Part shown: positions 1-64,000 of the stretch, piece after piece
Layout: each line of letters starts with the position of its first letter
How positions within the stretch are numbered: position 1 is the first letter of the stretch
IMG/VR virus record: IMGVR_UViG_3300017763_003980
Reading direction: 5' to 3' (one strand)
DNA length: 64,000 nucleotides
From: a virus
Taxonomy: Duplodnaviria; Caudoviricetes
Program-made: the position numbers and the translations under genes
Notes under the pieces: model-generated
What the model saw: the letters and a program-made list of their open reading frames with translations, nothing else
The model's database searches: none
What the model was told of the DNA's origin: nothing

Positions 1-687
1 GATCCAGATACTTTAGACGATTATGATGTACAGGAATCACCTTCAGTTGGTACTGATACAAATACTAATCCTGATAGATTTGTGACTCCGGGAACTAACA
101 AGTACCAAACAATTATTCCTTCAGGAATGGTATATAAAGATCAAGTTTTTGCTGTAGAAACTACAGATGACGTTATACCGCCATCAGCAGTAGAACAATA
201 CAGATCATATTTAACAACAGCAAATAAAGTAAGACCGCCTACTAATTTAAGTCCTACAGATTTTAATATTAATCAACAATATGTAGATGAAGCAAAATCT
301 AAAAGAGACGGAGCACTTTCCGCAATTTCAGGCACTCCATTTACAGAAGAAGATTTGATAGTTGCGGCTAAAAAGAAACCTTTAAGTAATGAACTTTTTG
401 CAAGATCACAAGGCACAACAGCACCTACAGTAGTAAGTCAAGATTTTGTTCCATTATCTAATGTTGCTGGAGTTTACAAATATTTCCCTCCAGCATTATA
501 TGATGATAGATATGATTTTGAAACAGGTAAAAAAATAAGAGTAGGTTTAGCAGGCGGCATTGGAGGCGGCAAAGGCGAACATACGTTAAAAGGAAATACA
601 ACAACTACAGTTGAAGGGTCAGAGTCAACAAGTAACACGTCTAGCGTATCACCAGTAGTAGGTGATGAAAAAGACCCGTGTGACTAA
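1..687 (+). CDS. 3' part of a gene truncated by the window start; probably a baseplate-associated structural protein
   Basis: The frame of the 82..687 ORF is open back to base 1 (GAT CCA GAT ACT...), so GTG82 is not the real start. It lies directly upstream of the gp5-like gene. No motif recognised. Confidence 0.55.
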   Translation, partial: DPDTLDDYDVQESPSVGTDTNTNPDRFVTPGTNKYQTIIPSGMVYKDQVFAVETTDDVIPPSAVEQYRSYLTTANKVRPPTNLSPTDFNINQQYVDEAKSKRDGALSAISGTPFTEEDLIVAAKKKPLSNELFARSQGTTAPTVVSQDFVPLSNVAGVYKYFPPALYDDRYDFETGKKIRVGLAGGIGGGKGEHTLKGNTTTTVEGSESTSNTSSVSPVVGDEKDPCD

Positions 688-710
688 TTATTATTGACTA
701 AAGGAAAAAA

Positions 711-3182
711 ATGAGTAGTACTTCGGGAAATTATAAACGTTCTAAAGTAACAGCTAATAAAGTATATGACGTAGGTCCATACGAAGCTATAGTTGTTAAT
801 CATTTAGATCGAAGATTTATGGGAGGATTAGAAGTTGAGCTTGTAAAATATACAGGTTCTGGTAATACTCCTGAATCTGCTGGACAATTAGTACAAGTTA
901 GATATCTTAGCCCGTTTTACGGTGTAACACCAGGAGCAGGATTAACAGCAAACGATGGCTATCAACATACCCAAAAAAGTTATGGTATGTGGATGGTTCC
1001 GCCTGATATAGGAACTAGAGTATTAGTTATATTTGTTGAAGGCAACTTAAACTTAGGTTATTGGATAGGTTGTGTTCCAGACGATTATATGAACTTTATG
1101 GTTCCGGACGGTAGAGCAAGTACTGAAATTACTACAGCTTTAACACCGGATGGCATAAAAGGATCAAAATTACCAGTAGGAGAATATAATAAAGCTTTTG
1201 AAGATGGAAGTAAAATAGATCCTACACTATTTTCTAAACCTTACAATAAAGATTTTACTGAAGTATTAGAAACACAAGGACTATTATTTGATGAGGTAAG
1301 AGGCACAACTACTTCGAGTGCTAGAAGAGAAACTCCTAGTATGGTTTTCGGGTTTAATACACCAGGGCCACTTGATAAAAGAGATGGATCTCCTAAAGTT
1401 TCAGTAGGACCTGCTGAAGATAAAGTTGATATTCCCTATAATAGACTAGGCGGTTCAAGTTTAGTTATGGATGACGGCGATGGAAGTTTTATTAGAAAAA
1501 CACATCCTGAAGATGGTCCTCCATTATATGTTAATAAGATTGATAGAGAATCAGGCGGAAAACAGTCAATTCCACAAAATGAACTTTTAAGGTTAAGAAC
1601 ACGAACTGGCCATCAACTGTTAATGCACAATTCAGAAGATTTAATTTATATTGGTAATGCAAGAGGCACTACTTGGATAGAAATGTCTAGTGATGGAAAA
1701 ATTGATATTCATGCACAAGATAGTGTAAGTATCATGACAGACGCAGATTTTAACATTACAGCTGAACGAGATATAAACATGGAAGCTGGAAGAAATGTTA
1801 ACATAAAAGCCTCTGCTCGATATAGCAAAGGAACGCCAATTGACGCTAAAGGATTAGACAGCGGGAGAATACAGTTTGAAGCACAACATGATTATAATCT
1901 AGTTGTTGGAAGAGACAGCAAAGTTACTGTTAATAATAATTCTCATAACGGTGTTGTTGGCAATCAATATATTTCTACAGGAAAATTTTTAAATGTAAAC
2001 ACCGGACAGGATACAAAATTAACTGCTGGCGGATCTACTAATATACTTTCTGGAAAAGAGCATAGAGAAACAGCTAAATTTATACATATGAACGGTCCTA
2101 GAGCTAGCAGTGCTGAAAAGGCAACAGATGCAATAGAGTTAGAAACTATTCTTTTACCATTTGTATTTCCAGGTTCAACAAAACCAGTGGTATATGATAG
2201 TATTGTGCCTAGAGCACCTCAACATGAACCGTGGCCACATCATGAAAATTTAGATCCGCAAGCATATAAGAAAGCACAAACTGATAGAGAAAATCCAGGA
2301 GCTCTTGCAACTGCTGATCGAATACTTACTCCTGATACCTTTTTGAAAGGAAAAGGAGGCAGAAGAAGAAGTGGAGTAGTTGCTAATTCAGGAGGCAACA
2401 TTGATACAGGACACGAAAACCATGGAGGAGGCTCGGCTACAGGAACAGGACAAACTCCGGTAGATGAGTATGGACCAACTTTTGGCTTTACTGGTGAACT
2501 AGGAAAACTAAGCGAAAGATATGAATCAAGGGGAGATCCTACAGCAATAGGATATGATACTACTGGAGGTTGGAGTTATGGAACTTATCAACTCGCAACA
2601 AAGACTGGCGGATTCAAAGGATTCATGGATTACACAAAACGTAAAGCACCTGAAACTCATCAGCAACTTGTTGATGCAGGCGGACATTCTTTAGCTAAAT
2701 TAGGATCAGATTCATTTAAACAATCTTGGAAAACAATTATGTCAGGTGCAGGAGCTGAAGATCAGCATCAATATGCTGTAGTGCAATATTTTGTACCAGC
2801 TGCTGATAAAGTGACAAGGAGCACTGGAATAGACGTAAGAACTAGATCTAAAACATTGCAAGACGTATTGTGGTCAACAGCAATTCAGCATGGCGCAGGT
2901 GGATGTAATAGAGTATTTAAAAATGCGTTAAAAGCATGCGGCAATAATAATCCTGCAGATGATGCATTAATTGTTGCTGTTTATAATGAAAGAGCAAGAG
3001 ATAATGGAATGGCACACTTTGGTAAAAGTACTAATGAAGTAAGAAGAAGTGTTGTAAAAAGATTCAATAATGAAAAATTAGATGCATTGTCAAGTTTAAA
3101 ACAAGAATTAGGCGGAGGCGGTACGCCTACCCAATCAGGATCAGGTACTGTAGTACTTCCTGTAGAAGGAACTGTCGGGTAA
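711..3182 (+). CDS. gp5: Baseplate hub/central spike protein (T4 gp5/VgrG-like) with a C-terminal VgrG3-like peptidoglycan hydrolase domain
   Basis: N-terminal OB-fold signature (YGMWMVPPDIGTRVLVIFVEGN...YWIG) and a beta-helix region (RLRTRTGHQLLMHNSED...WIEMSSDGKIDI). The C-terminal LSERYESRGD...GGWSYGTYQ motif is lysozyme-like. Followed by gp25 and gp6. Confidence 0.85.
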   Translation: MSSTSGNYKRSKVTANKVYDVGPYEAIVVNHLDRRFMGGLEVELVKYTGSGNTPESAGQLVQVRYLSPFYGVTPGAGLTANDGYQHTQKSYGMWMVPPDIGTRVLVIFVEGNLNLGYWIGCVPDDYMNFMVPDGRASTEITTALTPDGIKGSKLPVGEYNKAFEDGSKIDPTLFSKPYNKDFTEVLETQGLLFDEVRGTTTSSARRETPSMVFGFNTPGPLDKRDGSPKVSVGPAEDKVDIPYNRLGGSSLVMDDGDGSFIRKTHPEDGPPLYVNKIDRESGGKQSIPQNELLRLRTRTGHQLLMHNSEDLIYIGNARGTTWIEMSSDGKIDIHAQDSVSIMTDADFNITAERDINMEAGRNVNIKASARYSKGTPIDAKGLDSGRIQFEAQHDYNLVVGRDSKVTVNNNSHNGVVGNQYISTGKFLNVNTGQDTKLTAGGSTNILSGKEHRETAKFIHMNGPRASSAEKATDAIELETILLPFVFPGSTKPVVYDSIVPRAPQHEPWPHHENLDPQAYKKAQTDRENPGALATADRILTPDTFLKGKGGRRRSGVVANSGGNIDTGHENHGGGSATGTGQTPVDEYGPTFGFTGELGKLSERYESRGDPTAIGYDTTGGWSYGTYQLATKTGGFKGFMDYTKRKAPETHQQLVDAGGHSLAKLGSDSFKQSWKTIMSGAGAEDQHQYAVVQYFVPAADKVTRSTGIDVRTRSKTLQDVLWSTAIQHGAGGCNRVFKNALKACGNNNPADDALIVAVYNERARDNGMAHFGKSTNEVRRSVVKRFNNEKLDALSSLKQELGGGGTPTQSGSGTVVLPVEGTVG

Positions 3183-3185
3183 ATA
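3178..3185 (+). promoter_or_regulatory. T4-like late promoter variant GGTAAATA, 4 nt before the gp25 ATG
   Basis: Sequence GGTAAATA-CAAT-ATG; resembles the T4 late consensus TATAAATA; no Shine-Dalgarno. Confidence 0.5.
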
Positions 3186-3189
3186 CAAT

Positions 3190-3627
3190 ATGAGTGAATT
3201 AGAAAAAAACTTAATTAAAAGAGTTACAGTAAGTGAACAGCAACAGTCTGCTAAAAGTAGTAGAACTTATAGAGGGTTTTCTACAGTAGGTGGAAAGAGT
3301 ACTGGATTCTCTAAGTATGACTTTGATATTATAAAGCAAGATCTAATTAATCATTTTCATATACGACAAGGAGAAAAACTTACTGATCCAAAGTTCGGTA
3401 CAATTATTTGGGATCTATTATATGAGCCTTTTACTATTGATTTACAAGAAGCAATTGTACAAAATGTAACTGACATAGTAAATTATGATAGTCGAATAAG
3501 TGTAGAAGAAATAGTAGTAGATACATATGAACAGGGAATAACTGTAGACTGCACACTTACTTTCCTTCCTTATAGTATTTCAGAAAATTTACGTTTTAAG
3601 TTTGATCAAAAAAATGGTCTTCTGTAG
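3190..3627 (+). CDS. gp25: Baseplate wedge subunit, gp25-like
   Basis: YRGFS...IKQDLINHFHIRQGEKLTDPKFGTIIWDLLYEP...IVNYDSRI is the gp25/GPW pattern; size 145 aa; lies between gp5 and gp6. Confidence 0.9.
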   Translation: MSELEKNLIKRVTVSEQQQSAKSSRTYRGFSTVGGKSTGFSKYDFDIIKQDLINHFHIRQGEKLTDPKFGTIIWDLLYEPFTIDLQEAIVQNVTDIVNYDSRISVEEIVVDTYEQGITVDCTLTFLPYSISENLRFKFDQKNGLL

Positions 3628-3655
3628 AGAATTAACTACGCACTTATCTGTAACA

Positions 3656-3663
3656 GATAAATA
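3656..3663 (+). promoter_or_regulatory. T4-like late promoter GATAAATA for gp6
   Basis: GATAAATA ends 23 nt upstream of ATG3687, followed by the SD-like GAGGA; it overlaps the palindrome TTATCTGT-A-ACAGATAA (3644-3660). Confidence 0.65.
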
Positions 3664-3686
3664 TCATAGTAATAGAGGAAAGCTAA

Positions 3687-6600
3687 ATGTCTGCAACTGA
3701 TAGACAGTCAAGATTGTTAGTATCTGAGGACTGGAAAAGAATTTACCAATCGTTTCGTAACGCTGATTTTGCAAGTTACGATTTTGATAATCTTCGCAGG
3801 ACGATGATTAACTATCTGCGACAAAACTATCCTGAAGATTTTAATGATTATATTGAGTCTTCAGAATATCTTGCACTTATAGATATGATTGCATTCCTCG
3901 GACAAAATTTAAGTTTTAGAATAGATTTAAATGCAAGAGAAAATTTCTTAGAAACAGCTGAACGTAGAGAAAGTGTATTGAGATTAGCTAGAATGCTGTC
4001 TTATAATCCTCGACGTAATCAAGCTGCAAACGGAATACTAAAGCTTAATACTATCAAAACTACAGAACCTATTATAGATAGTACAGGACAAAATTTAGCA
4101 AATGTCGTAATTAAATGGAATGATCAGGCTAACTCAAACTATTTTGAACAAATGGTTAAGATTTTAAACTCATCATTGCCTGTAACTAATCAAATAGGAA
4201 ATCCATTAAAGAGTGCATCAATTGCAAATGTAATTACTCAACAATATAGGATAAACGCAACTAATACAACTAGTGCAGTTTTTCCTTTTTCTAAAAAAGT
4301 AGAAGGTGTTACAACAAGATATGAAGTTGTAAGTGCTGGAATTTCCGGAGAAAATTTAGTAGAAGAACCTCCAATTCCTGGTACAAGCCCTGCTTTTTTG
4401 TTTAGAGATGACGGACAGGGCGCAGGAAGCTCAAACACTGGATTCTTTATGATGTTCAAACAGGGTAAATTATCAAGTTCCGACTTTTCAGTAAATAATC
4501 CTGTACCAAATCAATCTGTTGCAGTAGACGTAGCAAACATTAATGATTCAGATGTTTGGCTTTATAATATAGACAGCAACGGATTCGAAACAGATTTTTG
4601 GACAAAAGTTGATTCGGTTGAGGGCAACAATGTAATTTACAATAATTTATTTGAAGGTATAAAAAATGTCTATGCTGTAACCACTAGAATAGGAGATAGA
4701 ATAAATTTAGTTTTCTCAGATGGGTTATTTGGAAATTTACCTTCGGGTAATTTTAGAACTTACTATAGAACTAGTGCAAATTCTGCTAGTGTAATTAATC
4801 CAGGCGCTATTGGAAATGTTAACATTGATATAGAATATCAAAGTAGAAGTGGTAATATAGAAGTTTTATCATTAGGATTTAAACTTAACTATACAGTAAC
4901 AAATGGAACTGCGTCTGAAAGTAGCGAGGAAATTAAAGCAAATGCTCCTGCAACTTATTACACACAAAATAGACTAATTACTGGGGAAGATTATAATATA
5001 GGTCCGCTTGCAATAAGCCAAGAAATTATTAAAACAAAAAGTACAAATAGAATTAGTAGTGGTATTAGTAGGTATTTTGATCTTAAAGACGTTTCGGGCA
5101 AATATAGCAATACTAGTTTATTTGCAGATGACGGTGTATTATACAACGAAATTTTTCAACTAAAAAAAGAATTTACATTTACTACTCAAAGTGATATAGA
5201 AGGTGTAATTAATAATACTGTAGAAGGTATACTAAACTCGGCCTACATGAAAAACTTCTATCTTGATCAATTTCCTAAAACACTTGTATCTGATCTAAAT
5301 GCAAGTTGGTCACAATCAACAACATTTAAAACAGAGTCAACTGGAAGATTTTTAGATGCAACTCAAACTCCATATATGGTCGGTAGCTTCACTGCTAATA
5401 GTTTACGTTATATTGAACCAGGAACTATGTGTAGATTTATTGCACCTTCCGGATTTCATTTTAGACCAGACGGTACTTTAGGTTCAGGCGAAGCAAATTA
5501 TTTAGGTAGTAAAACTTATAAATGGGCTAAAGTAATAACAGTTGATGGAAATGGTACAGTAGTTGACAACACTACTACTAATGGTCCAATTAGATTTAAT
5601 GAAGTTATTCCAACAACTGCTGTGTTAAATCAAATTGTTCCTAATTTTTCAAGAGTTCTTACAGATGCTGTGAAAGTCCAATTAATTGATCAAGCATTTG
5701 CTTACAAAGATTTTGGTTTAAGATATGATTTAACTGACAGACAATGGAAAATTATTACTTCAGAAAATTTAAATGTTTCTCAAGAGTTTACTACAGGCAA
5801 AACAGGAGATAACACAGCACAGAATTTAGATTCAAGTTGGTTATTATATTTTAAAACTGATGGCGAAACATATACTATAACATATAGAAATTTAAGATAT
5901 ATTATTGAAAGTGCAGATGAAGTTAGATTCTATTTTGATGGTATAGATAAAGTTTATAATCCTGCTACAGGAGAAATTGTTAGAGATAAAATTGATATAC
6001 TTAATATTAATAATGCTCCGGGTAGTTCTTCGCCGTTCAATAACGATTTTACATGGACTGTTTCGGGTGCTTTTAGAGACTCAGATGGATATGTTGACTC
6101 TAGAAAAATAGAAGTTCAATTTATTGATCTAGACGATGATGGTATAGTAGATGATCCGGAAATTTTTGAGCAAATAGTAAATCAAAATAATAGTAGTATT
6201 CCTATATCTGAAAGATTAATTTTCCAAAAAAGTTATAAAACATCTGATGGAGTAGAAGATTTTAAATATTTTGCAAATACTAATAATGAAATTGTTATTG
6301 TTACAAACGAATCTGCAATAGCACCATATAGCTCTAGAACAGATGGGCAAGTATTTTATTTAGAAGACGAAAAAGTATTTAAAAGGCTTAATAAATTATT
6401 AAACAATACAGTTTTAACTTCAGACTATAGAGCATATGCTGGCAGAGGTGAATTAAAGTTTCATTATGTGCATGTTGCAGATAGTAGTTATAGAATAGAT
6501 CCTAGTGCTAGTAATATTATTGACACATATTTACTTACAAAAAGCTATGACAATGAAGTAAGAAGATTTATTGTTGACGAAATAGATGTAGAACCTAGGC

Positions 6601-7289
6601 CACAAAGTAATGATGAGTTATTTAGGCTTTATGGATCTGCTATTGATAAAATTAAAAGTATAAGTGACGAAGTAATATATTATCCTGCAAAATATAAAGT
6701 ATTATTTGGATCAAAAGCATCACCAGATTTGCAAGTGAAATTTAAAATAGTTAAAAATCGTGATTTAGTTATAAATGATAATGAACTAAAATCAAACATT
6801 GTCGAATCAATTAATAGGTTTTTTGCAATAGAAAACTGGGATTTTGGTGAAACATTTTATTTTCAAGAACTTAGTGCATATATAATGAACCAGTTGTCTC
6901 CAAGATTAGTTTCAGTGCTTATAGTACCAAATCAGTCTACTTCAAAATTTGGAAGTTTATTTGAAATAAAATCTGAACCAGACGAAATTTTTATTAGCTC
7001 GGCTACTGTTGGAGATATTGAAACGATTTCAGAAATTACTGCTAAAGAAATACAGGCAAGCGGAACTGTAATTACAAGTATTAACAGTGCAGATGCTAGT
7101 GCAAGTATTGTTAGTAGTGCATCTAGTGCAACTGCTACTAATACTAATAGTGTTTCTACAACGACTTCTAGTCCTAGTTCATCAAGCTCTAGCAACGGAT
7201 CAAGCTCTAGTAGCGGATCAAGCTCTAGTAGCGGATCAAGCAGTAGTTCAGGATCAAGCGGATCAAGCGGTGGAGGCTACAGCTACTAA
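3687..7289 (+). CDS. gp6: Baseplate wedge subunit, gp6-like, with an extended C-terminus and Ser-rich tail
   Basis: DFASYDFDNLRRTMINYLRQNYPEDFNDYIESSEYLALIDMIA...ENFLETAERRESVLRLARMLSYNP is the gp6/baseplate-J N-terminal pattern; also TQNRLITGEDY. Confidence 0.88.
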   Translation: MSATDRQSRLLVSEDWKRIYQSFRNADFASYDFDNLRRTMINYLRQNYPEDFNDYIESSEYLALIDMIAFLGQNLSFRIDLNARENFLETAERRESVLRLARMLSYNPRRNQAANGILKLNTIKTTEPIIDSTGQNLANVVIKWNDQANSNYFEQMVKILNSSLPVTNQIGNPLKSASIANVITQQYRINATNTTSAVFPFSKKVEGVTTRYEVVSAGISGENLVEEPPIPGTSPAFLFRDDGQGAGSSNTGFFMMFKQGKLSSSDFSVNNPVPNQSVAVDVANINDSDVWLYNIDSNGFETDFWTKVDSVEGNNVIYNNLFEGIKNVYAVTTRIGDRINLVFSDGLFGNLPSGNFRTYYRTSANSASVINPGAIGNVNIDIEYQSRSGNIEVLSLGFKLNYTVTNGTASESSEEIKANAPATYYTQNRLITGEDYNIGPLAISQEIIKTKSTNRISSGISRYFDLKDVSGKYSNTSLFADDGVLYNEIFQLKKEFTFTTQSDIEGVINNTVEGILNSAYMKNFYLDQFPKTLVSDLNASWSQSTTFKTESTGRFLDATQTPYMVGSFTANSLRYIEPGTMCRFIAPSGFHFRPDGTLGSGEANYLGSKTYKWAKVITVDGNGTVVDNTTTNGPIRFNEVIPTTAVLNQIVPNFSRVLTDAVKVQLIDQAFAYKDFGLRYDLTDRQWKIITSENLNVSQEFTTGKTGDNTAQNLDSSWLLYFKTDGETYTITYRNLRYIIESADEVRFYFDGIDKVYNPATGEIVRDKIDILNINNAPGSSSPFNNDFTWTVSGAFRDSDGYVDSRKIEVQFIDLDDDGIVDDPEIFEQIVNQNNSSIPISERLIFQKSYKTSDGVEDFKYFANTNNEIVIVTNESAIAPYSSRTDGQVFYLEDEKVFKRLNKLLNNTVLTSDYRAYAGRGELKFHYVHVADSSYRIDPSASNIIDTYLLTKSYDNEVRRFIVDEIDVEPRPQSNDELFRLYGSAIDKIKSISDEVIYYPAKYKVLFGSKASPDLQVKFKIVKNRDLVINDNELKSNIVESINRFFAIENWDFGETFYFQELSAYIMNQLSPRLVSVLIVPNQSTSKFGSLFEIKSEPDEIFISSATVGDIETISEITAKEIQASGTVITSINSADASASIVSSASSATATNTNSVSTTTSSPSSSSSSNGSSSSSGSSSSSGSSSSSGSSGSSGGGYSY
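7179..7268 (+). repeat. 18-bp-period tandem repeat encoding (GSSSSS)n in the gp6 C-terminus
   Basis: GGATCAAGCTCTAGTAGC occurs exactly at 7197-7214 and 7215-7232, with degenerate copies at 7179 and 7233 and half units GGATCAAGC at 7251 and 7260. Confidence 0.9.
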
Positions 7290-10200
7290 TGGCATACGAT
7301 GACAACCAAAATGAAAGCCCACTGCCAGCAGATGGCAAAGTAAAAAAAATTAGTACAGATTTCCTTCCAAAGTTTTTTAGGACTGAAGCTAATAGAAAAT
7401 TCTTACAAGGTACGTTAGATCAACTTATTACACCGGGTGTCGCAGAGAAAGTAAGCGGGTACATAGGCAGAAATACTGCTAAAGCGTTTACTCCAACTGA
7501 CAATTACATTGGTGATATTAGTAATGATAGAACTAACTATCAATTAGAACCTGCTACAGTTATTAAAGATAACTTTGACAATGTTACTTTTTATAAAGAT
7601 TATAATGATTATGTAAATCAGCTAGGAGTTTTTGGATCTAACAATAAAAACCATAGTAGGTTAAACAATCAGGAAACGTATGCGTGGAATCCTAATATTG
7701 ATTATGACAAGTTTGTTAATTTTAGAGAATATTATTGGCTACCTAATGGACCTACAACAGTACCGGTTAGAGGACAAAGCAAAGAGATAGTAAGCACGTA
7801 TACAGTTACTACATCAGATCAAACAGATAATATTGCTTATGTATTCAACGATGGGTTAACTGTAAATCCTACAATAAAACTTTATAAAGGCCAAACGTAT
7901 AGATTTGAAATTGATACACCAGGTCATCCAATTGCTTTCAGCATCTCAAGAACATTTACCCCTGGTACTGCTGTGCTTACAGCTGGATCAGAAGGATTAC
8001 GTGCTGATGGCCAATTTGATGGGCAATTGTACGGTAATAATTACGATCAAGGAGAGTACATTGTTTTACCTAGTAGCGGTTCTGTAACGTTTGATGCTGA
8101 TGAAAATGTAAGCACACTTTATCCTGATGGTATTACAAAGTACGGAGAAGAAGGCGAAGTATTATCAGTTGTATATGTAGAAAAAGGCACTATTGAATTT
8201 ACAGTCCCGTTAAATGCTCCAGATAGACTATATTACGTTAGTAAAAATGCAATCGATACAAGCGGATTAATAAGGATTTATGATATAGAAGAAAATTCTG
8301 CTATCAATATCGACGAAGAAGTTTTAGGAAAAAAGACTTATAAAAGTGCTAACGGAGTTGAATTTACTAATGGAATGAAAGTTACATTTCAAGGAGAAGT
8401 TACTCCTGCAAAGTATGCAACTAATTTATGGTACATTGAGGGTGTTGGCGATAAAATTTCATTAATACGAGATAAAGATTTAATTATTCCTGCTGCTTAC
8501 ACAGAAGATAAATTAATACCTTTTGATACAGATAAATTTGATGAGCTACCATTTGCTGATTCTAAAGCTTATGCTGAAACAAAAGATTATATTACGATTA
8601 ACAGAGCAAGTAAGGATAGAAATCCTTGGAGTAGATATAATTGCTGGTATCATAAAGAGGTTGTTTTAGCAAGTGAAAAATATAATAGTCTTCCTGAAAC
8701 ACTAGATGAAACAACTAGAGCTAAACGTCCTATTATAGAATTTGAAGCAGGATTAAAATTAAATAATGCTGGAGTATTTGCAAAAGATGACGTTGATCTT
8801 GTAGACAACTTTACTAAAGATGTGTTTAGTACTATTGAAGGCACAGCAGGATATAATATAGACGGAATAGATTTAGCAGACGGAATGCGTGTACTCTTTA
8901 CTGCTGATACAGATGTACTAGTAAATGGTAAAATATATAAAGTTAAATTTATTACAATAGATAATATTAGACAAATTAGTCTTATTGAAACTTCTGATAC
9001 AACTCCACAAGATTTAGAATGTGTGCTAGTTACTCAAGGAGATAGTTTTGCCGGTACTAGCTTTTATTACAAAACTAATAAATGGGTTCAAGCACAACAA
9101 AAAACAAAAACTAATCAACAACCATTATTTGAAGTATTTGATGCAAATAAAAATAGTTTTAGTGACGAGACGTTTTATAATAGTACAACGTTTCCTGGTA
9201 CAAAAATATTTTCCTATAAGCAAGGCTCAGGTACACCTGACGTAGAATTAGGATTTCCATTATCATACAGAGCTATTAATAACTCAGGAGATATTGTATT
9301 TAATTTTTGCTTGCTAAGTGATACTTTTACATATCAAGATGATACTGAATTATATACTCAACGTATTGATACAGGTTACTTAAAAAAGTATAAAAATTTA
9401 ACAAGTTTTGAGTATGTAAACGGCTTCAGTAAAATACCTACATCTAGTAAACAGTTAGTAATAAATCAATATAATGTAACTGATTTGGAGAATAATAATT
9501 TTAGTGTTGAAGCATACCGAAAATCAGGAGACTTGAACGATCTTAAAGTTATTGTTTATGTAGATAATATTTTAAAACTCAAATCAGTAGATTATGAAAT
9601 TGATCGTATTAATGGTGTAGCTATAGTAAGATTTTATAAAGATTTGCTAGACGGACAGTTTGTTAAAATAAAAACTGATAGTAATGCTGAAAAAGATATT
9701 GGGTATTATGAGTTTCCATATAATTTAGAACGCAACCCATTAAATGATGATATTACTGAATTTACATTAGGTGAAGTAATTGATCATGTTGACACCATGA
9801 TAGAAGATATTCCTACTTTCAAGGGAGTGTATCCTGGTAGAAGTAATTTAAGAGATTCAGGAGAAACAGATCATTTTGGCAAGCGTTTTGTAAAACATAG
9901 TGGTCCAATTAATATTGCAAACTATCATATTACAAATAAAAACTTTAATATAATAAAAGCACTAAGACATTCAAAAAATGAGTATTCAAGATTTAAAAGA
10001 AGTTTTTTAGAGAAAGCAGTTACTTTAGGATTTGACGGCCCAGTAAAAAAACACTTTGATAGAATATTACAAGATTTAAATAAAGACAGGGTAAAAACAG
10101 AGTCTTTTTACTTTTCAGATATGCTAGCATATGGTGATGCAAATAGGTTAGAGTATACTGTTTTAGATTCTGACACAGAAATTTATCCTATGACTTCTGC

Positions 10201-13200
10201 ATTCACCTTAGGAACATTAAGCGAAAAAAGTGTAAATGTCTATTTAAATGGAATTCAACTAACACACGGCAAGGATTATACTTTTAATAGTGATGGGTAT
10301 GCTGTAATTACTGCAACAAAATTTGTTAATGATATTATTGAAATTTACGAATATGAAAATACTGACGGTAGCTTTATACCAGCTACTCCAACGAAATCAG
10401 GACTTTATCCTAAGTACTATCCTGAATTAATTATAGATGACAGTTTTGTCCAAGAGGGCACACTGGAAACAGGTCCATTTAAACTCTATGGAAGAACAGA
10501 ACAAACAACAAAATCTTACAAAGGAAAAGTAGGCTGGTTCTACCCGTTGTACACTTCTAAAGAAGAAGCTATAGCTGCAGATTCTGATTCTAGTGCTGAT
10601 ACTGGTACTGCTCATATGCATGTATTTGAAGGACTGTCACAAGTATTTTGGATGCCAGACACACAAATGAATCATGCAACAGTTGATGATTTATCACTAG
10701 AAGAGTATCCACGTGGCGTAGCTATGATAAGGGGCCACGATGGTAGTTATGTCAAGGCATATAAAGATTTTAGAGATGAACTACTGTTAGAATTAGAAAG
10801 AAGAATTTTTAATAACATAAAAGTAGAATATGATATTAATCGATTAGATATAAATGAGTTTTTAGGCGGAGAATATAGAAAATCAGAATTTACTCGACAT
10901 GAAGTTAATAGCACTTTACTAAGTGATTTTATTCAATGGACACGTGGTATTGATAAAGATTATACTGTAAATGACTTTTATAATATTAACAATAGTTTTA
11001 CTTTTAATTTTTCAAGTGCAAAAACTCCATTAGGTAATGATGTACCTGGTTTTTGGAGAGGAGCATATCTGCATGCCTATGGAACTGATAGGCCTAATGC
11101 TACTCCTTGGGAAATGCTTGGATTTACAATGAAACCAAGTTGGTGGGACACAACTTATGGTCCTGCTCCTTATTCAGGAGATAACTTAGTTTTATGGAGA
11201 GATCTAGAAGAAGGCAGAATAAAAGAACCAGGAAAAGCAGAAGTAGTAAATGGAAAATATGCTAGACCTGGATTAACAAATCATATACCTGTAGACAGTC
11301 AAGGAAGATTAAAGTCTCTTACTAAGAGTAATTTTGCACAAGGTTTTTTAACTAGACAGGGATCTAACGGATTTAAATTTGGAGATGTTGCGCCTGTAGA
11401 AAGTGCTTGGCGCAGGAGTGCTGAATATCCATTTGCAGTTTTATCAGCATATCTTCTAAATAAACCTGCTAAAGTTATGGGATTAGGGTTTGACGTAAGT
11501 CGAACTAAGAAAAATCTTGCAAATCAATGGGTTTATGCTGAAACTAACAAGCCAATAAAATTGTCTAGTGTAAAAATGCCTAATACTTATAACGATGAAG
11601 TAAGGACACTTACATGTGGTTTAGTAAATTACATTTATAACCTTGTATCTAGTGATATTCTTACTTTGTATTCTGAATATAAATCTGACTTAGCGGTACT
11701 TACAAATCAAATTGGCTTTAAAGTAGGTGGGTTTACTGATAAAACTAAATTTAATCTTATACTAGATAGCAGATCGCCTACTCAACAAGTAGATCGAGAT
11801 GGTATTTTTGTACCCCAAGAAAGTTTTAAGGTTTTTACAAACACAAGTAGTCCTCTTACTATGGCAATATACAGTGGTATTGCTATTGAAAAAGCTGCCA
11901 ACGGTTATATTGTAAGAGGGTACAACAATACTGTTACACATTTCGAATATTATGCTCCGATAATTGGAACATCTAAAGTAAATGTTTCTGTAGGTGGAAT
12001 TTCAGAAACTACAGCAGATTTTAAAGCAAATACGTTTTATGCTAAAGGAACAATAATACAAGAGGAACGTGATTTTTATAGAGTTACAGAAGATTTTACT
12101 AGTGGTGAATCTTTTACTACTGAAAACGTAGCTAGATTATCTGAACTTCCAGAAGTAGGCGGAAGAACTGCTGAATTTAAAAGAGATTTTGATAAGTCAC
12201 AAATACTTAAATTAAATTACGGAACAAGATTAGCAACAATACAAGAAGTTGTAGATTTTATACTAGGGTATAATGATAGATTAAAAGATTTAGGATTCGA
12301 TTTTAATGAATTTAATTCTAATACTGAAACAGTATCTAATTGGTCAGAATCTTGTAAAGAGTTTATGTTTTGGACAACCCAAGGGTGGGCATCAGGTACA
12401 CTAATAGTTTTAAGTCCTTCAGCAAATCAAGTTTCTTTTACAAGATCGTTTAGTGTAGTTGACAATCTAAATGATCCATTTTATGATTATAGCATTTTTA
12501 AGGCAGACGGGCAACCGTTGGATACAGATTTTATATCATACAATAGAGATGGAAATTCTTTTGTTTTGGAAACTGATGATACAGATGACGGTGTATATCA
12601 TACTGCTTTACCATTAGTGCAAAAAGAGCATGTAGTTTTATTAGAAAACAAAACATCGTTTAGTGATATTATCTATGAACCTAAGAGCGGATATAGACAA
12701 GATAGGCTTAAAGTAAGTGGTTATAAAACTGATGAATGGAATGGTGGATTGAACCTTCCAGGATTCCTTTATGATGAAGCTACAATTACAAATTGGACTC
12801 AATGGAAGGATTACAAGATTGGCGAAATAGTAAAATATAAACAATTTTATTATGTAGCAACAGTAAACATTTCAGGAACTAAGTCATTCGAAGCTAAATC
12901 ATGGTATCAGTTGAGTGAAAAACCAGAACCAGAATTAATAGCAAACTTAGATTATAAAGCAGGACAATTTGCTGATTTCTATGACTTAGACTCTGATGGA
13001 TTTGATAAAGAACAACAAAAATTAGCACAGCATTTAGTTGGATATCAAAAAAGGCAGTATCTAGCAAACATAATTAATGATGATATTAGCCAATATAAAT
13101 TTTATAGAGGATACATTGCAGATAAAGGAACAATGAATTCTTTAACAAAATTATTTGAGTCTCTTGCAACTACTAATACAGAAACAGCTTTAGACTTTTA

Positions 13201-16200
13201 CGAAGAATGGGCAATACAAACAGGTAGATATGGTGCTACAGAATCTGAAAAAGAAATAAGAATTAACTTAAAACAAGACAGTTATACAGAAGCTCCTCAA
13301 TCTTTTGAATTAATTAATACATTACCTGACACTAACTTTGAAAACATTTATAGAATTTTACCTAATGAAATGTTCGATAAGCCTTTTGATTATACACACG
13401 AACCATTTCCTACTAAGTTCATACCAAGTAAAGATGAAGTTATAAAAACCGGCGGCAATGTAAATGAAGATGACGTAGATTTTCTTGCAGGATCTATTGC
13501 AGAATTAAGTTTAGGCGATGTTAATGCTGCCGGGCATGGTGATTATATTTGGGTAATAGAAACAGGAAAAGGCACTTGGAACGTATATCAAGTTGTTCCT
13601 GCAAATGTAAATGTAATAAGTGCAAGAGTAAGAAACGATTCGCTATCAACTGACGGCATGAGATTAATTGAACTTACTACTGATAGATATGTCGATATTA
13701 GATCAGACAATAAGGCACCTTTACTATTACAAAGTGATATTATTGGTATAAAAGATGCTGACGAGTTTAAGTTAAGTGGTATGTATGCAATAGAACAAGA
13801 TGGCATAGAACTTAACAAAATAACAATAAAAGCTGATATTACTTCTAATGTAACCGATTTCTTAGAGCAATCATTTCCTCTTGTAAAACTTAGGACTGTT
13901 AGAGTTCCTACCTTAGATTTCTTAACAAGACAAAGATATAACTTTTTAACTAAACAAAGAATTTGGGTTGATAATTTAGATGGAGACTGGGCAGTTTTAG
14001 AAAATAATCCTGTTTTTAGAAATGAGCAAACAATACAGAATCCTACAGAATGGGATAGTACATCTCAGAAATTTGGATCAAATTTCACAGTTACTAATGA
14101 TAATAATAATTTGTTTGTAACTGCTTCAGGTGATAGCAATGGTAAAGTACATTATTACAGACGTACAAATGAAAAAAATAATTTCTCTCTAGATGCAACA
14201 ATACAAATTAATTCAGACGATAATCTATTAAACGGATCAGCTTCTAAATTAGGTGAAAGTATTTCAATAAGTTCAGATGGGGAATACTTAGTAGCCGGCA
14301 TGCCCGAAGCAACTGGAGTAAAAACTAAATTCAAAGGAGACTTTGATAAAAGTATCACATATACAAAAGGTGATATAATCAAGTATAGAGAAAGTTTATG
14401 GAAAGCCAACAGAGAGATCTTACCAGAAATAGCTCAGCAACCATTTACTACTTTTGATAGTTATGTAAATTTAGCTTCAGTAGCTGACGGCGATAGCACA
14501 ACACTTCAGTTACTTGTTGCTGGCGATCCAGGCTTAGCTAATAATATGGTAGATCATATTTTAGTAAGAGCTCCAAAAGATATGTATTTGGGTACATCAC
14601 CTGGAGACATAGTAAACTTGTATTGGAACACACGAAGCTATGCATTTCCTACGCTAGATTCATATACGCCATTTAATAGTCAAATTCCTGAAATTACAGC
14701 AACGTTTATTTCTCAAAGTCATCCTATTATACATAAAGTTGATCATGTTTTAAAGATTGACACTTTTGTTACTTTACCATCTGTTGGACAAACTGTTACA
14801 ACAAATACAGGTAGTGGTACAGTTGTATATGTAGGTACAAGAGATCAAAGTGCAGTTATATACATCGGAGACGTAAACGGGATTTTTAGTATTTCCGGAG
14901 AGTTGTTTATTAATGAAGAAAGCTTTGTAGGTTTTTATAACTATACAGATACTGCAAACACAAATAGTTCAGTAGATGGATTTTGGTATTTAAATACAGG
15001 GTTCTCATATAGCAATAACAGTGTTTACTATGACACTGGTCGAGGACTAGTGTATGCAGATGTAAGATTACAAACTAGTAGTAGACCTTTGAATGTATAT
15101 TCTAATATACAAAAATCAGTGGGCTACATAGGTGCTTATGTCAATTTGAAAGACAGAGCAAGTTACATTACTCATTTATCATATAGAGGCGATCCAGGTG
15201 GCGTAGAAGCAGATCAGTTGTCTAATAAATTTGTGGTGCGAGGCGCAAAAGAATACACTGATGTTTTAAATGTCGGTGATCAAACAGAATTTAGATTATA
15301 CAATTTAGATAACAGAATAATTGATGTAGAATCTGCAGGTTTTAGTTTTGATATTTTTAATAAAAATCAAACAGTAGTTGATCTATGGGATGGATATATA
15401 GATTTTACATTTGATGAGTTTGACTTTAGTGGAAATGTTTTTGAACCACAAGTTGGTGATATTATTAGTGATGTGCAATTTCCAAATGATGGACAAGGCG
15501 GACTAGCAATTACAACTTCTACAACTAGTACAGCAGAAGTTATGTTTTATAGACGTAACTTTAATAGTGTAAGAGTTTATGTAAAAGCGTTATCTGGTGA
15601 TTGGGGTCAATTAGCTAATATTGGAAAATACTCAATTCAAAGAAATGCGAATGCAAGCTTGCGTGGCGATGCAGATGTTGACAGATTAATGGGAACAGTA
15701 AGTAATGTACTTAATGACATTGCAGTAGGAACAACAACTGTCGGAAAATTAATTGTGTTTGAACACTCTAGTAATTTTCCTGTTGTAAGTAATCCTGAGA
15801 TAGTCGACGAAGAATACTGGTTCTTTAATGAAAACACAGAACAAGGTATTTCACGATTGCCTAATCCACCGTATAGTCTAAACAAAGATTATAGACAAGT
15901 ATACAACATTCCTGCAGAATCTGCTGGTACAGCCGGTCCAGATAATGAAGGAGCAGTTGCTATCTATAGGCGCACATCAGACGGCAACTATACTCGTTTA
16001 CTAGTACTTGTGTCAGAACATAGAAAAGCAAACAGAGGGTTTGGCAAGAAAGTAAAAATTGTTCAAAAAGGTGACTACTATACACTTGCAATATCAAGTG
16101 AAGGACTCGGAACTAGAGAAGATCCAGGTAGCATAGAATTTTTTAGGCATGGAGTAAGGGCTACTGATAGTTTTATAGGCCCGTACAGACCAACTGAAGT

Positions 16201-19200
16201 TTATGCAATTGGCGATATAGTATTATTTAACGATGAATATTATAAGTGTATTCAAGTTATTGCAACAACAATTTCAAATATTTCAAATCCTGATGTATGG
16301 GAAAACATTAGTTGGAAGTCTGGTAAAGATCAAAACTACAGAGGAGTTTGGGATAATACTTACAGCTATGCAAAAGACAGTGTTGTAAATTATAATAATA
16401 CCCTTTATTCAGCAAAAACTAATTTGGCTGAAGGAGTTGCATGGTCATTAGATAAATGGGAAGCAGTTTCTACAAAACTTGACTATACAGGAGTGTTGCC
16501 TAATACAACAGCAAATGCATTTTATGGAGAGGATACGTTTGATCCTATTCAAAATATTACTCAGTTTAGTCAAGATTTTGACATCAGTGCAGACGGTGAT
16601 GTATTAATTACTACAAGTAAACAAGAATTAACTGATAGTACTAGAGACATTGCTGTCCTTGTATATAGAGAAATTGACGACAAGTTTTTATTGGATCAAA
16701 CAATTACAGAAGAAACTACTGTAGATGGATTTGCAGATAAAGTAAGTCTGCATCCAGCAGGCAGAAAGATAGCTGTAAGTAGACAGCTCGATGATCGTAG
16801 TGCAATAGATCAAGGATCGGTTTTAGTTTACACACAAAACTCAGACGGTAAATTTGGTACGGTAGTAGATTCTGTAAAAGGAATAACAACACCTAATCAA
16901 ACATTGAGACCATCACAAGATGAAGTTTCAGAAAAATTTGGATATGCTATTGATTATAGTACAGACCATTTGCTAATTAGTAGCCTTAATGGTGATCAAG
17001 TAATTCCTACAAGATTCGATACTTACGAAGAAACACTTCCAGCAAATAGTCCATCTGATCCATCAGGCCTGGGATCAAAATATGTACTTGATATGAACAG
17101 TGCAAGTAAAGATTTTGAAACTACTTTTGATAAAGAATTTACAACTTTCAAAAATCAAAAAATGGACAAGGGTGTAGTTTATGTATATGAAACATTAGGA
17201 CCAAACGAAGTTGAATCAGAAAAGTTTGTTTATCCTCTAACACAAACAACGTTCGGCGAAAAAATACTAGCAGTAGGCAATCATGTTTATATAGGGATGC
17301 CACAACAATTTGGCGATGATAGTACATCACCGTTAGTTGCTGATACAAGAGGAGCAGTTGTTGATTTTAGGAAAAATAATAATTCTAAAGCCTGGGATAA
17401 AATTAGGTCAAGTGTTGTTCCTGCTGATGTAGAAAAAATTAAAGGATCATTCCTTTATAACAAAAGAAATCAACAAATTATTACATACGTAGACTTTATT
17501 GATCCTGTTCAAGGAAAGGTAGCAGGAATTGCAGAAGCTGAGATAGACTTTAAAACTACATATGATCCAGCATTTTATAATACTGGCGAACTTGCCGATA
17601 ATAATGTTGATCCTAATCAGCATTGGGCTGAAAAGTATGTTGGAAAAGTTTGGTGGAATATTGGCAATGCAAGATTTGCACATTCTTATCAAGGTACTAC
17701 AAATTTCCAAAAGAATAATTGGGGTAAGCAATTAGGCGATTCTATAATTACAGTTTATGAATGGGTAGAAAGTCCATTCTTGCCAGAAACATGGGACGGA
17801 TTAGCAGATACAGATGCAGGATTAAAGAGAGGTATTAGTGGTGTAAGTTTACATGGTAATACAAAGTATACCACTAGACTTATATATGACTCTATAAGTA
17901 AGCAATTTAATAGTTTATACTACTTTTGGGTAGAAAATAAAAGAACTATTCCTATTAATAAACATAGAAATTTAAGCATTAAACAAATTGCTAGTTTAAT
18001 AGGTGATCCACAGACGCAAAAATATAGATATCTAAGTTTGTTTAGTAAGAACAAGTTTATGTTGGTAAACTGCAATGATCTTATAACAAGTGACGATGTT
18101 GTACTTGTTATAAAATATACTAACGATTCTACAGCAAAACAACGACAAAATACACATAGTCAATATCAAATATTATCAAAAGGATTAGACACAAGTGTAG
18201 TTAATGCTGACATTGAAAACAAATGGTTTGATAGCTTAATTGGTTTTGATAAACAAAAACGCCCTGTGCCAGATATGACTATTCCTGTAGCAGGCAGATA
18301 TGGAGTACAGAACAAACCAAGACAAGGTATGTTTGTTAATAAAGCAGAAGCTTTGAAACAATTCATTGAACGGGTTAACATAGTTTGTAAAGCTAATTTG
18401 CTTACTGATGAATATGACCTTTCTAAACTTAGTTTAAAAGAACCATTGCCAACATTAATAAGTGGCGAATACGATACTAAAATTAGTAACTATTCTGAGA
18501 TTGGGTTTGTAAGTACAAGTAAGGTACGTCCTGCAAAACTTACACCTGTAATACAAAACGGAAAAATTATAAGCGTAACAATTACTGATAGCGGAAGAGG
18601 ATATAAAACTGTTCCTCCTTTAAAATTATCAGGATCAGGAAAAAATGCAGAATTTAAAATAACAATTGATACGGCAGGACAAATTTCAAACGTTGAAGTA
18701 ATAAATCAAGGTAGTGGGTACGATCAAAATACACTTATTATAGTACGAAGATATACAGTATTAGTTGAAGCTGATTCTACAGTATTTAATAAATGGTCAC
18801 TATATTCTTGGAACGAAGTAGAAAACAATTGGTTTAGAAGAAGTATACAAGATTATGATGTAACTCAATTTTGGAATTACATTGATTGGTATGCAACAGG
18901 TTACAATCAATTTACCGAAATAGATGATATTATTGAAGGAAGTTATCTACTTACTAGCTTAGAGAATCAAGTTGGTTCTGTTGTTAAAATTAATAGTATT
19001 GGCGCAGGAGGGTGGTTATTACTTGAAAAAATTGCAGATGAAGACACTGAAGATTATACTGTAAATTATAAAACTATAGGTAGACAAAACGGAACAGTAC
19101 AGTTTAGTGATAAACTTTATGATTATGCAAAAAATACTGTAGGGTTTGATAATAGAAGTTTTGATAGCTATTTTTATGATAGTATACCTATTACAGAATT

Positions 19201-22200
19201 GCGTACAATCTTAAATACAATTAAGGATCAAATTTTTACAGGAAGATTAGCAGTTGAGTATAATGAATTATTTTTTGCAAGTTTGCGTTATGTTCTTGCA
19301 GAACAAATATCTGCAGATTGGTTATTCAAAACAAGTTTTGTAAAAGCAAAACATAACTTAGGACCGTTATATCAAGATAAAACTTTTAACAATAATAATC
19401 TTGCAAATTACGAATCATATATTAACGAAGTGAAACCGTACAAAACAAATGTTAGAGAGTTTGTAAGTAACTATAATAATATTGAGCCTACTAACACTAC
19501 TGTTAGTGATTTTGATTTACAACCTGAGTACGACAAATTAAGTAAGTCTATAGTTACTAGCAATGCTTCAGTTATTGACGGCAAAGTGGTAAGCCCTCCA
19601 GGAAGTTCAGCATCTTATCCTCGCAGACACTGGTTAGAAAATAACAGCTATAAAGTTACAGAAGTTGTTATAGCAGATTCAGGTTCAGGATATACATATC
19701 CTCCTACAATTAAATTTACTAGTAATTCAGGGTCAGGTGCAACAGCAAAAGCATACCTTGCTTACGGCAAAGTTAGCAAAATTGAAATTATTACAAAAGG
19801 TAATGATTATATTACATCGCCAACTGTAGTAATTGAAGGACCACAAACAAATGCAGGCACGCCAGCTAAAGCAACTGCTATATTAGGCGATGGTGTTGTA
19901 AGAAGCCCTAAAATTATAAGCAAATTTGACAGAGTATCAGGTACTGTTTATTATACAGCATTAAAAGAAGAATTTTATGCAACTGGTTCTGGAGATACAA
20001 CCATTTATAACTTAGAATGGCCTATGGATTTGTCAAGCACAAAGGTAAAAATTTCTATAGGAAAAACAAATGATACATTAATAGAACAGCTTAGAAGCAA
20101 GTACACATATAAAAATATTGTTGATACTTCAAAAACATATGCAAGACAACAAGGACAAGTTGTATTTTCTGAACCGCCAGCAGTAGGCGACATTATTAGA
20201 ATTGAATATTATAAACCTTTAAGTTTACTTACAGCTCAAGATAGAATTAATTTTGCCTATAATCCAACATCTGGCATGTTTGGAAAAGATCTATCTCAGC
20301 TTATGACAGGAATTGATTACGGCGGTGTACAAGTAAAAAGTTTCGAATTTGATCAGCCATCAGGATGGGACACAGAAGGCTGGTACACTGATAACTGGGA
20401 CACGTATGATAATACATATGAAGACCAAATCTTTACATCGGATGGATCTTCGACTGCTGTAATTTTAGATACTCCATTAGAAAATGGAATAATGTATAAC
20501 TTCTATAAAAATGGTGTTAGAATAGATGATCCAAACTATGATGCAAGTACAGAAATTACTAATCCTACAGCGATAACAAATTCTATAATTGGAGATGGTA
20601 CTACCCGATTACTTGATCTAGAAGAAATGGGTGTAAGACTGCTAGATAATGACATTTTTATTGTAAGAAAAACTACTAGTGACGGAAGTGTACTTCCTGA
20701 TGCTGATAGTTATGATACAGCGTTGTCAGGCGGCGATCTTGCATATAAAACTGCTACAGGAATTAAAGCAGAAGACATTATTGTAGATGGCGACGGATTT
20801 GTAACTCCTACTACAAGTGGAGGACCAGAAGAATTAGTTCCAGGACAAGTACTTGATACACTTGATATTAAGGTGTTTACTAGAGACAGTGACGGACAAG
20901 GACAAATATACAGTCAAAGTTTTATTATGACCAATAATACAACATATAATTTAGGAGTTATACCTAGAACTGCACCTGCTGTAATAGTAAAAGTTGCAAA
21001 TGTAATATTAGATAGCTCTCAATATACTATAGACTGGAATAATAATAACGTAACTCTTAATACAGCAACTCCTGGTGCTGAACTTAATATTATAGCAATG
21101 GCCCAAGGCGTACAAAAATTATTAGATTTTGGCCAAGGTGTTTCTACAGCTGGGCAATCAGACTATCTTACTACAGTTGATTGGCAAACAGGTGTAAGTG
21201 TTTTTGTGAGTGTCAATGGTGTAGCAACAGACGTAGAAATATTTAACAGTGAAGACAGTGGAGCACCTATAGCTAAAGTTGGCATAAGATTTAAAACTCC
21301 AAGAACTGTAAGTGGTGAAAAAATACATTATTCTGTGTTTAGTGATAAAACAAAAGTTAATTATAGTCAAGTTAGTAAAGATGAGTTTACCGCTGACGGT
21401 ACAACTAAAGCATACACACTGTCTACTACACCGTTTTATGCACAGCCTAATGAACATAATATAATTGTAAAAGTTGGAAATAGAATTTTAAATCCTGGAT
21501 ATAATATTCAACATACCGTCGAAGATAATAACAGAACATACAAAATTGAAACTTTCCAACAACCAGTTGGAGCAAATGCTGCATCAGACATGAGGGTATT
21601 TGTAAACGGAGTAGAAAAATTTACACCAAACGAATGGAGATTTGATATTGCCAATAGTGCTATTATTTTATCAGATGAAACTGGTGTAAATGGAGATACA
21701 GTAGAATTATTTGCTATCACAGACGGCGAATATAGAGTAACTGGCAATGTAGTTACTTTAGATGCTACACCTAATGATCAAGATAAAATAGAAATTATGC
21801 AATTTTCAAACCACGATTTGCTAGGTATAGAGAGAATAAATTATGATGTTGTAAATAGAACTTTGTTATTATCAGAAGAAATACAGCAGCAAACAAAATA
21901 TAATAGATTAACAGTTGGTGAAATTCCGTTACGTAAACAGATTGTTGATGCACAGTATGCATGGGTAAGTGTAAATGGCGAACTACTTACTCCTAGTGTA
22001 GATTATTATGTAACAGATGATAGAATGAAAATACAACTAGTAAAACGCCCAGCAAAAAATGATGTTATAGACATAATTCATTTTAGTCAAAATATAAGTA
22101 CTAAAAAGTTTGCATATAGACAATTTAAAGACATGCTTAACAGAACACACTTTAAGCGACTGGATAAAGAGGCATCTATATTACGTTATCCGCTAACAAG

Positions 22201-22810
22201 TCATGATTTAACCATAACACTCCAAAGCGGTACCGGAGACAACTTATCAGAACCAAGTAAAGGTCAGAATTTGCCAGGCATTATTTTTATAAATGGTGAA
22301 CGTATTGAATATTTTACTAAAAAAGATGATATTTTAGGACAGCTACGTAGAGGTACATTAGGTACAGGAGTTAAAGATATACATGAAGTTGGTTCAAAAG
22401 TTTATGACCAAAATATAAGCAAAACAATACCGTACAAAGATATGACAAGAAGTCAAAATTTCACAGGAGATGGCGTTGCTACAGAATTTACACTTGATTT
22501 AGATGCATTAACCTACAATGAATTTGAAGTTTTTGTAGCTGGTAAGAGATTAAGGAAAGTAAATTTAGAATCCTTCCAGCGTGTAAATGCACTTGATAGT
22601 CCAGAAGGTGATATTACACTACCGCCAGAGTTTAGGTATGATAGAGAAACACAAGTTTTAACGCTAGCTGAACCTCCGTTAGACAAAACTAATGTTACAG
22701 TAGTACAAAAAACAGGACAAATATGGACAAATATAGGTCAACCATTAGGAGAAGCTGAAAATTCAATAGCACGATTCTTACGAGCAGGAAGTTCGGCGCT
22801 ACCAGAATAA
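7289..22810 (+). CDS. Giant (5173 aa) multidomain baseplate/virion structural protein (gp7-like position)
   Basis: Single uninterrupted 15.5-kb ORF coupled to gp6 by a TAATG overlap. It contains CBM5/12-like repeats, FG-GAP/propeller-like repeats (FGSNF, LGESISISSDG, FGKKV, FGYAI, FGEKI), ITDSGRGY-type repeats and C-terminal beta-sandwich repeats (EFTADGTTKAYTLS, FTGDGVATEFTL). Confidence 0.8.
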   Translation: MAYDDNQNESPLPADGKVKKISTDFLPKFFRTEANRKFLQGTLDQLITPGVAEKVSGYIGRNTAKAFTPTDNYIGDISNDRTNYQLEPATVIKDNFDNVTFYKDYNDYVNQLGVFGSNNKNHSRLNNQETYAWNPNIDYDKFVNFREYYWLPNGPTTVPVRGQSKEIVSTYTVTTSDQTDNIAYVFNDGLTVNPTIKLYKGQTYRFEIDTPGHPIAFSISRTFTPGTAVLTAGSEGLRADGQFDGQLYGNNYDQGEYIVLPSSGSVTFDADENVSTLYPDGITKYGEEGEVLSVVYVEKGTIEFTVPLNAPDRLYYVSKNAIDTSGLIRIYDIEENSAINIDEEVLGKKTYKSANGVEFTNGMKVTFQGEVTPAKYATNLWYIEGVGDKISLIRDKDLIIPAAYTEDKLIPFDTDKFDELPFADSKAYAETKDYITINRASKDRNPWSRYNCWYHKEVVLASEKYNSLPETLDETTRAKRPIIEFEAGLKLNNAGVFAKDDVDLVDNFTKDVFSTIEGTAGYNIDGIDLADGMRVLFTADTDVLVNGKIYKVKFITIDNIRQISLIETSDTTPQDLECVLVTQGDSFAGTSFYYKTNKWVQAQQKTKTNQQPLFEVFDANKNSFSDETFYNSTTFPGTKIFSYKQGSGTPDVELGFPLSYRAINNSGDIVFNFCLLSDTFTYQDDTELYTQRIDTGYLKKYKNLTSFEYVNGFSKIPTSSKQLVINQYNVTDLENNNFSVEAYRKSGDLNDLKVIVYVDNILKLKSVDYEIDRINGVAIVRFYKDLLDGQFVKIKTDSNAEKDIGYYEFPYNLERNPLNDDITEFTLGEVIDHVDTMIEDIPTFKGVYPGRSNLRDSGETDHFGKRFVKHSGPINIANYHITNKNFNIIKALRHSKNEYSRFKRSFLEKAVTLGFDGPVKKHFDRILQDLNKDRVKTESFYFSDMLAYGDANRLEYTVLDSDTEIYPMTSAFTLGTLSEKSVNVYLNGIQLTHGKDYTFNSDGYAVITATKFVNDIIEIYEYENTDGSFIPATPTKSGLYPKYYPELIIDDSFVQEGTLETGPFKLYGRTEQTTKSYKGKVGWFYPLYTSKEEAIAADSDSSADTGTAHMHVFEGLSQVFWMPDTQMNHATVDDLSLEEYPRGVAMIRGHDGSYVKAYKDFRDELLLELERRIFNNIKVEYDINRLDINEFLGGEYRKSEFTRHEVNSTLLSDFIQWTRGIDKDYTVNDFYNINNSFTFNFSSAKTPLGNDVPGFWRGAYLHAYGTDRPNATPWEMLGFTMKPSWWDTTYGPAPYSGDNLVLWRDLEEGRIKEPGKAEVVNGKYARPGLTNHIPVDSQGRLKSLTKSNFAQGFLTRQGSNGFKFGDVAPVESAWRRSAEYPFAVLSAYLLNKPAKVMGLGFDVSRTKKNLANQWVYAETNKPIKLSSVKMPNTYNDEVRTLTCGLVNYIYNLVSSDILTLYSEYKSDLAVLTNQIGFKVGGFTDKTKFNLILDSRSPTQQVDRDGIFVPQESFKVFTNTSSPLTMAIYSGIAIEKAANGYIVRGYNNTVTHFEYYAPIIGTSKVNVSVGGISETTADFKANTFYAKGTIIQEERDFYRVTEDFTSGESFTTENVARLSELPEVGGRTAEFKRDFDKSQILKLNYGTRLATIQEVVDFILGYNDRLKDLGFDFNEFNSNTETVSNWSESCKEFMFWTTQGWASGTLIVLSPSANQVSFTRSFSVVDNLNDPFYDYSIFKADGQPLDTDFISYNRDGNSFVLETDDTDDGVYHTALPLVQKEHVVLLENKTSFSDIIYEPKSGYRQDRLKVSGYKTDEWNGGLNLPGFLYDEATITNWTQWKDYKIGEIVKYKQFYYVATVNISGTKSFEAKSWYQLSEKPEPELIANLDYKAGQFADFYDLDSDGFDKEQQKLAQHLVGYQKRQYLANIINDDISQYKFYRGYIADKGTMNSLTKLFESLATTNTETALDFYEEWAIQTGRYGATESEKEIRINLKQDSYTEAPQSFELINTLPDTNFENIYRILPNEMFDKPFDYTHEPFPTKFIPSKDEVIKTGGNVNEDDVDFLAGSIAELSLGDVNAAGHGDYIWVIETGKGTWNVYQVVPANVNVISARVRNDSLSTDGMRLIELTTDRYVDIRSDNKAPLLLQSDIIGIKDADEFKLSGMYAIEQDGIELNKITIKADITSNVTDFLEQSFPLVKLRTVRVPTLDFLTRQRYNFLTKQRIWVDNLDGDWAVLENNPVFRNEQTIQNPTEWDSTSQKFGSNFTVTNDNNNLFVTASGDSNGKVHYYRRTNEKNNFSLDATIQINSDDNLLNGSASKLGESISISSDGEYLVAGMPEATGVKTKFKGDFDKSITYTKGDIIKYRESLWKANREILPEIAQQPFTTFDSYVNLASVADGDSTTLQLLVAGDPGLANNMVDHILVRAPKDMYLGTSPGDIVNLYWNTRSYAFPTLDSYTPFNSQIPEITATFISQSHPIIHKVDHVLKIDTFVTLPSVGQTVTTNTGSGTVVYVGTRDQSAVIYIGDVNGIFSISGELFINEESFVGFYNYTDTANTNSSVDGFWYLNTGFSYSNNSVYYDTGRGLVYADVRLQTSSRPLNVYSNIQKSVGYIGAYVNLKDRASYITHLSYRGDPGGVEADQLSNKFVVRGAKEYTDVLNVGDQTEFRLYNLDNRIIDVESAGFSFDIFNKNQTVVDLWDGYIDFTFDEFDFSGNVFEPQVGDIISDVQFPNDGQGGLAITTSTTSTAEVMFYRRNFNSVRVYVKALSGDWGQLANIGKYSIQRNANASLRGDADVDRLMGTVSNVLNDIAVGTTTVGKLIVFEHSSNFPVVSNPEIVDEEYWFFNENTEQGISRLPNPPYSLNKDYRQVYNIPAESAGTAGPDNEGAVAIYRRTSDGNYTRLLVLVSEHRKANRGFGKKVKIVQKGDYYTLAISSEGLGTREDPGSIEFFRHGVRATDSFIGPYRPTEVYAIGDIVLFNDEYYKCIQVIATTISNISNPDVWENISWKSGKDQNYRGVWDNTYSYAKDSVVNYNNTLYSAKTNLAEGVAWSLDKWEAVSTKLDYTGVLPNTTANAFYGEDTFDPIQNITQFSQDFDISADGDVLITTSKQELTDSTRDIAVLVYREIDDKFLLDQTITEETTVDGFADKVSLHPAGRKIAVSRQLDDRSAIDQGSVLVYTQNSDGKFGTVVDSVKGITTPNQTLRPSQDEVSEKFGYAIDYSTDHLLISSLNGDQVIPTRFDTYEETLPANSPSDPSGLGSKYVLDMNSASKDFETTFDKEFTTFKNQKMDKGVVYVYETLGPNEVESEKFVYPLTQTTFGEKILAVGNHVYIGMPQQFGDDSTSPLVADTRGAVVDFRKNNNSKAWDKIRSSVVPADVEKIKGSFLYNKRNQQIITYVDFIDPVQGKVAGIAEAEIDFKTTYDPAFYNTGELADNNVDPNQHWAEKYVGKVWWNIGNARFAHSYQGTTNFQKNNWGKQLGDSIITVYEWVESPFLPETWDGLADTDAGLKRGISGVSLHGNTKYTTRLIYDSISKQFNSLYYFWVENKRTIPINKHRNLSIKQIASLIGDPQTQKYRYLSLFSKNKFMLVNCNDLITSDDVVLVIKYTNDSTAKQRQNTHSQYQILSKGLDTSVVNADIENKWFDSLIGFDKQKRPVPDMTIPVAGRYGVQNKPRQGMFVNKAEALKQFIERVNIVCKANLLTDEYDLSKLSLKEPLPTLISGEYDTKISNYSEIGFVSTSKVRPAKLTPVIQNGKIISVTITDSGRGYKTVPPLKLSGSGKNAEFKITIDTAGQISNVEVINQGSGYDQNTLIIVRRYTVLVEADSTVFNKWSLYSWNEVENNWFRRSIQDYDVTQFWNYIDWYATGYNQFTEIDDIIEGSYLLTSLENQVGSVVKINSIGAGGWLLLEKIADEDTEDYTVNYKTIGRQNGTVQFSDKLYDYAKNTVGFDNRSFDSYFYDSIPITELRTILNTIKDQIFTGRLAVEYNELFFASLRYVLAEQISADWLFKTSFVKAKHNLGPLYQDKTFNNNNLANYESYINEVKPYKTNVREFVSNYNNIEPTNTTVSDFDLQPEYDKLSKSIVTSNASVIDGKVVSPPGSSASYPRRHWLENNSYKVTEVVIADSGSGYTYPPTIKFTSNSGSGATAKAYLAYGKVSKIEIITKGNDYITSPTVVIEGPQTNAGTPAKATAILGDGVVRSPKIISKFDRVSGTVYYTALKEEFYATGSGDTTIYNLEWPMDLSSTKVKISIGKTNDTLIEQLRSKYTYKNIVDTSKTYARQQGQVVFSEPPAVGDIIRIEYYKPLSLLTAQDRINFAYNPTSGMFGKDLSQLMTGIDYGGVQVKSFEFDQPSGWDTEGWYTDNWDTYDNTYEDQIFTSDGSSTAVILDTPLENGIMYNFYKNGVRIDDPNYDASTEITNPTAITNSIIGDGTTRLLDLEEMGVRLLDNDIFIVRKTTSDGSVLPDADSYDTALSGGDLAYKTATGIKAEDIIVDGDGFVTPTTSGGPEELVPGQVLDTLDIKVFTRDSDGQGQIYSQSFIMTNNTTYNLGVIPRTAPAVIVKVANVILDSSQYTIDWNNNNVTLNTATPGAELNIIAMAQGVQKLLDFGQGVSTAGQSDYLTTVDWQTGVSVFVSVNGVATDVEIFNSEDSGAPIAKVGIRFKTPRTVSGEKIHYSVFSDKTKVNYSQVSKDEFTADGTTKAYTLSTTPFYAQPNEHNIIVKVGNRILNPGYNIQHTVEDNNRTYKIETFQQPVGANAASDMRVFVNGVEKFTPNEWRFDIANSAIILSDETGVNGDTVELFAITDGEYRVTGNVVTLDATPNDQDKIEIMQFSNHDLLGIERINYDVVNRTLLLSEEIQQQTKYNRLTVGEIPLRKQIVDAQYAWVSVNGELLTPSVDYYVTDDRMKIQLVKRPAKNDVIDIIHFSQNISTKKFAYRQFKDMLNRTHFKRLDKEASILRYPLTSHDLTITLQSGTGDNLSEPSKGQNLPGIIFINGERIEYFTKKDDILGQLRRGTLGTGVKDIHEVGSKVYDQNISKTIPYKDMTRSQNFTGDGVATEFTLDLDALTYNEFEVFVAGKRLRKVNLESFQRVNALDSPEGDITLPPEFRYDRETQVLTLAEPPLDKTNVTVVQKTGQIWTNIGQPLGEAENSIARFLRAGSSALPE

Positions 22811-22813
22811 ATA
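22806..22813 (+). promoter_or_regulatory. T4-like late promoter AATAAATA
   Basis: AATAAATA overlaps the giant gene's stop and ends 16 nt before ATG22830; AGGA lies between. Confidence 0.55.
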
Positions 22814-22829
22814 CAGTATAGGAAATACA

Positions 22830-23432
22830 ATGAGTGAAAATATGCAAGATAAAAACGGAGTAATGGTTCAGGGACATATCAAAATTTTTGATCCTGATTC
22901 TAAAGAAATATACGTTGAAAAGCGAAATGCAATTCATTATGAAAATATGAGTATTGCATTAGCTGAAAGTTTAAGCAATGCAGGCGCAGGATTTGTTTAC
23001 GAAATGAGCTTTGGAAACGGTGGTACTTCTGTAGATCCTACAGGGATTATTACATATCTAACTCCAAATAGCACAGGCACAAATGCAAGTTTGTACAATC
23101 AAACTTATACCAAAGTAGTAGATGAGAAAAGTGTTAATAACACTGATTCTGCTAGAAACAAAACTGAAGTAAGACACGTAAGCGGAACAAATTATACTGA
23201 CATTTTAGTATCCTGCTTGTTAGATTACGGAGAACCAAGTGGGCAAGACGCATTTGATAATGCTTCAGATCTAGATAATCAATATGTATTTGATGAGTTA
23301 GGCTTGAGAAGTTATAGTCCTACTGGTTCTGGTAGGCTTATTACTCATGTAATTTTCCACCCAGTTCAAAAATCATTAAACAGACTAATACAAATTGACT
23401 ATACTGTACGTGTACAGAGTTTAGCGGGTTAA
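22830..23432 (+). CDS. Baseplate/fibre attachment protein (tail-collar-fibre-like)
   Basis: 200 aa with CLLDYGEP...YVFDELGL...LITHVIFHPVQKSLNRLIQIDYTVRV, reminiscent of fibre-anchoring N-terminal domains; lies between the giant gene and the fibre genes. Confidence 0.55.
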   Translation: MSENMQDKNGVMVQGHIKIFDPDSKEIYVEKRNAIHYENMSIALAESLSNAGAGFVYEMSFGNGGTSVDPTGIITYLTPNSTGTNASLYNQTYTKVVDEKSVNNTDSARNKTEVRHVSGTNYTDILVSCLLDYGEPSGQDAFDNASDLDNQYVFDELGLRSYSPTGSGRLITHVIFHPVQKSLNRLIQIDYTVRVQSLAG

Positions 23433-23443
23433 GGGGATAATAA

Positions 23444-25504
23444 ATGGCATATGCAATTAGTTACACTGACTCCGTAAACAAGGGAACTATTACGGTATCT
23501 GATAATACTTTAAACACAGAAACAACTTTAAGTTTGCCCGGCAGGTTTACAACAGCATATGGTCAAGCAATAAGTGAAAATTTCTTACACTTACTAGAAA
23601 ATTTTGCTAGTGCTACAGCTCCTTTGAGGCCAGTAGAAGGCCAGCTATGGTATGATAATACTACATCCGTAGATCAGCTTAAAATTTATGATGGTACACA
23701 GTGGCAATCAGCCGCTGGATTGAAAAAAGCTACTTCTGAGCCGTCTGTATCAACTAGTAGTGCAGGGGACTTGTGGGTAAATACAGGATCACAACAGTTA
23801 TATTTGTTTACAGGATCTACTTGGGTACTAGTTGGTCCAGAATTTACAGATGGATTGCTTACAGGCACACTGACAGAAAGCATAATTGGGTCAGATAATG
23901 TTACATATCCTGTATTGTCTATTAAAATTAAAGATAAAACTGCTTTTATAATAACTGATAGTGCATTTACACCCAAAACAGTTATTGATGGATTTGCTAC
24001 TGGATTAAAAGCAGGAATGAATGTTAGTTCGTCAGCTTTTCCAGGAGGCGCACTAAAATACTTTGGTACGTCAGAAAAAGCTGAAGCATTAGTTGTTGGG
24101 AACACTACAATACCAGCTGCAAATTTTGTTAGAACTGATCAAACGTCAACAACAAATTTTGATCTTCAAGTAAAAAATAATGATGGAGTTGTAATTGGTA
24201 CTGGAGGACAACTATCATTACAAGTAGATGGTGAACAAGGTGTTATACAGCATAACACAAGTGGATCGAATATAGATTTTAGATTACGTAATGGAACTGA
24301 AACTCCAACTGTAATGCGTATTGATGCTAGTAGTAGAGTAGGCATTAACACAAATGCTCCAGAACAAGAATTAGATGTTTCAGGAAACATAAAAGTTTCT
24401 CCTAAGTCTGGTGCTGCTGGATCAGGTGTATTACAAATTACAAGTACAGTAGATTCCTCAAGTATTAGTACAGGATCGTTAACAACCACCGGAGGCATAG
24501 GAGTTGCATTAAATGCCTGGATCGGAGGCAACGTTGATGTTGGCGGAATACTACAGTCAGGAAATATTGCTCCTGATACTAATGGAACACGAAACATAGG
24601 TACATTGAATAATAAGTATAACGGAATTTATGCAAATACTTTCTTTGGTAATCTACAAGGCAACGTAACAGGAACAGTAAGTGGAAGAGCTGGTTCTGCA
24701 GACAAGTTAGCAAGTGCAACAACGTTTTCTGTGACAGGAGATGTATCAGCTGCAAGCTTTGAATTTGATGGTCAAACAGGCGGCAGCACTAAAACTTTCA
24801 ACATGTCTGTTTCAAATACATTTATATCTAATAAAACTGTAACATATGCAGCCGATAATTCAGATGAATTATTAATTAATAGACCGACCGGCGAAACTGG
24901 CGTATATAGAATTACAAAAAATAATTTTTTAAAGTCAGTACCTCTTACTCCTGTAGGTACAATGGTAATGTTCGGCGGAACAACTGCACCTCCGGGATGG
25001 TTATTTTGTGATGGGTCAGAAGTTAGAAAATCTGACTATAATGATTTATGGTTATCTATAGGATTTAACTTTAAAGACGCTTCATTAGTTAGTGACGCAG
25101 GAGTTAACTTTTTTGCAGTACCAGATATGAGAGGAAGATTTCCATTAGGATTAGATGCAATGGGAGGCTCAAGTGCTAACAGAGTTACAGATGTTGCTGC
25201 AGATAGCATCGGCGGTACAGGCGGTACACAAAACACATTACTAGGAGTTGAAAACTTACCAGAACATGAACATGATATGGAAGGCGATAGTGGTACACAG
25301 TATTATGCTACTAGGGTAGGATCAGGCACTCCTACAGATACAGGAGCTATTCAGCTATCAATCACCTCGGGCACACAGGGTACACAAGGTTTAGCTTCAA
25401 GTGGTGGTATTAAAACTTCAACATCTTTGGGAACGCCAATGAATACTATTGATCCGTACTTAGCTGTGAATTATATTATATACAGTGGAGTAACAAATAC
25501 ATGA
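23444..25504 (+). CDS. Tail fibre protein with a C-terminal phage tail collar domain
   Basis: N-terminal ENFLHLLENFA...EGQLWYD anchor shared with the next two genes. C-terminal PVGTMVMFGGTTAPPGWLFCDG...VPDMRGRFPLG collar motif and an LPEHEH His pair. Confidence 0.85.
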   Translation: MAYAISYTDSVNKGTITVSDNTLNTETTLSLPGRFTTAYGQAISENFLHLLENFASATAPLRPVEGQLWYDNTTSVDQLKIYDGTQWQSAAGLKKATSEPSVSTSSAGDLWVNTGSQQLYLFTGSTWVLVGPEFTDGLLTGTLTESIIGSDNVTYPVLSIKIKDKTAFIITDSAFTPKTVIDGFATGLKAGMNVSSSAFPGGALKYFGTSEKAEALVVGNTTIPAANFVRTDQTSTTNFDLQVKNNDGVVIGTGGQLSLQVDGEQGVIQHNTSGSNIDFRLRNGTETPTVMRIDASSRVGINTNAPEQELDVSGNIKVSPKSGAAGSGVLQITSTVDSSSISTGSLTTTGGIGVALNAWIGGNVDVGGILQSGNIAPDTNGTRNIGTLNNKYNGIYANTFFGNLQGNVTGTVSGRAGSADKLASATTFSVTGDVSAASFEFDGQTGGSTKTFNMSVSNTFISNKTVTYAADNSDELLINRPTGETGVYRITKNNFLKSVPLTPVGTMVMFGGTTAPPGWLFCDGSEVRKSDYNDLWLSIGFNFKDASLVSDAGVNFFAVPDMRGRFPLGLDAMGGSSANRVTDVAADSIGGTGGTQNTLLGVENLPEHEHDMEGDSGTQYYATRVGSGTPTDTGAIQLSITSGTQGTQGLASSGGIKTSTSLGTPMNTIDPYLAVNYIIYSGVTNT

Positions 25505-27366
25505 GCTATCAATTAAACAAAACTGACGGAACACTTTTAGCATCATTAATAGATGGGCAAATAGATACAGCTAGTACAAATTTAACATTTGTCGGTAAAA
25601 ACTATACAGGATACGGGGAAGCATTTAACGAAAACTTTATTAAATTACTAGAAAATTTTAGTAATAGTTCCGCGCCAAGCACTCCACTTACTGGCCAAGT
25701 ATGGTGGGATTCATCTGCAGGAAGACTCAAAGTATATGACGGAACAGTATGGAAAGCAAGCGGCGGTCCGTTTGTACAAAGTACAGTACCAAGTATGGTT
25801 GCTGGAGATTTATGGATAAACAATCTTACAAATCAAGTTTATGCATTTGACGGTACTGATACAATATTAATAGGGCCACAATATTCTGTAGCACAGAAAA
25901 AAAGCGGGTTTGAAATAGGAACAATAATAGATAATACAAGTAAATCTCAAACAATAGCACATCTATATGTAGGAGGAATACTTAAAGCAGTAGTAAGTGA
26001 TCTAGAATTTACTCCAGCATATGAACAAAGAATTTTAGAATTAGTTACAGATGCAAATCCTACTGGTATTATATATCAAGGTTTTAATATAATAGATGTT
26101 GATGGATTTCGTTGGAGAGGTGTTGCAAATAGTGCTGCAGGTTTAACAGATGCTCTAGGGCAAACTAGAACTGCTGAACAATTTTTAGCATCTAATGCTA
26201 ACGATGTTACAACTGGAGCATTAACAATTCAAAACTCTGGTGGTTTAACAATTGGATTGTCGCAAAATAATGTACAAAAGGTTATTGGCGATAGATTTTA
26301 TATAGAAAATCAGTTGTTAAATCATGATTTAAGTTTACGTGTGCGTTCAAGCGAATTTAACTCCCTTATTGTTGATGCTGTGTATGTTGATGCAAGTGCA
26401 TCTAGAGTTGGAATATTTACAACTAGCAGATTGCCAGCTTATACTTTAGACGTTGAAGGCGATATAAGGGCTACAGGAAATTTAATTGTACAAGGTACTA
26501 CAACTACTTTAGATACTGTAACACTTAGAGTAGAAGATAAAAATATAGAATTAGGATATCAATCAGATAGCACAGGCGGAGACGATGTTGGTGCGGACGG
26601 TGGCGGAGTTACATTACTGTCAACAGATTCCAACAAAGAAATAAAATGGCTTAATTCAACAGACTCTTGGACATTTAATAAAAATATAGATTTATCAAAT
26701 ACTTCTACAGAAATCAAAATAGGAGGACAAACTAAATTAACAAATACCAGTTTGTCAAACATTTTATATGCAGACGAATTAACAAGAGTAGGTACATTAG
26801 TAAGTTTACAAGTTGATTCGATTAATATGGACGGTAATACTATTGCAAATAGTGTAAGTGCTATTAATATTACTGCAAACGGGGGAATTAATCTTACACC
26901 TGGAGGTGATATAGCAATTTCAGGTAATCATAAGATTACCGGTCTAAAAGATCCTACAGCGTCACAAGATGCTGCAACTAAAATGTATACAGATGTAGAA
27001 ATTGCAAACGAAGTTATTGTAATGGGCTTTGATATTACAGGATTAGGTTCAGGTTCAGCACTACAAGCGGCAGTAGCAGGTTACTTAAATGATTTATATC
27101 CTGCTACAGCTATTAATAATGGTAAGCAAGCAAAACTGCATTGTACGTCATATGCTAATGCAACAGCTAGTGGAATTGACGTAGATTCTGCAAAAACTAT
27201 TTCATATATTGCTGTTGATGCTAATGGTACACAGAATGAGTCTGTAGTACAGGATATTGTGTTTGCGGGTGCTAGTGGTAACGTTGCACTTACAGCTACA
27301 CGTAGTTTAATGAGATATCAATCAAATGGATCAGGATGGGAATGGCAAGCAACTACAGCATACTAA
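25501..27366 (+). CDS. Tail fibre/baseplate protein, paralogue 2
   Basis: Same anchor (ENFIKLLENFS...TGQVWWD); beta-repeat body (RVGIFT...YTLDVEGDIRATGNLIVQG); ATGA overlap with the upstream gene. Confidence 0.75.
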   Translation: MSYQLNKTDGTLLASLIDGQIDTASTNLTFVGKNYTGYGEAFNENFIKLLENFSNSSAPSTPLTGQVWWDSSAGRLKVYDGTVWKASGGPFVQSTVPSMVAGDLWINNLTNQVYAFDGTDTILIGPQYSVAQKKSGFEIGTIIDNTSKSQTIAHLYVGGILKAVVSDLEFTPAYEQRILELVTDANPTGIIYQGFNIIDVDGFRWRGVANSAAGLTDALGQTRTAEQFLASNANDVTTGALTIQNSGGLTIGLSQNNVQKVIGDRFYIENQLLNHDLSLRVRSSEFNSLIVDAVYVDASASRVGIFTTSRLPAYTLDVEGDIRATGNLIVQGTTTTLDTVTLRVEDKNIELGYQSDSTGGDDVGADGGGVTLLSTDSNKEIKWLNSTDSWTFNKNIDLSNTSTEIKIGGQTKLTNTSLSNILYADELTRVGTLVSLQVDSINMDGNTIANSVSAINITANGGINLTPGGDIAISGNHKITGLKDPTASQDAATKMYTDVEIANEVIVMGFDITGLGSGSALQAAVAGYLNDLYPATAINNGKQAKLHCTSYANATASGIDVDSAKTISYIAVDANGTQNESVVQDIVFAGASGNVALTATRSLMRYQSNGSGWEWQATTAY

Positions 27367-27382
27367 AACAAGTTTGCGAAAC

Positions 27383-27390
27383 GATAAATA
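27383..27390 (+). promoter_or_regulatory. T4-like late promoter GATAAATA
   Basis: Lies in the 55-nt gap before ATG27422, followed by the SD-like AGGGG. Confidence 0.65.
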
Positions 27391-27421
27391 ACATAAGTAA
27401 GTACTATTAGGGGTTACATAA

Positions 27422-28912
27422 ATGGCATATCAAATAGATAGATACAGTAATACGCTTTTAACGAGTGTTGAAGACGGTACCGTTGACCAAACTACCGATT
27501 TAAAATTCATCGGTAAAAATTATGCAGGTTACGGTGAAATACAAAACGAAAACTTCCTGTTTTTGTTAGAAAATTTTAGTGGAGCAACAGCGCCATCGAG
27601 ACCGTTAAGCGGTCAGATTTGGTACGATACTTCAGTTTCAAAATTAAAATTTTATGACGGAACAAAATGGAGAACAAACGGAGGTTCGGAAGCATCAGCT
27701 ACGCAACCGACAGGATTATCAATAGGTGATTTTTGGTGGGATACTACTAATGATCAACTATATGTTTATAACGGCACAATATTCATACTAGTTGGCCCAC
27801 AGAACGCAGGCGACGGTGTAACCCAAATGCAAAGCCTCGAAGTTCTTGACACTAACGGTACTCAACGTAATATTATAGCAGGAACTGTAAATGGAGAAAC
27901 AGTTTACCTTGTGAGCTCTGCAGAATTTGATATAGGTGCTAGTAATACAATTGCAGGATTTGATAGGGTCAAAAAAGGTCTTACACTAGTTAATACAAAG
28001 TTAATTGATGACGGTGTTACAAACAGTACCAACGAAGCCGACAAGTATTATTATTATTGGGGCACTGCTCCAAATAGTTTAAAATTAGGTGGCGTAGCAG
28101 CTAGCCAATTTATTCAACAAGCAAGTGGTGGTGCAAACACAGTATTCACAACTGCTGTAGAATTTCCAGATGCAGGTATATTAATTGGTAACTCACAAGA
28201 TTTACAACTCTTTATTGAGAATGGAACAGAAGGTGTTATACAAAATGTAACCGGAAACAACAGTAAAATTAAAATTAAAAATACAAATGGTTCTGGAACA
28301 AATACGCATACTATGGATTTTACCTCAGGTGGGTTGATTCCAGCAGCAGATAATACAGTAACTTTAGGAAGTACTGGTTTTAAATGGGCAAATGTGTACG
28401 CTTCAAACTTCACAGGAGAAGCTTCGCAAGCTACGGCACTAAGAGTGGGCACAGATTTTAGAACAGCTAGTTCGAGTGCATCAAACAATACTGTAGCAGT
28501 TAGAGATGCTACAGGAAATATTGCAGCTAACTTATTCCAAGGTACTGCTACACAAGCACGTTATGCTGACTTAGCAGAAAATTATGCAACAGATCAAGAT
28601 TATCCGGTCGGTACAGCAATGGCAGTTGGCGGAGAAGCTGAAGCAAGGTCTGCAAACATTGGCGATCATTGTATTGGTGTTATATCAGATAAACCTGCTT
28701 ACTTAATGAACTCAGATGCTGAAGGTCAAGCAGTTGGCTTAAAAGGTAGGGTTCCGGTAAGAGTTAGTGGTCCTATATCAAAAGGACAAGCAGTGTATGC
28801 CTGGAAAGATGGAGTATGCAGCACTATTACAACTAATGCACTAGTCGGAGTAGCACTTGAAACAAGTACTGAAGAAGGTGAAAAATTAGTTGAATGTGTG
28901 CTAAAAGTTTAA
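27422..28912 (+). CDS. Tail fibre protein, paralogue 3, with a C-terminal intramolecular-chaperone/peptidase G2-like domain
   Basis: Same anchor (ENFLFLLENFS...SGQIWYD); C-terminal YADLAENY...IGVISDKPAYLMN...VGLKGRVPVRV..PISKG. Confidence 0.75.
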   Translation: MAYQIDRYSNTLLTSVEDGTVDQTTDLKFIGKNYAGYGEIQNENFLFLLENFSGATAPSRPLSGQIWYDTSVSKLKFYDGTKWRTNGGSEASATQPTGLSIGDFWWDTTNDQLYVYNGTIFILVGPQNAGDGVTQMQSLEVLDTNGTQRNIIAGTVNGETVYLVSSAEFDIGASNTIAGFDRVKKGLTLVNTKLIDDGVTNSTNEADKYYYYWGTAPNSLKLGGVAASQFIQQASGGANTVFTTAVEFPDAGILIGNSQDLQLFIENGTEGVIQNVTGNNSKIKIKNTNGSGTNTHTMDFTSGGLIPAADNTVTLGSTGFKWANVYASNFTGEASQATALRVGTDFRTASSSASNNTVAVRDATGNIAANLFQGTATQARYADLAENYATDQDYPVGTAMAVGGEAEARSANIGDHCIGVISDKPAYLMNSDAEGQAVGLKGRVPVRVSGPISKGQAVYAWKDGVCSTITTNALVGVALETSTEEGEKLVECVLKV

Positions 28913-28924
28913 GGATTTTAACTA

Positions 28925-31057
28925 ATGGCCGATATTACCGCAGCACGATTAAACAACTTACAATCTAGAATTGAGCTCATACTAGGGCAAGGTAGCGGCA
29001 CCAGCGGTTACGGTCAAACTGTCACAAGCACTCCTGTAAACAATACCAGTGATTTAGTAGATGCTGATCATATTAATAACATTTATACTGATTTGGTAAA
29101 ATCTAGGATACACCAAGTAGGTGTTACAGAAACTGGCATTAGACAAGTTATTGAAGACCTAAATACTATTGCAGAAGAAACTAGCCAACAAGTTAACGAT
29201 GATGGCGTGTTAGCAGGCGATGCAGAAGGTACCCTAAAAGGTATTGCCGATTACGAAACGTTAATGAATAGTATTGAAACTGACAAGCTTTTAGTACATC
29301 CTACACAAGCAGCATTAGAACCTAAAATTACAAGCACACGTACAGCCACATGGAACGGGTTAATATATCATGTATTTACAGTAACATTTGATGACGAACC
29401 ACATAGAAGACATTTCTTTAATGCAGGCGGAGAAATAAGATTATCAGCTAATAACACTGGAGCAGCTACACCTAAAGGATTAGACTGGGCTGCACTATGT
29501 GGTGAAATAGGTGTGATTAAATTTGCATCAACGGTAACTACTGCTACGGGATCAGGACAAGGTTATGCAATAGGTAATAACAGTTTAACATCATCATATC
29601 AAACAGTTTTCTTAAAAACAGGATCAGGAAGCTACAGCGGAGTTTATGCAGGAAACCTGTACACTATTAAAGCAAGAACAGCAAATAACCAAACAATAGA
29701 ATTTAGAGTAGAATTTAACGATGTTGTCACAGATAATCAAATTGATAATAATGTTGACGGTACACTTACAAGCACAGTTCAGCAGTATAGAGCTGTAGGT
29801 GCAACTAGTGTTACAGTTCCTACACCAACTTATTTTACTACAGTACAATTAAGCGGATTTGCTGTACCGCAGGACAATAATACACCTACTTACACAATTT
29901 CTACAGTGCCACAGAGTTCAGTAAATGAAGGCGCTACTATTACGTATACTCTAACTACTAGCAATGTACCTAACAGCACCGCAGTACCGTATACTATCAC
30001 AGGTGTTACTACTAGTGACTTGGACGGACAGCCGCTGACTGGAAACTTTATAGTTCAAAATAATACAGCTTCATTATCTATAGGCATAACATCAGATAAT
30101 TTAACTGAAGGTGCAGAACAAATTACACTCACTCTTAACAATGGTGCTGCATCTAGGACACTACAAATAAATGATACAAGTGTAGCTAATAATGCATACT
30201 ACTATGATCCACACTGGTACAATGAATTTTCAAGTACCTACTTAGCAAATATTCCAAAAGATTCAGCTGTCAATATTGGTAGAACAATCGGTAATCAGCT
30301 GTATAGAGGCAACGGCACTTATCAAAACTCACTAGGACAAACTAGATACGGATTGTTTAGACGTCCTGGAGCAGCAGGTCCTGCGTATTGGACAGAATAC
30401 TGGTACAACACATATCATGCATCAGGACCAAATGAAGATATAACACAACATCCAAGCTGGCCTGCATTTTATAGAGTACTCTTTAGTAGTGCTGATGCAT
30501 CTAAATGGCCAGTAGGGTTTACAGAAAACGGTGTAGCAATACCAAACACACTAGAAAATTGGGAATCATATAGAACTACAATTCAAAACAAAAGATTTAT
30601 CAATGGCGATGGAGTAGGTGATTTTGGTAATAGAGGCACCCCACTTACACAAGTACCTCCGCAACAGCCATCACCACCGTCAGAAAACTTTGCGTTTACA
30701 GTTACTCCAGCAGGCGGCATGAACTTTAATGTTCCAAAGAGCCAAGGAATGCTTACATTTAACTTTACAGTAACATGTACATCAGGATCCGGAAGCTTTA
30801 CAGCTCAAGAAACAAGCAGACCTACTGCAATTCCTGTGGCAGTAGATAATTCGTTTAGTTCAGGCTTTCCGGGACAACCATCTGGGAACACAGCCTCTAA
30901 AACTTATGCTCTAACATCAGGACAGTCAAGAGCAATTGCATTTAAGATCTATCTAGGCGCTGTTGGCACATGGTCTGGTACTTTTGCAATACTTGAGTCT
31001 ACAGGTGCAGGTCAAATGATTAGTAAGGGCTGGGGCGGAACAATCAGGTCAGGTTAA
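28925..31057 (+). CDS. Fibre/virion protein with a conserved N-terminal half and modular C-terminal Ig-like and unknown domains
   Basis: HVFTVTFDDEPHRRHFFNAGGEIRL is shared with 31103..32047; Ig/Calx-beta-like SVNEGATITYTLTT...EGAEQITLTL. Confidence 0.65.
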   Translation: MADITAARLNNLQSRIELILGQGSGTSGYGQTVTSTPVNNTSDLVDADHINNIYTDLVKSRIHQVGVTETGIRQVIEDLNTIAEETSQQVNDDGVLAGDAEGTLKGIADYETLMNSIETDKLLVHPTQAALEPKITSTRTATWNGLIYHVFTVTFDDEPHRRHFFNAGGEIRLSANNTGAATPKGLDWAALCGEIGVIKFASTVTTATGSGQGYAIGNNSLTSSYQTVFLKTGSGSYSGVYAGNLYTIKARTANNQTIEFRVEFNDVVTDNQIDNNVDGTLTSTVQQYRAVGATSVTVPTPTYFTTVQLSGFAVPQDNNTPTYTISTVPQSSVNEGATITYTLTTSNVPNSTAVPYTITGVTTSDLDGQPLTGNFIVQNNTASLSIGITSDNLTEGAEQITLTLNNGAASRTLQINDTSVANNAYYYDPHWYNEFSSTYLANIPKDSAVNIGRTIGNQLYRGNGTYQNSLGQTRYGLFRRPGAAGPAYWTEYWYNTYHASGPNEDITQHPSWPAFYRVLFSSADASKWPVGFTENGVAIPNTLENWESYRTTIQNKRFINGDGVGDFGNRGTPLTQVPPQQPSPPSENFAFTVTPAGGMNFNVPKSQGMLTFNFTVTCTSGSGSFTAQETSRPTAIPVAVDNSFSSGFPGQPSGNTASKTYALTSGQSRAIAFKIYLGAVGTWSGTFAILESTGAGQMISKGWGGTIRSG

Positions 31058-31072
31058 TGGTCGATTCTTTCC

Positions 31073-31080
31073 GATAAATA
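31073..31080 (+). promoter_or_regulatory. T4-like late promoter GATAAATA
   Basis: Lies in the gap before ATG31103, followed by the SD GAGG. Confidence 0.65.
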
Positions 31081-31102
31081 GTATTAGAGAGGTAATTCTT
31101 TA

Positions 31103-32047
31103 ATGCCAAATAAAGTACTAGCATCAAGATTTAATACATTAAAAGCTCGAGTAGACAAGCTACTCGGTCCTGCTACAGAAACAAATCGTAATTCTGCTGA
31201 TTATCGATTTGGGTATGGCGAAGCAATTGGCGACAATGTTGCTCAATCAAGCAGTAATGATCTTATTGATGCTCTAGCATATAAAAAACTTTATATGAAT
31301 ATACAAAAAGTACGCTATCATCAAGTAGGTACAGCAGCTTTTACGGCTGAAGCATATAAAGTAGGAGATTATCTATCAAACCTAGCTAATACTGATAAGG
31401 TTGAGGAAGCGTATACTATTGGTTTAGAAACACTTGCTACCAATATGGAAAATGATAAGTTATTGTTACATTCTACGCAAGCAGAAGTAACAATTTGTGA
31501 TCATGCTGAAAGTTCATACGGATCTTGGAACGGATCAATTAATCATATATTCACAGTAACATTCACCAGTGCTCAAGCTAGACGTGAATATTTTAACGCT
31601 GGCGGCCAAATTAGATTTCAGCCCAGCATGTCATATTCTGGCTCACAAGCAAAAACACTTGATTGGAAAAACATGTTAGCATCTATTGGTAGTGTAGATT
31701 TTGGTTGTGTAGGAACATATTCGTCTAACGGCTTTGGCCAAGAATACGGAGGCATTGGACACGAAATTATGACTAGTAGTTATCAAACCGCATATTTCGC
31801 TCAAGGTGGCGGAGTCTACAACCCCAATCAATATAGAATTTATGCTATGGAATTAAGTGATAGTGTACTTCAATTTAAGTGTGAATTTAATGATCCTAGT
31901 TACGGACAACCTGATGAATCTGTATTAGCTGATGTGCGTAATGATACTTTCTTTGTAAGAGCAAACGGCACAGCTCAAATTGATGGAACCCAAACAGTAA
32001 CCGTATCTGTACCCCAACCAACTTCTTCAACTGTATCTGGTTTATAA
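31103..32047 (+). CDS. Virion structural protein, paralogue of the N-terminal half of 28925..31057
   Basis: HIFTVTFTSAQARREYFNAGGQIRF and LDWKNMLASIG match the paralogue; has its own late promoter. Confidence 0.65.
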   Translation: MPNKVLASRFNTLKARVDKLLGPATETNRNSADYRFGYGEAIGDNVAQSSSNDLIDALAYKKLYMNIQKVRYHQVGTAAFTAEAYKVGDYLSNLANTDKVEEAYTIGLETLATNMENDKLLLHSTQAEVTICDHAESSYGSWNGSINHIFTVTFTSAQARREYFNAGGQIRFQPSMSYSGSQAKTLDWKNMLASIGSVDFGCVGTYSSNGFGQEYGGIGHEIMTSSYQTAYFAQGGGVYNPNQYRIYAMELSDSVLQFKCEFNDPSYGQPDESVLADVRNDTFFVRANGTAQIDGTQTVTVSVPQPTSSTVSGL

Positions 32048-32048
32048 C

Positions 32049-32076
32049 TTGACTTTTTAACATTCTATGCTATAAT
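32049..32076 (+). promoter_or_regulatory. sigma70-type (early/host) promoter with extended -10
   Basis: TTGACT (32049-54), 16-nt spacer ending TGC, TATAAT (32071-76). Confidence 0.7.
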
Positions 32077-32089
32077 TATAGTGTCAGAC

Positions 32090-32111
32090 CTTGCCTAGTA
32101 AAGTAGGCAAG
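32090..32111 (+). other. Perfect 8-bp hairpin in the 5' leader
   Basis: CTTGCCTA-GTAAAG-TAGGCAAG; no U-tract on either strand, so not called a terminator. Confidence 0.75.
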
Positions 32112-32144
32112 AATAATATATACTATTACTTATAGGAGTATGGA

Positions 32145-32498
32145 ATGGACGAAAAATTATCAAAAGCATTAGATTATTCTAATTATATGGTCACACTTAA
32201 TAATCAAAAAAGATTATTAGAAGAAAAGTATCAACAAGATCTATTGCATTTTTATAATGGATGTCAGTTTACAGCATCAAAAGAATTAATTAATTTTGTA
32301 AAACTTCTCCTTGATAATCATCAAAATGATATTGCAGTACTCACTGATGATAACGGCATACCTACCATTGTAGAAGATGTTGATAAGTTTTATAATGAAA
32401 TTTTGCAAGTTTATTTTTCAGCATCTAACTCTTATCATACAGAATATATAAAATTAAAAAAGCAGAGAAGTGTAGAAAAATTAATTGAACATGAATAA
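32145..32498 (+). CDS. Hypothetical protein, first gene of the glycosyltransferase operon
   Basis: SD AGGAG upstream; 117 aa, helical; overlaps the next gene. Confidence 0.75.
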   Translation: MDEKLSKALDYSNYMVTLNNQKRLLEEKYQQDLLHFYNGCQFTASKELINFVKLLLDNHQNDIAVLTDDNGIPTIVEDVDKFYNEILQVYFSASNSYHTEYIKLKKQRSVEKLIEHE

Positions 32499-33348
32499 AA
32501 CTAAAGGTGTATTTTTAATTGCAAGAAATAATTCTCAAGTTGACTATGTAAAACAAGCAGTTTTTCTTGCAAAAAGAATTCGAAAATATCTAGATTTACC
32601 TACTACTATATTAACAGATGGAGTAGATTACTTAAAAGAAAATTATGACGAACGTGTGTTCGACAGAATTATTCCACTTGATTATTCTTCAGAAAAAAAC
32701 GAAAAATTATATTTCGACGGAGCATTATATCAAAAGTTGGCAACTTTTAATAATAGACATAGATGTCAAGTATATGATTTAACACCATACGACGAAACAT
32801 TACTATTAGATACAGATTATATTATATCTAATAGCATGCTAGCATCATGTTTTGATTCAAATGATGACTTTTTAATTTATAAAGATTCTATTGATATAGC
32901 ACAAGTGCGTAATGAGCAAGAGTTTAAATATATTAGTGATACAGGTGTACCATTTTATTGGGCTACATGCGTGTTTTTTAGGAAAACAGAAGTAAATAAA
33001 ATCTATTTTGATCTTTTGCAACATATAGAAGAAGAATGGCAACACTACAGAAGAGTTTATCAAATTACTTCCCCTCTTTTTAGAAACGATTTTGCATTTA
33101 GTATTGGAATACATATTATGAATGGGTTTTGCCGAGGAAGTTTTGCAAAACAACTTCCTGGTAAAATGATGTATACTACTGATCAAGATATATTATGGGA
33201 TCTTGACGAAGAAAAAATGACTTTTTTAGTTGAGAAAAAAGACTATAAAGGAGAATACACTGCACTACGCACTAATGGACAAAATATTCATGTAATGAAC
33301 AAGTTTAGCTTAGGTAGAATAATAGATAAGGTATCTGCAAATGAGTAA
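32491..33348 (+). CDS. GT-A fold glycosyltransferase-like protein (GT8/Mnn-like), paralogue 1
   Basis: RCQVYDLTPYDETLLLDTDY DxD motif. ATG32491 is preferred over TTG32485 because of its overlap with the upstream stop. Confidence 0.7.
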   Translation: MNKTKGVFLIARNNSQVDYVKQAVFLAKRIRKYLDLPTTILTDGVDYLKENYDERVFDRIIPLDYSSEKNEKLYFDGALYQKLATFNNRHRCQVYDLTPYDETLLLDTDYIISNSMLASCFDSNDDFLIYKDSIDIAQVRNEQEFKYISDTGVPFYWATCVFFRKTEVNKIYFDLLQHIEEEWQHYRRVYQITSPLFRNDFAFSIGIHIMNGFCRGSFAKQLPGKMMYTTDQDILWDLDEEKMTFLVEKKDYKGEYTALRTNGQNIHVMNKFSLGRIIDKVSANE

Positions 33349-34180
33349 TGGTATACTAGTACTAGCACAAAATAACGAAACAGTTAATTATGTAGAACAA
33401 GCTCAATTATTAGCTATGAGTCTAAGCCATACAAATCCATCTATAAAAATAAGTTTAGTAACTAATGATGATGTAGAATTTAAAAATTTGTTTGACAATA
33501 TTATTCCAATACCGTGGAAGGATGATGCATATTCAACAGATTGGAAGATAGAAAATAGATGGAAATTATATTATGCTAGTCCTTACAATAAAACAATTGT
33601 TATGGACACAGATATGATAGTGTTACAAGACATATCAGAGTGGTGGAAATTTTTAAACAATTATAAATTATTTTTTACTAATAAAGTTTATACATATAGA
33701 GGCGAAATAGCAAAAACAACCCATTATAGAAAAGTGTTTGAAGCAAACAAGCTGCCAAATCTTTATACAGGCTTTCATTACTTTGAAAAATCCGAAGAAG
33801 CTCAAGAGTTTTATCATTGGTTAGAACTAGTAGTTCAAAACTGGCAAGCATTTTATGAAGTGTTCTTAGAAGGTGTTACAAGACCTAAACATATGAGTAT
33901 AGATGTTTGTGCTTCAATTGTAGCTTTAATATTATATTGTTCTTCGGATATTACAAATGATCATGCAAACTTTCCTAGCTTTACTCATATGAAAAAGGAT
34001 TGTCAGGGCTGGGTTGACGGATCTAGCAATTGGCAGGACAGAGTAGGATTTTATATTTCTAAAGACTGTAGAATTAAAATAGGAAATTATGTTCAGTCAG
34101 GAATTTTACATTATACAGAAAAAGACTTTTTAGAGAAAAGTCCTGTAATTGAACGCTATAGGAATTTATTAAATGTCTGA
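33341..34180 (+). CDS. GT-A fold glycosyltransferase-like protein (GT8/Mnn-like), paralogue 2
   Basis: RWKLYYASPYNKTIVMDTDM DxD motif; PSFTHMK and ILHY late motifs; same architecture as the upstream gene. Confidence 0.7.
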   Translation: MSNGILVLAQNNETVNYVEQAQLLAMSLSHTNPSIKISLVTNDDVEFKNLFDNIIPIPWKDDAYSTDWKIENRWKLYYASPYNKTIVMDTDMIVLQDISEWWKFLNNYKLFFTNKVYTYRGEIAKTTHYRKVFEANKLPNLYTGFHYFEKSEEAQEFYHWLELVVQNWQAFYEVFLEGVTRPKHMSIDVCASIVALILYCSSDITNDHANFPSFTHMKKDCQGWVDGSSNWQDRVGFYISKDCRIKIGNYVQSGILHYTEKDFLEKSPVIERYRNLLNV

Positions 34181-35528
34181 TTTGATTGATTTTATAAAAG
34201 AGTTAAAAACAGAAGTTGAACAAAATGATAGTACTTATGTTTACTATGAAAAAGAAAATGGAAACATTGTGTCAATTAGTAGTTCTTTTGACGAAAGTTT
34301 ATTAGACGGCCAAGAAGTAATAAAAGTATCTCAAGAACAAGCATTACCGTTATTAGTTGGTGATAAAAAGACTTCTGATTATGTTGTAATTTATGATATT
34401 GCACAAAAGCAAAAAGTATTAAAAGAAAAAAATTATCAAGATCTTAACAAAGAAGCCGGTGATATGTGTCACAAGCTTCCTTATGTTAGGAAAAATAATT
34501 CTGGACATGTATCTTGTGAAGAGATATACGAAGGAATGGATGTGTTCTTTTGGCAAAAAGCTTTGTCTTATAAAAAGGATGATATAGTTTGGTATAAAAA
34601 CAATGTTTATAAGATACTTGAATCAAATTATAAAGGTAGGGGATTCAGTTTAAAAAAATCTCAACTCATAGTACCTGATGTATATATAACAGATATTCCT
34701 ACGCAAGAACTATCAATTACAAAATTTGTTCACCGCAAAGAATATTTGGGAATACACATAGATGTATGGTACGATTCTTTAGATCATCTAAAAGGACAGC
34801 ATGTATGGTTCGAAAATAATGTTTATAAAATGATCAATGACCAATCATCACACACATGTTTTGATCCTAAAAATGCTGAATTAGTTATAAGAGGCGTTAT
34901 TTTATACAACGACGAAAACCCAGACTTAGATTTTAATCTTGTATTAGGTGATGGAGATCTATTTTTAGATAATAATCAAATCTATAGTGCTAAATTGGAA
35001 ACTGTATCATATTCAAAACAAGCAAATATTTCTGCCAAAGATGTACTTTTTAAAGGAGATAAAAACAATCTTCTATTATGGAGACATCAAACAAAAACTA
35101 CTATGCTAGTTGATAGTACCAAACATACAAAGTCAATGTCAAAAGGAAATGAATTAGAATTGTATGATTCACTTGATCTTAAAAATGGAGAAAAAATATT
35201 ATTAGGTAGTAGACTTTATAGTATAGGATCTAATAAAGATTATGATATAATCATTACACAAAATCTTCCAGAAAAGCATTGGATATTAAGTTTAAATCCT
35301 TCTACATTGAAATTTTTCCAACTATCTAATTATGGACAAGATGATATGCTGTACTTTAGTATTACTTCAAAGCATGATCCTAATATCTTATATAGATCAT
35401 TACAAATACCTTTATCTAAATTAAGACAAAAAGTAATTTTACCTATGGTTCATGACGACGAATTAGAAGATCTAAGTATCTTTACTACAAAGTACTTTAC
35501 AGCATATGGACACGAGGTGGTTACATGA
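34173..35528 (+). CDS. Hypothetical protein with two CBM5/12-like repeats
   Basis: WQKALSYKKDDIVWYKNNVYKI and WYDSLDHLKGQHVWFENNVYKM resemble the W..Y..GD.V.Y....Y carbohydrate-binding repeat. Confidence 0.5.
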   Translation: MSDLIDFIKELKTEVEQNDSTYVYYEKENGNIVSISSSFDESLLDGQEVIKVSQEQALPLLVGDKKTSDYVVIYDIAQKQKVLKEKNYQDLNKEAGDMCHKLPYVRKNNSGHVSCEEIYEGMDVFFWQKALSYKKDDIVWYKNNVYKILESNYKGRGFSLKKSQLIVPDVYITDIPTQELSITKFVHRKEYLGIHIDVWYDSLDHLKGQHVWFENNVYKMINDQSSHTCFDPKNAELVIRGVILYNDENPDLDFNLVLGDGDLFLDNNQIYSAKLETVSYSKQANISAKDVLFKGDKNNLLLWRHQTKTTMLVDSTKHTKSMSKGNELELYDSLDLKNGEKILLGSRLYSIGSNKDYDIIITQNLPEKHWILSLNPSTLKFFQLSNYGQDDMLYFSITSKHDPNILYRSLQIPLSKLRQKVILPMVHDDELEDLSIFTTKYFTAYGHEVVT

Positions 35529-36448
35529 GTAAAACATTTAAAGTAACTGACTATGATATCATTTATCTAAGTTATGATGAGCCAAACGCAGAAAAAAATT
35601 ATGCAGACTTATGTTCAAAAGTTCCTTGGGCTAAAAGAGTGCATGGTGTTGAAGGTTCAGATGCTGCACACAAAGCGTGTGCAGAATTGAGTGAAACAGA
35701 TAGGTTTATCACAGTCGATGGTGACAACATTGTTAATCAAGAATTTTTAAATCAAGAAATTGATTTTGATGAACACGAGGATTTACAACACAGTGTAATT
35801 AGTTGGGCAGGATACAACATTGTTAATGGACTTATGTACGGAAACGGCGGGCTTAAATGTTGGCCTAAAAAGTTTGTGCTAGAAATGAAAACACATGAAA
35901 ATGCCGAACCAGATAATGCACATGCTCAAGTTGATTTTTGTTGGGATATTAATTATATTCAAATGAATAGTTGTTTTAGTTATGTATATAATAATTATAC
36001 TCCACAGCAAGCATGGAGAGCAGGCTTCCGTGAAGGTGTAAAAATGGCACTTGATAGAGGAGTTCGTGTATCAAAAGAAGAGTTTGCACAATTACATTGG
36101 AAAAATTTACATAGATTGTATGTTTGGCTAACAGTAGGAGCAGACACTGAAAACGGATTATGGGCTATATATGGTGCAAGAGAAGGTTTGTATAAAACCA
36201 TGGCAACAGATTGGGACTTTGTAAATGTTCGTGACTTTGAATATTTAAATAACTATTGGAGTGAAGTTGAACCAAAGGTGTCAATGGGAGGACTAGCAGA
36301 CTCTATTGAAGAGCTGGGCAAAAAGTTACTAAATGAACTTGATGTTCCAATTCCTGTAGTTCCATTTAGTCCTGAACAAAGTAAGTTTTTTAAAACAGTA
36401 TACCAGAATCCAGGACGTATGGAACACTTAGTAATAGATAGGGAATAA
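35525..36448 (+). CDS. GT2-like glycosyltransferase, paralogue 1
   Basis: YDIIYLSYDEPNA...AKRVHGVEG..AAH...FITVDGDN DxD; WRAGFREGVKM; paralogous to 45492..46166. Confidence 0.65.
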   Translation: MSKTFKVTDYDIIYLSYDEPNAEKNYADLCSKVPWAKRVHGVEGSDAAHKACAELSETDRFITVDGDNIVNQEFLNQEIDFDEHEDLQHSVISWAGYNIVNGLMYGNGGLKCWPKKFVLEMKTHENAEPDNAHAQVDFCWDINYIQMNSCFSYVYNNYTPQQAWRAGFREGVKMALDRGVRVSKEEFAQLHWKNLHRLYVWLTVGADTENGLWAIYGAREGLYKTMATDWDFVNVRDFEYLNNYWSEVEPKVSMGGLADSIEELGKKLLNELDVPIPVVPFSPEQSKFFKTVYQNPGRMEHLVIDRE

Positions 36449-36449
36449 A

Positions 36450-37676
36450 ATGAGAATACCATTAGCTTATAGAACTGACGATTATGATGTAGGATTTAAG
36501 TATTGTGTTGGCTGGCCTAAAAAATACCTAACAAGTGACTACTTTGTAAGGCAAGAATACGACTCAGGTATGTTTGGTTTATTTGGAGAACCGTTTGATG
36601 TAGTGTTTAAGGATAAGCTAGAAGGTCTTTCTGGGGTAAATGAAAAATACTGCTTTCCAATAATTGTGTCTTTGTCGCAAATATCAAACATTATGGAAGA
36701 ATTTACAATACCTAGAGATGTGTTATCTGATATTAGACAAAACAAATGTAAACTATTAATATTCAATAGTTACGAAGGTTGGTCTTGGGAGTTTTGGGAA
36801 AATAAAGTTATAAACATTCTTAGATCAAAGTATAATTTAGAATTTAATCATTTTGTAATTGTTTCTGCTAATTTGGCTGATACTAACAAATTACAAACTG
36901 TATATAATAACTTTTGGGAAAGACAAACCAAAATGGAAAATTTAGATTATGTAAATGGCATTGGTTCTATATCCATAGCATTAAGAAAGCAACGTAACAA
37001 TAAATTTATTTGTTTAAATAGGCGTCCACATGCAGGAAGGTTTGCAGCAATGACATTACTGCATCCTTATAAAGATCAAGGATATTTGTCGTTTGGAGTG
37101 AACGGTCAAATGTATGACGGCTATTTTGAAGAACAGGAAAGAATGTTTTCTTTAACGTACCCAGAAACAAATAAAATTTATCAAGAAAAGAGTATTAAAA
37201 AAACTCTTCCGTTAGTAATAGATGATGGTGTAAATGCAGAATTAGCAAACCCTGTGCATGATTGGTCTCATGATAAATTTTATGATTCTTTTTTACATAT
37301 TTGTCCGGAAACTTATCAATACTATAAAGAAGGCAGAGTATTCTTTAGTGAAAAAATATGGAAACCTATGATGTTTATGCAACCGTTTGTTCTTATTGGT
37401 GAGCCTAATGGACTAAAAAAATTAAATGAAATGGGATACAAGACATTTGATAAATGGATTGATGAAAGTTACGATACTATAGAAGACAATGAAACACGAA
37501 TATCTAAAGCTGTTGAATCGTCTATTAAGTTTTTTGACAGACCTAATGATCAATTATATAATGATATGGAAAACATGCATAATACCTTATCACATAATAT
37601 AGCCCATCTAACGTATAGAGCACAAATGTCAGACTCTAATCTCCGAAACGACTTAGAAAGGTGGTTATATGCTTAG
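36450..37676 (+). CDS. GT-B-like (GT10/exostosin-like) glycosyltransferase, paralogue 1
   Basis: KFICLNRRPHAGR and CPET...FFSEKIWKPMMFMQPFVLIG motifs shared with three other genes in the operon. Confidence 0.55.
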   Translation: MRIPLAYRTDDYDVGFKYCVGWPKKYLTSDYFVRQEYDSGMFGLFGEPFDVVFKDKLEGLSGVNEKYCFPIIVSLSQISNIMEEFTIPRDVLSDIRQNKCKLLIFNSYEGWSWEFWENKVINILRSKYNLEFNHFVIVSANLADTNKLQTVYNNFWERQTKMENLDYVNGIGSISIALRKQRNNKFICLNRRPHAGRFAAMTLLHPYKDQGYLSFGVNGQMYDGYFEEQERMFSLTYPETNKIYQEKSIKKTLPLVIDDGVNAELANPVHDWSHDKFYDSFLHICPETYQYYKEGRVFFSEKIWKPMMFMQPFVLIGEPNGLKKLNEMGYKTFDKWIDESYDTIEDNETRISKAVESSIKFFDRPNDQLYNDMENMHNTLSHNIAHLTYRAQMSDSNLRNDLERWLYA

Positions 37677-38370
37677 GACCCTATGGACATTCGGATGTAG
37701 CCATACATACGGCCATGGATTAGAAGATTGCATTACAGATGGTAATGGTGCTTCACCTAACCCGTCTCAACTAGGTTATGCAAGTATATTAGCAGAAAAG
37801 CTAAATGTGCCTTTAAAAAATATGTCTCGGCCAGGGATAGGAAACAAGCATATCTTTTTTAGGCTACAGCAAGAGATCTCTAAAAATAGAATTAGAAGTA
37901 ATGATATTGTACTCATACAATGGTCTTACGTTGAGAGAAATTGTATAATAAGGAGTATTGACACTCCTCCCCAACACCACTTTTTTAGCTCTGATAAAGA
38001 AGATGATGTATTAATGCTTGGACCGTGGATAAACCATAAGACTTCTAAAGTTCATTACAAATTTTTGTATAATGAAGCAGATGCTGTATGGCATACAGTA
38101 AATTATATAAATTTAGCACATGCAATTCTCAAAAGTAATGGTATAAATGATACATTACATATAGCTCCACCTTATGGAAATGTTGATCGTACTTTATTTG
38201 ACCTATTAGGAAAACAATATTTAATAGACGGTATACCTATGTGTAAACAAGGCATTACTGACATGGTTGTAGACAAAGCACTTGATAATAATCATCCTGG
38301 TCCAAAAACGCAACAAATCTTTGCCGATCACTTATTTGATAACCACTATCCAAATAAAATTTATAATTAA
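37669..38370 (+). CDS. SGNH/GDSL hydrolase-family protein (possible O-acyl transfer or removal)
   Basis: Block I FGCSHTYG, block II G.GN, block V DNNHPG. Confidence 0.75.
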   Translation: MLRTLWTFGCSHTYGHGLEDCITDGNGASPNPSQLGYASILAEKLNVPLKNMSRPGIGNKHIFFRLQQEISKNRIRSNDIVLIQWSYVERNCIIRSIDTPPQHHFFSSDKEDDVLMLGPWINHKTSKVHYKFLYNEADAVWHTVNYINLAHAILKSNGINDTLHIAPPYGNVDRTLFDLLGKQYLIDGIPMCKQGITDMVVDKALDNNHPGPKTQQIFADHLFDNHYPNKIYN

Positions 38371-39810
38371 ATGAATAAAATTACTGAAATAGATCCTCAG
38401 ACAGCCGCAGAACAAGTTGTGCCTATGCTTGACGAAATTTCACCTACAATGTGTATGGCAAAATGGTTATGGAGCAGTATACATTTAACTAACGGACTTA
38501 CTAACAGTTGTTTTCTTCCGCCTTTACATAAGATTGATGCTGAAGCCGTAAAAAAGAATCCACGTGCATTGCACAACACACCAGAGAAAAAACAACAACG
38601 TGCTATGATGCTTAAAGGGGAGCAACCAGATGGTTGTAGTAGTTGTTGGAAAGTAGAAGCACAAGGAAAACAACTTAGTGATAGAGCATATCGTAGTTCA
38701 GAGCCATGGGCACAACAAGGATGGGAAGATGTAATAGACACGGGAGCAGATGGCGATATTGATCCTACATATTTAGAAGTAAACTTTAATCATGCATGTA
38801 ACCTAGCTTGTAGTTACTGTAGCCCCCATTTAAGTAGTAAGTGGGCAGAAGACATAAATGCTAATGGCCCTTATCCTACTAAAGTTCCGCATAATAGTAT
38901 TGACTATTTTAAAAGTATTGGCCATTATCCAATCCCCAATAGAGAAGAAAATCCATATGTAGAAGCATTTTGGAAATGGTGGCCTGATTTATATCCTAAA
39001 CTAAAGCATTTTAGAATGACTGGTGGCGAGCCGCTTATGGATAAAAATACATTTCGTGTGTTAGATTATGTTGTTGATAATGGACGTAAAGATCTTAACA
39101 TGAGTATAACTTCAAATGCCAGCGTTCCTGAAAAAAATTGGAATAGGTTTGTTGATACCGTAAGTTTTATTACAGAGTATGATAAATTAGAAAGTTTTAG
39201 ATTATTTGTTAGTGTCGACGGCTGGGGAGAACAAGCAGAATATATGCGTGATCCTTTAGATTTCGATTTATTGTGGCGTAACGTAAACAATTATTTGAAC
39301 AGAACCAAAGACGGGCTAGTAACCTTTATTGTAACATTAAATATGCTTAGTATGCCTAGCATAAAAAAACTAATGGAAGGGATATTAGAGTTACAACGTA
39401 TACACAACGTAACAAAAACTAGACGAGATGATAACGGTAAACTAATTTTTTACGGCATTCATAGAGTTTATGTAGATACGCCTGCACTACATTTTCCTGC
39501 ATGGCAAAGTTTAAAAGTACTACCAAAAGAGTTTTGGCACTATGGAGACGAATGTTTGGAATTTATGAAAGCTAATCCGGATAAAAATAGAGAAAGTAGA
39601 TGGGTAGGATTTAAACCGCATCAGATAGCTAGATTCTCTCGTAGTTTAGATTTTATGAAGCAAGGATTTTCATCAATAGAAGAAGAAGCAGAAGCACAAG
39701 AAAATTTTGTAAGATTTTTCGAAGCATATGATAAAAGACGGGGACTAGATTTTCATGCAACTTTTCCAGAACTAGGACCCTACTATAATAAATGGAAGGC
39801 AAGACTATGA
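38371..39810 (+). CDS. Radical SAM enzyme with an N-terminal twitch-like Cys cluster, paralogue 1
   Basis: CNLACSYC triad; MTGGEPL; N-terminal CMAKW...NSCF...CSSCW. Confidence 0.88.
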   Translation: MNKITEIDPQTAAEQVVPMLDEISPTMCMAKWLWSSIHLTNGLTNSCFLPPLHKIDAEAVKKNPRALHNTPEKKQQRAMMLKGEQPDGCSSCWKVEAQGKQLSDRAYRSSEPWAQQGWEDVIDTGADGDIDPTYLEVNFNHACNLACSYCSPHLSSKWAEDINANGPYPTKVPHNSIDYFKSIGHYPIPNREENPYVEAFWKWWPDLYPKLKHFRMTGGEPLMDKNTFRVLDYVVDNGRKDLNMSITSNASVPEKNWNRFVDTVSFITEYDKLESFRLFVSVDGWGEQAEYMRDPLDFDLLWRNVNNYLNRTKDGLVTFIVTLNMLSMPSIKKLMEGILELQRIHNVTKTRRDDNGKLIFYGIHRVYVDTPALHFPAWQSLKVLPKEFWHYGDECLEFMKANPDKNRESRWVGFKPHQIARFSRSLDFMKQGFSSIEEEAEAQENFVRFFEAYDKRRGLDFHATFPELGPYYNKWKARL

Positions 39811-41111
39811 GATATTCACATCACCATAACTTACATGATGCACATAATATTTTAAATCCTAATAATAGTGGATTATACAGTAACTATCCCCTAGGTCCTT
39901 CTTGGTTTCCATTAGTAGGAAAAACATCTATGCAACAAGGTTGGGACAAATACTTTGAACAAATGGAAAAAACTTTTTTTAAAGGTTATACAAATCCATA
40001 TGCTGTTTTTATGGGTGTAGGAAGTATAGAATATTTAGAATTAGCAAGCACTATTCTTGCTACAAAGCCAAAAAATAAGATTAATAAAAAAGGATTGAAA
40101 ATTTATCTATTAGAACCTCTTAGTACGTATAGAACTGATCAATCGAATAAAGAAGGAGTTAATTCTCATTATGTAGACTATGAAACTGATGATCTTGATT
40201 ATATAAGAGCAAGAGAATTAGACAGCATTGAAATTTTTATAGAACGTAATGACCTTAGAGATGTAAGTGTATACACACCTAATTTTAAAGTAAATGAATA
40301 TTTTGGTATGAAATATCCTACTATGCAATTATATTGTTCACCAGTAGGATGGGTATATCCAGCTACTATGGAAGCAAATCTAGAAATTCCAAAAAAACAA
40401 GATATAACTAAAAAGTTTTGGTGCGGAAATTGGAAATATGCTGCTCATAGACATTTGATAGCAAGTTATCTAGCAGGAAGATTCTCTCAAGATGATATTA
40501 ATCTAAGTTGGATATATAGTTCTAGTACTAGTATGCTACAAAATAATTTATGGTTTGATCTAAAAAAGTTGACAAAGTGGAAAGATCAAATTTTAGAAGG
40601 TACCCAAGTCTTAGATAGTATTACACCAAAAACAATGGGTATAAAAATGAAACGCCCATTAGATATTACAGAAAATTCACCTAATTTACATACAGGAACA
40701 AATCCTGTAGAATATTATAGAGAATCTTTTTGTGCTATAGTAAATGAAACTAGATTTGCAGAACCTACGGGATTTATTACAGAGAAAATTATGAATCCTA
40801 TGCTTAATTGTAAACCATTTATAATGGTTGGTCCACCTGGCAATTTAGAATATATGCGTAGATGGGGATTTCAAACATTTAGCGATTATTGGGACGAGAG
40901 TTATGACAAAGAAGAATGCCATTATAAAAGGATGGGGAAAATACTGGGACTTATCGATGAACTTGGATCTAAAAGTATAGAAGAATTACAGGAATTATAT
41001 GAGAGTATGTTGCCTGTGACTATGTTTAATCAAGTTCATATACTTGACTTGCAAGAAAAATTACTAGAAGAGCCTATTACTAAAAATATATTATTTAAGA
41101 GGCTAGGATGA
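39807..41111 (+). CDS. GT-B-like glycosyltransferase, paralogue 2
   Basis: KFWCGNWKYAAHR; VNET...FITEKIMNPMLNCKPFIMVG. Start set at ATG39807 (ATGA overlap with the upstream stop). Confidence 0.55.
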   Translation: MRYSHHHNLHDAHNILNPNNSGLYSNYPLGPSWFPLVGKTSMQQGWDKYFEQMEKTFFKGYTNPYAVFMGVGSIEYLELASTILATKPKNKINKKGLKIYLLEPLSTYRTDQSNKEGVNSHYVDYETDDLDYIRARELDSIEIFIERNDLRDVSVYTPNFKVNEYFGMKYPTMQLYCSPVGWVYPATMEANLEIPKKQDITKKFWCGNWKYAAHRHLIASYLAGRFSQDDINLSWIYSSSTSMLQNNLWFDLKKLTKWKDQILEGTQVLDSITPKTMGIKMKRPLDITENSPNLHTGTNPVEYYRESFCAIVNETRFAEPTGFITEKIMNPMLNCKPFIMVGPPGNLEYMRRWGFQTFSDYWDESYDKEECHYKRMGKILGLIDELGSKSIEELQELYESMLPVTMFNQVHILDLQEKLLEEPITKNILFKRLG

Positions 41112-41704
41112 TTATAAAAAATGAAAAGCCATTAAAAATTATCGGGTATGCAGAAAGTACACTAACACAAGAAAGTTTATTCTATGGAAAAAACTTTGTA
41201 ATTGAAGATACTAGCTTAATGACCCCGCAAGAATTTAAGCAGTTAGATAATAAAGATGACTTCCAGTACTTTATAGGCTTTGCACTAGACTTAAAAGAAC
41301 GGGAGCAGACTATAGATCTATTAGATGAGTATGATAGTGACTGTGTTACATATGTACATGATAGTGCTATTGTGTTTGAAGGAGCAACAATTGGTAAAGG
41401 ATCATGTGTTGCAAACTTTAGTTCACTTATGGCAGGAGCAAAGGTAGGCAACCATTGTTTTATTGAAACATACTGTTTGGTAAGCCATGAAACAACAGTA
41501 GGTAATAATTGTATGCTACACAGTGGAACAATGCTTGCTGGTAAAACTACAGTAGGTAAAAATTGTATGTTTAATTTTAAAAGTGCTGCAATTAATAATA
41601 TTGAAATTTGTGATAATGTTACTCTTGGAGCATTTAGTAGTGCAACAAAAAGTATAACAAAAGAAGGCGTATATGTAGGCACGCCTGCAAGATTTTTGCG
41701 ATGA
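41108..41704 (+). CDS. Hexapeptide-repeat sugar N/O-acetyltransferase (PglD/NeuD-like)
   Basis: Left-handed beta-helix repeats (IGKGS, VGNHCFI, VGNNCML, VGKNCMF); VSHE His; terminal GVYVGTPARF. Confidence 0.85.
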   Translation: MIIKNEKPLKIIGYAESTLTQESLFYGKNFVIEDTSLMTPQEFKQLDNKDDFQYFIGFALDLKEREQTIDLLDEYDSDCVTYVHDSAIVFEGATIGKGSCVANFSSLMAGAKVGNHCFIETYCLVSHETTVGNNCMLHSGTMLAGKTTVGKNCMFNFKSAAINNIEICDNVTLGAFSSATKSITKEGVYVGTPARFLR

Positions 41705-42675
41705 AGTATTTAAATATATGGAATGATATTGAACCAGCTGTAAGATGGAAAGGTGACGAAGGACTGATTGATTTTTTTATTGAAGAAAGTCAAAAAGAAC
41801 CTATTGCTTTAATGTGTGCCGAAGAAGCTAGTATGCATGCTGTTTCTTCTTTTTTCACTAAAGAAAAATTTTTGAAAGCCAAAGATGTTTATATGGTTCA
41901 AGGCGGCTATGATATAAATTATTATGACAGTATCTTAAAAGGGTTACCTAATTTACAATACGAAATTTGGCCTTTTTATTTTTTATATGAAAGTGTTTAT
42001 CATAATAATTCAGTAAGCAATACTTGTAATCCAGAAAAGTTATTTCTATGTATGAACTATAAGCCTAGGATACATAGGAAAAAAATATTAGATCAACTAG
42101 CAAGATTAAATTTGTTAGAATCTAATTATTTTACTTGGCATAATCCAGAAGAAAGCTATCATTACAAGCCTGATAGATTTGATGAAGATTATTATGAATG
42201 GAAACACTGGCAACCTAAACAAACTTATTTGCAAGGAACAACATGGGATCAATATGCACCTCCCGCTGAAATGGGCAAGTGCGTAATTGATGTTGTAACT
42301 GAATCTTTTTTACATTGTCCATTTACTACTGAAAAGACTTGGAACGCAATTATATCAAAAAAGCCATTTATAATTTTAGGTAAGCCGGGAATACACAAAT
42401 ACTTAGAGAGTATTGGATTTAAGTTGCCTAGTCAAATTAATTATTTGTTTGATAGCGTTGAAGATAATGATATGCGTATACAAATGATAGTTGATGAATT
42501 ATATAGATTATCAAAAATAGATTTACAGGAACTACATGAAAGTATGCAAGATGTAGTAGAGCACAATTATCAAAATGCATTAAATATTGTGAAGAATGAA
42601 AACCATACCCCTCATGTAAAAAAACATTATAATGAAGTTATAACTAGAGCAAAGAAGAAAGCTAATGAACTTTGA
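41701..42675 (+). CDS. GT-B-like glycosyltransferase, paralogue 3
   Basis: LFLCMNYKPRIHR; VTES...FTTEKTWNAIISKKPFIILG. Confidence 0.55.
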   Translation: MKYLNIWNDIEPAVRWKGDEGLIDFFIEESQKEPIALMCAEEASMHAVSSFFTKEKFLKAKDVYMVQGGYDINYYDSILKGLPNLQYEIWPFYFLYESVYHNNSVSNTCNPEKLFLCMNYKPRIHRKKILDQLARLNLLESNYFTWHNPEESYHYKPDRFDEDYYEWKHWQPKQTYLQGTTWDQYAPPAEMGKCVIDVVTESFLHCPFTTEKTWNAIISKKPFIILGKPGIHKYLESIGFKLPSQINYLFDSVEDNDMRIQMIVDELYRLSKIDLQELHESMQDVVEHNYQNALNIVKNENHTPHVKKHYNEVITRAKKKANEL

Positions 42676-43264
42676 AACAGTACAAGAGTTTGAAAAACAA
42701 ATTGCAAAGTTTTATGATGCGCCTTATGCAGTAGCAACAGATTGTTGTACACATGCGGTAGAATTATGTTTGAGAATAGAACCAATGTCAGCAATGACAT
42801 GTCCTACTAATACATATCCTAGTATTCCTATGACTCTAGACAAATTAAAAATACGTTGGTTTTGGGGAGAAGAAAATTGGGAGGATTATTATTATCTAGG
42901 AAACACTCGTATAATCGATGCTGCTGTTTACTGGAAAGAAAATAGCTATTTGTCAGGCACATTAATGTGTTTAAGTTTCCAATTTCAAAAACATCTTAGT
43001 CTAGGACGCGGTGGCGCCATATTATGTGACAGTCTTCATACATACCATGTACTAAAATCAATGAGTTATGATGGTAGATTGCCAAATATACCTTGGAAAG
43101 AACAAGACATACAACATATAGGTTATCATTATTATATGACACCCGAAACTGCACAGCAAGGTTTAGACAAACTTCCTGATGCAAAAACACGTAAGCCTAA
43201 AAAATGGACGTCTGCAGATTATCCTGATCTCAGGAACATGACTGTCTTTCAAAAACATCGATAA
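42665..43264 (+). CDS. Short DegT/DnrJ/EryC1/StrS-family PLP aminotransferase
   Basis: FEKQIAKFYDAPYAVATDCCTHA; IIDAA (PLP Asp); LSFQFQKHLSLGRGGA (PLP Lys); GYHYYM. Only 199 aa. Confidence 0.8.
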   Translation: MNFETVQEFEKQIAKFYDAPYAVATDCCTHAVELCLRIEPMSAMTCPTNTYPSIPMTLDKLKIRWFWGEENWEDYYYLGNTRIIDAAVYWKENSYLSGTLMCLSFQFQKHLSLGRGGAILCDSLHTYHVLKSMSYDGRLPNIPWKEQDIQHIGYHYYMTPETAQQGLDKLPDAKTRKPKKWTSADYPDLRNMTVFQKHR

Positions 43265-43289
43265 TTATATATGTACTTAAAGGTAGATA

Positions 43290-44273
43290 ATGTTAGTAGT
43301 CGAAAATGCATATGATAATGGAAATAAGCATGAACTAAGTTTCATGCAGATGAACCCTTCTGCTAGCAAATACAATGCAGATGTTTTGATATATGATGCT
43401 TATCAGTTCTTAACTGACGGCTATATTAAACGCCAAAGCGTAATTACTAATTTCCTTAATAAAAAAATATATATTGACGGTACATATGAACTAATGTCTG
43501 AACCAGTGCTTAATTTTTTAAATAAGGCATTTGAAAGTTTAAAAAATTTTTATTATTTCTTTATTCCGAGTAACCAAACTGAAACTAGTGACATATTAAA
43601 AAAATGTCTACAAAAAGGATTAGTAATACAGTCTTCGCAATATTTTGCAGACTATCCTAGTCGTTATCAACCAATATATAATAAAGAAATTGAAAAAAGA
43701 AAATTTTTATTTTATACTGGTAAACCATCTAAGGAAAGGACATTGCTTGTTTCGTTATTATCTTATTATAATTTATTAGATAATGGTTATGTTTCATATT
43801 TTGGAGAAAGTTATGTAGATAGTAATTTTGATAATCAAAAATCCAATGATATTTTTAATAGCCGGGTACCGTTGTTATTAGATGAAAAAAATAAAGTAAA
43901 AAAAGGATTAGATAAATTACAAATACCATTAACGTTGGATGTTAACGTGTTTGGACGAGGAACTGCTCATGCAAAAAACTTTAATGGTGACTATTATAAA
44001 GCTGTTGATTTTTGTATAATATCAGAATCAGATCATGAGAATGGATTTTTTATTACAGAAAAAACAGTAAAATGTATTAATCTCAATAAAAAGTTTATTG
44101 CGTTTGCCGCTCCAAACTATATAGAAAATCTTAAGGCTTATTATAAAGACAAACTTAACACAGATATATCACACCTTACTGACTGGTGCGATACTTCATA
44201 CAGTAAAGAACAATATACTTTTAAAAGAGCAGAGAAAATAATACAAATAGTTAAAGAGGAAACTAAAGAATGA
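43290..44273 (+). CDS. GT-B-like glycosyltransferase, paralogue 4
   Basis: KFLFYTGKPSKER; ISES...FITEKTVKCINLNKKFIAF. Confidence 0.5.
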   Translation: MLVVENAYDNGNKHELSFMQMNPSASKYNADVLIYDAYQFLTDGYIKRQSVITNFLNKKIYIDGTYELMSEPVLNFLNKAFESLKNFYYFFIPSNQTETSDILKKCLQKGLVIQSSQYFADYPSRYQPIYNKEIEKRKFLFYTGKPSKERTLLVSLLSYYNLLDNGYVSYFGESYVDSNFDNQKSNDIFNSRVPLLLDEKNKVKKGLDKLQIPLTLDVNVFGRGTAHAKNFNGDYYKAVDFCIISESDHENGFFITEKTVKCINLNKKFIAFAAPNYIENLKAYYKDKLNTDISHLTDWCDTSYSKEQYTFKRAEKIIQIVKEETKE

Positions 44274-45499
44274 AAATAGGTTTTATTGGCACAGGCAAAT
44301 TAGGAATGCCGTGTGCAGAAGCAATAGCTAGCAAAGGACACGATGTCCGTGGATATGATGTAGCTAATCAAGACAGTAAAACTGTACTAGCATGCAGTGA
44401 CATATACACTTGTGTTAAAGATAGAGACATTGTTTTTATTGCAGTGCCTACACCACATGATCCTGCATATGATGGCAGAGAGCCAACTGCACATCTAGAA
44501 CCAAAAGATTTTAATTACGACATTGTAAAAGATGTTATGCAAGAAGCAAACAAGCATATGAATCCAAATCAATTACTTGTGCTTATTAGTACAGTACTTC
44601 CTGGAACTACTCGTAGAGAGTTTGCACACTTAGTAACCAATACAAGATTTGTCTATAATCCTTATTTAATTGCAATGGGAAGTGTAGCATGGGATATGGT
44701 AAATCCTGAAATGGTTATGATTGGCACAGAAGATGGAAGCACTACAGGTGATGCAAAACAACTAGTAGACTTTTATAAAACTATTATGGAAAATGAACCA
44801 CGTTACGAAATTGGTACGTGGGACGAGTGCGAATGTATCAAAGTATTTTACAATACATTTATTAGTGCAAAAATTGGATTAGTGAACATGATACAAGATG
44901 TCGCTGAAATACAAGGTAACATTGATGTAGATGTTGTTACAAACGCATTAGCAAAAAGTACAAAACGCATTATGGGGCCACAGTATATGACAGCAGGCAT
45001 GGGCGACGGAGGAGGATGTCATCCTCGTGATAATATTGCACTACGATATATGGCACAAGAATTAGACTTAGGTTATGATTTGTTTGATAGTATTATGAAC
45101 GCAAGAGAAATGCAAGCACAAAATTTAGCAATTACGCTTGTTGATATTGCCAATGAAAAGAACATGCCAATTTATATACACGGCAAAGCATATAAGCCCG
45201 GTGTACCATATACTGACGGCAGTTACAGTTTGCTCGTAGGCCATTATTGTGCAGAATACGATTTCGAACCAACATATATTGATCCATTGACTGGAGACGA
45301 TAATAGACCAGAGGAACCTTGTGTAATGCTTTTGGCGCATAGTGCAAGTACAACATACAAATATATGCAAGAAGAAGGCGATGACACTGATAAACTATAT
45401 TGTGACATTCCTAATAATAGTGTTGTTGTAGATCCTTGGAGAAAGTATACGAATGATAACTGTGAAGTAAGGCACTACGGTAACACAAGAAATGTATGA
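44270..45499 (+). CDS. ugd: UDP-glucose/GDP-mannose 6-dehydrogenase
   Basis: GTGKLG Rossmann motif; FIAVPTP; STVLPGT; KVFYNTF; catalytic GGGCHPRD; GKAYKP. Confidence 0.9.
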   Translation: MKIGFIGTGKLGMPCAEAIASKGHDVRGYDVANQDSKTVLACSDIYTCVKDRDIVFIAVPTPHDPAYDGREPTAHLEPKDFNYDIVKDVMQEANKHMNPNQLLVLISTVLPGTTRREFAHLVTNTRFVYNPYLIAMGSVAWDMVNPEMVMIGTEDGSTTGDAKQLVDFYKTIMENEPRYEIGTWDECECIKVFYNTFISAKIGLVNMIQDVAEIQGNIDVDVVTNALAKSTKRIMGPQYMTAGMGDGGGCHPRDNIALRYMAQELDLGYDLFDSIMNAREMQAQNLAITLVDIANEKNMPIYIHGKAYKPGVPYTDGSYSLLVGHYCAEYDFEPTYIDPLTGDDNRPEEPCVMLLAHSASTTYKYMQEEGDDTDKLYCDIPNNSVVVDPWRKYTNDNCEVRHYGNTRNV

Positions 45500-46166
45500 T
45501 ATTGTATTCATTTCCTACCAAGAGCCTAATGCAGACGAAAATTACGATAAATTAAAAGAACGTTTTCCGTTAGCAAAACGTGTGCATGGTGTTAAAGGAA
45601 TACATCAAGCACATATTGCTGCCGCAAAAAAATGTTTTACTAAAATGTTTTGGATTGTTGACGGTGATGCACATATAGTTGATGAATTTAAGTTTGATTA
45701 TGAAGTTCCTAAACACCAATTAGATCATGTGCATGTGTGGAGAGCAAGAAACGCAGTCAATGCCCTTGTTTACGGATATGGAGGTGTTAAACTATTTCCT
45801 AAGCAGCTAACTATTGATATGGATCTATCAAAACCTGATATGACTACTAGTATCAGTGGAAAATTTAAAGCAGTACAAGAATTAGCAAACGTAACTGCAT
45901 TTAACACAGATCCATTTAATACTTGGAAAGGTGCTTTTAGAGAATGTGTAAAGTTAAGTAGTAAAGTTATCGATAGACAAAAAGATTTAGAAACAGATAA
46001 ACGTCTAAATACTTGGTGTACTAGAGGAAAAACTAATCCGTTTGGAGAATATTCTATACGTGGTGCAATAGAAGGCAAAGCATACGGTGAAAAATACCGT
46101 GATTCACCGCAAGAGCTGCGTAGAATAAATGATTTCGATTGGTTACAGGACAAGTTTAATGATTGA
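45492..46166 (+). CDS. GT2-like glycosyltransferase, paralogue 2
   Basis: YDIVFISYQEPNA...AKRVHGVKG..QAH...FWIVDGDA; WKGAFRECVKL. Confidence 0.65.
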   Translation: MYDIVFISYQEPNADENYDKLKERFPLAKRVHGVKGIHQAHIAAAKKCFTKMFWIVDGDAHIVDEFKFDYEVPKHQLDHVHVWRARNAVNALVYGYGGVKLFPKQLTIDMDLSKPDMTTSISGKFKAVQELANVTAFNTDPFNTWKGAFRECVKLSSKVIDRQKDLETDKRLNTWCTRGKTNPFGEYSIRGAIEGKAYGEKYRDSPQELRRINDFDWLQDKFND

Positions 46167-46887
46167 ATGGCAAGATGATAATGATGTGTTTGGAAGAATG
46201 TATGTACTTACAGACGAACCTTTATTTAAAAATTTAAGAAATGCAGTTAATCAATTTGATGCAGATTTTTCAGATGCACTTAGTTGGGGACAACTAAAAA
46301 GCAAACGTTGGTTGGTAGAATCTTTAATAGAATCTAATAAATTAGTACTTGCTAGTACTAACGGTCAGCAGAGTTTACAATTAGACACAATATTTTTGTG
46401 CGGTGGCTGGTACGGTACACTTGCAGATATGCTTTTTAAGACAGGATTAAAGATAGATAAAATAAGAAGTTTTGATATTGATCCTACATGTGCTCCTATT
46501 GCCGAATGTGTTAATAAACAGTATGTAATAAATGAATGGCAATTTAAAGCTGCTACTTTAGATATACATGATTTAAGATACAGTAGATTTGATTATGTAA
46601 CACACAAGGCAGATGGTACAGAAATTAAATTAATTGACGATGCCAATTGTGTAATTAATACAAGTTGCGAGCATATATTAGATTTTGAGAGATGGTATGA
46701 TCATATACCTCACGGCATGTTAGTTATAGTACAAAGTAATGACTATTTTGAAGTACCTGATCATGTAAATTGTAGCGAAACACTTGAAGATTTTAAAAAA
46801 CAAACACCAATGCGTAGAGAATTATTTTCAGGTAAATTAGAATTATCAAGTTATAATAGATTTATGCGTATTGGATTTAAAGAATAG
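46159..46887 (+). CDS. Class I SAM-dependent methyltransferase-like protein
   Basis: IFLCGGWYG motif I, RSFDID motif II, VINTSCEH. Start placed at ATG46159, overlapping the upstream stop. Confidence 0.7.
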   Translation: MIEWQDDNDVFGRMYVLTDEPLFKNLRNAVNQFDADFSDALSWGQLKSKRWLVESLIESNKLVLASTNGQQSLQLDTIFLCGGWYGTLADMLFKTGLKIDKIRSFDIDPTCAPIAECVNKQYVINEWQFKAATLDIHDLRYSRFDYVTHKADGTEIKLIDDANCVINTSCEHILDFERWYDHIPHGMLVIVQSNDYFEVPDHVNCSETLEDFKKQTPMRRELFSGKLELSSYNRFMRIGFKE

Positions 46888-48158
46888 TGTACGAAGAAAC
46901 AAAAAAAGAATTAGATAAGATTAGTCCTAGCTTTTGTATAGCAAAGTGGGCTAGAACTAATGTAAGAACCTATGAAGGCACATCATACAGTTGCCATCAC
47001 TGTAGACCTATAGTTACTCCCAAAGAAGATGTAGTAGCTAATTATGAAACTTTAACAAATAATGAAAAAGTAAAACAATACAGGCAACAGATGCTAAACG
47101 GTGAACGGCCAGAAGAGTGTGGCTACTGTTGGACTAGAGAAGATCAGGGCTTTACAAGTGATAGAATTATTAAAAGTCGTAAATTTATGAAATACCATCA
47201 TATAAACCCATATGATATTACTAAAGACTTAACACATGCTCCTGTACATTTAGATATTGCGTTTGATAGGACATGTAATTTTAAATGTTCATATTGTGGT
47301 CCTCAAAATAGCAGCCTTTGGGCAGAAGAAATAGCACAATATGGAGACATAAAAGGAGTACCTGCGTTTGCTGACAGAGAATCAATACCTAACAGAGAAG
47401 TAAATCCTTATAATGATGCTTTTTGGGAGTGGTGGGAAGCAGGTCTAAAGTATAGTTTACAACATTTAACTATTACCGGTGGCGAACCGCTATTGTCAAA
47501 AGAATTTTGGAAAGTATTAGATAAAGTTGAACAAGATGATTTAGGTATGACAGTTATGGTTAACACAAATCTATGCCCACCTGATAAAATATTCAACAAG
47601 TTTGTAAATAGAATACAAAACTGGGATCCTTTAAGGATGCGTATTTCCACAAGTATAGAATCAATGAGTAAAAAAGCTGAATACAGCAGGTTCGGATTAG
47701 ATTATAATAAGTTTATGAGTAATATGCATAGGATATTAACTGAAACTGATCTAAAAGTTGAGGTTAATCTTACAAATAATGCATTAAGTTTTACTTCGCT
47801 TACTGATCTAGTTCAAGAACTAACTAAATTTAAAATTAAATACGGAGAAAAAAGAGTAACAATGCATAGTAACGATGTTACTTATCCTCAACATTTAAAT
47901 TTACGCATACTTCCTAAAGAACTTAGAAATGCTGAAGTAATCAAGTTTAAAAGATTTATGAAAATTAATAAGAAATATTTTTCCGAATCAGAGAAATATA
48001 AGTTTATGCGTACATTAAAACTTGCACTAGTTGAATATGATGATCTACAAAAACACCGCGATGAATTTTTGATATTTATTGAACAATATGACAAAAGAAG
48101 AAATTTAAATTTTGATCAAACGTTTCCAGAAATAGCAAAATTTAAGGATAAGATATGA
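46887..48158 (+). CDS. Radical SAM enzyme with an N-terminal twitch-like Cys cluster, paralogue 2
   Basis: CNFKCSYC; ITGGEPL; N-terminal CIAKW...SCHHC...CGYCW. Confidence 0.88.
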   Translation: MYEETKKELDKISPSFCIAKWARTNVRTYEGTSYSCHHCRPIVTPKEDVVANYETLTNNEKVKQYRQQMLNGERPEECGYCWTREDQGFTSDRIIKSRKFMKYHHINPYDITKDLTHAPVHLDIAFDRTCNFKCSYCGPQNSSLWAEEIAQYGDIKGVPAFADRESIPNREVNPYNDAFWEWWEAGLKYSLQHLTITGGEPLLSKEFWKVLDKVEQDDLGMTVMVNTNLCPPDKIFNKFVNRIQNWDPLRMRISTSIESMSKKAEYSRFGLDYNKFMSNMHRILTETDLKVEVNLTNNALSFTSLTDLVQELTKFKIKYGEKRVTMHSNDVTYPQHLNLRILPKELRNAEVIKFKRFMKINKKYFSESEKYKFMRTLKLALVEYDDLQKHRDEFLIFIEQYDKRRNLNFDQTFPEIAKFKDKI

Positions 48159-49393
48159 ATAAAACTCCTTGGTGCATGGATCCGTTCATTCAAATGGCCC
48201 ATACTGCTGATGGGTTTTTTAGAGTATGTTGTATTGGAGAAGTACATAGAGAACGCACTGATCTTAATACTAAAGAAATGACTCCTTTGGAATACTGGAA
48301 CAGCGATGTTAGTAAACAGATTCGATCGGATATGTTAAAGCCTATAGAAGAATTTAGCGACATCACAAAATATGCATGTAGTCAATGTTTAAAAAATAAT
48401 AGAGATGGTGTACGCAGTCGCAGACAAACGGAAAATGTAAGGTACCAAGATAATAAAAAAGCAAAAATAAATGTTATAAAACATTTAAAAAATATTGATT
48501 ACACGTATGATGACTTACTATATGTAAATTTTAAAGTATTAGGAAATATTTGTAATTTAAAATGCGTAATGTGTAGTGCAAATGCAAGTAGTAAAATTGC
48601 TGCAGAAGCAAAACAGCATTACGGATTTCCTCGAGGATGGAGTGCAGGCGACAAAGCAGAACTAGAACCGTTTACTCCTGATACACGTAATGACTATTTT
48701 ACAGAATTACAAAAAATAATTGACAGTATTCCAAAATTTAATTTAGTCGGCGGCGAAAATTTAATACATCCTGATTTCCCTCGTCTGTTCCAAATGTTTA
48801 TAGACAGCCCAAATATCAGTAATATTGATATGCTAATTATTACCAATGGAACAATAGTACCGGATATTGTGCAAGACAATGCACATTTATTTAAAAGTAT
48901 GACTATACTAATAAGTATGGACGGTGTTTATGAAAGAGGTTCATATGTGCGTTCAGGACTCAATTGGAAAAAGTTTGATACTAACGTAAGAAAATTTGCT
49001 AGTAATCCTCATGTATTTTTAAGACTAGTGCCAGCAATACAAATGCTTAATGCAGGATATGTTAAAGAAATGCATGAATGGATAGAGTCTGTAGGCCTAG
49101 ATCCTAAGATGTCGATAGATTGGAATAATGTTGTTACATATCCTGAAACTTTACGTGCAATTAATTTACCTAAAGAAATAAAACAAGAATATATGCGTAA
49201 GATGATAGGACCTGATATAACACACCCGTCAATACGAGTAGTTTTCGATATACTAAAACAGCCTCAATATAGTCACAAAGAGTTCCTTGAGGGACTTAAA
49301 TACTTACGTAAATTAGATAAAATTCGGAACACAAATCTACTAGAACATTTTCCTGAGTTTGAGCAGTATATAGGAGATATAGATGATAACTAA
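48155..49393 (+). CDS. Radical SAM enzyme with an N-terminal twitch-like Cys cluster, paralogue 3
   Basis: CNLKCVMC; LVGGENL; N-terminal CMDPF...VCC...CSQC. Confidence 0.85.
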   Translation: MNKTPWCMDPFIQMAHTADGFFRVCCIGEVHRERTDLNTKEMTPLEYWNSDVSKQIRSDMLKPIEEFSDITKYACSQCLKNNRDGVRSRRQTENVRYQDNKKAKINVIKHLKNIDYTYDDLLYVNFKVLGNICNLKCVMCSANASSKIAAEAKQHYGFPRGWSAGDKAELEPFTPDTRNDYFTELQKIIDSIPKFNLVGGENLIHPDFPRLFQMFIDSPNISNIDMLIITNGTIVPDIVQDNAHLFKSMTILISMDGVYERGSYVRSGLNWKKFDTNVRKFASNPHVFLRLVPAIQMLNAGYVKEMHEWIESVGLDPKMSIDWNNVVTYPETLRAINLPKEIKQEYMRKMIGPDITHPSIRVVFDILKQPQYSHKEFLEGLKYLRKLDKIRNTNLLEHFPEFEQYIGDIDDN

Positions 49394-50105
49394 CGAAGAA
49401 AAAGCAGAACTAGCAAAGTTCAGCTATTTAGAAGCTTTTAGAGATGGTACATTACCTGCCCCTAAAATAATGGATTTAGTTTGCGAAAGTCAGTTAGCTG
49501 CACTAGGTGATTTTGTACCATTAAAAGTAAAGATAAAATTAGGTGAATTTAGAAACGAAATAAAAAAATATGACGGTAAATGGGTGCCGTATCTGCCGCG
49601 AGAAGGTGAATTAAATGATAGACAAGGACTTAACTATATAGGGTTAGAAGGAGACACACCTTTTGATAGCATTAGTCTTCCTGAAGCAAGAAAACGCACA
49701 GGGAAAAAATTAGTAGAAATTGACTTTAGTACTAAAACACAACTATATAATGATTTACCAAGTCTGAAAGCAATTACAGATGTTTGGCCAGACCCTTGTC
49801 GTTGTACACTAGTAAAAGTTAATAAAGGTGGCTGGTTTCCTTATCATCGTGATAGTGTGTTATTAAATAGAAGAACATTTAGAATAATTGCATTTCTTAC
49901 AAATACTGGCGCAGAGTGTTATCAATGGGAGCATGACTATACAATGCGTACAATTGAAGAAGGAAGATGCTATTATGTAAACACACAATTAGCTCATAGA
50001 ACCCATAGTTATGTACCCGATAGCATACACCTAGTAATGAATATACCAAAAACACTTGAAAATGTTTTTAGGGTAATGGACATACTAAAGCACGGCGAAA
50101 CATAA
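49383..50105 (+). CDS. Fe(II)/2-oxoglutarate dioxygenase (AspH-like)
   Basis: GGWFPYHRD (HxD), VNTQLAHRT (distal His), IHLVMNI. Confidence 0.7.
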   Translation: MITNEEKAELAKFSYLEAFRDGTLPAPKIMDLVCESQLAALGDFVPLKVKIKLGEFRNEIKKYDGKWVPYLPREGELNDRQGLNYIGLEGDTPFDSISLPEARKRTGKKLVEIDFSTKTQLYNDLPSLKAITDVWPDPCRCTLVKVNKGGWFPYHRDSVLLNRRTFRIIAFLTNTGAECYQWEHDYTMRTIEEGRCYYVNTQLAHRTHSYVPDSIHLVMNIPKTLENVFRVMDILKHGET

Positions 50106-50842
50106 TGGGCATAGTTACTAAAACTATTCGACGTGATCAACACATACATAAACTAAAAGAAAGAATGTCACCTGCTTATAGTATAGAAAATTTTTTATCT
50201 ACACAGGAGTTAAATGATCTATATAGTTTGTGGAACAGCAAACAGGAATGTGCTATTACAAAAAACACTGGTCCTATTACAGTAAATTTAAAAGACATTC
50301 GCGATTCTGATATTATTAAGTGTGTAATAAAAAAAATACAAAAACAAATTGGTGATGAATGTAGATGTTGGGGAGGACAATTTTTCTATACTAATGTTCC
50401 TTATGTAATACATAACGACGATGATTCACACACATTTCCAGATGCATTTAAAGCTGTTAGTATGCCTATTAAAGTGTGGCCTGAAGATAAAGAAAGTTCA
50501 TTAACTGAATTAGTATGTTTTGAACAAGCATATTTTGAAGGACCGTCAAAGTTTTTTAATGGTGGTCCTGAGCAAGAAACATATTATAATGTTGCTGTAT
50601 ATGATTATGAATATGTGCATAACTTAAAAGAACAATCAATACCAAAGATAATAACAGATAAATTGTTGCCACATCTAAAAACAGAATGGTTACAAGGATT
50701 AAGTATAGATAATAAATTTAAATGGCAATTAGGCAACGCAATAGTTTTTGACTCTCTTAAATTACATGCAAGTACAGATTTTAGAAAAAAAGGTATAGAA
50801 GGAAAGTTAGGATTAAGTTTATTTTTTGAGAAGGCACTATGA
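50105..50842 (+). CDS. Fe(II)/2-oxoglutarate dioxygenase-like protein
   Basis: YVIHND (HxD); GNAIVFDSLKLHAS; KLGLSLF. Confidence 0.65.
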   Translation: MGIVTKTIRRDQHIHKLKERMSPAYSIENFLSTQELNDLYSLWNSKQECAITKNTGPITVNLKDIRDSDIIKCVIKKIQKQIGDECRCWGGQFFYTNVPYVIHNDDDSHTFPDAFKAVSMPIKVWPEDKESSLTELVCFEQAYFEGPSKFFNGGPEQETYYNVAVYDYEYVHNLKEQSIPKIITDKLLPHLKTEWLQGLSIDNKFKWQLGNAIVFDSLKLHASTDFRKKGIEGKLGLSLFFEKAL

Positions 50843-51402
50843 GATTAGAAACTTTTACACAAAAAACTATAAATGATAGACAACACGATGCACTAGTTAG
50901 TTTATCTCAGTATGCAAGTACACTTAATGATCCTGCTGCAAAAAATTATGCTGTAGATGATTGGGAAGAAAGAACAGACACTTTATTATATGCTTTTTAC
51001 AAGAAAAAAAGATTTGATATATTTAATATACTATATCATAAAGACACACCTATAGCAATGGCAGGAGCATATGTTTTTAATCATCAACCAATAATAGGAG
51101 TAAGAACATTTACGCATCCAGACTTTAGAGGCGGCGGACATTGGTGCCAAGCAAGATACATACTTCCTGCACAAATAGATTACTATGATGAACAAAATTA
51201 TAAAACAGTTTGGCTTACATTTAACGACTACAATACACGGCTAGTAAATTTTATCAAACGCATAAGTGAAGGCCGATCATCTCACCTAGGAGGCGGTCCG
51301 AAAAAGATATATCAAAATCTTACTTGGCACGATGAACCAAAAACAGTACAGTATACAAAGCAAATAATTGCTGAATTAAAAATATCAGATTATAAAAAAT
51401 GA
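50839..51402 (+). CDS. GNAT-like acyltransferase
   Basis: PIAMAG...RTFTHPDFRGGG resembles GNAT motif A. Confidence 0.55.
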   Translation: MRLETFTQKTINDRQHDALVSLSQYASTLNDPAAKNYAVDDWEERTDTLLYAFYKKKRFDIFNILYHKDTPIAMAGAYVFNHQPIIGVRTFTHPDFRGGGHWCQARYILPAQIDYYDEQNYKTVWLTFNDYNTRLVNFIKRISEGRSSHLGGGPKKIYQNLTWHDEPKTVQYTKQIIAELKISDYKK

Positions 51403-51881
51403 AATTAATTAAAATTAAAAAAATTTCAGGAAGTCGAGAAAGAAGAGTATACAAATATAAAACACATTATAGAAAACATTGGAACTTCGCTAGTAATAAG
51501 TTTGCAACAAGATTGCCAATAAAAGAGCATGTAGAAATGGTAAACAAACTAGTTCCTGGATATATTTTAGGATATAAAGTTTTAAAGAAATGTATGTGGA
51601 TAGACTACAATATAGTTCCAGGTATTCCTGCATCGGACATGACTGTGTTTCCAAGAACTCCAGAATTTATTACAAAAGTATATAACTTTTGTATTGACAA
51701 TATTAGAGAAACAGCACCATATGCTCACTATGATTGGTCATTAGATAACATAATTATTGATGGTGATAATTTACAATTAATAGATTGGGATCTTTGTGCA
51801 ATTTACACAGACCAAGAAATTAAAGAAAGATTTGAATCACAGTATATTGGTCAGCTGTACTCCAAACTTCACAGTTCTTAA
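51399..51881 (+). CDS. Small kinase-like (APH/choline kinase/protein kinase fold) protein
   Basis: HYDWSLDNII catalytic-loop-like and LQLIDWD DFG-like motifs; only 160 aa. Confidence 0.55.
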   Translation: MKLIKIKKISGSRERRVYKYKTHYRKHWNFASNKFATRLPIKEHVEMVNKLVPGYILGYKVLKKCMWIDYNIVPGIPASDMTVFPRTPEFITKVYNFCIDNIRETAPYAHYDWSLDNIIIDGDNLQLIDWDLCAIYTDQEIKERFESQYIGQLYSKLHSS

Positions 51882-51898
51882 AACTTAAAAGATTGATT

Positions 51899-51906
51899 GA
51901 TAAATA
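51899..51906 (+). promoter_or_regulatory. T4-like late promoter GATAAATA, 5 nt before the desaturase ATG
   Basis: GATAAATA-TATAT-ATG(51912). Confidence 0.6.
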
Positions 51907-51911
51907 TATAT

Positions 51912-52682
51912 ATGATAAAAGATATATTTAGATCTAACACACAGCTTTTTCCGGTAGGGCAATTAGTAAGTACAATCACGTTGCTTTATATGCTATATCT
52001 TACAGCACTAGGCTCGGTTGCTCCACAATGGTGGTTAGCAAGTCTTGCGATGTATTTTTGCACAGGTTGTCTAGGAATTACTATTACATATCATAGATAT
52101 CTAACACATAGAAGCTTTAAGTATCGTTACAAATGGATGGAATATGTATTTTCGTTTTTTGGAGCGATGGGAGGTACAGGTAGTTCAATAGGTTGGGTAG
52201 CTGTGCATAATGAACATCATAAGCACACAGATAAAGATGGTGATCCTCATTCACCACACTTAGGTTTTTGGAATGTTATAATTCCAAGATATACATTTGA
52301 TATGAATAAATTTGCTGTAAGACACTTAGTAACTAACAAGTTTCATTTAGCACTACATAATTATTACTACTTAATAATGCTAGCTTGGATAGGACTACTA
52401 TATATAATAGGTGGCGCTAACTTATCTATATTTGTTGGTGTTATTCCGGTCGCAATTCAAATATGGGCAAGTGTAATGAGTAACTATGGTAATCATACTT
52501 GGGGATATAGGAATTTTGAGACTAAAGAAGAAAGCAAAAATACATGGTGGCTTGCAATATTAACTTTCGGAGAAGGATGGCACAATAATCATCATGCTAA
52601 ACCTGGTAGATGGAACTTTTCTCATAAATGGTGGGAAATAGATATGAGTGCTTGGGTTATACGATTATTAAAAACATCTTAA
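51912..52682 (+). CDS. Membrane fatty-acid (delta-9-type acyl-CoA/acyl-lipid) desaturase
   Basis: Three His boxes, HRYLTH, HNEHH and HNNHH (GEGWHNNHH); HTDKDGDPHSP; hydrophobic segments. Confidence 0.9.
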   Translation: MIKDIFRSNTQLFPVGQLVSTITLLYMLYLTALGSVAPQWWLASLAMYFCTGCLGITITYHRYLTHRSFKYRYKWMEYVFSFFGAMGGTGSSIGWVAVHNEHHKHTDKDGDPHSPHLGFWNVIIPRYTFDMNKFAVRHLVTNKFHLALHNYYYLIMLAWIGLLYIIGGANLSIFVGVIPVAIQIWASVMSNYGNHTWGYRNFETKEESKNTWWLAILTFGEGWHNNHHAKPGRWNFSHKWWEIDMSAWVIRLLKTS

Positions 52683-52688
52683 TTAATA

Positions 52689-54152
52689 ATGTATCATGTT
52701 ATTATCTTTACAGGTATACTTCAAAGTCCCAGTTCTATCTTTAAACCCCTCGGCGCATATCGTATACGCACAGAACTAGAATCTCAAGGTTATAATGTAA
52801 AAGTTATAGACCATTATCATAATTTAACCGAAGAACATATACAAAAAGCATTTGAAAAATATGTTGGAAAAGAAACATTATGGGTCGGTTTTAGCACTAC
52901 CTTTCTAAATACAACAACTTTACTTGCAGACAGATCTCATTTTTATATGAGATTAAGAAAAAAATATAATGTTCCTATAGTTATTGGCGGCGCAAAAGCT
53001 ATGGTAGAATTTTTGCCATGGGCTGACATTTTCATTACTGGATATGCTGATGATGCAGTTGTATCTGTAACTAATCATTTAGCACAAAAAGGTAGCACTC
53101 CTAAATGGAAAGATTACAAAGGTAAAAAAATTATTGACAGCAATCATGAATATGATAGAAAAGATTTATCTAACATAGGAGTAGTTTGGAAAGCAGAAGA
53201 TGGTATAAGTCCAACTCAAGCACTACCTATGGAAATAGCTAGAGGTTGTATTTTTAATTGTGCGTTTTGTAATTTTCCGTTGAATAATAAATCTAAATTT
53301 GATTATGTTCGAGTAAAAGAAGATATGACAAACGAGTTTTTACGTAACTACGAACAATTCGGTACTACTTACTATTGTTTTATGGATGATACATATAATG
53401 ATAGCATGAAAAAATTAGAATTAATGCATGATGTAATAACTAATTTACCTTTCAAAATTAAGTTCGATACATATATTAAACCAGAATTATTAGCAACATG
53501 GCCCGACCAAGCTGATCTTTTAGTAGAAACTGGACTAGTAGGAGCAAGCTTAGGACTTGAAACACTTAACAGAGATGCAAGACAAGCTATCCAAAAGGGC
53601 AAGAATATAGAAAAAGTATTAGAATCTATTGATAAACTTAAAGAAAAGAATAACGGACAAGTAAAAATACAATGTAATATGATTGTAGGCCTTCCGCATG
53701 AATCAGCTCAAAGTATTTGGAAATCTCACGAACAAATTATTAATAATAAAAGCATTGATTGGTGGAACTGGTATCCATTACAAATACATTCAAAAGATCA
53801 TCATGAATATCATTCTCCTATCGATAGAAATCCAGAAAAGTTTGGCTACAAAATAAGTCAAACAAAATTAATAAAAAATAATAGGGTAGACACTAACTAT
53901 TGGCTTACAGACTGGAATAATGAACATATGAATTCTGACATGGCAGGAATGTTATCTGTGAAGTTGCGAAGTATGGCTCAACAACACGTTAAAGTAGCAG
54001 GATGGAACTGTAGTAGTTTTGAAAGTCTAGGATTAGACTTAGATGAACATTACAGTACGCATGAAGGATTAGTGCAAAATATGCCTATTGAAGATATGAA
54101 AATAAAAAAACAAAAAATAGTAGACGACTACATTCACAATGTAATAATGTAA
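52689..54152 (+). CDS. Cobalamin-binding (class B-like) radical SAM enzyme
   Basis: N-terminal PLGAYRIRTELESQGYNVKVID B12-domain-like segment; IARGCIFNCAFC triad; FMDDT; SLGLET; MIVGLP. Confidence 0.8.
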   Translation: MYHVIIFTGILQSPSSIFKPLGAYRIRTELESQGYNVKVIDHYHNLTEEHIQKAFEKYVGKETLWVGFSTTFLNTTTLLADRSHFYMRLRKKYNVPIVIGGAKAMVEFLPWADIFITGYADDAVVSVTNHLAQKGSTPKWKDYKGKKIIDSNHEYDRKDLSNIGVVWKAEDGISPTQALPMEIARGCIFNCAFCNFPLNNKSKFDYVRVKEDMTNEFLRNYEQFGTTYYCFMDDTYNDSMKKLELMHDVITNLPFKIKFDTYIKPELLATWPDQADLLVETGLVGASLGLETLNRDARQAIQKGKNIEKVLESIDKLKEKNNGQVKIQCNMIVGLPHESAQSIWKSHEQIINNKSIDWWNWYPLQIHSKDHHEYHSPIDRNPEKFGYKISQTKLIKNNRVDTNYWLTDWNNEHMNSDMAGMLSVKLRSMAQQHVKVAGWNCSSFESLGLDLDEHYSTHEGLVQNMPIEDMKIKKQKIVDDYIHNVIM

Positions 54153-54745
54153 TCTTTAAATTTCTTTAAGCTCATTTTTAAAATTTGACGATGCTTTATA
54201 ATATCTAACTCTCCAGAAATAGTCATAATTATTTTTCTGTCTGGATCAGTAGGCAAATCAGAAGCATGTAAGGCATCATAGTTATTTACAGCAAACCATT
54301 TTGTTAAATTGTTAGGATGTTTTATATACAATTTATCTTCAATATCTTTATCTTTTTGAAAATACATTAACGGTTTATCGTATACCATGAATGCTTTATA
54401 AGAGTCTGGTTGATCATTACTATTAATTGTTGCCTGTGAAGTCCTATCTCGGTGTAGCATACAAGGTATTTTTTGTTCTAAAAAATTTATATATGTAATA
54501 TCAGTAAATGGCAAATAATTTTCTACTATATGTTTTAAATTAGGTATTACCTTTAGTAGACTTTCATTCCATCCACTTTCTTTTTGGTATGCAAAACTTA
54601 CCAACCAAGGAGAAATAAAATCTTTTGTACAATGTCCAATGTTGTTTGTAGTACGTTTACGATTAGCTTCATGCCATGTTATAAATTGTTGCCTGTCAAA
54701 CTCGACCTCCGGTAAGTTAATTGGAGTATATAAAGCTAGTACCAT
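54134..54745 (-). CDS. Fe(II)/2-oxoglutarate dioxygenase-like protein
   Basis: CMLHRD (HxD); FAVNNYDALHAS; KIIMTISG. Confidence 0.65.
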   Translation of the reverse strand: MVLALYTPINLPEVEFDRQQFITWHEANRKRTTNNIGHCTKDFISPWLVSFAYQKESGWNESLLKVIPNLKHIVENYLPFTDITYINFLEQKIPCMLHRDRTSQATINSNDQPDSYKAFMVYDKPLMYFQKDKDIEDKLYIKHPNNLTKWFAVNNYDALHASDLPTDPDRKIIMTISGELDIIKHRQILKMSLKKFKDYIITL

Positions 54746-55443
54746 ATTTGGTATTCCTTATGCTTTTGTGTACTATCATTAAATAGTTTATATAATCTCT
54801 CCTTATCATATTCTCCTATTATCACACAGGTTATTCTACTACCAGTTGGAGTAGGATTTTCATCTAAGCCATGCCATGCTCTATAACTGTTAAGCATCCA
54901 GGCACATCGATCTTTCGGAAATTTAGCATAAATTTTTTCATCTCTACAAAAGTCTAAATGATTGCGCCTTTCTTTCAAAGGAGTACCGTCATCATCTTCC
55001 ATAGTACGTATCCTATGATTATGTGGTTCCTTCATCCTACTAAAGTAGAGTGCTTCCTTTGTTTTATTTTTTAAATAAAATCTCATCCCCCAACAATCGT
55101 CTGGATCACTATGCGGTGCAACTTTTGCTCCTCCAATTTGATTCAGGAAGCTTATACTTTTCATTTGTTTGAATGGAAATAAATTTAGATATTCAACTAA
55201 TTCTGGAAAGCGTTTATCAAATCCACATATCCAAGGCTCCTCAGTTTTATATGTATTCCACCATTTAGCCCAACTTATATGCCAACAATATCCTCCGTAT
55301 AAATTTGTACTGTTAACTTTATTTTGATTGTGTTTAAGCATGTAAGATTTTTGTTCGCTATGCCATGCTACAAACTCATCCATATCAACCTCAGGTGGGC
55401 CAGGGAGGTCTAGTGGCGAGAATATTAAATTTTTCCAATCCAT
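54736..55443 (-). CDS. Fe(II)/2-oxoglutarate dioxygenase-like protein
   Basis: AKVAPHSD (HxD); WMLNSYRAWHG; RITCVIIG; paralogous in layout to its neighbour. Confidence 0.65.
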   Translation of the reverse strand: MDWKNLIFSPLDLPGPPEVDMDEFVAWHSEQKSYMLKHNQNKVNSTNLYGGYCWHISWAKWWNTYKTEEPWICGFDKRFPELVEYLNLFPFKQMKSISFLNQIGGAKVAPHSDPDDCWGMRFYLKNKTKEALYFSRMKEPHNHRIRTMEDDDGTPLKERRNHLDFCRDEKIYAKFPKDRCAWMLNSYRAWHGLDENPTPTGSRITCVIIGEYDKERLYKLFNDSTQKHKEYQIWY

Positions 55444-56118
55444 TTATTTCTTTCTACCAAATATTCTTATTTGTACTCTAGGTGAAAATATTTCTGTTGT
55501 ACAGTGCGGCAAACTATCGTCGAAGTGCCAGCATTTATATTTTGATTCGTCTACTTCAAACATTTCATTGCCTACTCTATACTGTAAGTGGCCGCCTCCG
55601 TCAGAAACATTTAGCGTGATAGCAACACCGCCATTTTTAAAGTATAACAAATTATCTCTATGTCTAGCATCGGCATGTACTATACCTTTGCTAGGTGGAG
55701 TTTGGCCTACAAGCCTAACACAACTAATGTATTCTAAATTAAATTTATTAACAATGTCAATCAAGCTTTGTGGCGCATCATCTTTCCAAGTCCATGCAGT
55801 ATCATATACATGCCATATAGGACTTCTTCCTCTAAATGTTTCCAAGTAACATGTATTTGAAGTTTCTGGTATACCCGGTATATGTGTGAAGTTATAGTTT
55901 ACAAATGTTTTATATTTGTTTTCTACTAAGTTACGATTGTCATCATAATGAGTTACATCATCGTACTTTTCAAAATAACCATCTTTGTCATAATTACTTC
56001 GTCCGTCAGTGTAAATAACTGTAGCAAGAAAGCTTTCGTCAAACATATTTGTTGACATTAGATCGTTATAAAGGCTTTGTTGATCAAAGTCAACATCTAT
56101 AGGTTCAAAAGCATTCAT
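55444..56118 (-). CDS. Fe(II)/2-oxoglutarate dioxygenase (AspH-like)
   Basis: GIVHAD (HxD); WHFDDSLPHC; RVQIRIFG. Start set at ATG56118 (MNAFEP), because the longer ORF runs antisense over the next gene. Confidence 0.65.
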   Translation of the reverse strand: MNAFEPIDVDFDQQSLYNDLMSTNMFDESFLATVIYTDGRSNYDKDGYFEKYDDVTHYDDNRNLVENKYKTFVNYNFTHIPGIPETSNTCYLETFRGRSPIWHVYDTAWTWKDDAPQSLIDIVNKFNLEYISCVRLVGQTPPSKGIVHADARHRDNLLYFKNGGVAITLNVSDGGGHLQYRVGNEMFEVDESKYKCWHFDDSLPHCTTEIFSPRVQIRIFGRKK

Positions 56119-56123
56119 AATAA

Positions 56124-56131
56124 TACTTATC
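56124..56131 (-). promoter_or_regulatory. Late promoter variant GATAAGTA, 5 nt before ATG56118
   Basis: The minus strand reads GATAAGTA-TTATT-ATG. Confidence 0.5.
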
Positions 56132-56142
56132 TGGAAGTCTTT

Positions 56143-57018
56143 ATGTCTATAAACTATCTGACACACAATAATTATTTTACTACATCTGGTCACGGAAAAG
56201 ACTGGACAGTACATTTAAAATCAGTTACACAAACGCCTAATTCTTGGTTTACTGAAAGTATAAGGTCGGCACAACTAATTAAAGAATCTGCAGATAGTCC
56301 TTTAGTGCTATTATTCAGCGGTGGACTAGATAGTGAATACATGCTTAATATTTTTAGACATGCTGGAATAGATTTTAAAGTTGCAATTATTAGCTATGGT
56401 GATTATAACATACACGACAATAAGCATGCATTCGAATATTGCAAAGCACACGGTATTGAACCTATAGTTATAGATATAGATATGGATTGGTTTATAAACA
56501 GCGGGAAAATAATTGAAATAGCTAATTTAGCTAAATGCTGTGCTTACCAAATTCCTAGTATTATGCACGGAATATCACAAATAGACGGCACAGTTATAAT
56601 GGCCAACGGAGAACCATATGTAAAAAACTTTGATGGAGATTGGCGCTGGGAAGAAACTGAACGTGTAAACAGCTATATGAATTGGTTTTCTTTGTTGCAT
56701 CTTGAAGGCACTCCAGATTTTCTAAGATACACTCCAGAAATGACAGTAAGTTTTTTAATGGAACCTAGAGTAATACAGCTAGTAAATAATGAACATCCTG
56801 GCAAGCTTAGTACTCGTACAAGTAAACATATGATATATACCCAGCACTTAAAAATGTCTAAACGAGCAAAATTTACAGGTTGGGAAAAACTAGAAAAACT
56901 TCCAATAATGCAACATGAATTATTTAAAGAATTTGATTTATTGAAAGAAAAGTATAATGGAGTTTTTGAACTAGGTTATAACGACCTTGTTGATGAGCTG
57001 TTAAAGTACGGAACCTGA
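56143..57018 (+). CDS. PP-loop (adenine nucleotide alpha-hydrolase; QueC/AsnB-like) protein
   Basis: LVLLFSGGLDSEY PP-loop; start at ATG56143 (MSINYL). Confidence 0.7.
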   Translation: MSINYLTHNNYFTTSGHGKDWTVHLKSVTQTPNSWFTESIRSAQLIKESADSPLVLLFSGGLDSEYMLNIFRHAGIDFKVAIISYGDYNIHDNKHAFEYCKAHGIEPIVIDIDMDWFINSGKIIEIANLAKCCAYQIPSIMHGISQIDGTVIMANGEPYVKNFDGDWRWEETERVNSYMNWFSLLHLEGTPDFLRYTPEMTVSFLMEPRVIQLVNNEHPGKLSTRTSKHMIYTQHLKMSKRAKFTGWEKLEKLPIMQHELFKEFDLLKEKYNGVFELGYNDLVDELLKYGT

Positions 57019-57414
57019 GACACCAGATCCATTTTCGTAGTTAGGATCTAATTCTGTTTTCCTTGCATGTTCTACATACGTTTCATCTCGTTCAGCAGCA
57101 AAAGTAGCAAATTCATCAAACGTTATATCTTCTACAATTGTGTCTACGTGCCCTGTTGCTGATTCTAGATAAGCACGATGAGGAGCAAAATTACTTACTG
57201 ATGTTTCCGAGTCTAAAATAAACACACAATTAATATTTTCGCCTTCGTGTTCATAATTTCTAAACCAAATGTCACCGTTTTCAGTCATAGTTTTTAGGCC
57301 ATTAAACATATTGGCATATGCTGTTTTGTCATTATCTAATTCATCAATAATTTCAGTAACAAATTGTGTAATACGTCTTCCATTATGCGGATATCTAATA
57401 GTGACTTTTTTCAT
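57001..57414 (-). CDS. Acidic 137-aa hypothetical protein with its own late promoter and strong SD
   Basis: GATAAATA (57440-57433) and AAGGAG upstream of ATG57414; no enzyme motif. Confidence 0.75.
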   Translation of the reverse strand: MKKVTIRYPHNGRRITQFVTEIIDELDNDKTAYANMFNGLKTMTENGDIWFRNYEHEGENINCVFILDSETSVSNFAPHRAYLESATGHVDTIVEDITFDEFATFAAERDETYVEHARKTELDPNYENGSGVSGSVL

Positions 57415-57432
57415 GTTTACTCCTTATGCTAG

Positions 57433-57449
57433 TATTTATCAGTTAAATA
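57433..57449. promoter_or_regulatory. Back-to-back divergent late promoters
   Basis: Minus strand GATAAATA at 57440-57433; plus strand GTTAAATA at 57442-57449, followed 5 nt later by ATG57455. Confidence 0.6.
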
Positions 57450-57454
57450 TATTT

Positions 57455-58153
57455 ATGTTAAACAAATTAGGATATGAAATATTAAGTAATGCATTCGATC
57501 CAACTGCATTACTTTCTGCGAGTAATGATGTGCTAGAAAAAAGAACTCAATCGTTTATATACGAAAATGATGGAAGTATAAGAAGTGTATTCGCACCACA
57601 TTGGTATAACAAGGATGTGAAAGATTTTGTATACGATAATCCAGCAATAGCTAATGTAAAAGAAGTATTAGTTGATGATATTTATGTACATCAAGTACAC
57701 TTTAATTATAAGCTAGCAGGGGTCGGTGGCGAGTATGCATGGCACAGTGATTATACATATTGGCATCATTATGACGGTATGCCAAATCCAGATGCTATTA
57801 GTGTATTGTATCTTTTAGATGATATGACTAGTATAAATGGGCCACTAGAAGTATTAGAAGGTAGTCATCTGGATCCTGTTGAAGAACCACCAAAAGGCAA
57901 CTGGACTATAAAGCATAATAGCACAGAGATACCTAATAATACACCGTCTAAGAACGCATATAAGCGTCATACAGTAACAGGCAAAGCTGGGGATATCATA
58001 TTGATGCATGCAAATTTAAAGCATGCTAGCACGGCAAATAAGAGCCATAAAAATAGAAAAGTGCTATTTGTATGCTATAATACGGTAAAAAACGCCACGA
58101 CAGGCGCCGTAAGACCTGATTATATTACACTAAAAGATTTTACGCCTGTTTAA
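57455..58153 (+). CDS. PhyH/EctD-like Fe(II)/2OG hydroxylase
   Basis: NYK...YAWHSDYTYWHHYDGMP closely resembles the ectoine hydroxylase signature FxWHSDFETWHxEDGMP but with FET changed to YTY; NGPLEVLEGSH; GDIILMHANLKHAS; R-x-V. Confidence 0.8.
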   Translation: MLNKLGYEILSNAFDPTALLSASNDVLEKRTQSFIYENDGSIRSVFAPHWYNKDVKDFVYDNPAIANVKEVLVDDIYVHQVHFNYKLAGVGGEYAWHSDYTYWHHYDGMPNPDAISVLYLLDDMTSINGPLEVLEGSHLDPVEEPPKGNWTIKHNSTEIPNNTPSKNAYKRHTVTGKAGDIILMHANLKHASTANKSHKNRKVLFVCYNTVKNATTGAVRPDYITLKDFTPV

Positions 58154-59285
58154 CTACGTTGATGTGTGCTAGTACGTTTTTCCACTTTAACTCGGCATCT
58201 AAGAGCCTTTTATCTGTAGTTATAGCGTAACCATTTAATCCGACTAGCATATCCAAACGTCTAAGATATTGTTGTGAATTAGGCATGGATAGTTCATTAT
58301 ATTCAGCACCTTCCTTCATGCTTATATTGTATTTTCCTTTTTCAAGATTGAAGTGTCTGAATACTACAGCTTTGTCTAGTTGTACTCTAAGGTCTGATTT
58401 GCATGTAATACTATCCATTACAATTCTATTGTAATCACAGTCTGCTGAATATTTTATTATAGTTTGTCCACTAGTGCTTAACCTTGGACTAAAATCTACT
58501 AGATAAGGTACTTCATCTCTAACAACAAAGTCAGCCATAAAAGGACCATTATCGTATCCTATGCTTTCGCACATTATTCTGCAATATTCTTTTATATCTG
58601 ATTGTACTGGTGTGCTAGATTTACTAGGCCATGTGAATCCTGTTTCTGCTCTATATGGAAGATCACTTATTTCAATATCATATATACAGTCTAAAATAAA
58701 TTTCCCATTTACTATTCTGCCCGATACACTTACTGTTGGTCCTTCTATATATTCTTGGAATATATAACCTGCATCTAAATCATTATAGTGTATGTCATCT
58801 AAAAAATAACGGTATTGACTCCAATTTTCAAGAACCTTTATACCGATGCCGCCTGTACCGTTTGCAGGTTTTGCTACTACAGGGAATGTTTTACGTAAAG
58901 ATGTGTGAGTCATTGGTACTGGTATACCAATATTGTAAGCATGTGCAGTATAATTTTCTTTGTTTGATAGTATATTACATTGTTCTTTTGTGATACCGAC
59001 TAGGTCGTGTATGTAAGGAAGCAACATGTCGTTATATAAGGGAAATATATAATCTATATTATTTTCATTTATAATTTTACGTAACTGATTAGCAAGGTCT
59101 GATCTATCTTTAGCTTTAATAGCATAGTGTTCTATACCGTCAGGAACACTAGGTATCATTTTATCTAGCAATGGAAATTGAGAGTTAGTATTTGCTTGCC
59201 AAGTACATAGTTTGTAATTTGTTAGTTCTTGTAGGGTATACCTTAAATTATTGCTTTGGTAATTTATAATTACTTTAGGCTCCAT
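58140..59285 (-). CDS. ATP-grasp ligase (L-amino-acid-ligase-like)
   Basis: FPVVAKPANGTGGIGI; FQEYIEG; GPFMADF...YLVDFSPRLS. Confidence 0.85.
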   Translation of the reverse strand: MEPKVIINYQSNNLRYTLQELTNYKLCTWQANTNSQFPLLDKMIPSVPDGIEHYAIKAKDRSDLANQLRKIINENNIDYIFPLYNDMLLPYIHDLVGITKEQCNILSNKENYTAHAYNIGIPVPMTHTSLRKTFPVVAKPANGTGGIGIKVLENWSQYRYFLDDIHYNDLDAGYIFQEYIEGPTVSVSGRIVNGKFILDCIYDIEISDLPYRAETGFTWPSKSSTPVQSDIKEYCRIMCESIGYDNGPFMADFVVRDEVPYLVDFSPRLSTSGQTIIKYSADCDYNRIVMDSITCKSDLRVQLDKAVVFRHFNLEKGKYNISMKEGAEYNELSMPNSQQYLRRLDMLVGLNGYAITTDKRLLDAELKWKNVLAHINVVKQA

Positions 59286-59895
59286 AAGTAATTTTATCCC
59301 TCATAATAGTATTGGTATACTTTATTTTCATAGTAATAAATCTTATAGTAGAATCATATGGTAAGGGTTTGTTGCCTAAGCAATAGTCATACAACTTATT
59401 ACCAGTTAAATGGCCAGCTTTGACAAAAGCAGCATCTGTAACATTATATTTTTCTTCATATATTGAAGCATACTTCTTACCATACTTTGAAACATCTAAG
59501 CCTTGTACATTATGTGTATTTCTTTCTTTGTTTGCTCTTTCAATGTCTTCACTGCGTACCCAAAAAAATCCCCATTTGCCTCGAGACTCACATTCATTTA
59601 ATTGGAATTGCATTACTTTCAAAATGTTTCTAAAATTAGCAAAATGGCTTTGGTCTTTTCTTGCCAGTAATGTATCACATAACACCCACGGCATATTTGG
59701 TAAATCTTCGCCTGCAACAATTGCTTGTATTTCTTTATTTTTTAATACAGCATAAATGTGTCTATTAGGTTCTATAAATTTTATATTTTGCCAATGAAAA
59801 TCGTTCTGTAAATTATGTGATTTAATTTGGTCGTTTATAAAATTAAAGAATAAATCTTTATGATCAGGCGTTAATTTGATACATTCATCAATCAT
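59275..59895 (-). CDS. Hypothetical protein, possibly GNAT-like
   Basis: IYAVLKNKEIQAIVAG...WVLCDTLLAR resembles the GNAT beta3-beta4 region; overlaps both neighbours. Confidence 0.4.
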   Translation of the reverse strand: MIDECIKLTPDHKDLFFNFINDQIKSHNLQNDFHWQNIKFIEPNRHIYAVLKNKEIQAIVAGEDLPNMPWVLCDTLLARKDQSHFANFRNILKVMQFQLNECESRGKWGFFWVRSEDIERANKERNTHNVQGLDVSKYGKKYASIYEEKYNVTDAAFVKAGHLTGNKLYDYCLGNKPLPYDSTIRFITMKIKYTNTIMRDKITYGA

Positions 59896-60232
59896 AGTTT
59901 ATAGTCTTTTCAATAGTATTGTACTTATTTGTGTATATTACTGTAGCTCCATCAAATTGAAAAGAAGTAGTATAACTAAGGACTACACATGGATCTCCTA
60001 TTTCGCCTAATCTTGCACCACCGCCGTTTAGTTCAAACACACCTTTGTTTCCTGGAATTACATATGTAGTCCAACGGTCACCGGTATTCATATTTACAAT
60101 ATCAACTTTTTGATACGGATCAAGATCAACTTTAGACATTAAATCACGACAGATAGTTACACTACCATCGTAGTCTAACGATTTATCAGTAACATGAATA
60201 TTTTGAATTTTAGATTGGATATACTCTCTCAT
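59888..60232 (-). CDS. panD: Aspartate 1-decarboxylase (pyruvoyl-dependent)
   Basis: SKI (Lys8), YDGSVT self-cleavage site Gly23-Ser24, DRWTTYVI (Arg53, Tyr57), LNGGGAR; 114 aa. Confidence 0.9.
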   Translation of the reverse strand: MREYIQSKIQNIHVTDKSLDYDGSVTICRDLMSKVDLDPYQKVDIVNMNTGDRWTTYVIPGNKGVFELNGGGARLGEIGDPCVVLSYTTSFQFDGATVIYTNKYNTIEKTINYD

Positions 60233-60238
60233 AGTACT

Positions 60239-60267
60239 ATTGTACTATAAAAAATTTGTGTTGTCAA
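60239..60267 (-). promoter_or_regulatory. Near-consensus sigma70 promoter giving a leaderless panD mRNA
   Basis: The minus strand reads TTGACA-N17-TACAAT-AGTACT-ATG. Confidence 0.8.
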
Positions 60268-60271
60268 CCTA

Positions 60272-61801
60272 TTAGTTTAAGTCTACCCAAGCTGAGCCAG
60301 TATAGCCTTGGAATTTAGTGCCAGTACTATTAAAGATTATCATACCTGCAGCTGGTGTTGTTACAGCCGCTGACCTTGCAGTATCGTCAGCAACTACTTT
60401 AAGCTGGATTGCTCCACTAAATGATGCTACAGAATCTGTTTGTGCAATTTGTAGCACTACAGTTTGATCGCCATTTGCTGCTGAATTGTATAATTCAATA
60501 TTTGTTGGTATTCTGTTTGCCTCTGGAGCTGCCGAAGCAAGGAATCTAATACCTCCTGAGGCCCTATAAGCTGTACCGTTATATCCAGCTGCTGCATATG
60601 CTCCGAGTTGATCACCCGATTGTACTGCTGTTGGTGCAGCCTTTGTACCTCTAGATCTTAATGCACCATATGTACTTCCGTAGCCTGCATCAGAAGCATG
60701 AAATGTTCTTATTGTTGTTGTACCTTGTGTGACAGCGTCATTATAAACACCAAGTGTTCTGTTGTTGCCTGTGTCTGTAACACCGCCAACTTGTGAACTT
60801 CTGCCTAATACTATCGATCCAGCAGTATTTTCAGTAGTGATTGTAAAAACATTACTTTCAGTATTTTGCTCTAAGAACATTGTATTCTTACTAGTAGCTG
60901 AAGTTAGTTTAATATTGCCAGCTAGTACGCCTAATTGTGTACTAACTTGTCCAGTAATCTTATTGTTAATACCATCTACAAGTAATGAACTATCTTCACC
61001 AAACACACTACCGCTCATAGTACCAAGTAATTGACCATTTACAGTACCGTTAAATACTGCATTAAAACTATCTAATATCTTAGACGAGTCATCAGTTGAG
61101 CTGAATATATCACCTTGTATATCACCTAACCATTGGCCTGTAGCTTTATCAAATACCTTCCTTAAACCAAGATCAAAAATGTCACCTTGGAAATTACCAA
61201 TAATATCACCGGTAAACAATTTAGTAGTTGGATTATATGCTGTTGTTCCATCACCGGCTTCGATGGTCATATTTTTAACAGTGCTAGTACTTGTATCAAC
61301 TAGCTGGGTGCCATCAAGTTTGTATAAATCTCCGCCATATACATCGCCCATAAGTCTATTATTATCATGATCAACTAATAAACTACTATTGTTTCCTACA
61401 ATACTTAATCTAATCTGTGAGTCTTTTAATTGTTCAACTTTAAAGTTACTTCCATCATGTATCAGGATCTGACCCCAACCCGGGCCACCATCTGGATATA
61501 TTACATCGTCATGATTATTTAAATTGCCTAGTGTTGCACCTGCAGGGTTTACTGCTGTCCAATAGTTGTCGCTTGAAGACCATGCTAAAACTTGCCCATC
61601 ACTAATGCTACCCAGTGTAACATCATTTAAATCATTTAGTGATGATGCGCCACCGCCGCTTCCTTGTACTACAACACCGCCAGCAGTTGTACCATCACCA
61701 ACATATAACGACTTTGTATCAGTTGTGTAGATAAGTTCGCCCGCTGCTGGTGTAATAAGCTGACGCTCAGCGTTGGTACCTCGTCTTAGCCTTAATGCCA
61801 T
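60272..61801 (-). CDS. Fibre-like virion protein with an Mtd_N/hyaluronidase-type N-terminal domain
   Basis: MALRLRRGT..ER..ITPAAGELIYTTDTKSLYVGDG; LNDLNDV...DGQVLAW spacer; repeated SSLLVD..NN units; C-terminal AGMIIFNSTGTKFQGY. Confidence 0.7.
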   Translation of the reverse strand: MALRLRRGTNAERQLITPAAGELIYTTDTKSLYVGDGTTAGGVVVQGSGGGASSLNDLNDVTLGSISDGQVLAWSSSDNYWTAVNPAGATLGNLNNHDDVIYPDGGPGWGQILIHDGSNFKVEQLKDSQIRLSIVGNNSSLLVDHDNNRLMGDVYGGDLYKLDGTQLVDTSTSTVKNMTIEAGDGTTAYNPTTKLFTGDIIGNFQGDIFDLGLRKVFDKATGQWLGDIQGDIFSSTDDSSKILDSFNAVFNGTVNGQLLGTMSGSVFGEDSSLLVDGINNKITGQVSTQLGVLAGNIKLTSATSKNTMFLEQNTESNVFTITTENTAGSIVLGRSSQVGGVTDTGNNRTLGVYNDAVTQGTTTIRTFHASDAGYGSTYGALRSRGTKAAPTAVQSGDQLGAYAAAGYNGTAYRASGGIRFLASAAPEANRIPTNIELYNSAANGDQTVVLQIAQTDSVASFSGAIQLKVVADDTARSAAVTTPAAGMIIFNSTGTKFQGYTGSAWVDLN

Positions 61802-61833
61802 GTTTATAACTCCTGAAACTTATTTCTTATTAG

Positions 61834-61841
61834 TATTTATA
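61834..61841 (-). promoter_or_regulatory. Exact T4 late promoter TATAAATA
   Basis: The minus strand reads TATAAATA, then AGGAG, then ATG61801. Confidence 0.75.
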
Positions 61842-61866
61842 CCTTTTTAAAGATAAACTATATTAA

Positions 61867-62181
61867 CTAAGATCTCTTCATAAAGGTTTTTGTATGAGAT
61901 TTTACATCATTTACAAGTGAGGGAGTATCTAACTTAAATTCTACTGTTTTAATTACATCATTAAATTCATTAAAAAACAAGTTTAGTGTTTCTTCTAAAT
62001 CAATTTCAGCAGATTCTTTCTTTTTCTTATCTTCGTCTAAATCTATTTGCCATTCTTTGCCGTCTTTAAAGACTACTTGTACTTTGGATATGTATTTGAT
62101 GGGTACTGCTTTGATTTCGATATGCTCAAAAACTTCAGGCCAGTAGTCGACAACTTCTGTAGGGAGTTTATTTTTAGACAC
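61867..62181 (-). CDS. Hypothetical protein
   Basis: 104-aa ORF with a GTG start overlapping the upstream stop; co-oriented in the operon. Confidence 0.7.
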   Translation of the reverse strand: MSKNKLPTEVVDYWPEVFEHIEIKAVPIKYISKVQVVFKDGKEWQIDLDEDKKKKESAEIDLEETLNLFFNEFNDVIKTVEFKLDTPSLVNDVKSHTKTFMKRS

Positions 62182-62788
62182 TCTCTACGGTCTTTTTAGC
62201 AGTCTTCTTCTTTGTAGGAACTAGCTCTTCTGCCTGTTCTCTTAGAGCCTTTGCTTCTTTAAAAAGAGCATCTGCTTGTGACCTATATTGAGCTGCTAAA
62301 TCAGCATCACTTAAAACACCATCATTGCTTGCACCTGCTGCAACCTGTTCAGCACTCAAACTTGGATCTGTAGTTTCTGTAACAACTTCTGGTCTGTTTC
62401 CAGCTTCGTCAGCTAATGCTAAATCAGCAACAGTAACACCTTTTTGTTCTGCAATAACTTCGTTAAGTTCAGCAAGGCTTATTGATGTATTATTGTTAGG
62501 AGTCATTTCCACATCAGCTGATGCAACTTTCATCATTTTGCCTGTTGCATGGAATCGTGCTAGCATATTAGAACCGTCTGGTAGTTGTGTTCTTGCCATT
62601 ACAGTTGCAAATTCATCTGCTTCTTGTCCTGCTGATCCTTCAACAGTTTTAATAAGTGTGTCATGCTCTTCTGCCATTAAACTACTAGTGTCAACAATAA
62701 CACTTTGATCAGGCTCTCCTGGTACTACCCTATAAGCTACAACAACTCCTCTTTGATTTTTGGCCATTCGACCTACATGTTTTAACAT
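62174..62788 (-). CDS. Hypothetical protein with a C-terminal coiled coil
   Basis: SD AGGAG; 204 aa; YRSQADALFKEAKALREQAEEL. Confidence 0.75.
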   Translation of the reverse strand: MLKHVGRMAKNQRGVVVAYRVVPGEPDQSVIVDTSSLMAEEHDTLIKTVEGSAGQEADEFATVMARTQLPDGSNMLARFHATGKMMKVASADVEMTPNNNTSISLAELNEVIAEQKGVTVADLALADEAGNRPEVVTETTDPSLSAEQVAAGASNDGVLSDADLAAQYRSQADALFKEAKALREQAEELVPTKKKTAKKTVESV

Positions 62789-62789
62789 A

Positions 62790-63065
62790 TTATGCTCCTT
62801 GTGGCTGTTCCTGTTGATTCTGGGAGACAGCTTCTAAAAATGCTTCTAATTTATTATAAGTTTGACCAACTGTCATCATTTCGTTAGGCTTAAATGCTCC
62901 GCGTTGACTAGCAACGTCGATTATGCTTCTTAATGCCTGAAGATCTTGTACAGTTAGATCAGGACCTGCTGGTGCTTGTTGCTGAGGTGCTTCTACAGGT
63001 TCTCCTGATAGTGCTGCCGCAACATCTGCAGAATCAACTGCGTCATTTACTTCATTCTCGCTCAT
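62790..63065 (-). CDS. Hypothetical protein
   Basis: SD AGGAG; 91 aa; LTVQDLQALRSIIDVASQRGAFK. Confidence 0.75.
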   Translation of the reverse strand: MSENEVNDAVDSADVAAALSGEPVEAPQQQAPAGPDLTVQDLQALRSIIDVASQRGAFKPNEMMTVGQTYNKLEAFLEAVSQNQQEQPQGA

Positions 63066-63103
63066 AATTTCTTTCTCCTATATAATTAATTATGCGTAAA
63101 TTT

Positions 63104-63385
63104 TTAGGTATACTTTAAATGTGGACAAGCCAACATAAAGTAACTCATTTCTTTGGTTTCTTCGAAGCCAATAGTAATTACCTGATTAACTTTGTTGTCG
63201 TTATCTAAAGTGACTTTCCTACCAATATAATAACGGTTACGAAGATTAGAGTCAATCCAATTAGATAAACTTTCTTCTATATTATAAGATGATGGTAGAT
63301 TTACGTATTCAAAATAAGGAATAGGTGTTTTAACCTTCCTTATTCCAAATACATCATATGGATTTGGTTTTTTATTTTTTATCAT
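63104..63385 (-). CDS. Hypothetical protein
   Basis: 93 aa; ATGA overlap with the upstream gene. Confidence 0.7.
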   Translation of the reverse strand: MIKNKKPNPYDVFGIRKVKTPIPYFEYVNLPSSYNIEESLSNWIDSNLRNRYYIGRKVTLDNDNKVNQVITIGFEETKEMSYFMLACPHLKYT

Positions 63386-64000
63386 GCAGCTTCGTCATAG
63401 TGTGCAGTAACACCAAATGGTGCCTGCAAGTTTTTATCTCTATTACTGTGTATAACAAATACTGTATCACAGTAATCCTCATCGCCCCATGAGTCCCATG
63501 CATATCCATCTGTAAACATAAGGAACTTTTTAGGTTGAATGTCATTTTCTTTCATATAAGTCCAGTTAACCATAAAGTCAGTGCCGCCTCCACCTTTTAC
63601 TTCATAGTCTTCTAGACTATCTCCGCCATCTGCACTAAAGTCAGCTTCGTTATAAACTTCTGTATCGAAGCACCACAATTTAATATTGTAGTCTCTGTAT
63701 TCGTCCATAATGCCTTTTACTTCGCTTAAGAAGTCTTTGGCTTGCACATCACCAATTGAACCTGACATATCAATACAAATACATAGATCAATTGTTTCTT
63801 GAAAGTTCATTCCTGGAAGTATAGCACCAGTGTGCCAACCTTTTCTGCCTGGACGACTAAAAGTGTAATCATCACGTATAGTAGACTGTATCTGCTGACG
63901 TAGTATTTCACGCCAGTTCATTTTAGGCTCTGTAAGTTCTTTAATCATACGTTCAACACCTGCAGGAACATTACCAGCACCTGCACTCTGTGCCGCGGAA
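63382..64000 (-). CDS. VWA-like domain protein (DUF2201/metallopeptidase-VWA type), 5' end beyond the window
   Basis: MIDAS-like IDMSGS, FDTEV, GGGGTDF, FTDG. The frame is open to the window end (SAAQSAGAGNVPAGVER-MIKEL). Confidence 0.85.
   Translation of the reverse strand, partial: SAAQSAGAGNVPAGVERMIKELTEPKMNWREILRQQIQSTIRDDYTFSRPGRKGWHTGAILPGMNFQETIDLCICIDMSGSIGDVQAKDFLSEVKGIMDEYRDYNIKLWCFDTEVYNEADFSADGGDSLEDYEVKGGGGTDFMVNWTYMKENDIQPKKFLMFTDGYAWDSWGDEDYCDTVFVIHSNRDKNLQAPFGVTAHYDEAA

Follow-up and report, generated by a model that had tools for sequence, protein, structure and literature searches.

A PanD–ATP-grasp operon of marine phages as a candidate cassette for β-alanine ligation

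The window analysed here, a 64,000-nucleotide stretch of a caudoviral genome (IMG/VR record IMGVR_UViG_3300017763_003980), carries on its minus strand an operon of three genes, hereafter labelled by their products: PanD (60232–59888), protein X (59895–59275) and an ATP-grasp ligase (59285–58140). The genes overlap head to tail, PanD and X by 8 nt and X and the ligase by 11 nt. A σ70-type promoter, TTGACA-17-TACAAT, lies on the same strand at 60239–60267, matches 11 of 12 consensus positions and is the best-scoring promoter site of the region; both the overlapping genes and the near-consensus promoter described in an earlier note on this DNA are present. Although shuffled sequence would be expected to give the same raw number of promoter-like sites as the region has, the PanD promoter is more than a chance match, because almost all of the 16 distinct relatives keep it upstream of PanD, with 6 nt between it and the ATG. 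With the −10 hexamer ending 6 nt before the PanD start codon and no Shine–Dalgarno sequence preceding it, the operon mRNA is probably leaderless. Directly after the ligase stop codon, within the 3′ end of a convergent gene, a hairpin followed by a T run (58095–58112, minus strand) resembles a terminator; it is the sole such site in the region, and this count, no higher than expected by chance, makes it weak evidence. Parts of the operon are covered at 99% identity or more by contigs from RNA libraries, which are assembled contigs with possible DNA carry-over, and gaps in their cover over the region are uninformative. The three-gene cassette spans 2.1 kb and encodes three soluble proteins.

PanD (114 amino acids) is recognized as a pyruvoyl-dependent aspartate 1-decarboxylase by Pfam Asp_decarbox (PF02261; E = 3e-28, 98.5 bits, cut-off 25) and by its catalytic residues, and scores below the stricter equivalog cut-off of TIGR00223 (80.3 versus 106 bits). 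In an alignment of this PanD and 8 phage orthologues with solved PanDs, Lys8, Tyr21, Gly23-Ser24, Arg53, Thr56, Tyr57 and Asn69 are invariant, a set that includes every catalytic residue listed as intact in the earlier note (Lys8, Gly23-Ser24, Arg53, Tyr57). These positions are the equivalents of Lys9, Tyr22, Arg54, Thr57, Tyr58 and Asn72 and of the Gly-Ser self-cleavage site, and Gln10 stands in place of the usual His11. Family, catalytic residues and cleavage site together predict decarboxylase activity; the substrate may be a 3-substituted aspartate, as with CrpG-type homologues. By sequence, the phage protein is closest to the PanD structures of Francisella and Mycobacterium, with the E. 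coli chains matching less strongly. PanD is also more conserved than its neighbours, being 59–73% identical among relatives in which the ligase is 41–48% and X 19–44% identical.

Protein X (206 amino acids) is a divergent GNAT-fold protein. Its AF2 model (pLDDT 87.6) matches GNATs of the PDB in Foldseek (E = 1.4e-6, probability 1.00), its structural matches (VIA) reach a Z score of 12.6, over 146 residues, and its structure neighbours in the ESM Atlas are GNATs carrying PF00583. Searches of X against Pfam, NCBIfam and PHROGs returned no sequence-family match, and GNAT models gave nothing significant against 13 X orthologues, the lone GNAT match being to one member at E = 0.044. The label ‘GNAT-like’, previously given to the middle gene, is thus borne out by the confident fold and not by sequence. 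No clear Q/RxxGxG/A acyl-CoA pyrophosphate loop is present in X; the loop after strand 4 reads RKDQSH and differs among orthologues. Given the lack of a clear acetyl-CoA loop and of a GNAT sequence family, X may not be an acyltransferase. In relatives, X stays beside the ligase, usually overlapping it and nearly always translationally coupled to it, with up to six genes between X and PanD. Complex prediction on PanD, the ligase and X scored 0.00, below the mark, and informs neither for nor against binding.

The third gene encodes a predicted amide ligase of 381 amino acids with an ATP-grasp_3 domain (Pfam; E = 1e-12, 48.8 bits, cut-off 23.2) and, in its AF2 model (pLDDT 86.5), the three-domain ATP-grasp fold. 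By profile and by fold, the ligase is closest to dipeptide-forming L-amino-acid ligases (Lals): the top profile match in the PDB is the L-amino-acid ligase BL00235 (3vot; E = 4e-10), which is also the top Foldseek match (E = 6e-24, TM 0.78), followed by BacD/YwfE and RizA. K139, D252, D264 and R268, at the ATP, Mg-ligand and catalytic Arg positions, are invariant, with D264 and R268 falling on the E-x-x-x-R motif of BL00235 in the alignment. Among curated Lal models in NCBIfam, DdaF reaches 17.9 bits (cut-off 840) and BacD is unlisted, and no LAL_C2 domain is found in the ligase by Pfam at E up to 0.1. P0238, a distant homologue (hhalign, 98.5%), is a fusion with a LAL_C2 domain and with a GNAT domain that is not alignable with X; another distant homologue is fused to a PseG-like sugar enzyme. 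When the ligase alignment was run against 185,579 species genomes, the sole match was a phage contig binned into a Neomarinimicrobiota metagenome-assembled genome.

Downstream, on the plus strand, a gene for a PhyH-family Fe(II)/2-oxoglutarate dioxygenase (57455–58153) converges on the operon and overlaps the ligase gene tail to tail by 14 nt. The protein matches Pfam PhyH (E = 3.8e-24, 86.6 bits, cut-off 22) and the ectoine hydroxylase model TIGR02408 (E = 8.6e-35) at 120.4 bits, below the cut-off of 336.5, and its stretch YAWHSDYTYWHHYDGMP is similar to the EctD signature. The EctD/PhyH-like hydroxylase proposed to abut the operon is accordingly a member of the PhyH family that does not reach the EctD equivalog cut-off; the gene is kept in all relatives. 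Beyond it lies a gene for a conserved acidic protein (57001–57414, minus strand; about 130 amino acids, pI 4.6) of no known family, with no match below E = 0.01 in Pfam, PHROGs or NCBIfam and none in the Atlas. Its N-terminal 100 residues are conserved and its C-terminal tail is variable or absent between phages. As a RiPP-like or LysW-like acceptor this protein was rejected, given the variable or absent tail and no conserved acceptor residue.

Next to it, a conserved gene (56077–57018, plus strand; true start probably the ATG near 56143) encodes a PP-loop ATP pyrophosphatase; the protein has an SGGLDS motif and weakly matches QueC-, AsnB- and ArgG-like families (Asn synthase model, NCBIfam, E = 1e-3), making it a candidate amidotransferase. 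The idea that this protein is the missing QueC of the genome’s 7-deazaguanine locus, with the ligase amidating CDG, was unsupported and was dropped because the match is limited to the PP-loop motif and the translation holds no C-terminal cysteine cluster. On the other side of the operon, a tail-fibre-like protein with an Mtd_N domain (60272–61801, minus strand; Pfam, E = 2.4e-11) is encoded upstream of PanD. A glycan-synthesis island lies next to the operon, and genes for a UDP-sugar dehydrogenase, a DegT aminotransferase, a hexapeptide acetyltransferase and radical SAM proteins occur in the window.

An alignment-based scan of IMG/VR identified related loci in marine jumbo phages, on contigs as long as 335 kb and at ATP-grasp identities as low as 41%. 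All 21 such loci with enough flank have PanD, X and the ligase in one and the same order, even at 41–48% ligase identity. Single-protein pattern scans of IMG/VR, a direct DNA search of an isolated-phage collection and a comparison of the operon with PHROGs gave no match, and a literature search found no description of a phage PanD with an ATP-grasp enzyme. Seawater metagenomes from at least 11 studies contain near-identical DNA. A diverged sublineage (L016, L017 and L022) again has the minimal three-gene form, and sister phages carry genes inserted between PanD and X, for TauD, radical SAM, membrane desaturase, halogenase, adenylase or sulfotransferase proteins. These inserts are small-molecule or lipid tailoring enzymes, among them membrane proteins with two to four hydrophobic segments.

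No panB, panC or panE was found among the open reading frames of the window scanned with Pfam, in agreement with the earlier note, and the 335-kb sister contig encodes one PanD, no PanB and a sub-threshold PanC-like fragment at 18 bits. The expected synteny of panD with ATP-grasp genes across phages holds in 21 of 21 loci of this lineage and fails in a second phage PanD group (Rhodococcus phage Jace and metagenomic siphophages), which has no ATP-grasp neighbour. This second group carries an ATPase–GNAT fusion and a CoA-transferase-like gene, with neither panB nor panC among its annotated neighbours. The Jace ‘ATP binding protein’ beside PanD, considered as a possible ATP-grasp enzyme, is the P-loop ATPase–GNAT fusion, and Jace gp88, considered as a counterpart of X, is CoA-transferase-like instead. 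Within the lineage described here, gene order supports a functional link between PanD and the ligase.

Our preferred reading, to which we give about an even chance of being right, is that the operon is a dedicated cassette that makes β-alanine and ligates it into an N-acyl β-alanyl amide. Such a module would be self-contained and transcribed by the host RNA polymerase. PanD would convert L-aspartate to β-alanine; the ligase would activate a carboxylate as the acyl phosphate and form an amide bond with β-alanine as one partner; X might then place an acetyl or fatty acyl group on the free amine; and the EctD-like dioxygenase and the PP-loop amidotransferase-like protein might finish the product, predicted to be an N-acyl β-alanyl amide, free or lipid-like. 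Sister phages would diversify this product through their inserted TauD oxygenases, radical SAM proteins, membrane desaturase-family proteins, flavin halogenase with adenylating enzyme, or sulfotransferases. Supporting the cassette are the intact and comparatively well conserved PanD, the fixed gene order, the conserved promoter, the Lal-like ligase, the GNAT fold of X, the fused homologue P0238, the tailoring inserts and the 335-kb contig with its single PanD, no PanB and no PanC above the cut-off. Against it count the assignment of substrate by gene neighbourhood, the missing acetyl-CoA loop of X, the unalignable GNAT domain of P0238, the settings compatible with glycan chemistry and the PseG-like fusion of another distant ligase homologue. 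The earlier proposal that PanD feeds the adjacent ligase therefore stands as a functional link, through synteny, the absence of panB and the Lal-like ligase; that β-alanine is the ligase substrate is inferred from synteny alone, and the acceptor and the action of the GNAT-fold protein and hydroxylase on the same product are likewise conjectural.

The glycan-compatible settings suggest another role, which we consider a serious rival though on balance doubtful: the cassette may decorate a macromolecule, with the ligase forming an amide between β-alanine and either a phage-made glycan (at a uronic acid or amino sugar) or a virion protein, for example the neighbouring fibre, the GNAT capping the amine and the variable tailoring genes diversifying a surface structure. 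The Mtd_N fibre gene precedes the operon in every related locus that reaches that far, and an Mtd_N fibre gene is also found 1.5 kb from the gene for a 28%-identical ligase of another phage. The UDP-sugar dehydrogenase, DegT aminotransferase, hexapeptide acetyltransferase and radical SAM genes of the window fit such chemistry, as do the Sulfotransfer_2 genes (carbohydrate-type) that precede PanD in several relatives and the PseG-like fusion of a distant ligase homologue. ATP-grasp amidoligases are also known to amidate capsule glucuronate in Campylobacter. The nearest solved relatives of the ligase, however, act on free amino acids; the membrane desaturase-family, halogenase and adenylating enzymes in the operons of relatives better suit small-molecule or lipid chemistry; and the operon has its own σ70 promoter, unlike a late structural gene.

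A different role for X, which we judge distinctly unlikely, would make it a PanZ/PanM-like activator or regulator of PanD with a GNAT fold rather than an acyltransferase, so that the core would consist of PanD, its activator and the ligase. The E. coli PanZ chain of the PanD complex (4cry_B) superimposes on X with a Z score of 10.6 and an r.m.s.d. of 2.5 Å over 123 of 127 residues at 14% identity, the lowest r.m.s.d. among the listed structural matches; X lacks a clear acetyl-CoA loop, and the second, unrelated phage group also pairs PanD with a GNAT domain. Yet many other GNATs equal this Z score, with dozens of ordinary ones scoring as well or better (Z 10.3–12.6). X is moreover tied to the ligase and separated from PanD by up to six genes, P0238, a distant ligase homologue, carries a fused GNAT, and the Francisella and Mycobacterium structures, ahead of the E. 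coli chains, are the nearest to the phage PanD by sequence; to our knowledge, PanZ/PanM is confined to enterobacteria and their relatives. Least probable of all is that PanD is an auxiliary metabolic gene boosting host pantothenate and CoA, with the ATP-grasp enzyme unrelated or a non-orthologous pantothenate synthetase joining host pantoate to β-alanine: supplying β-alanine for CoA is the textbook role of PanD, a GNAT would consume acyl-CoA, and host panB, panE and panC would serve, so the phage's lack of them does not settle the matter, but PanD never occurs alone in the lineage, always accompanying X and the ligase, the inserted tailoring enzymes have no role in pantothenate synthesis, and neither PanB nor a PanC above the cut-off is encoded on the 335-kb sister contig.

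Returning to the β-alanine ligation cassette, a bolder form of it, which we think improbable, is a hypervariable natural-product cassette, in which a constant core would give a β-alanine-derived N-acyl dipeptide or lipoamide, swappable enzymes would tailor it, and the product would affect the host or competitors, for instance as an antimetabolite or by remodelling membrane lipid. Bacilysin and tabtoxin are antimetabolite dipeptides made by Lals, and this would be the first virus-encoded pathway of that type. An auxiliary gene of a phage typically encodes one enzyme that supplements host metabolism. This widespread lineage of ocean phages appears to keep a complete small pathway, with precursor supply, amide ligation and proposed acylation, and genes for hydroxylation and amidation beside it; the strain-to-strain differences in tailoring genes follow the pattern known from natural-product or surface-antigen diversification. 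The identity of the product would show whether phages build their own metabolites, lipids or virion decorations from β-alanine, and would give functions to a branch of Lal-like ligases and to a new GNAT-fold family. New here are the GNAT fold of X, the Lal-like nature of the ligase, the gene order kept in 21 of 21 loci, the conserved promoter, the tailoring inserts and the 335-kb contig without panB or panC.

Several known systems share parts of this arrangement. Carnosine synthase (CARNS1) is an ATP-grasp enzyme that activates β-alanine to form a β-alanyl amide; it is an animal enzyme unlinked to PanD, and we saw no specific sequence or structural similarity between it and the phage ligase. 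The Lals (BL00235 of Bacillus licheniformis, 3VOT; BacD/YwfE of bacilysin synthesis; RizA) share the three-domain ATP-grasp fold and the catalytic Arg and Mg-ligand positions, whereas the phage ligase is 13–16% identical to them, scores far below the BacD and DdaF cut-offs, has no detected LAL_C2 domain and is phage-borne, always paired with PanD and a GNAT-fold protein. In E. coli, PanD is likewise encoded with a GNAT-fold protein, PanZ (PanM; 4CRY), which at 127 amino acids differs from the 206-amino-acid X in size, has no sequence similarity to it and has its link with PanD, whereas X is linked to the ligase. The nearest PanDs found outside the lineage (46–54% identity) belong to the module of the Rhodococcus/Gordonia phage Jace (gp86–88) and to metagenomic siphophages. 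There too a phage-borne PanD lies beside a GNAT domain and an ATP-using enzyme, but these are a P-loop ATPase–GNAT fusion with a CoA-transferase-III-like protein in place of an ATP-grasp enzyme, and the module adjoins terminase genes rather than a fibre gene.

Together with dipeptide-ligase pathways, the closest working model is, as a functional analogy only, the synthesis of NAGGN: Ngg acetylates and forms the peptide bond, and AsnO then carries out the amidation (PMC8070244). Neither X nor the ligase has an NCBIfam match to the Ngg or AsnO families. Set beside that system (Ngg and AsnO; PA3459–PA3461 of P. aeruginosa), the phage encodes a GNAT-fold protein, an ATP-grasp enzyme and a PP-loop protein together; in the phage each protein is encoded separately instead of being part of a fusion, a glutaminase domain is missing from the PP-loop protein, and PanD would supply the amino acid.

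The cassette consists of three overlapping minus-strand genes, as the earlier note had described: PanD (60232-59888), the 206-aa protein X (59895-59275, with an 8-nt overlap with PanD) and an ATP-grasp ligase (59285-58140, with an 11-nt overlap with X). The gene of a PhyH-family dioxygenase converges on them from the plus strand (57455-58153), overlapping the ligase tail by 14 nt. The near-consensus promoter claimed before PanD is also confirmed: TTGACA-17-TACAAT (60267-60239) is the top-ranked site of a region in which promoter-like sites overall do not exceed the frequency seen after shuffling. Of 16 distinct relatives, nearly all keep its position and sequence, even with a sulfotransferase gene between the fibre gene and PanD. 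Because the −10 hexamer ends only 6 nt before the PanD ATG, in the window (60232-60267) and at the equivalent sites of the compared loci (L001-L022), and no Shine-Dalgarno sequence precedes the ATG at these sites, the PanD transcript is likely to be leaderless across the lineage.

PanD scores 98.5 bits against Pfam Asp_decarbox and retains Lys8, Tyr21, Gly23-Ser24, Arg53, Thr56, Tyr57 and Asn69, with His11 replaced by Gln, so that the catalytic residues first reported (Lys8, Gly23-Ser24, Arg53, Tyr57) are intact; among relatives it is more conserved than X and the ligase. X has no match in Pfam, NCBIfam or PHROGs, and its proposed GNAT-like character holds by fold but not by sequence family. 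The AlphaFold model, for which 13 orthologues were used, has high confidence (pLDDT 87.6) and adopts a GNAT fold (Foldseek E 1e-6; VIA Z up to 12.6 against RimI, EctA, Gcn5 and many others), an ESM Atlas structure search agrees, and the acyl-CoA loop usual in GNATs is degenerate. For the ligase (model pLDDT 86.5), the nearest structures are L-amino-acid ligases, led by BL00235 (Foldseek E 6e-24, TM 0.78) and followed by BacD/YwfE and RizA, which outrank biotin carboxylases and PurT/PurK. A 20-orthologue profile searched against all PDB sequences also ranks BL00235 first (E 4e-10), and D264 and R268 align with its E-x-x-x-R motif. The convergent PhyH-family protein resembles EctD, as had been suggested, but falls well short of the EctD cut-off. 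A PP-loop protein with an SGGLDS motif (56077-57018), present in all relatives, gives weak QueC, AsnB, ArgG and TilS matches that do not extend beyond the PP-loop motif; a C-terminal cysteine cluster of the QueC type was not seen in it.

Ligase homologues in metagenomes form 90 clusters, with identities of 81-87%, 72-74% and 41-48%. Gene contexts were read at 23 loci, on contigs of up to 335 kb, and HMMs of the three proteins place PanD, X and the ligase in the same order at 21 of the 21 loci with enough upstream sequence. In the conserved frame, an Mtd_N fibre gene is followed by the promoter with PanD, then by a variable insert and by X with the ligase; beyond these come the convergent PhyH gene, the genes of a 130-aa acidic protein and of the PP-loop protein, and three further conserved genes. 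What the insert encodes differs between phages and includes a PHID-motif protein of 190 aa, TauD-family oxygenases (one or two), FA_desaturase-family proteins (one or two, with His boxes and 2-4 hydrophobic segments), a MoaA/SPASM-like radical SAM enzyme, a 4HBT-like protein, sulfotransferases, and a flavin halogenase paired with an adenylating enzyme; the minimal form is found in the window and in a diverged sublineage (L016, L017 and L022). The 335-kb sister contig (PBPT01000016.1, 335,231 bp) encodes one PanD and, 90 kb off, one acyl carrier protein (G001:C57:62478-62675); PanB was not found on it, and the PanC-like signal is limited to one 18-bit fragment. This cassette-bearing jumbo-phage contig lies inside a MAG labelled Candidatus Neomarinimicrobiota, probably as a binning artefact, or possibly as a hint of the host.

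The window has the base composition of low-GC phage DNA (about 33%) and contains baseplate and tail genes, including a gp5/VgrG-like hub with about 31% identity to that of PA5oct-type jumbo myoviruses, gp25, a collar-domain fibre and a single 5173-aa ORF (7289-22810) between the baseplate and fibre genes; a DNA-level search of isolated phages gave no match. At 51897-54152, a 487-aa B12-binding radical SAM enzyme has an FA_desaturase-family membrane protein (E 1e-19) as its neighbour. Both are kept beside the cassette in relatives, and thus lipid-type chemistry shares an island with the sugar-nucleotide genes at 41-46 kb. Near-identical DNA occurs in seawater and viral metagenome runs from at least 11 studies, and RNA-library contigs from three studies, at least 99% identical, match parts of the operon, the fibre gene and the 130-aa gene, which is compatible with transcription but no proof of it.

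Among isolated phages, a clear PanD occurs only in the Rhodococcus/Gordonia phage Jace (49.6% identity). There (47591-49811) and in three metagenomic siphophage contigs (including L025:6727-9048 and L026:258-2378), PanD lies between an ABC-like P-loop ATPase-GNAT fusion and a CoA-transferase-III-like gene, directly upstream of terminase genes and near ParB_N/methylase or DUF932 genes. None of these modules contains an ATP-grasp gene; the synteny of PanD with ATP-grasp genes, seen at all 21 loci of the lineage with enough upstream sequence, does not extend to Jace-type phages, whose module, unrelated to the cassette, may serve a different beta-alanine-using pathway. The ligase profile finds 2520 matches among 1.84 billion representatives. 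One distant relative, on 350-381 kb phage-like contigs, lies within a lipid-type tailoring cluster (L027/L028:8118-19613) with an ACP, 3-4 FA_desaturase proteins, an FA_hydroxylase, an LpxO-like hydroxylase, B12-radical SAM enzymes, a Rieske oxygenase and glycosyltransferases, and with no PanD among its called genes. Another is fused to LAL_C2 and a GNAT that does not align with X (hhalign to the ligase family, 98.5%), and a third to a PseG-like sugar enzyme. A 28%-identical ATP-grasp in another phage (L023:8969-14196) lies near another Mtd_N fibre gene and, without PanD or X, adjoins a TctC-like binding protein and two phosphatases.

Each enzyme family is already known, and we found no description of a conserved, diversifying phage cassette of these enzymes in the searched literature. 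New here are the recognition that X has a GNAT fold, the definition of a minimal core of three genes, an inventory of the inserts that vary, the finding that the promoter is conserved and probably leaderless, a check for panB and panC on a near-complete sister genome, a second context of phage PanD, and the contexts of distant ligases.

That the genes are strictly inherited together, are translationally coupled and have a conserved promoter of their own, and that panB and panC are absent, makes it most likely that PanD supplies the ligase and not CoA synthesis, as the earlier note proposed; the data show gene families, folds and synteny, and all substrate assignments are inferred from these. 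The main rival, attachment of beta-alanine to a glycan or virion component, retains a modest chance, given the adjacent fibre gene, the glycan island next door, the carbohydrate-type sulfotransferases and the PseG fusion of a distant ligase relative. A PanZ-like action of X is improbable: its structural match to 4cry_B (Z 10.6, rmsd 2.5 Å) points that way but is no better than those to ordinary GNATs, and gene order links X to the ligase. Least probable is a CoA-boosting role of PanD, which fits poorly with the variable tailoring inserts. The favoured product, an N-acyl beta-alanyl amide, has in our judgement about an even chance of being correct, because the nearest relatives of the ligase condense free amino acids and the pathway would resemble that of NAGGN; the membrane desaturase-family inserts suggest that the acyl group is lipid-like in the relatives that carry them. 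In NAGGN synthesis, Ngg performs acetylation and ligation and AsnO performs amidation (PMC8070244), and the GNAT partner of the cassette, with its conserved PP-loop and EctD-like neighbours, gives a similar pathway logic.
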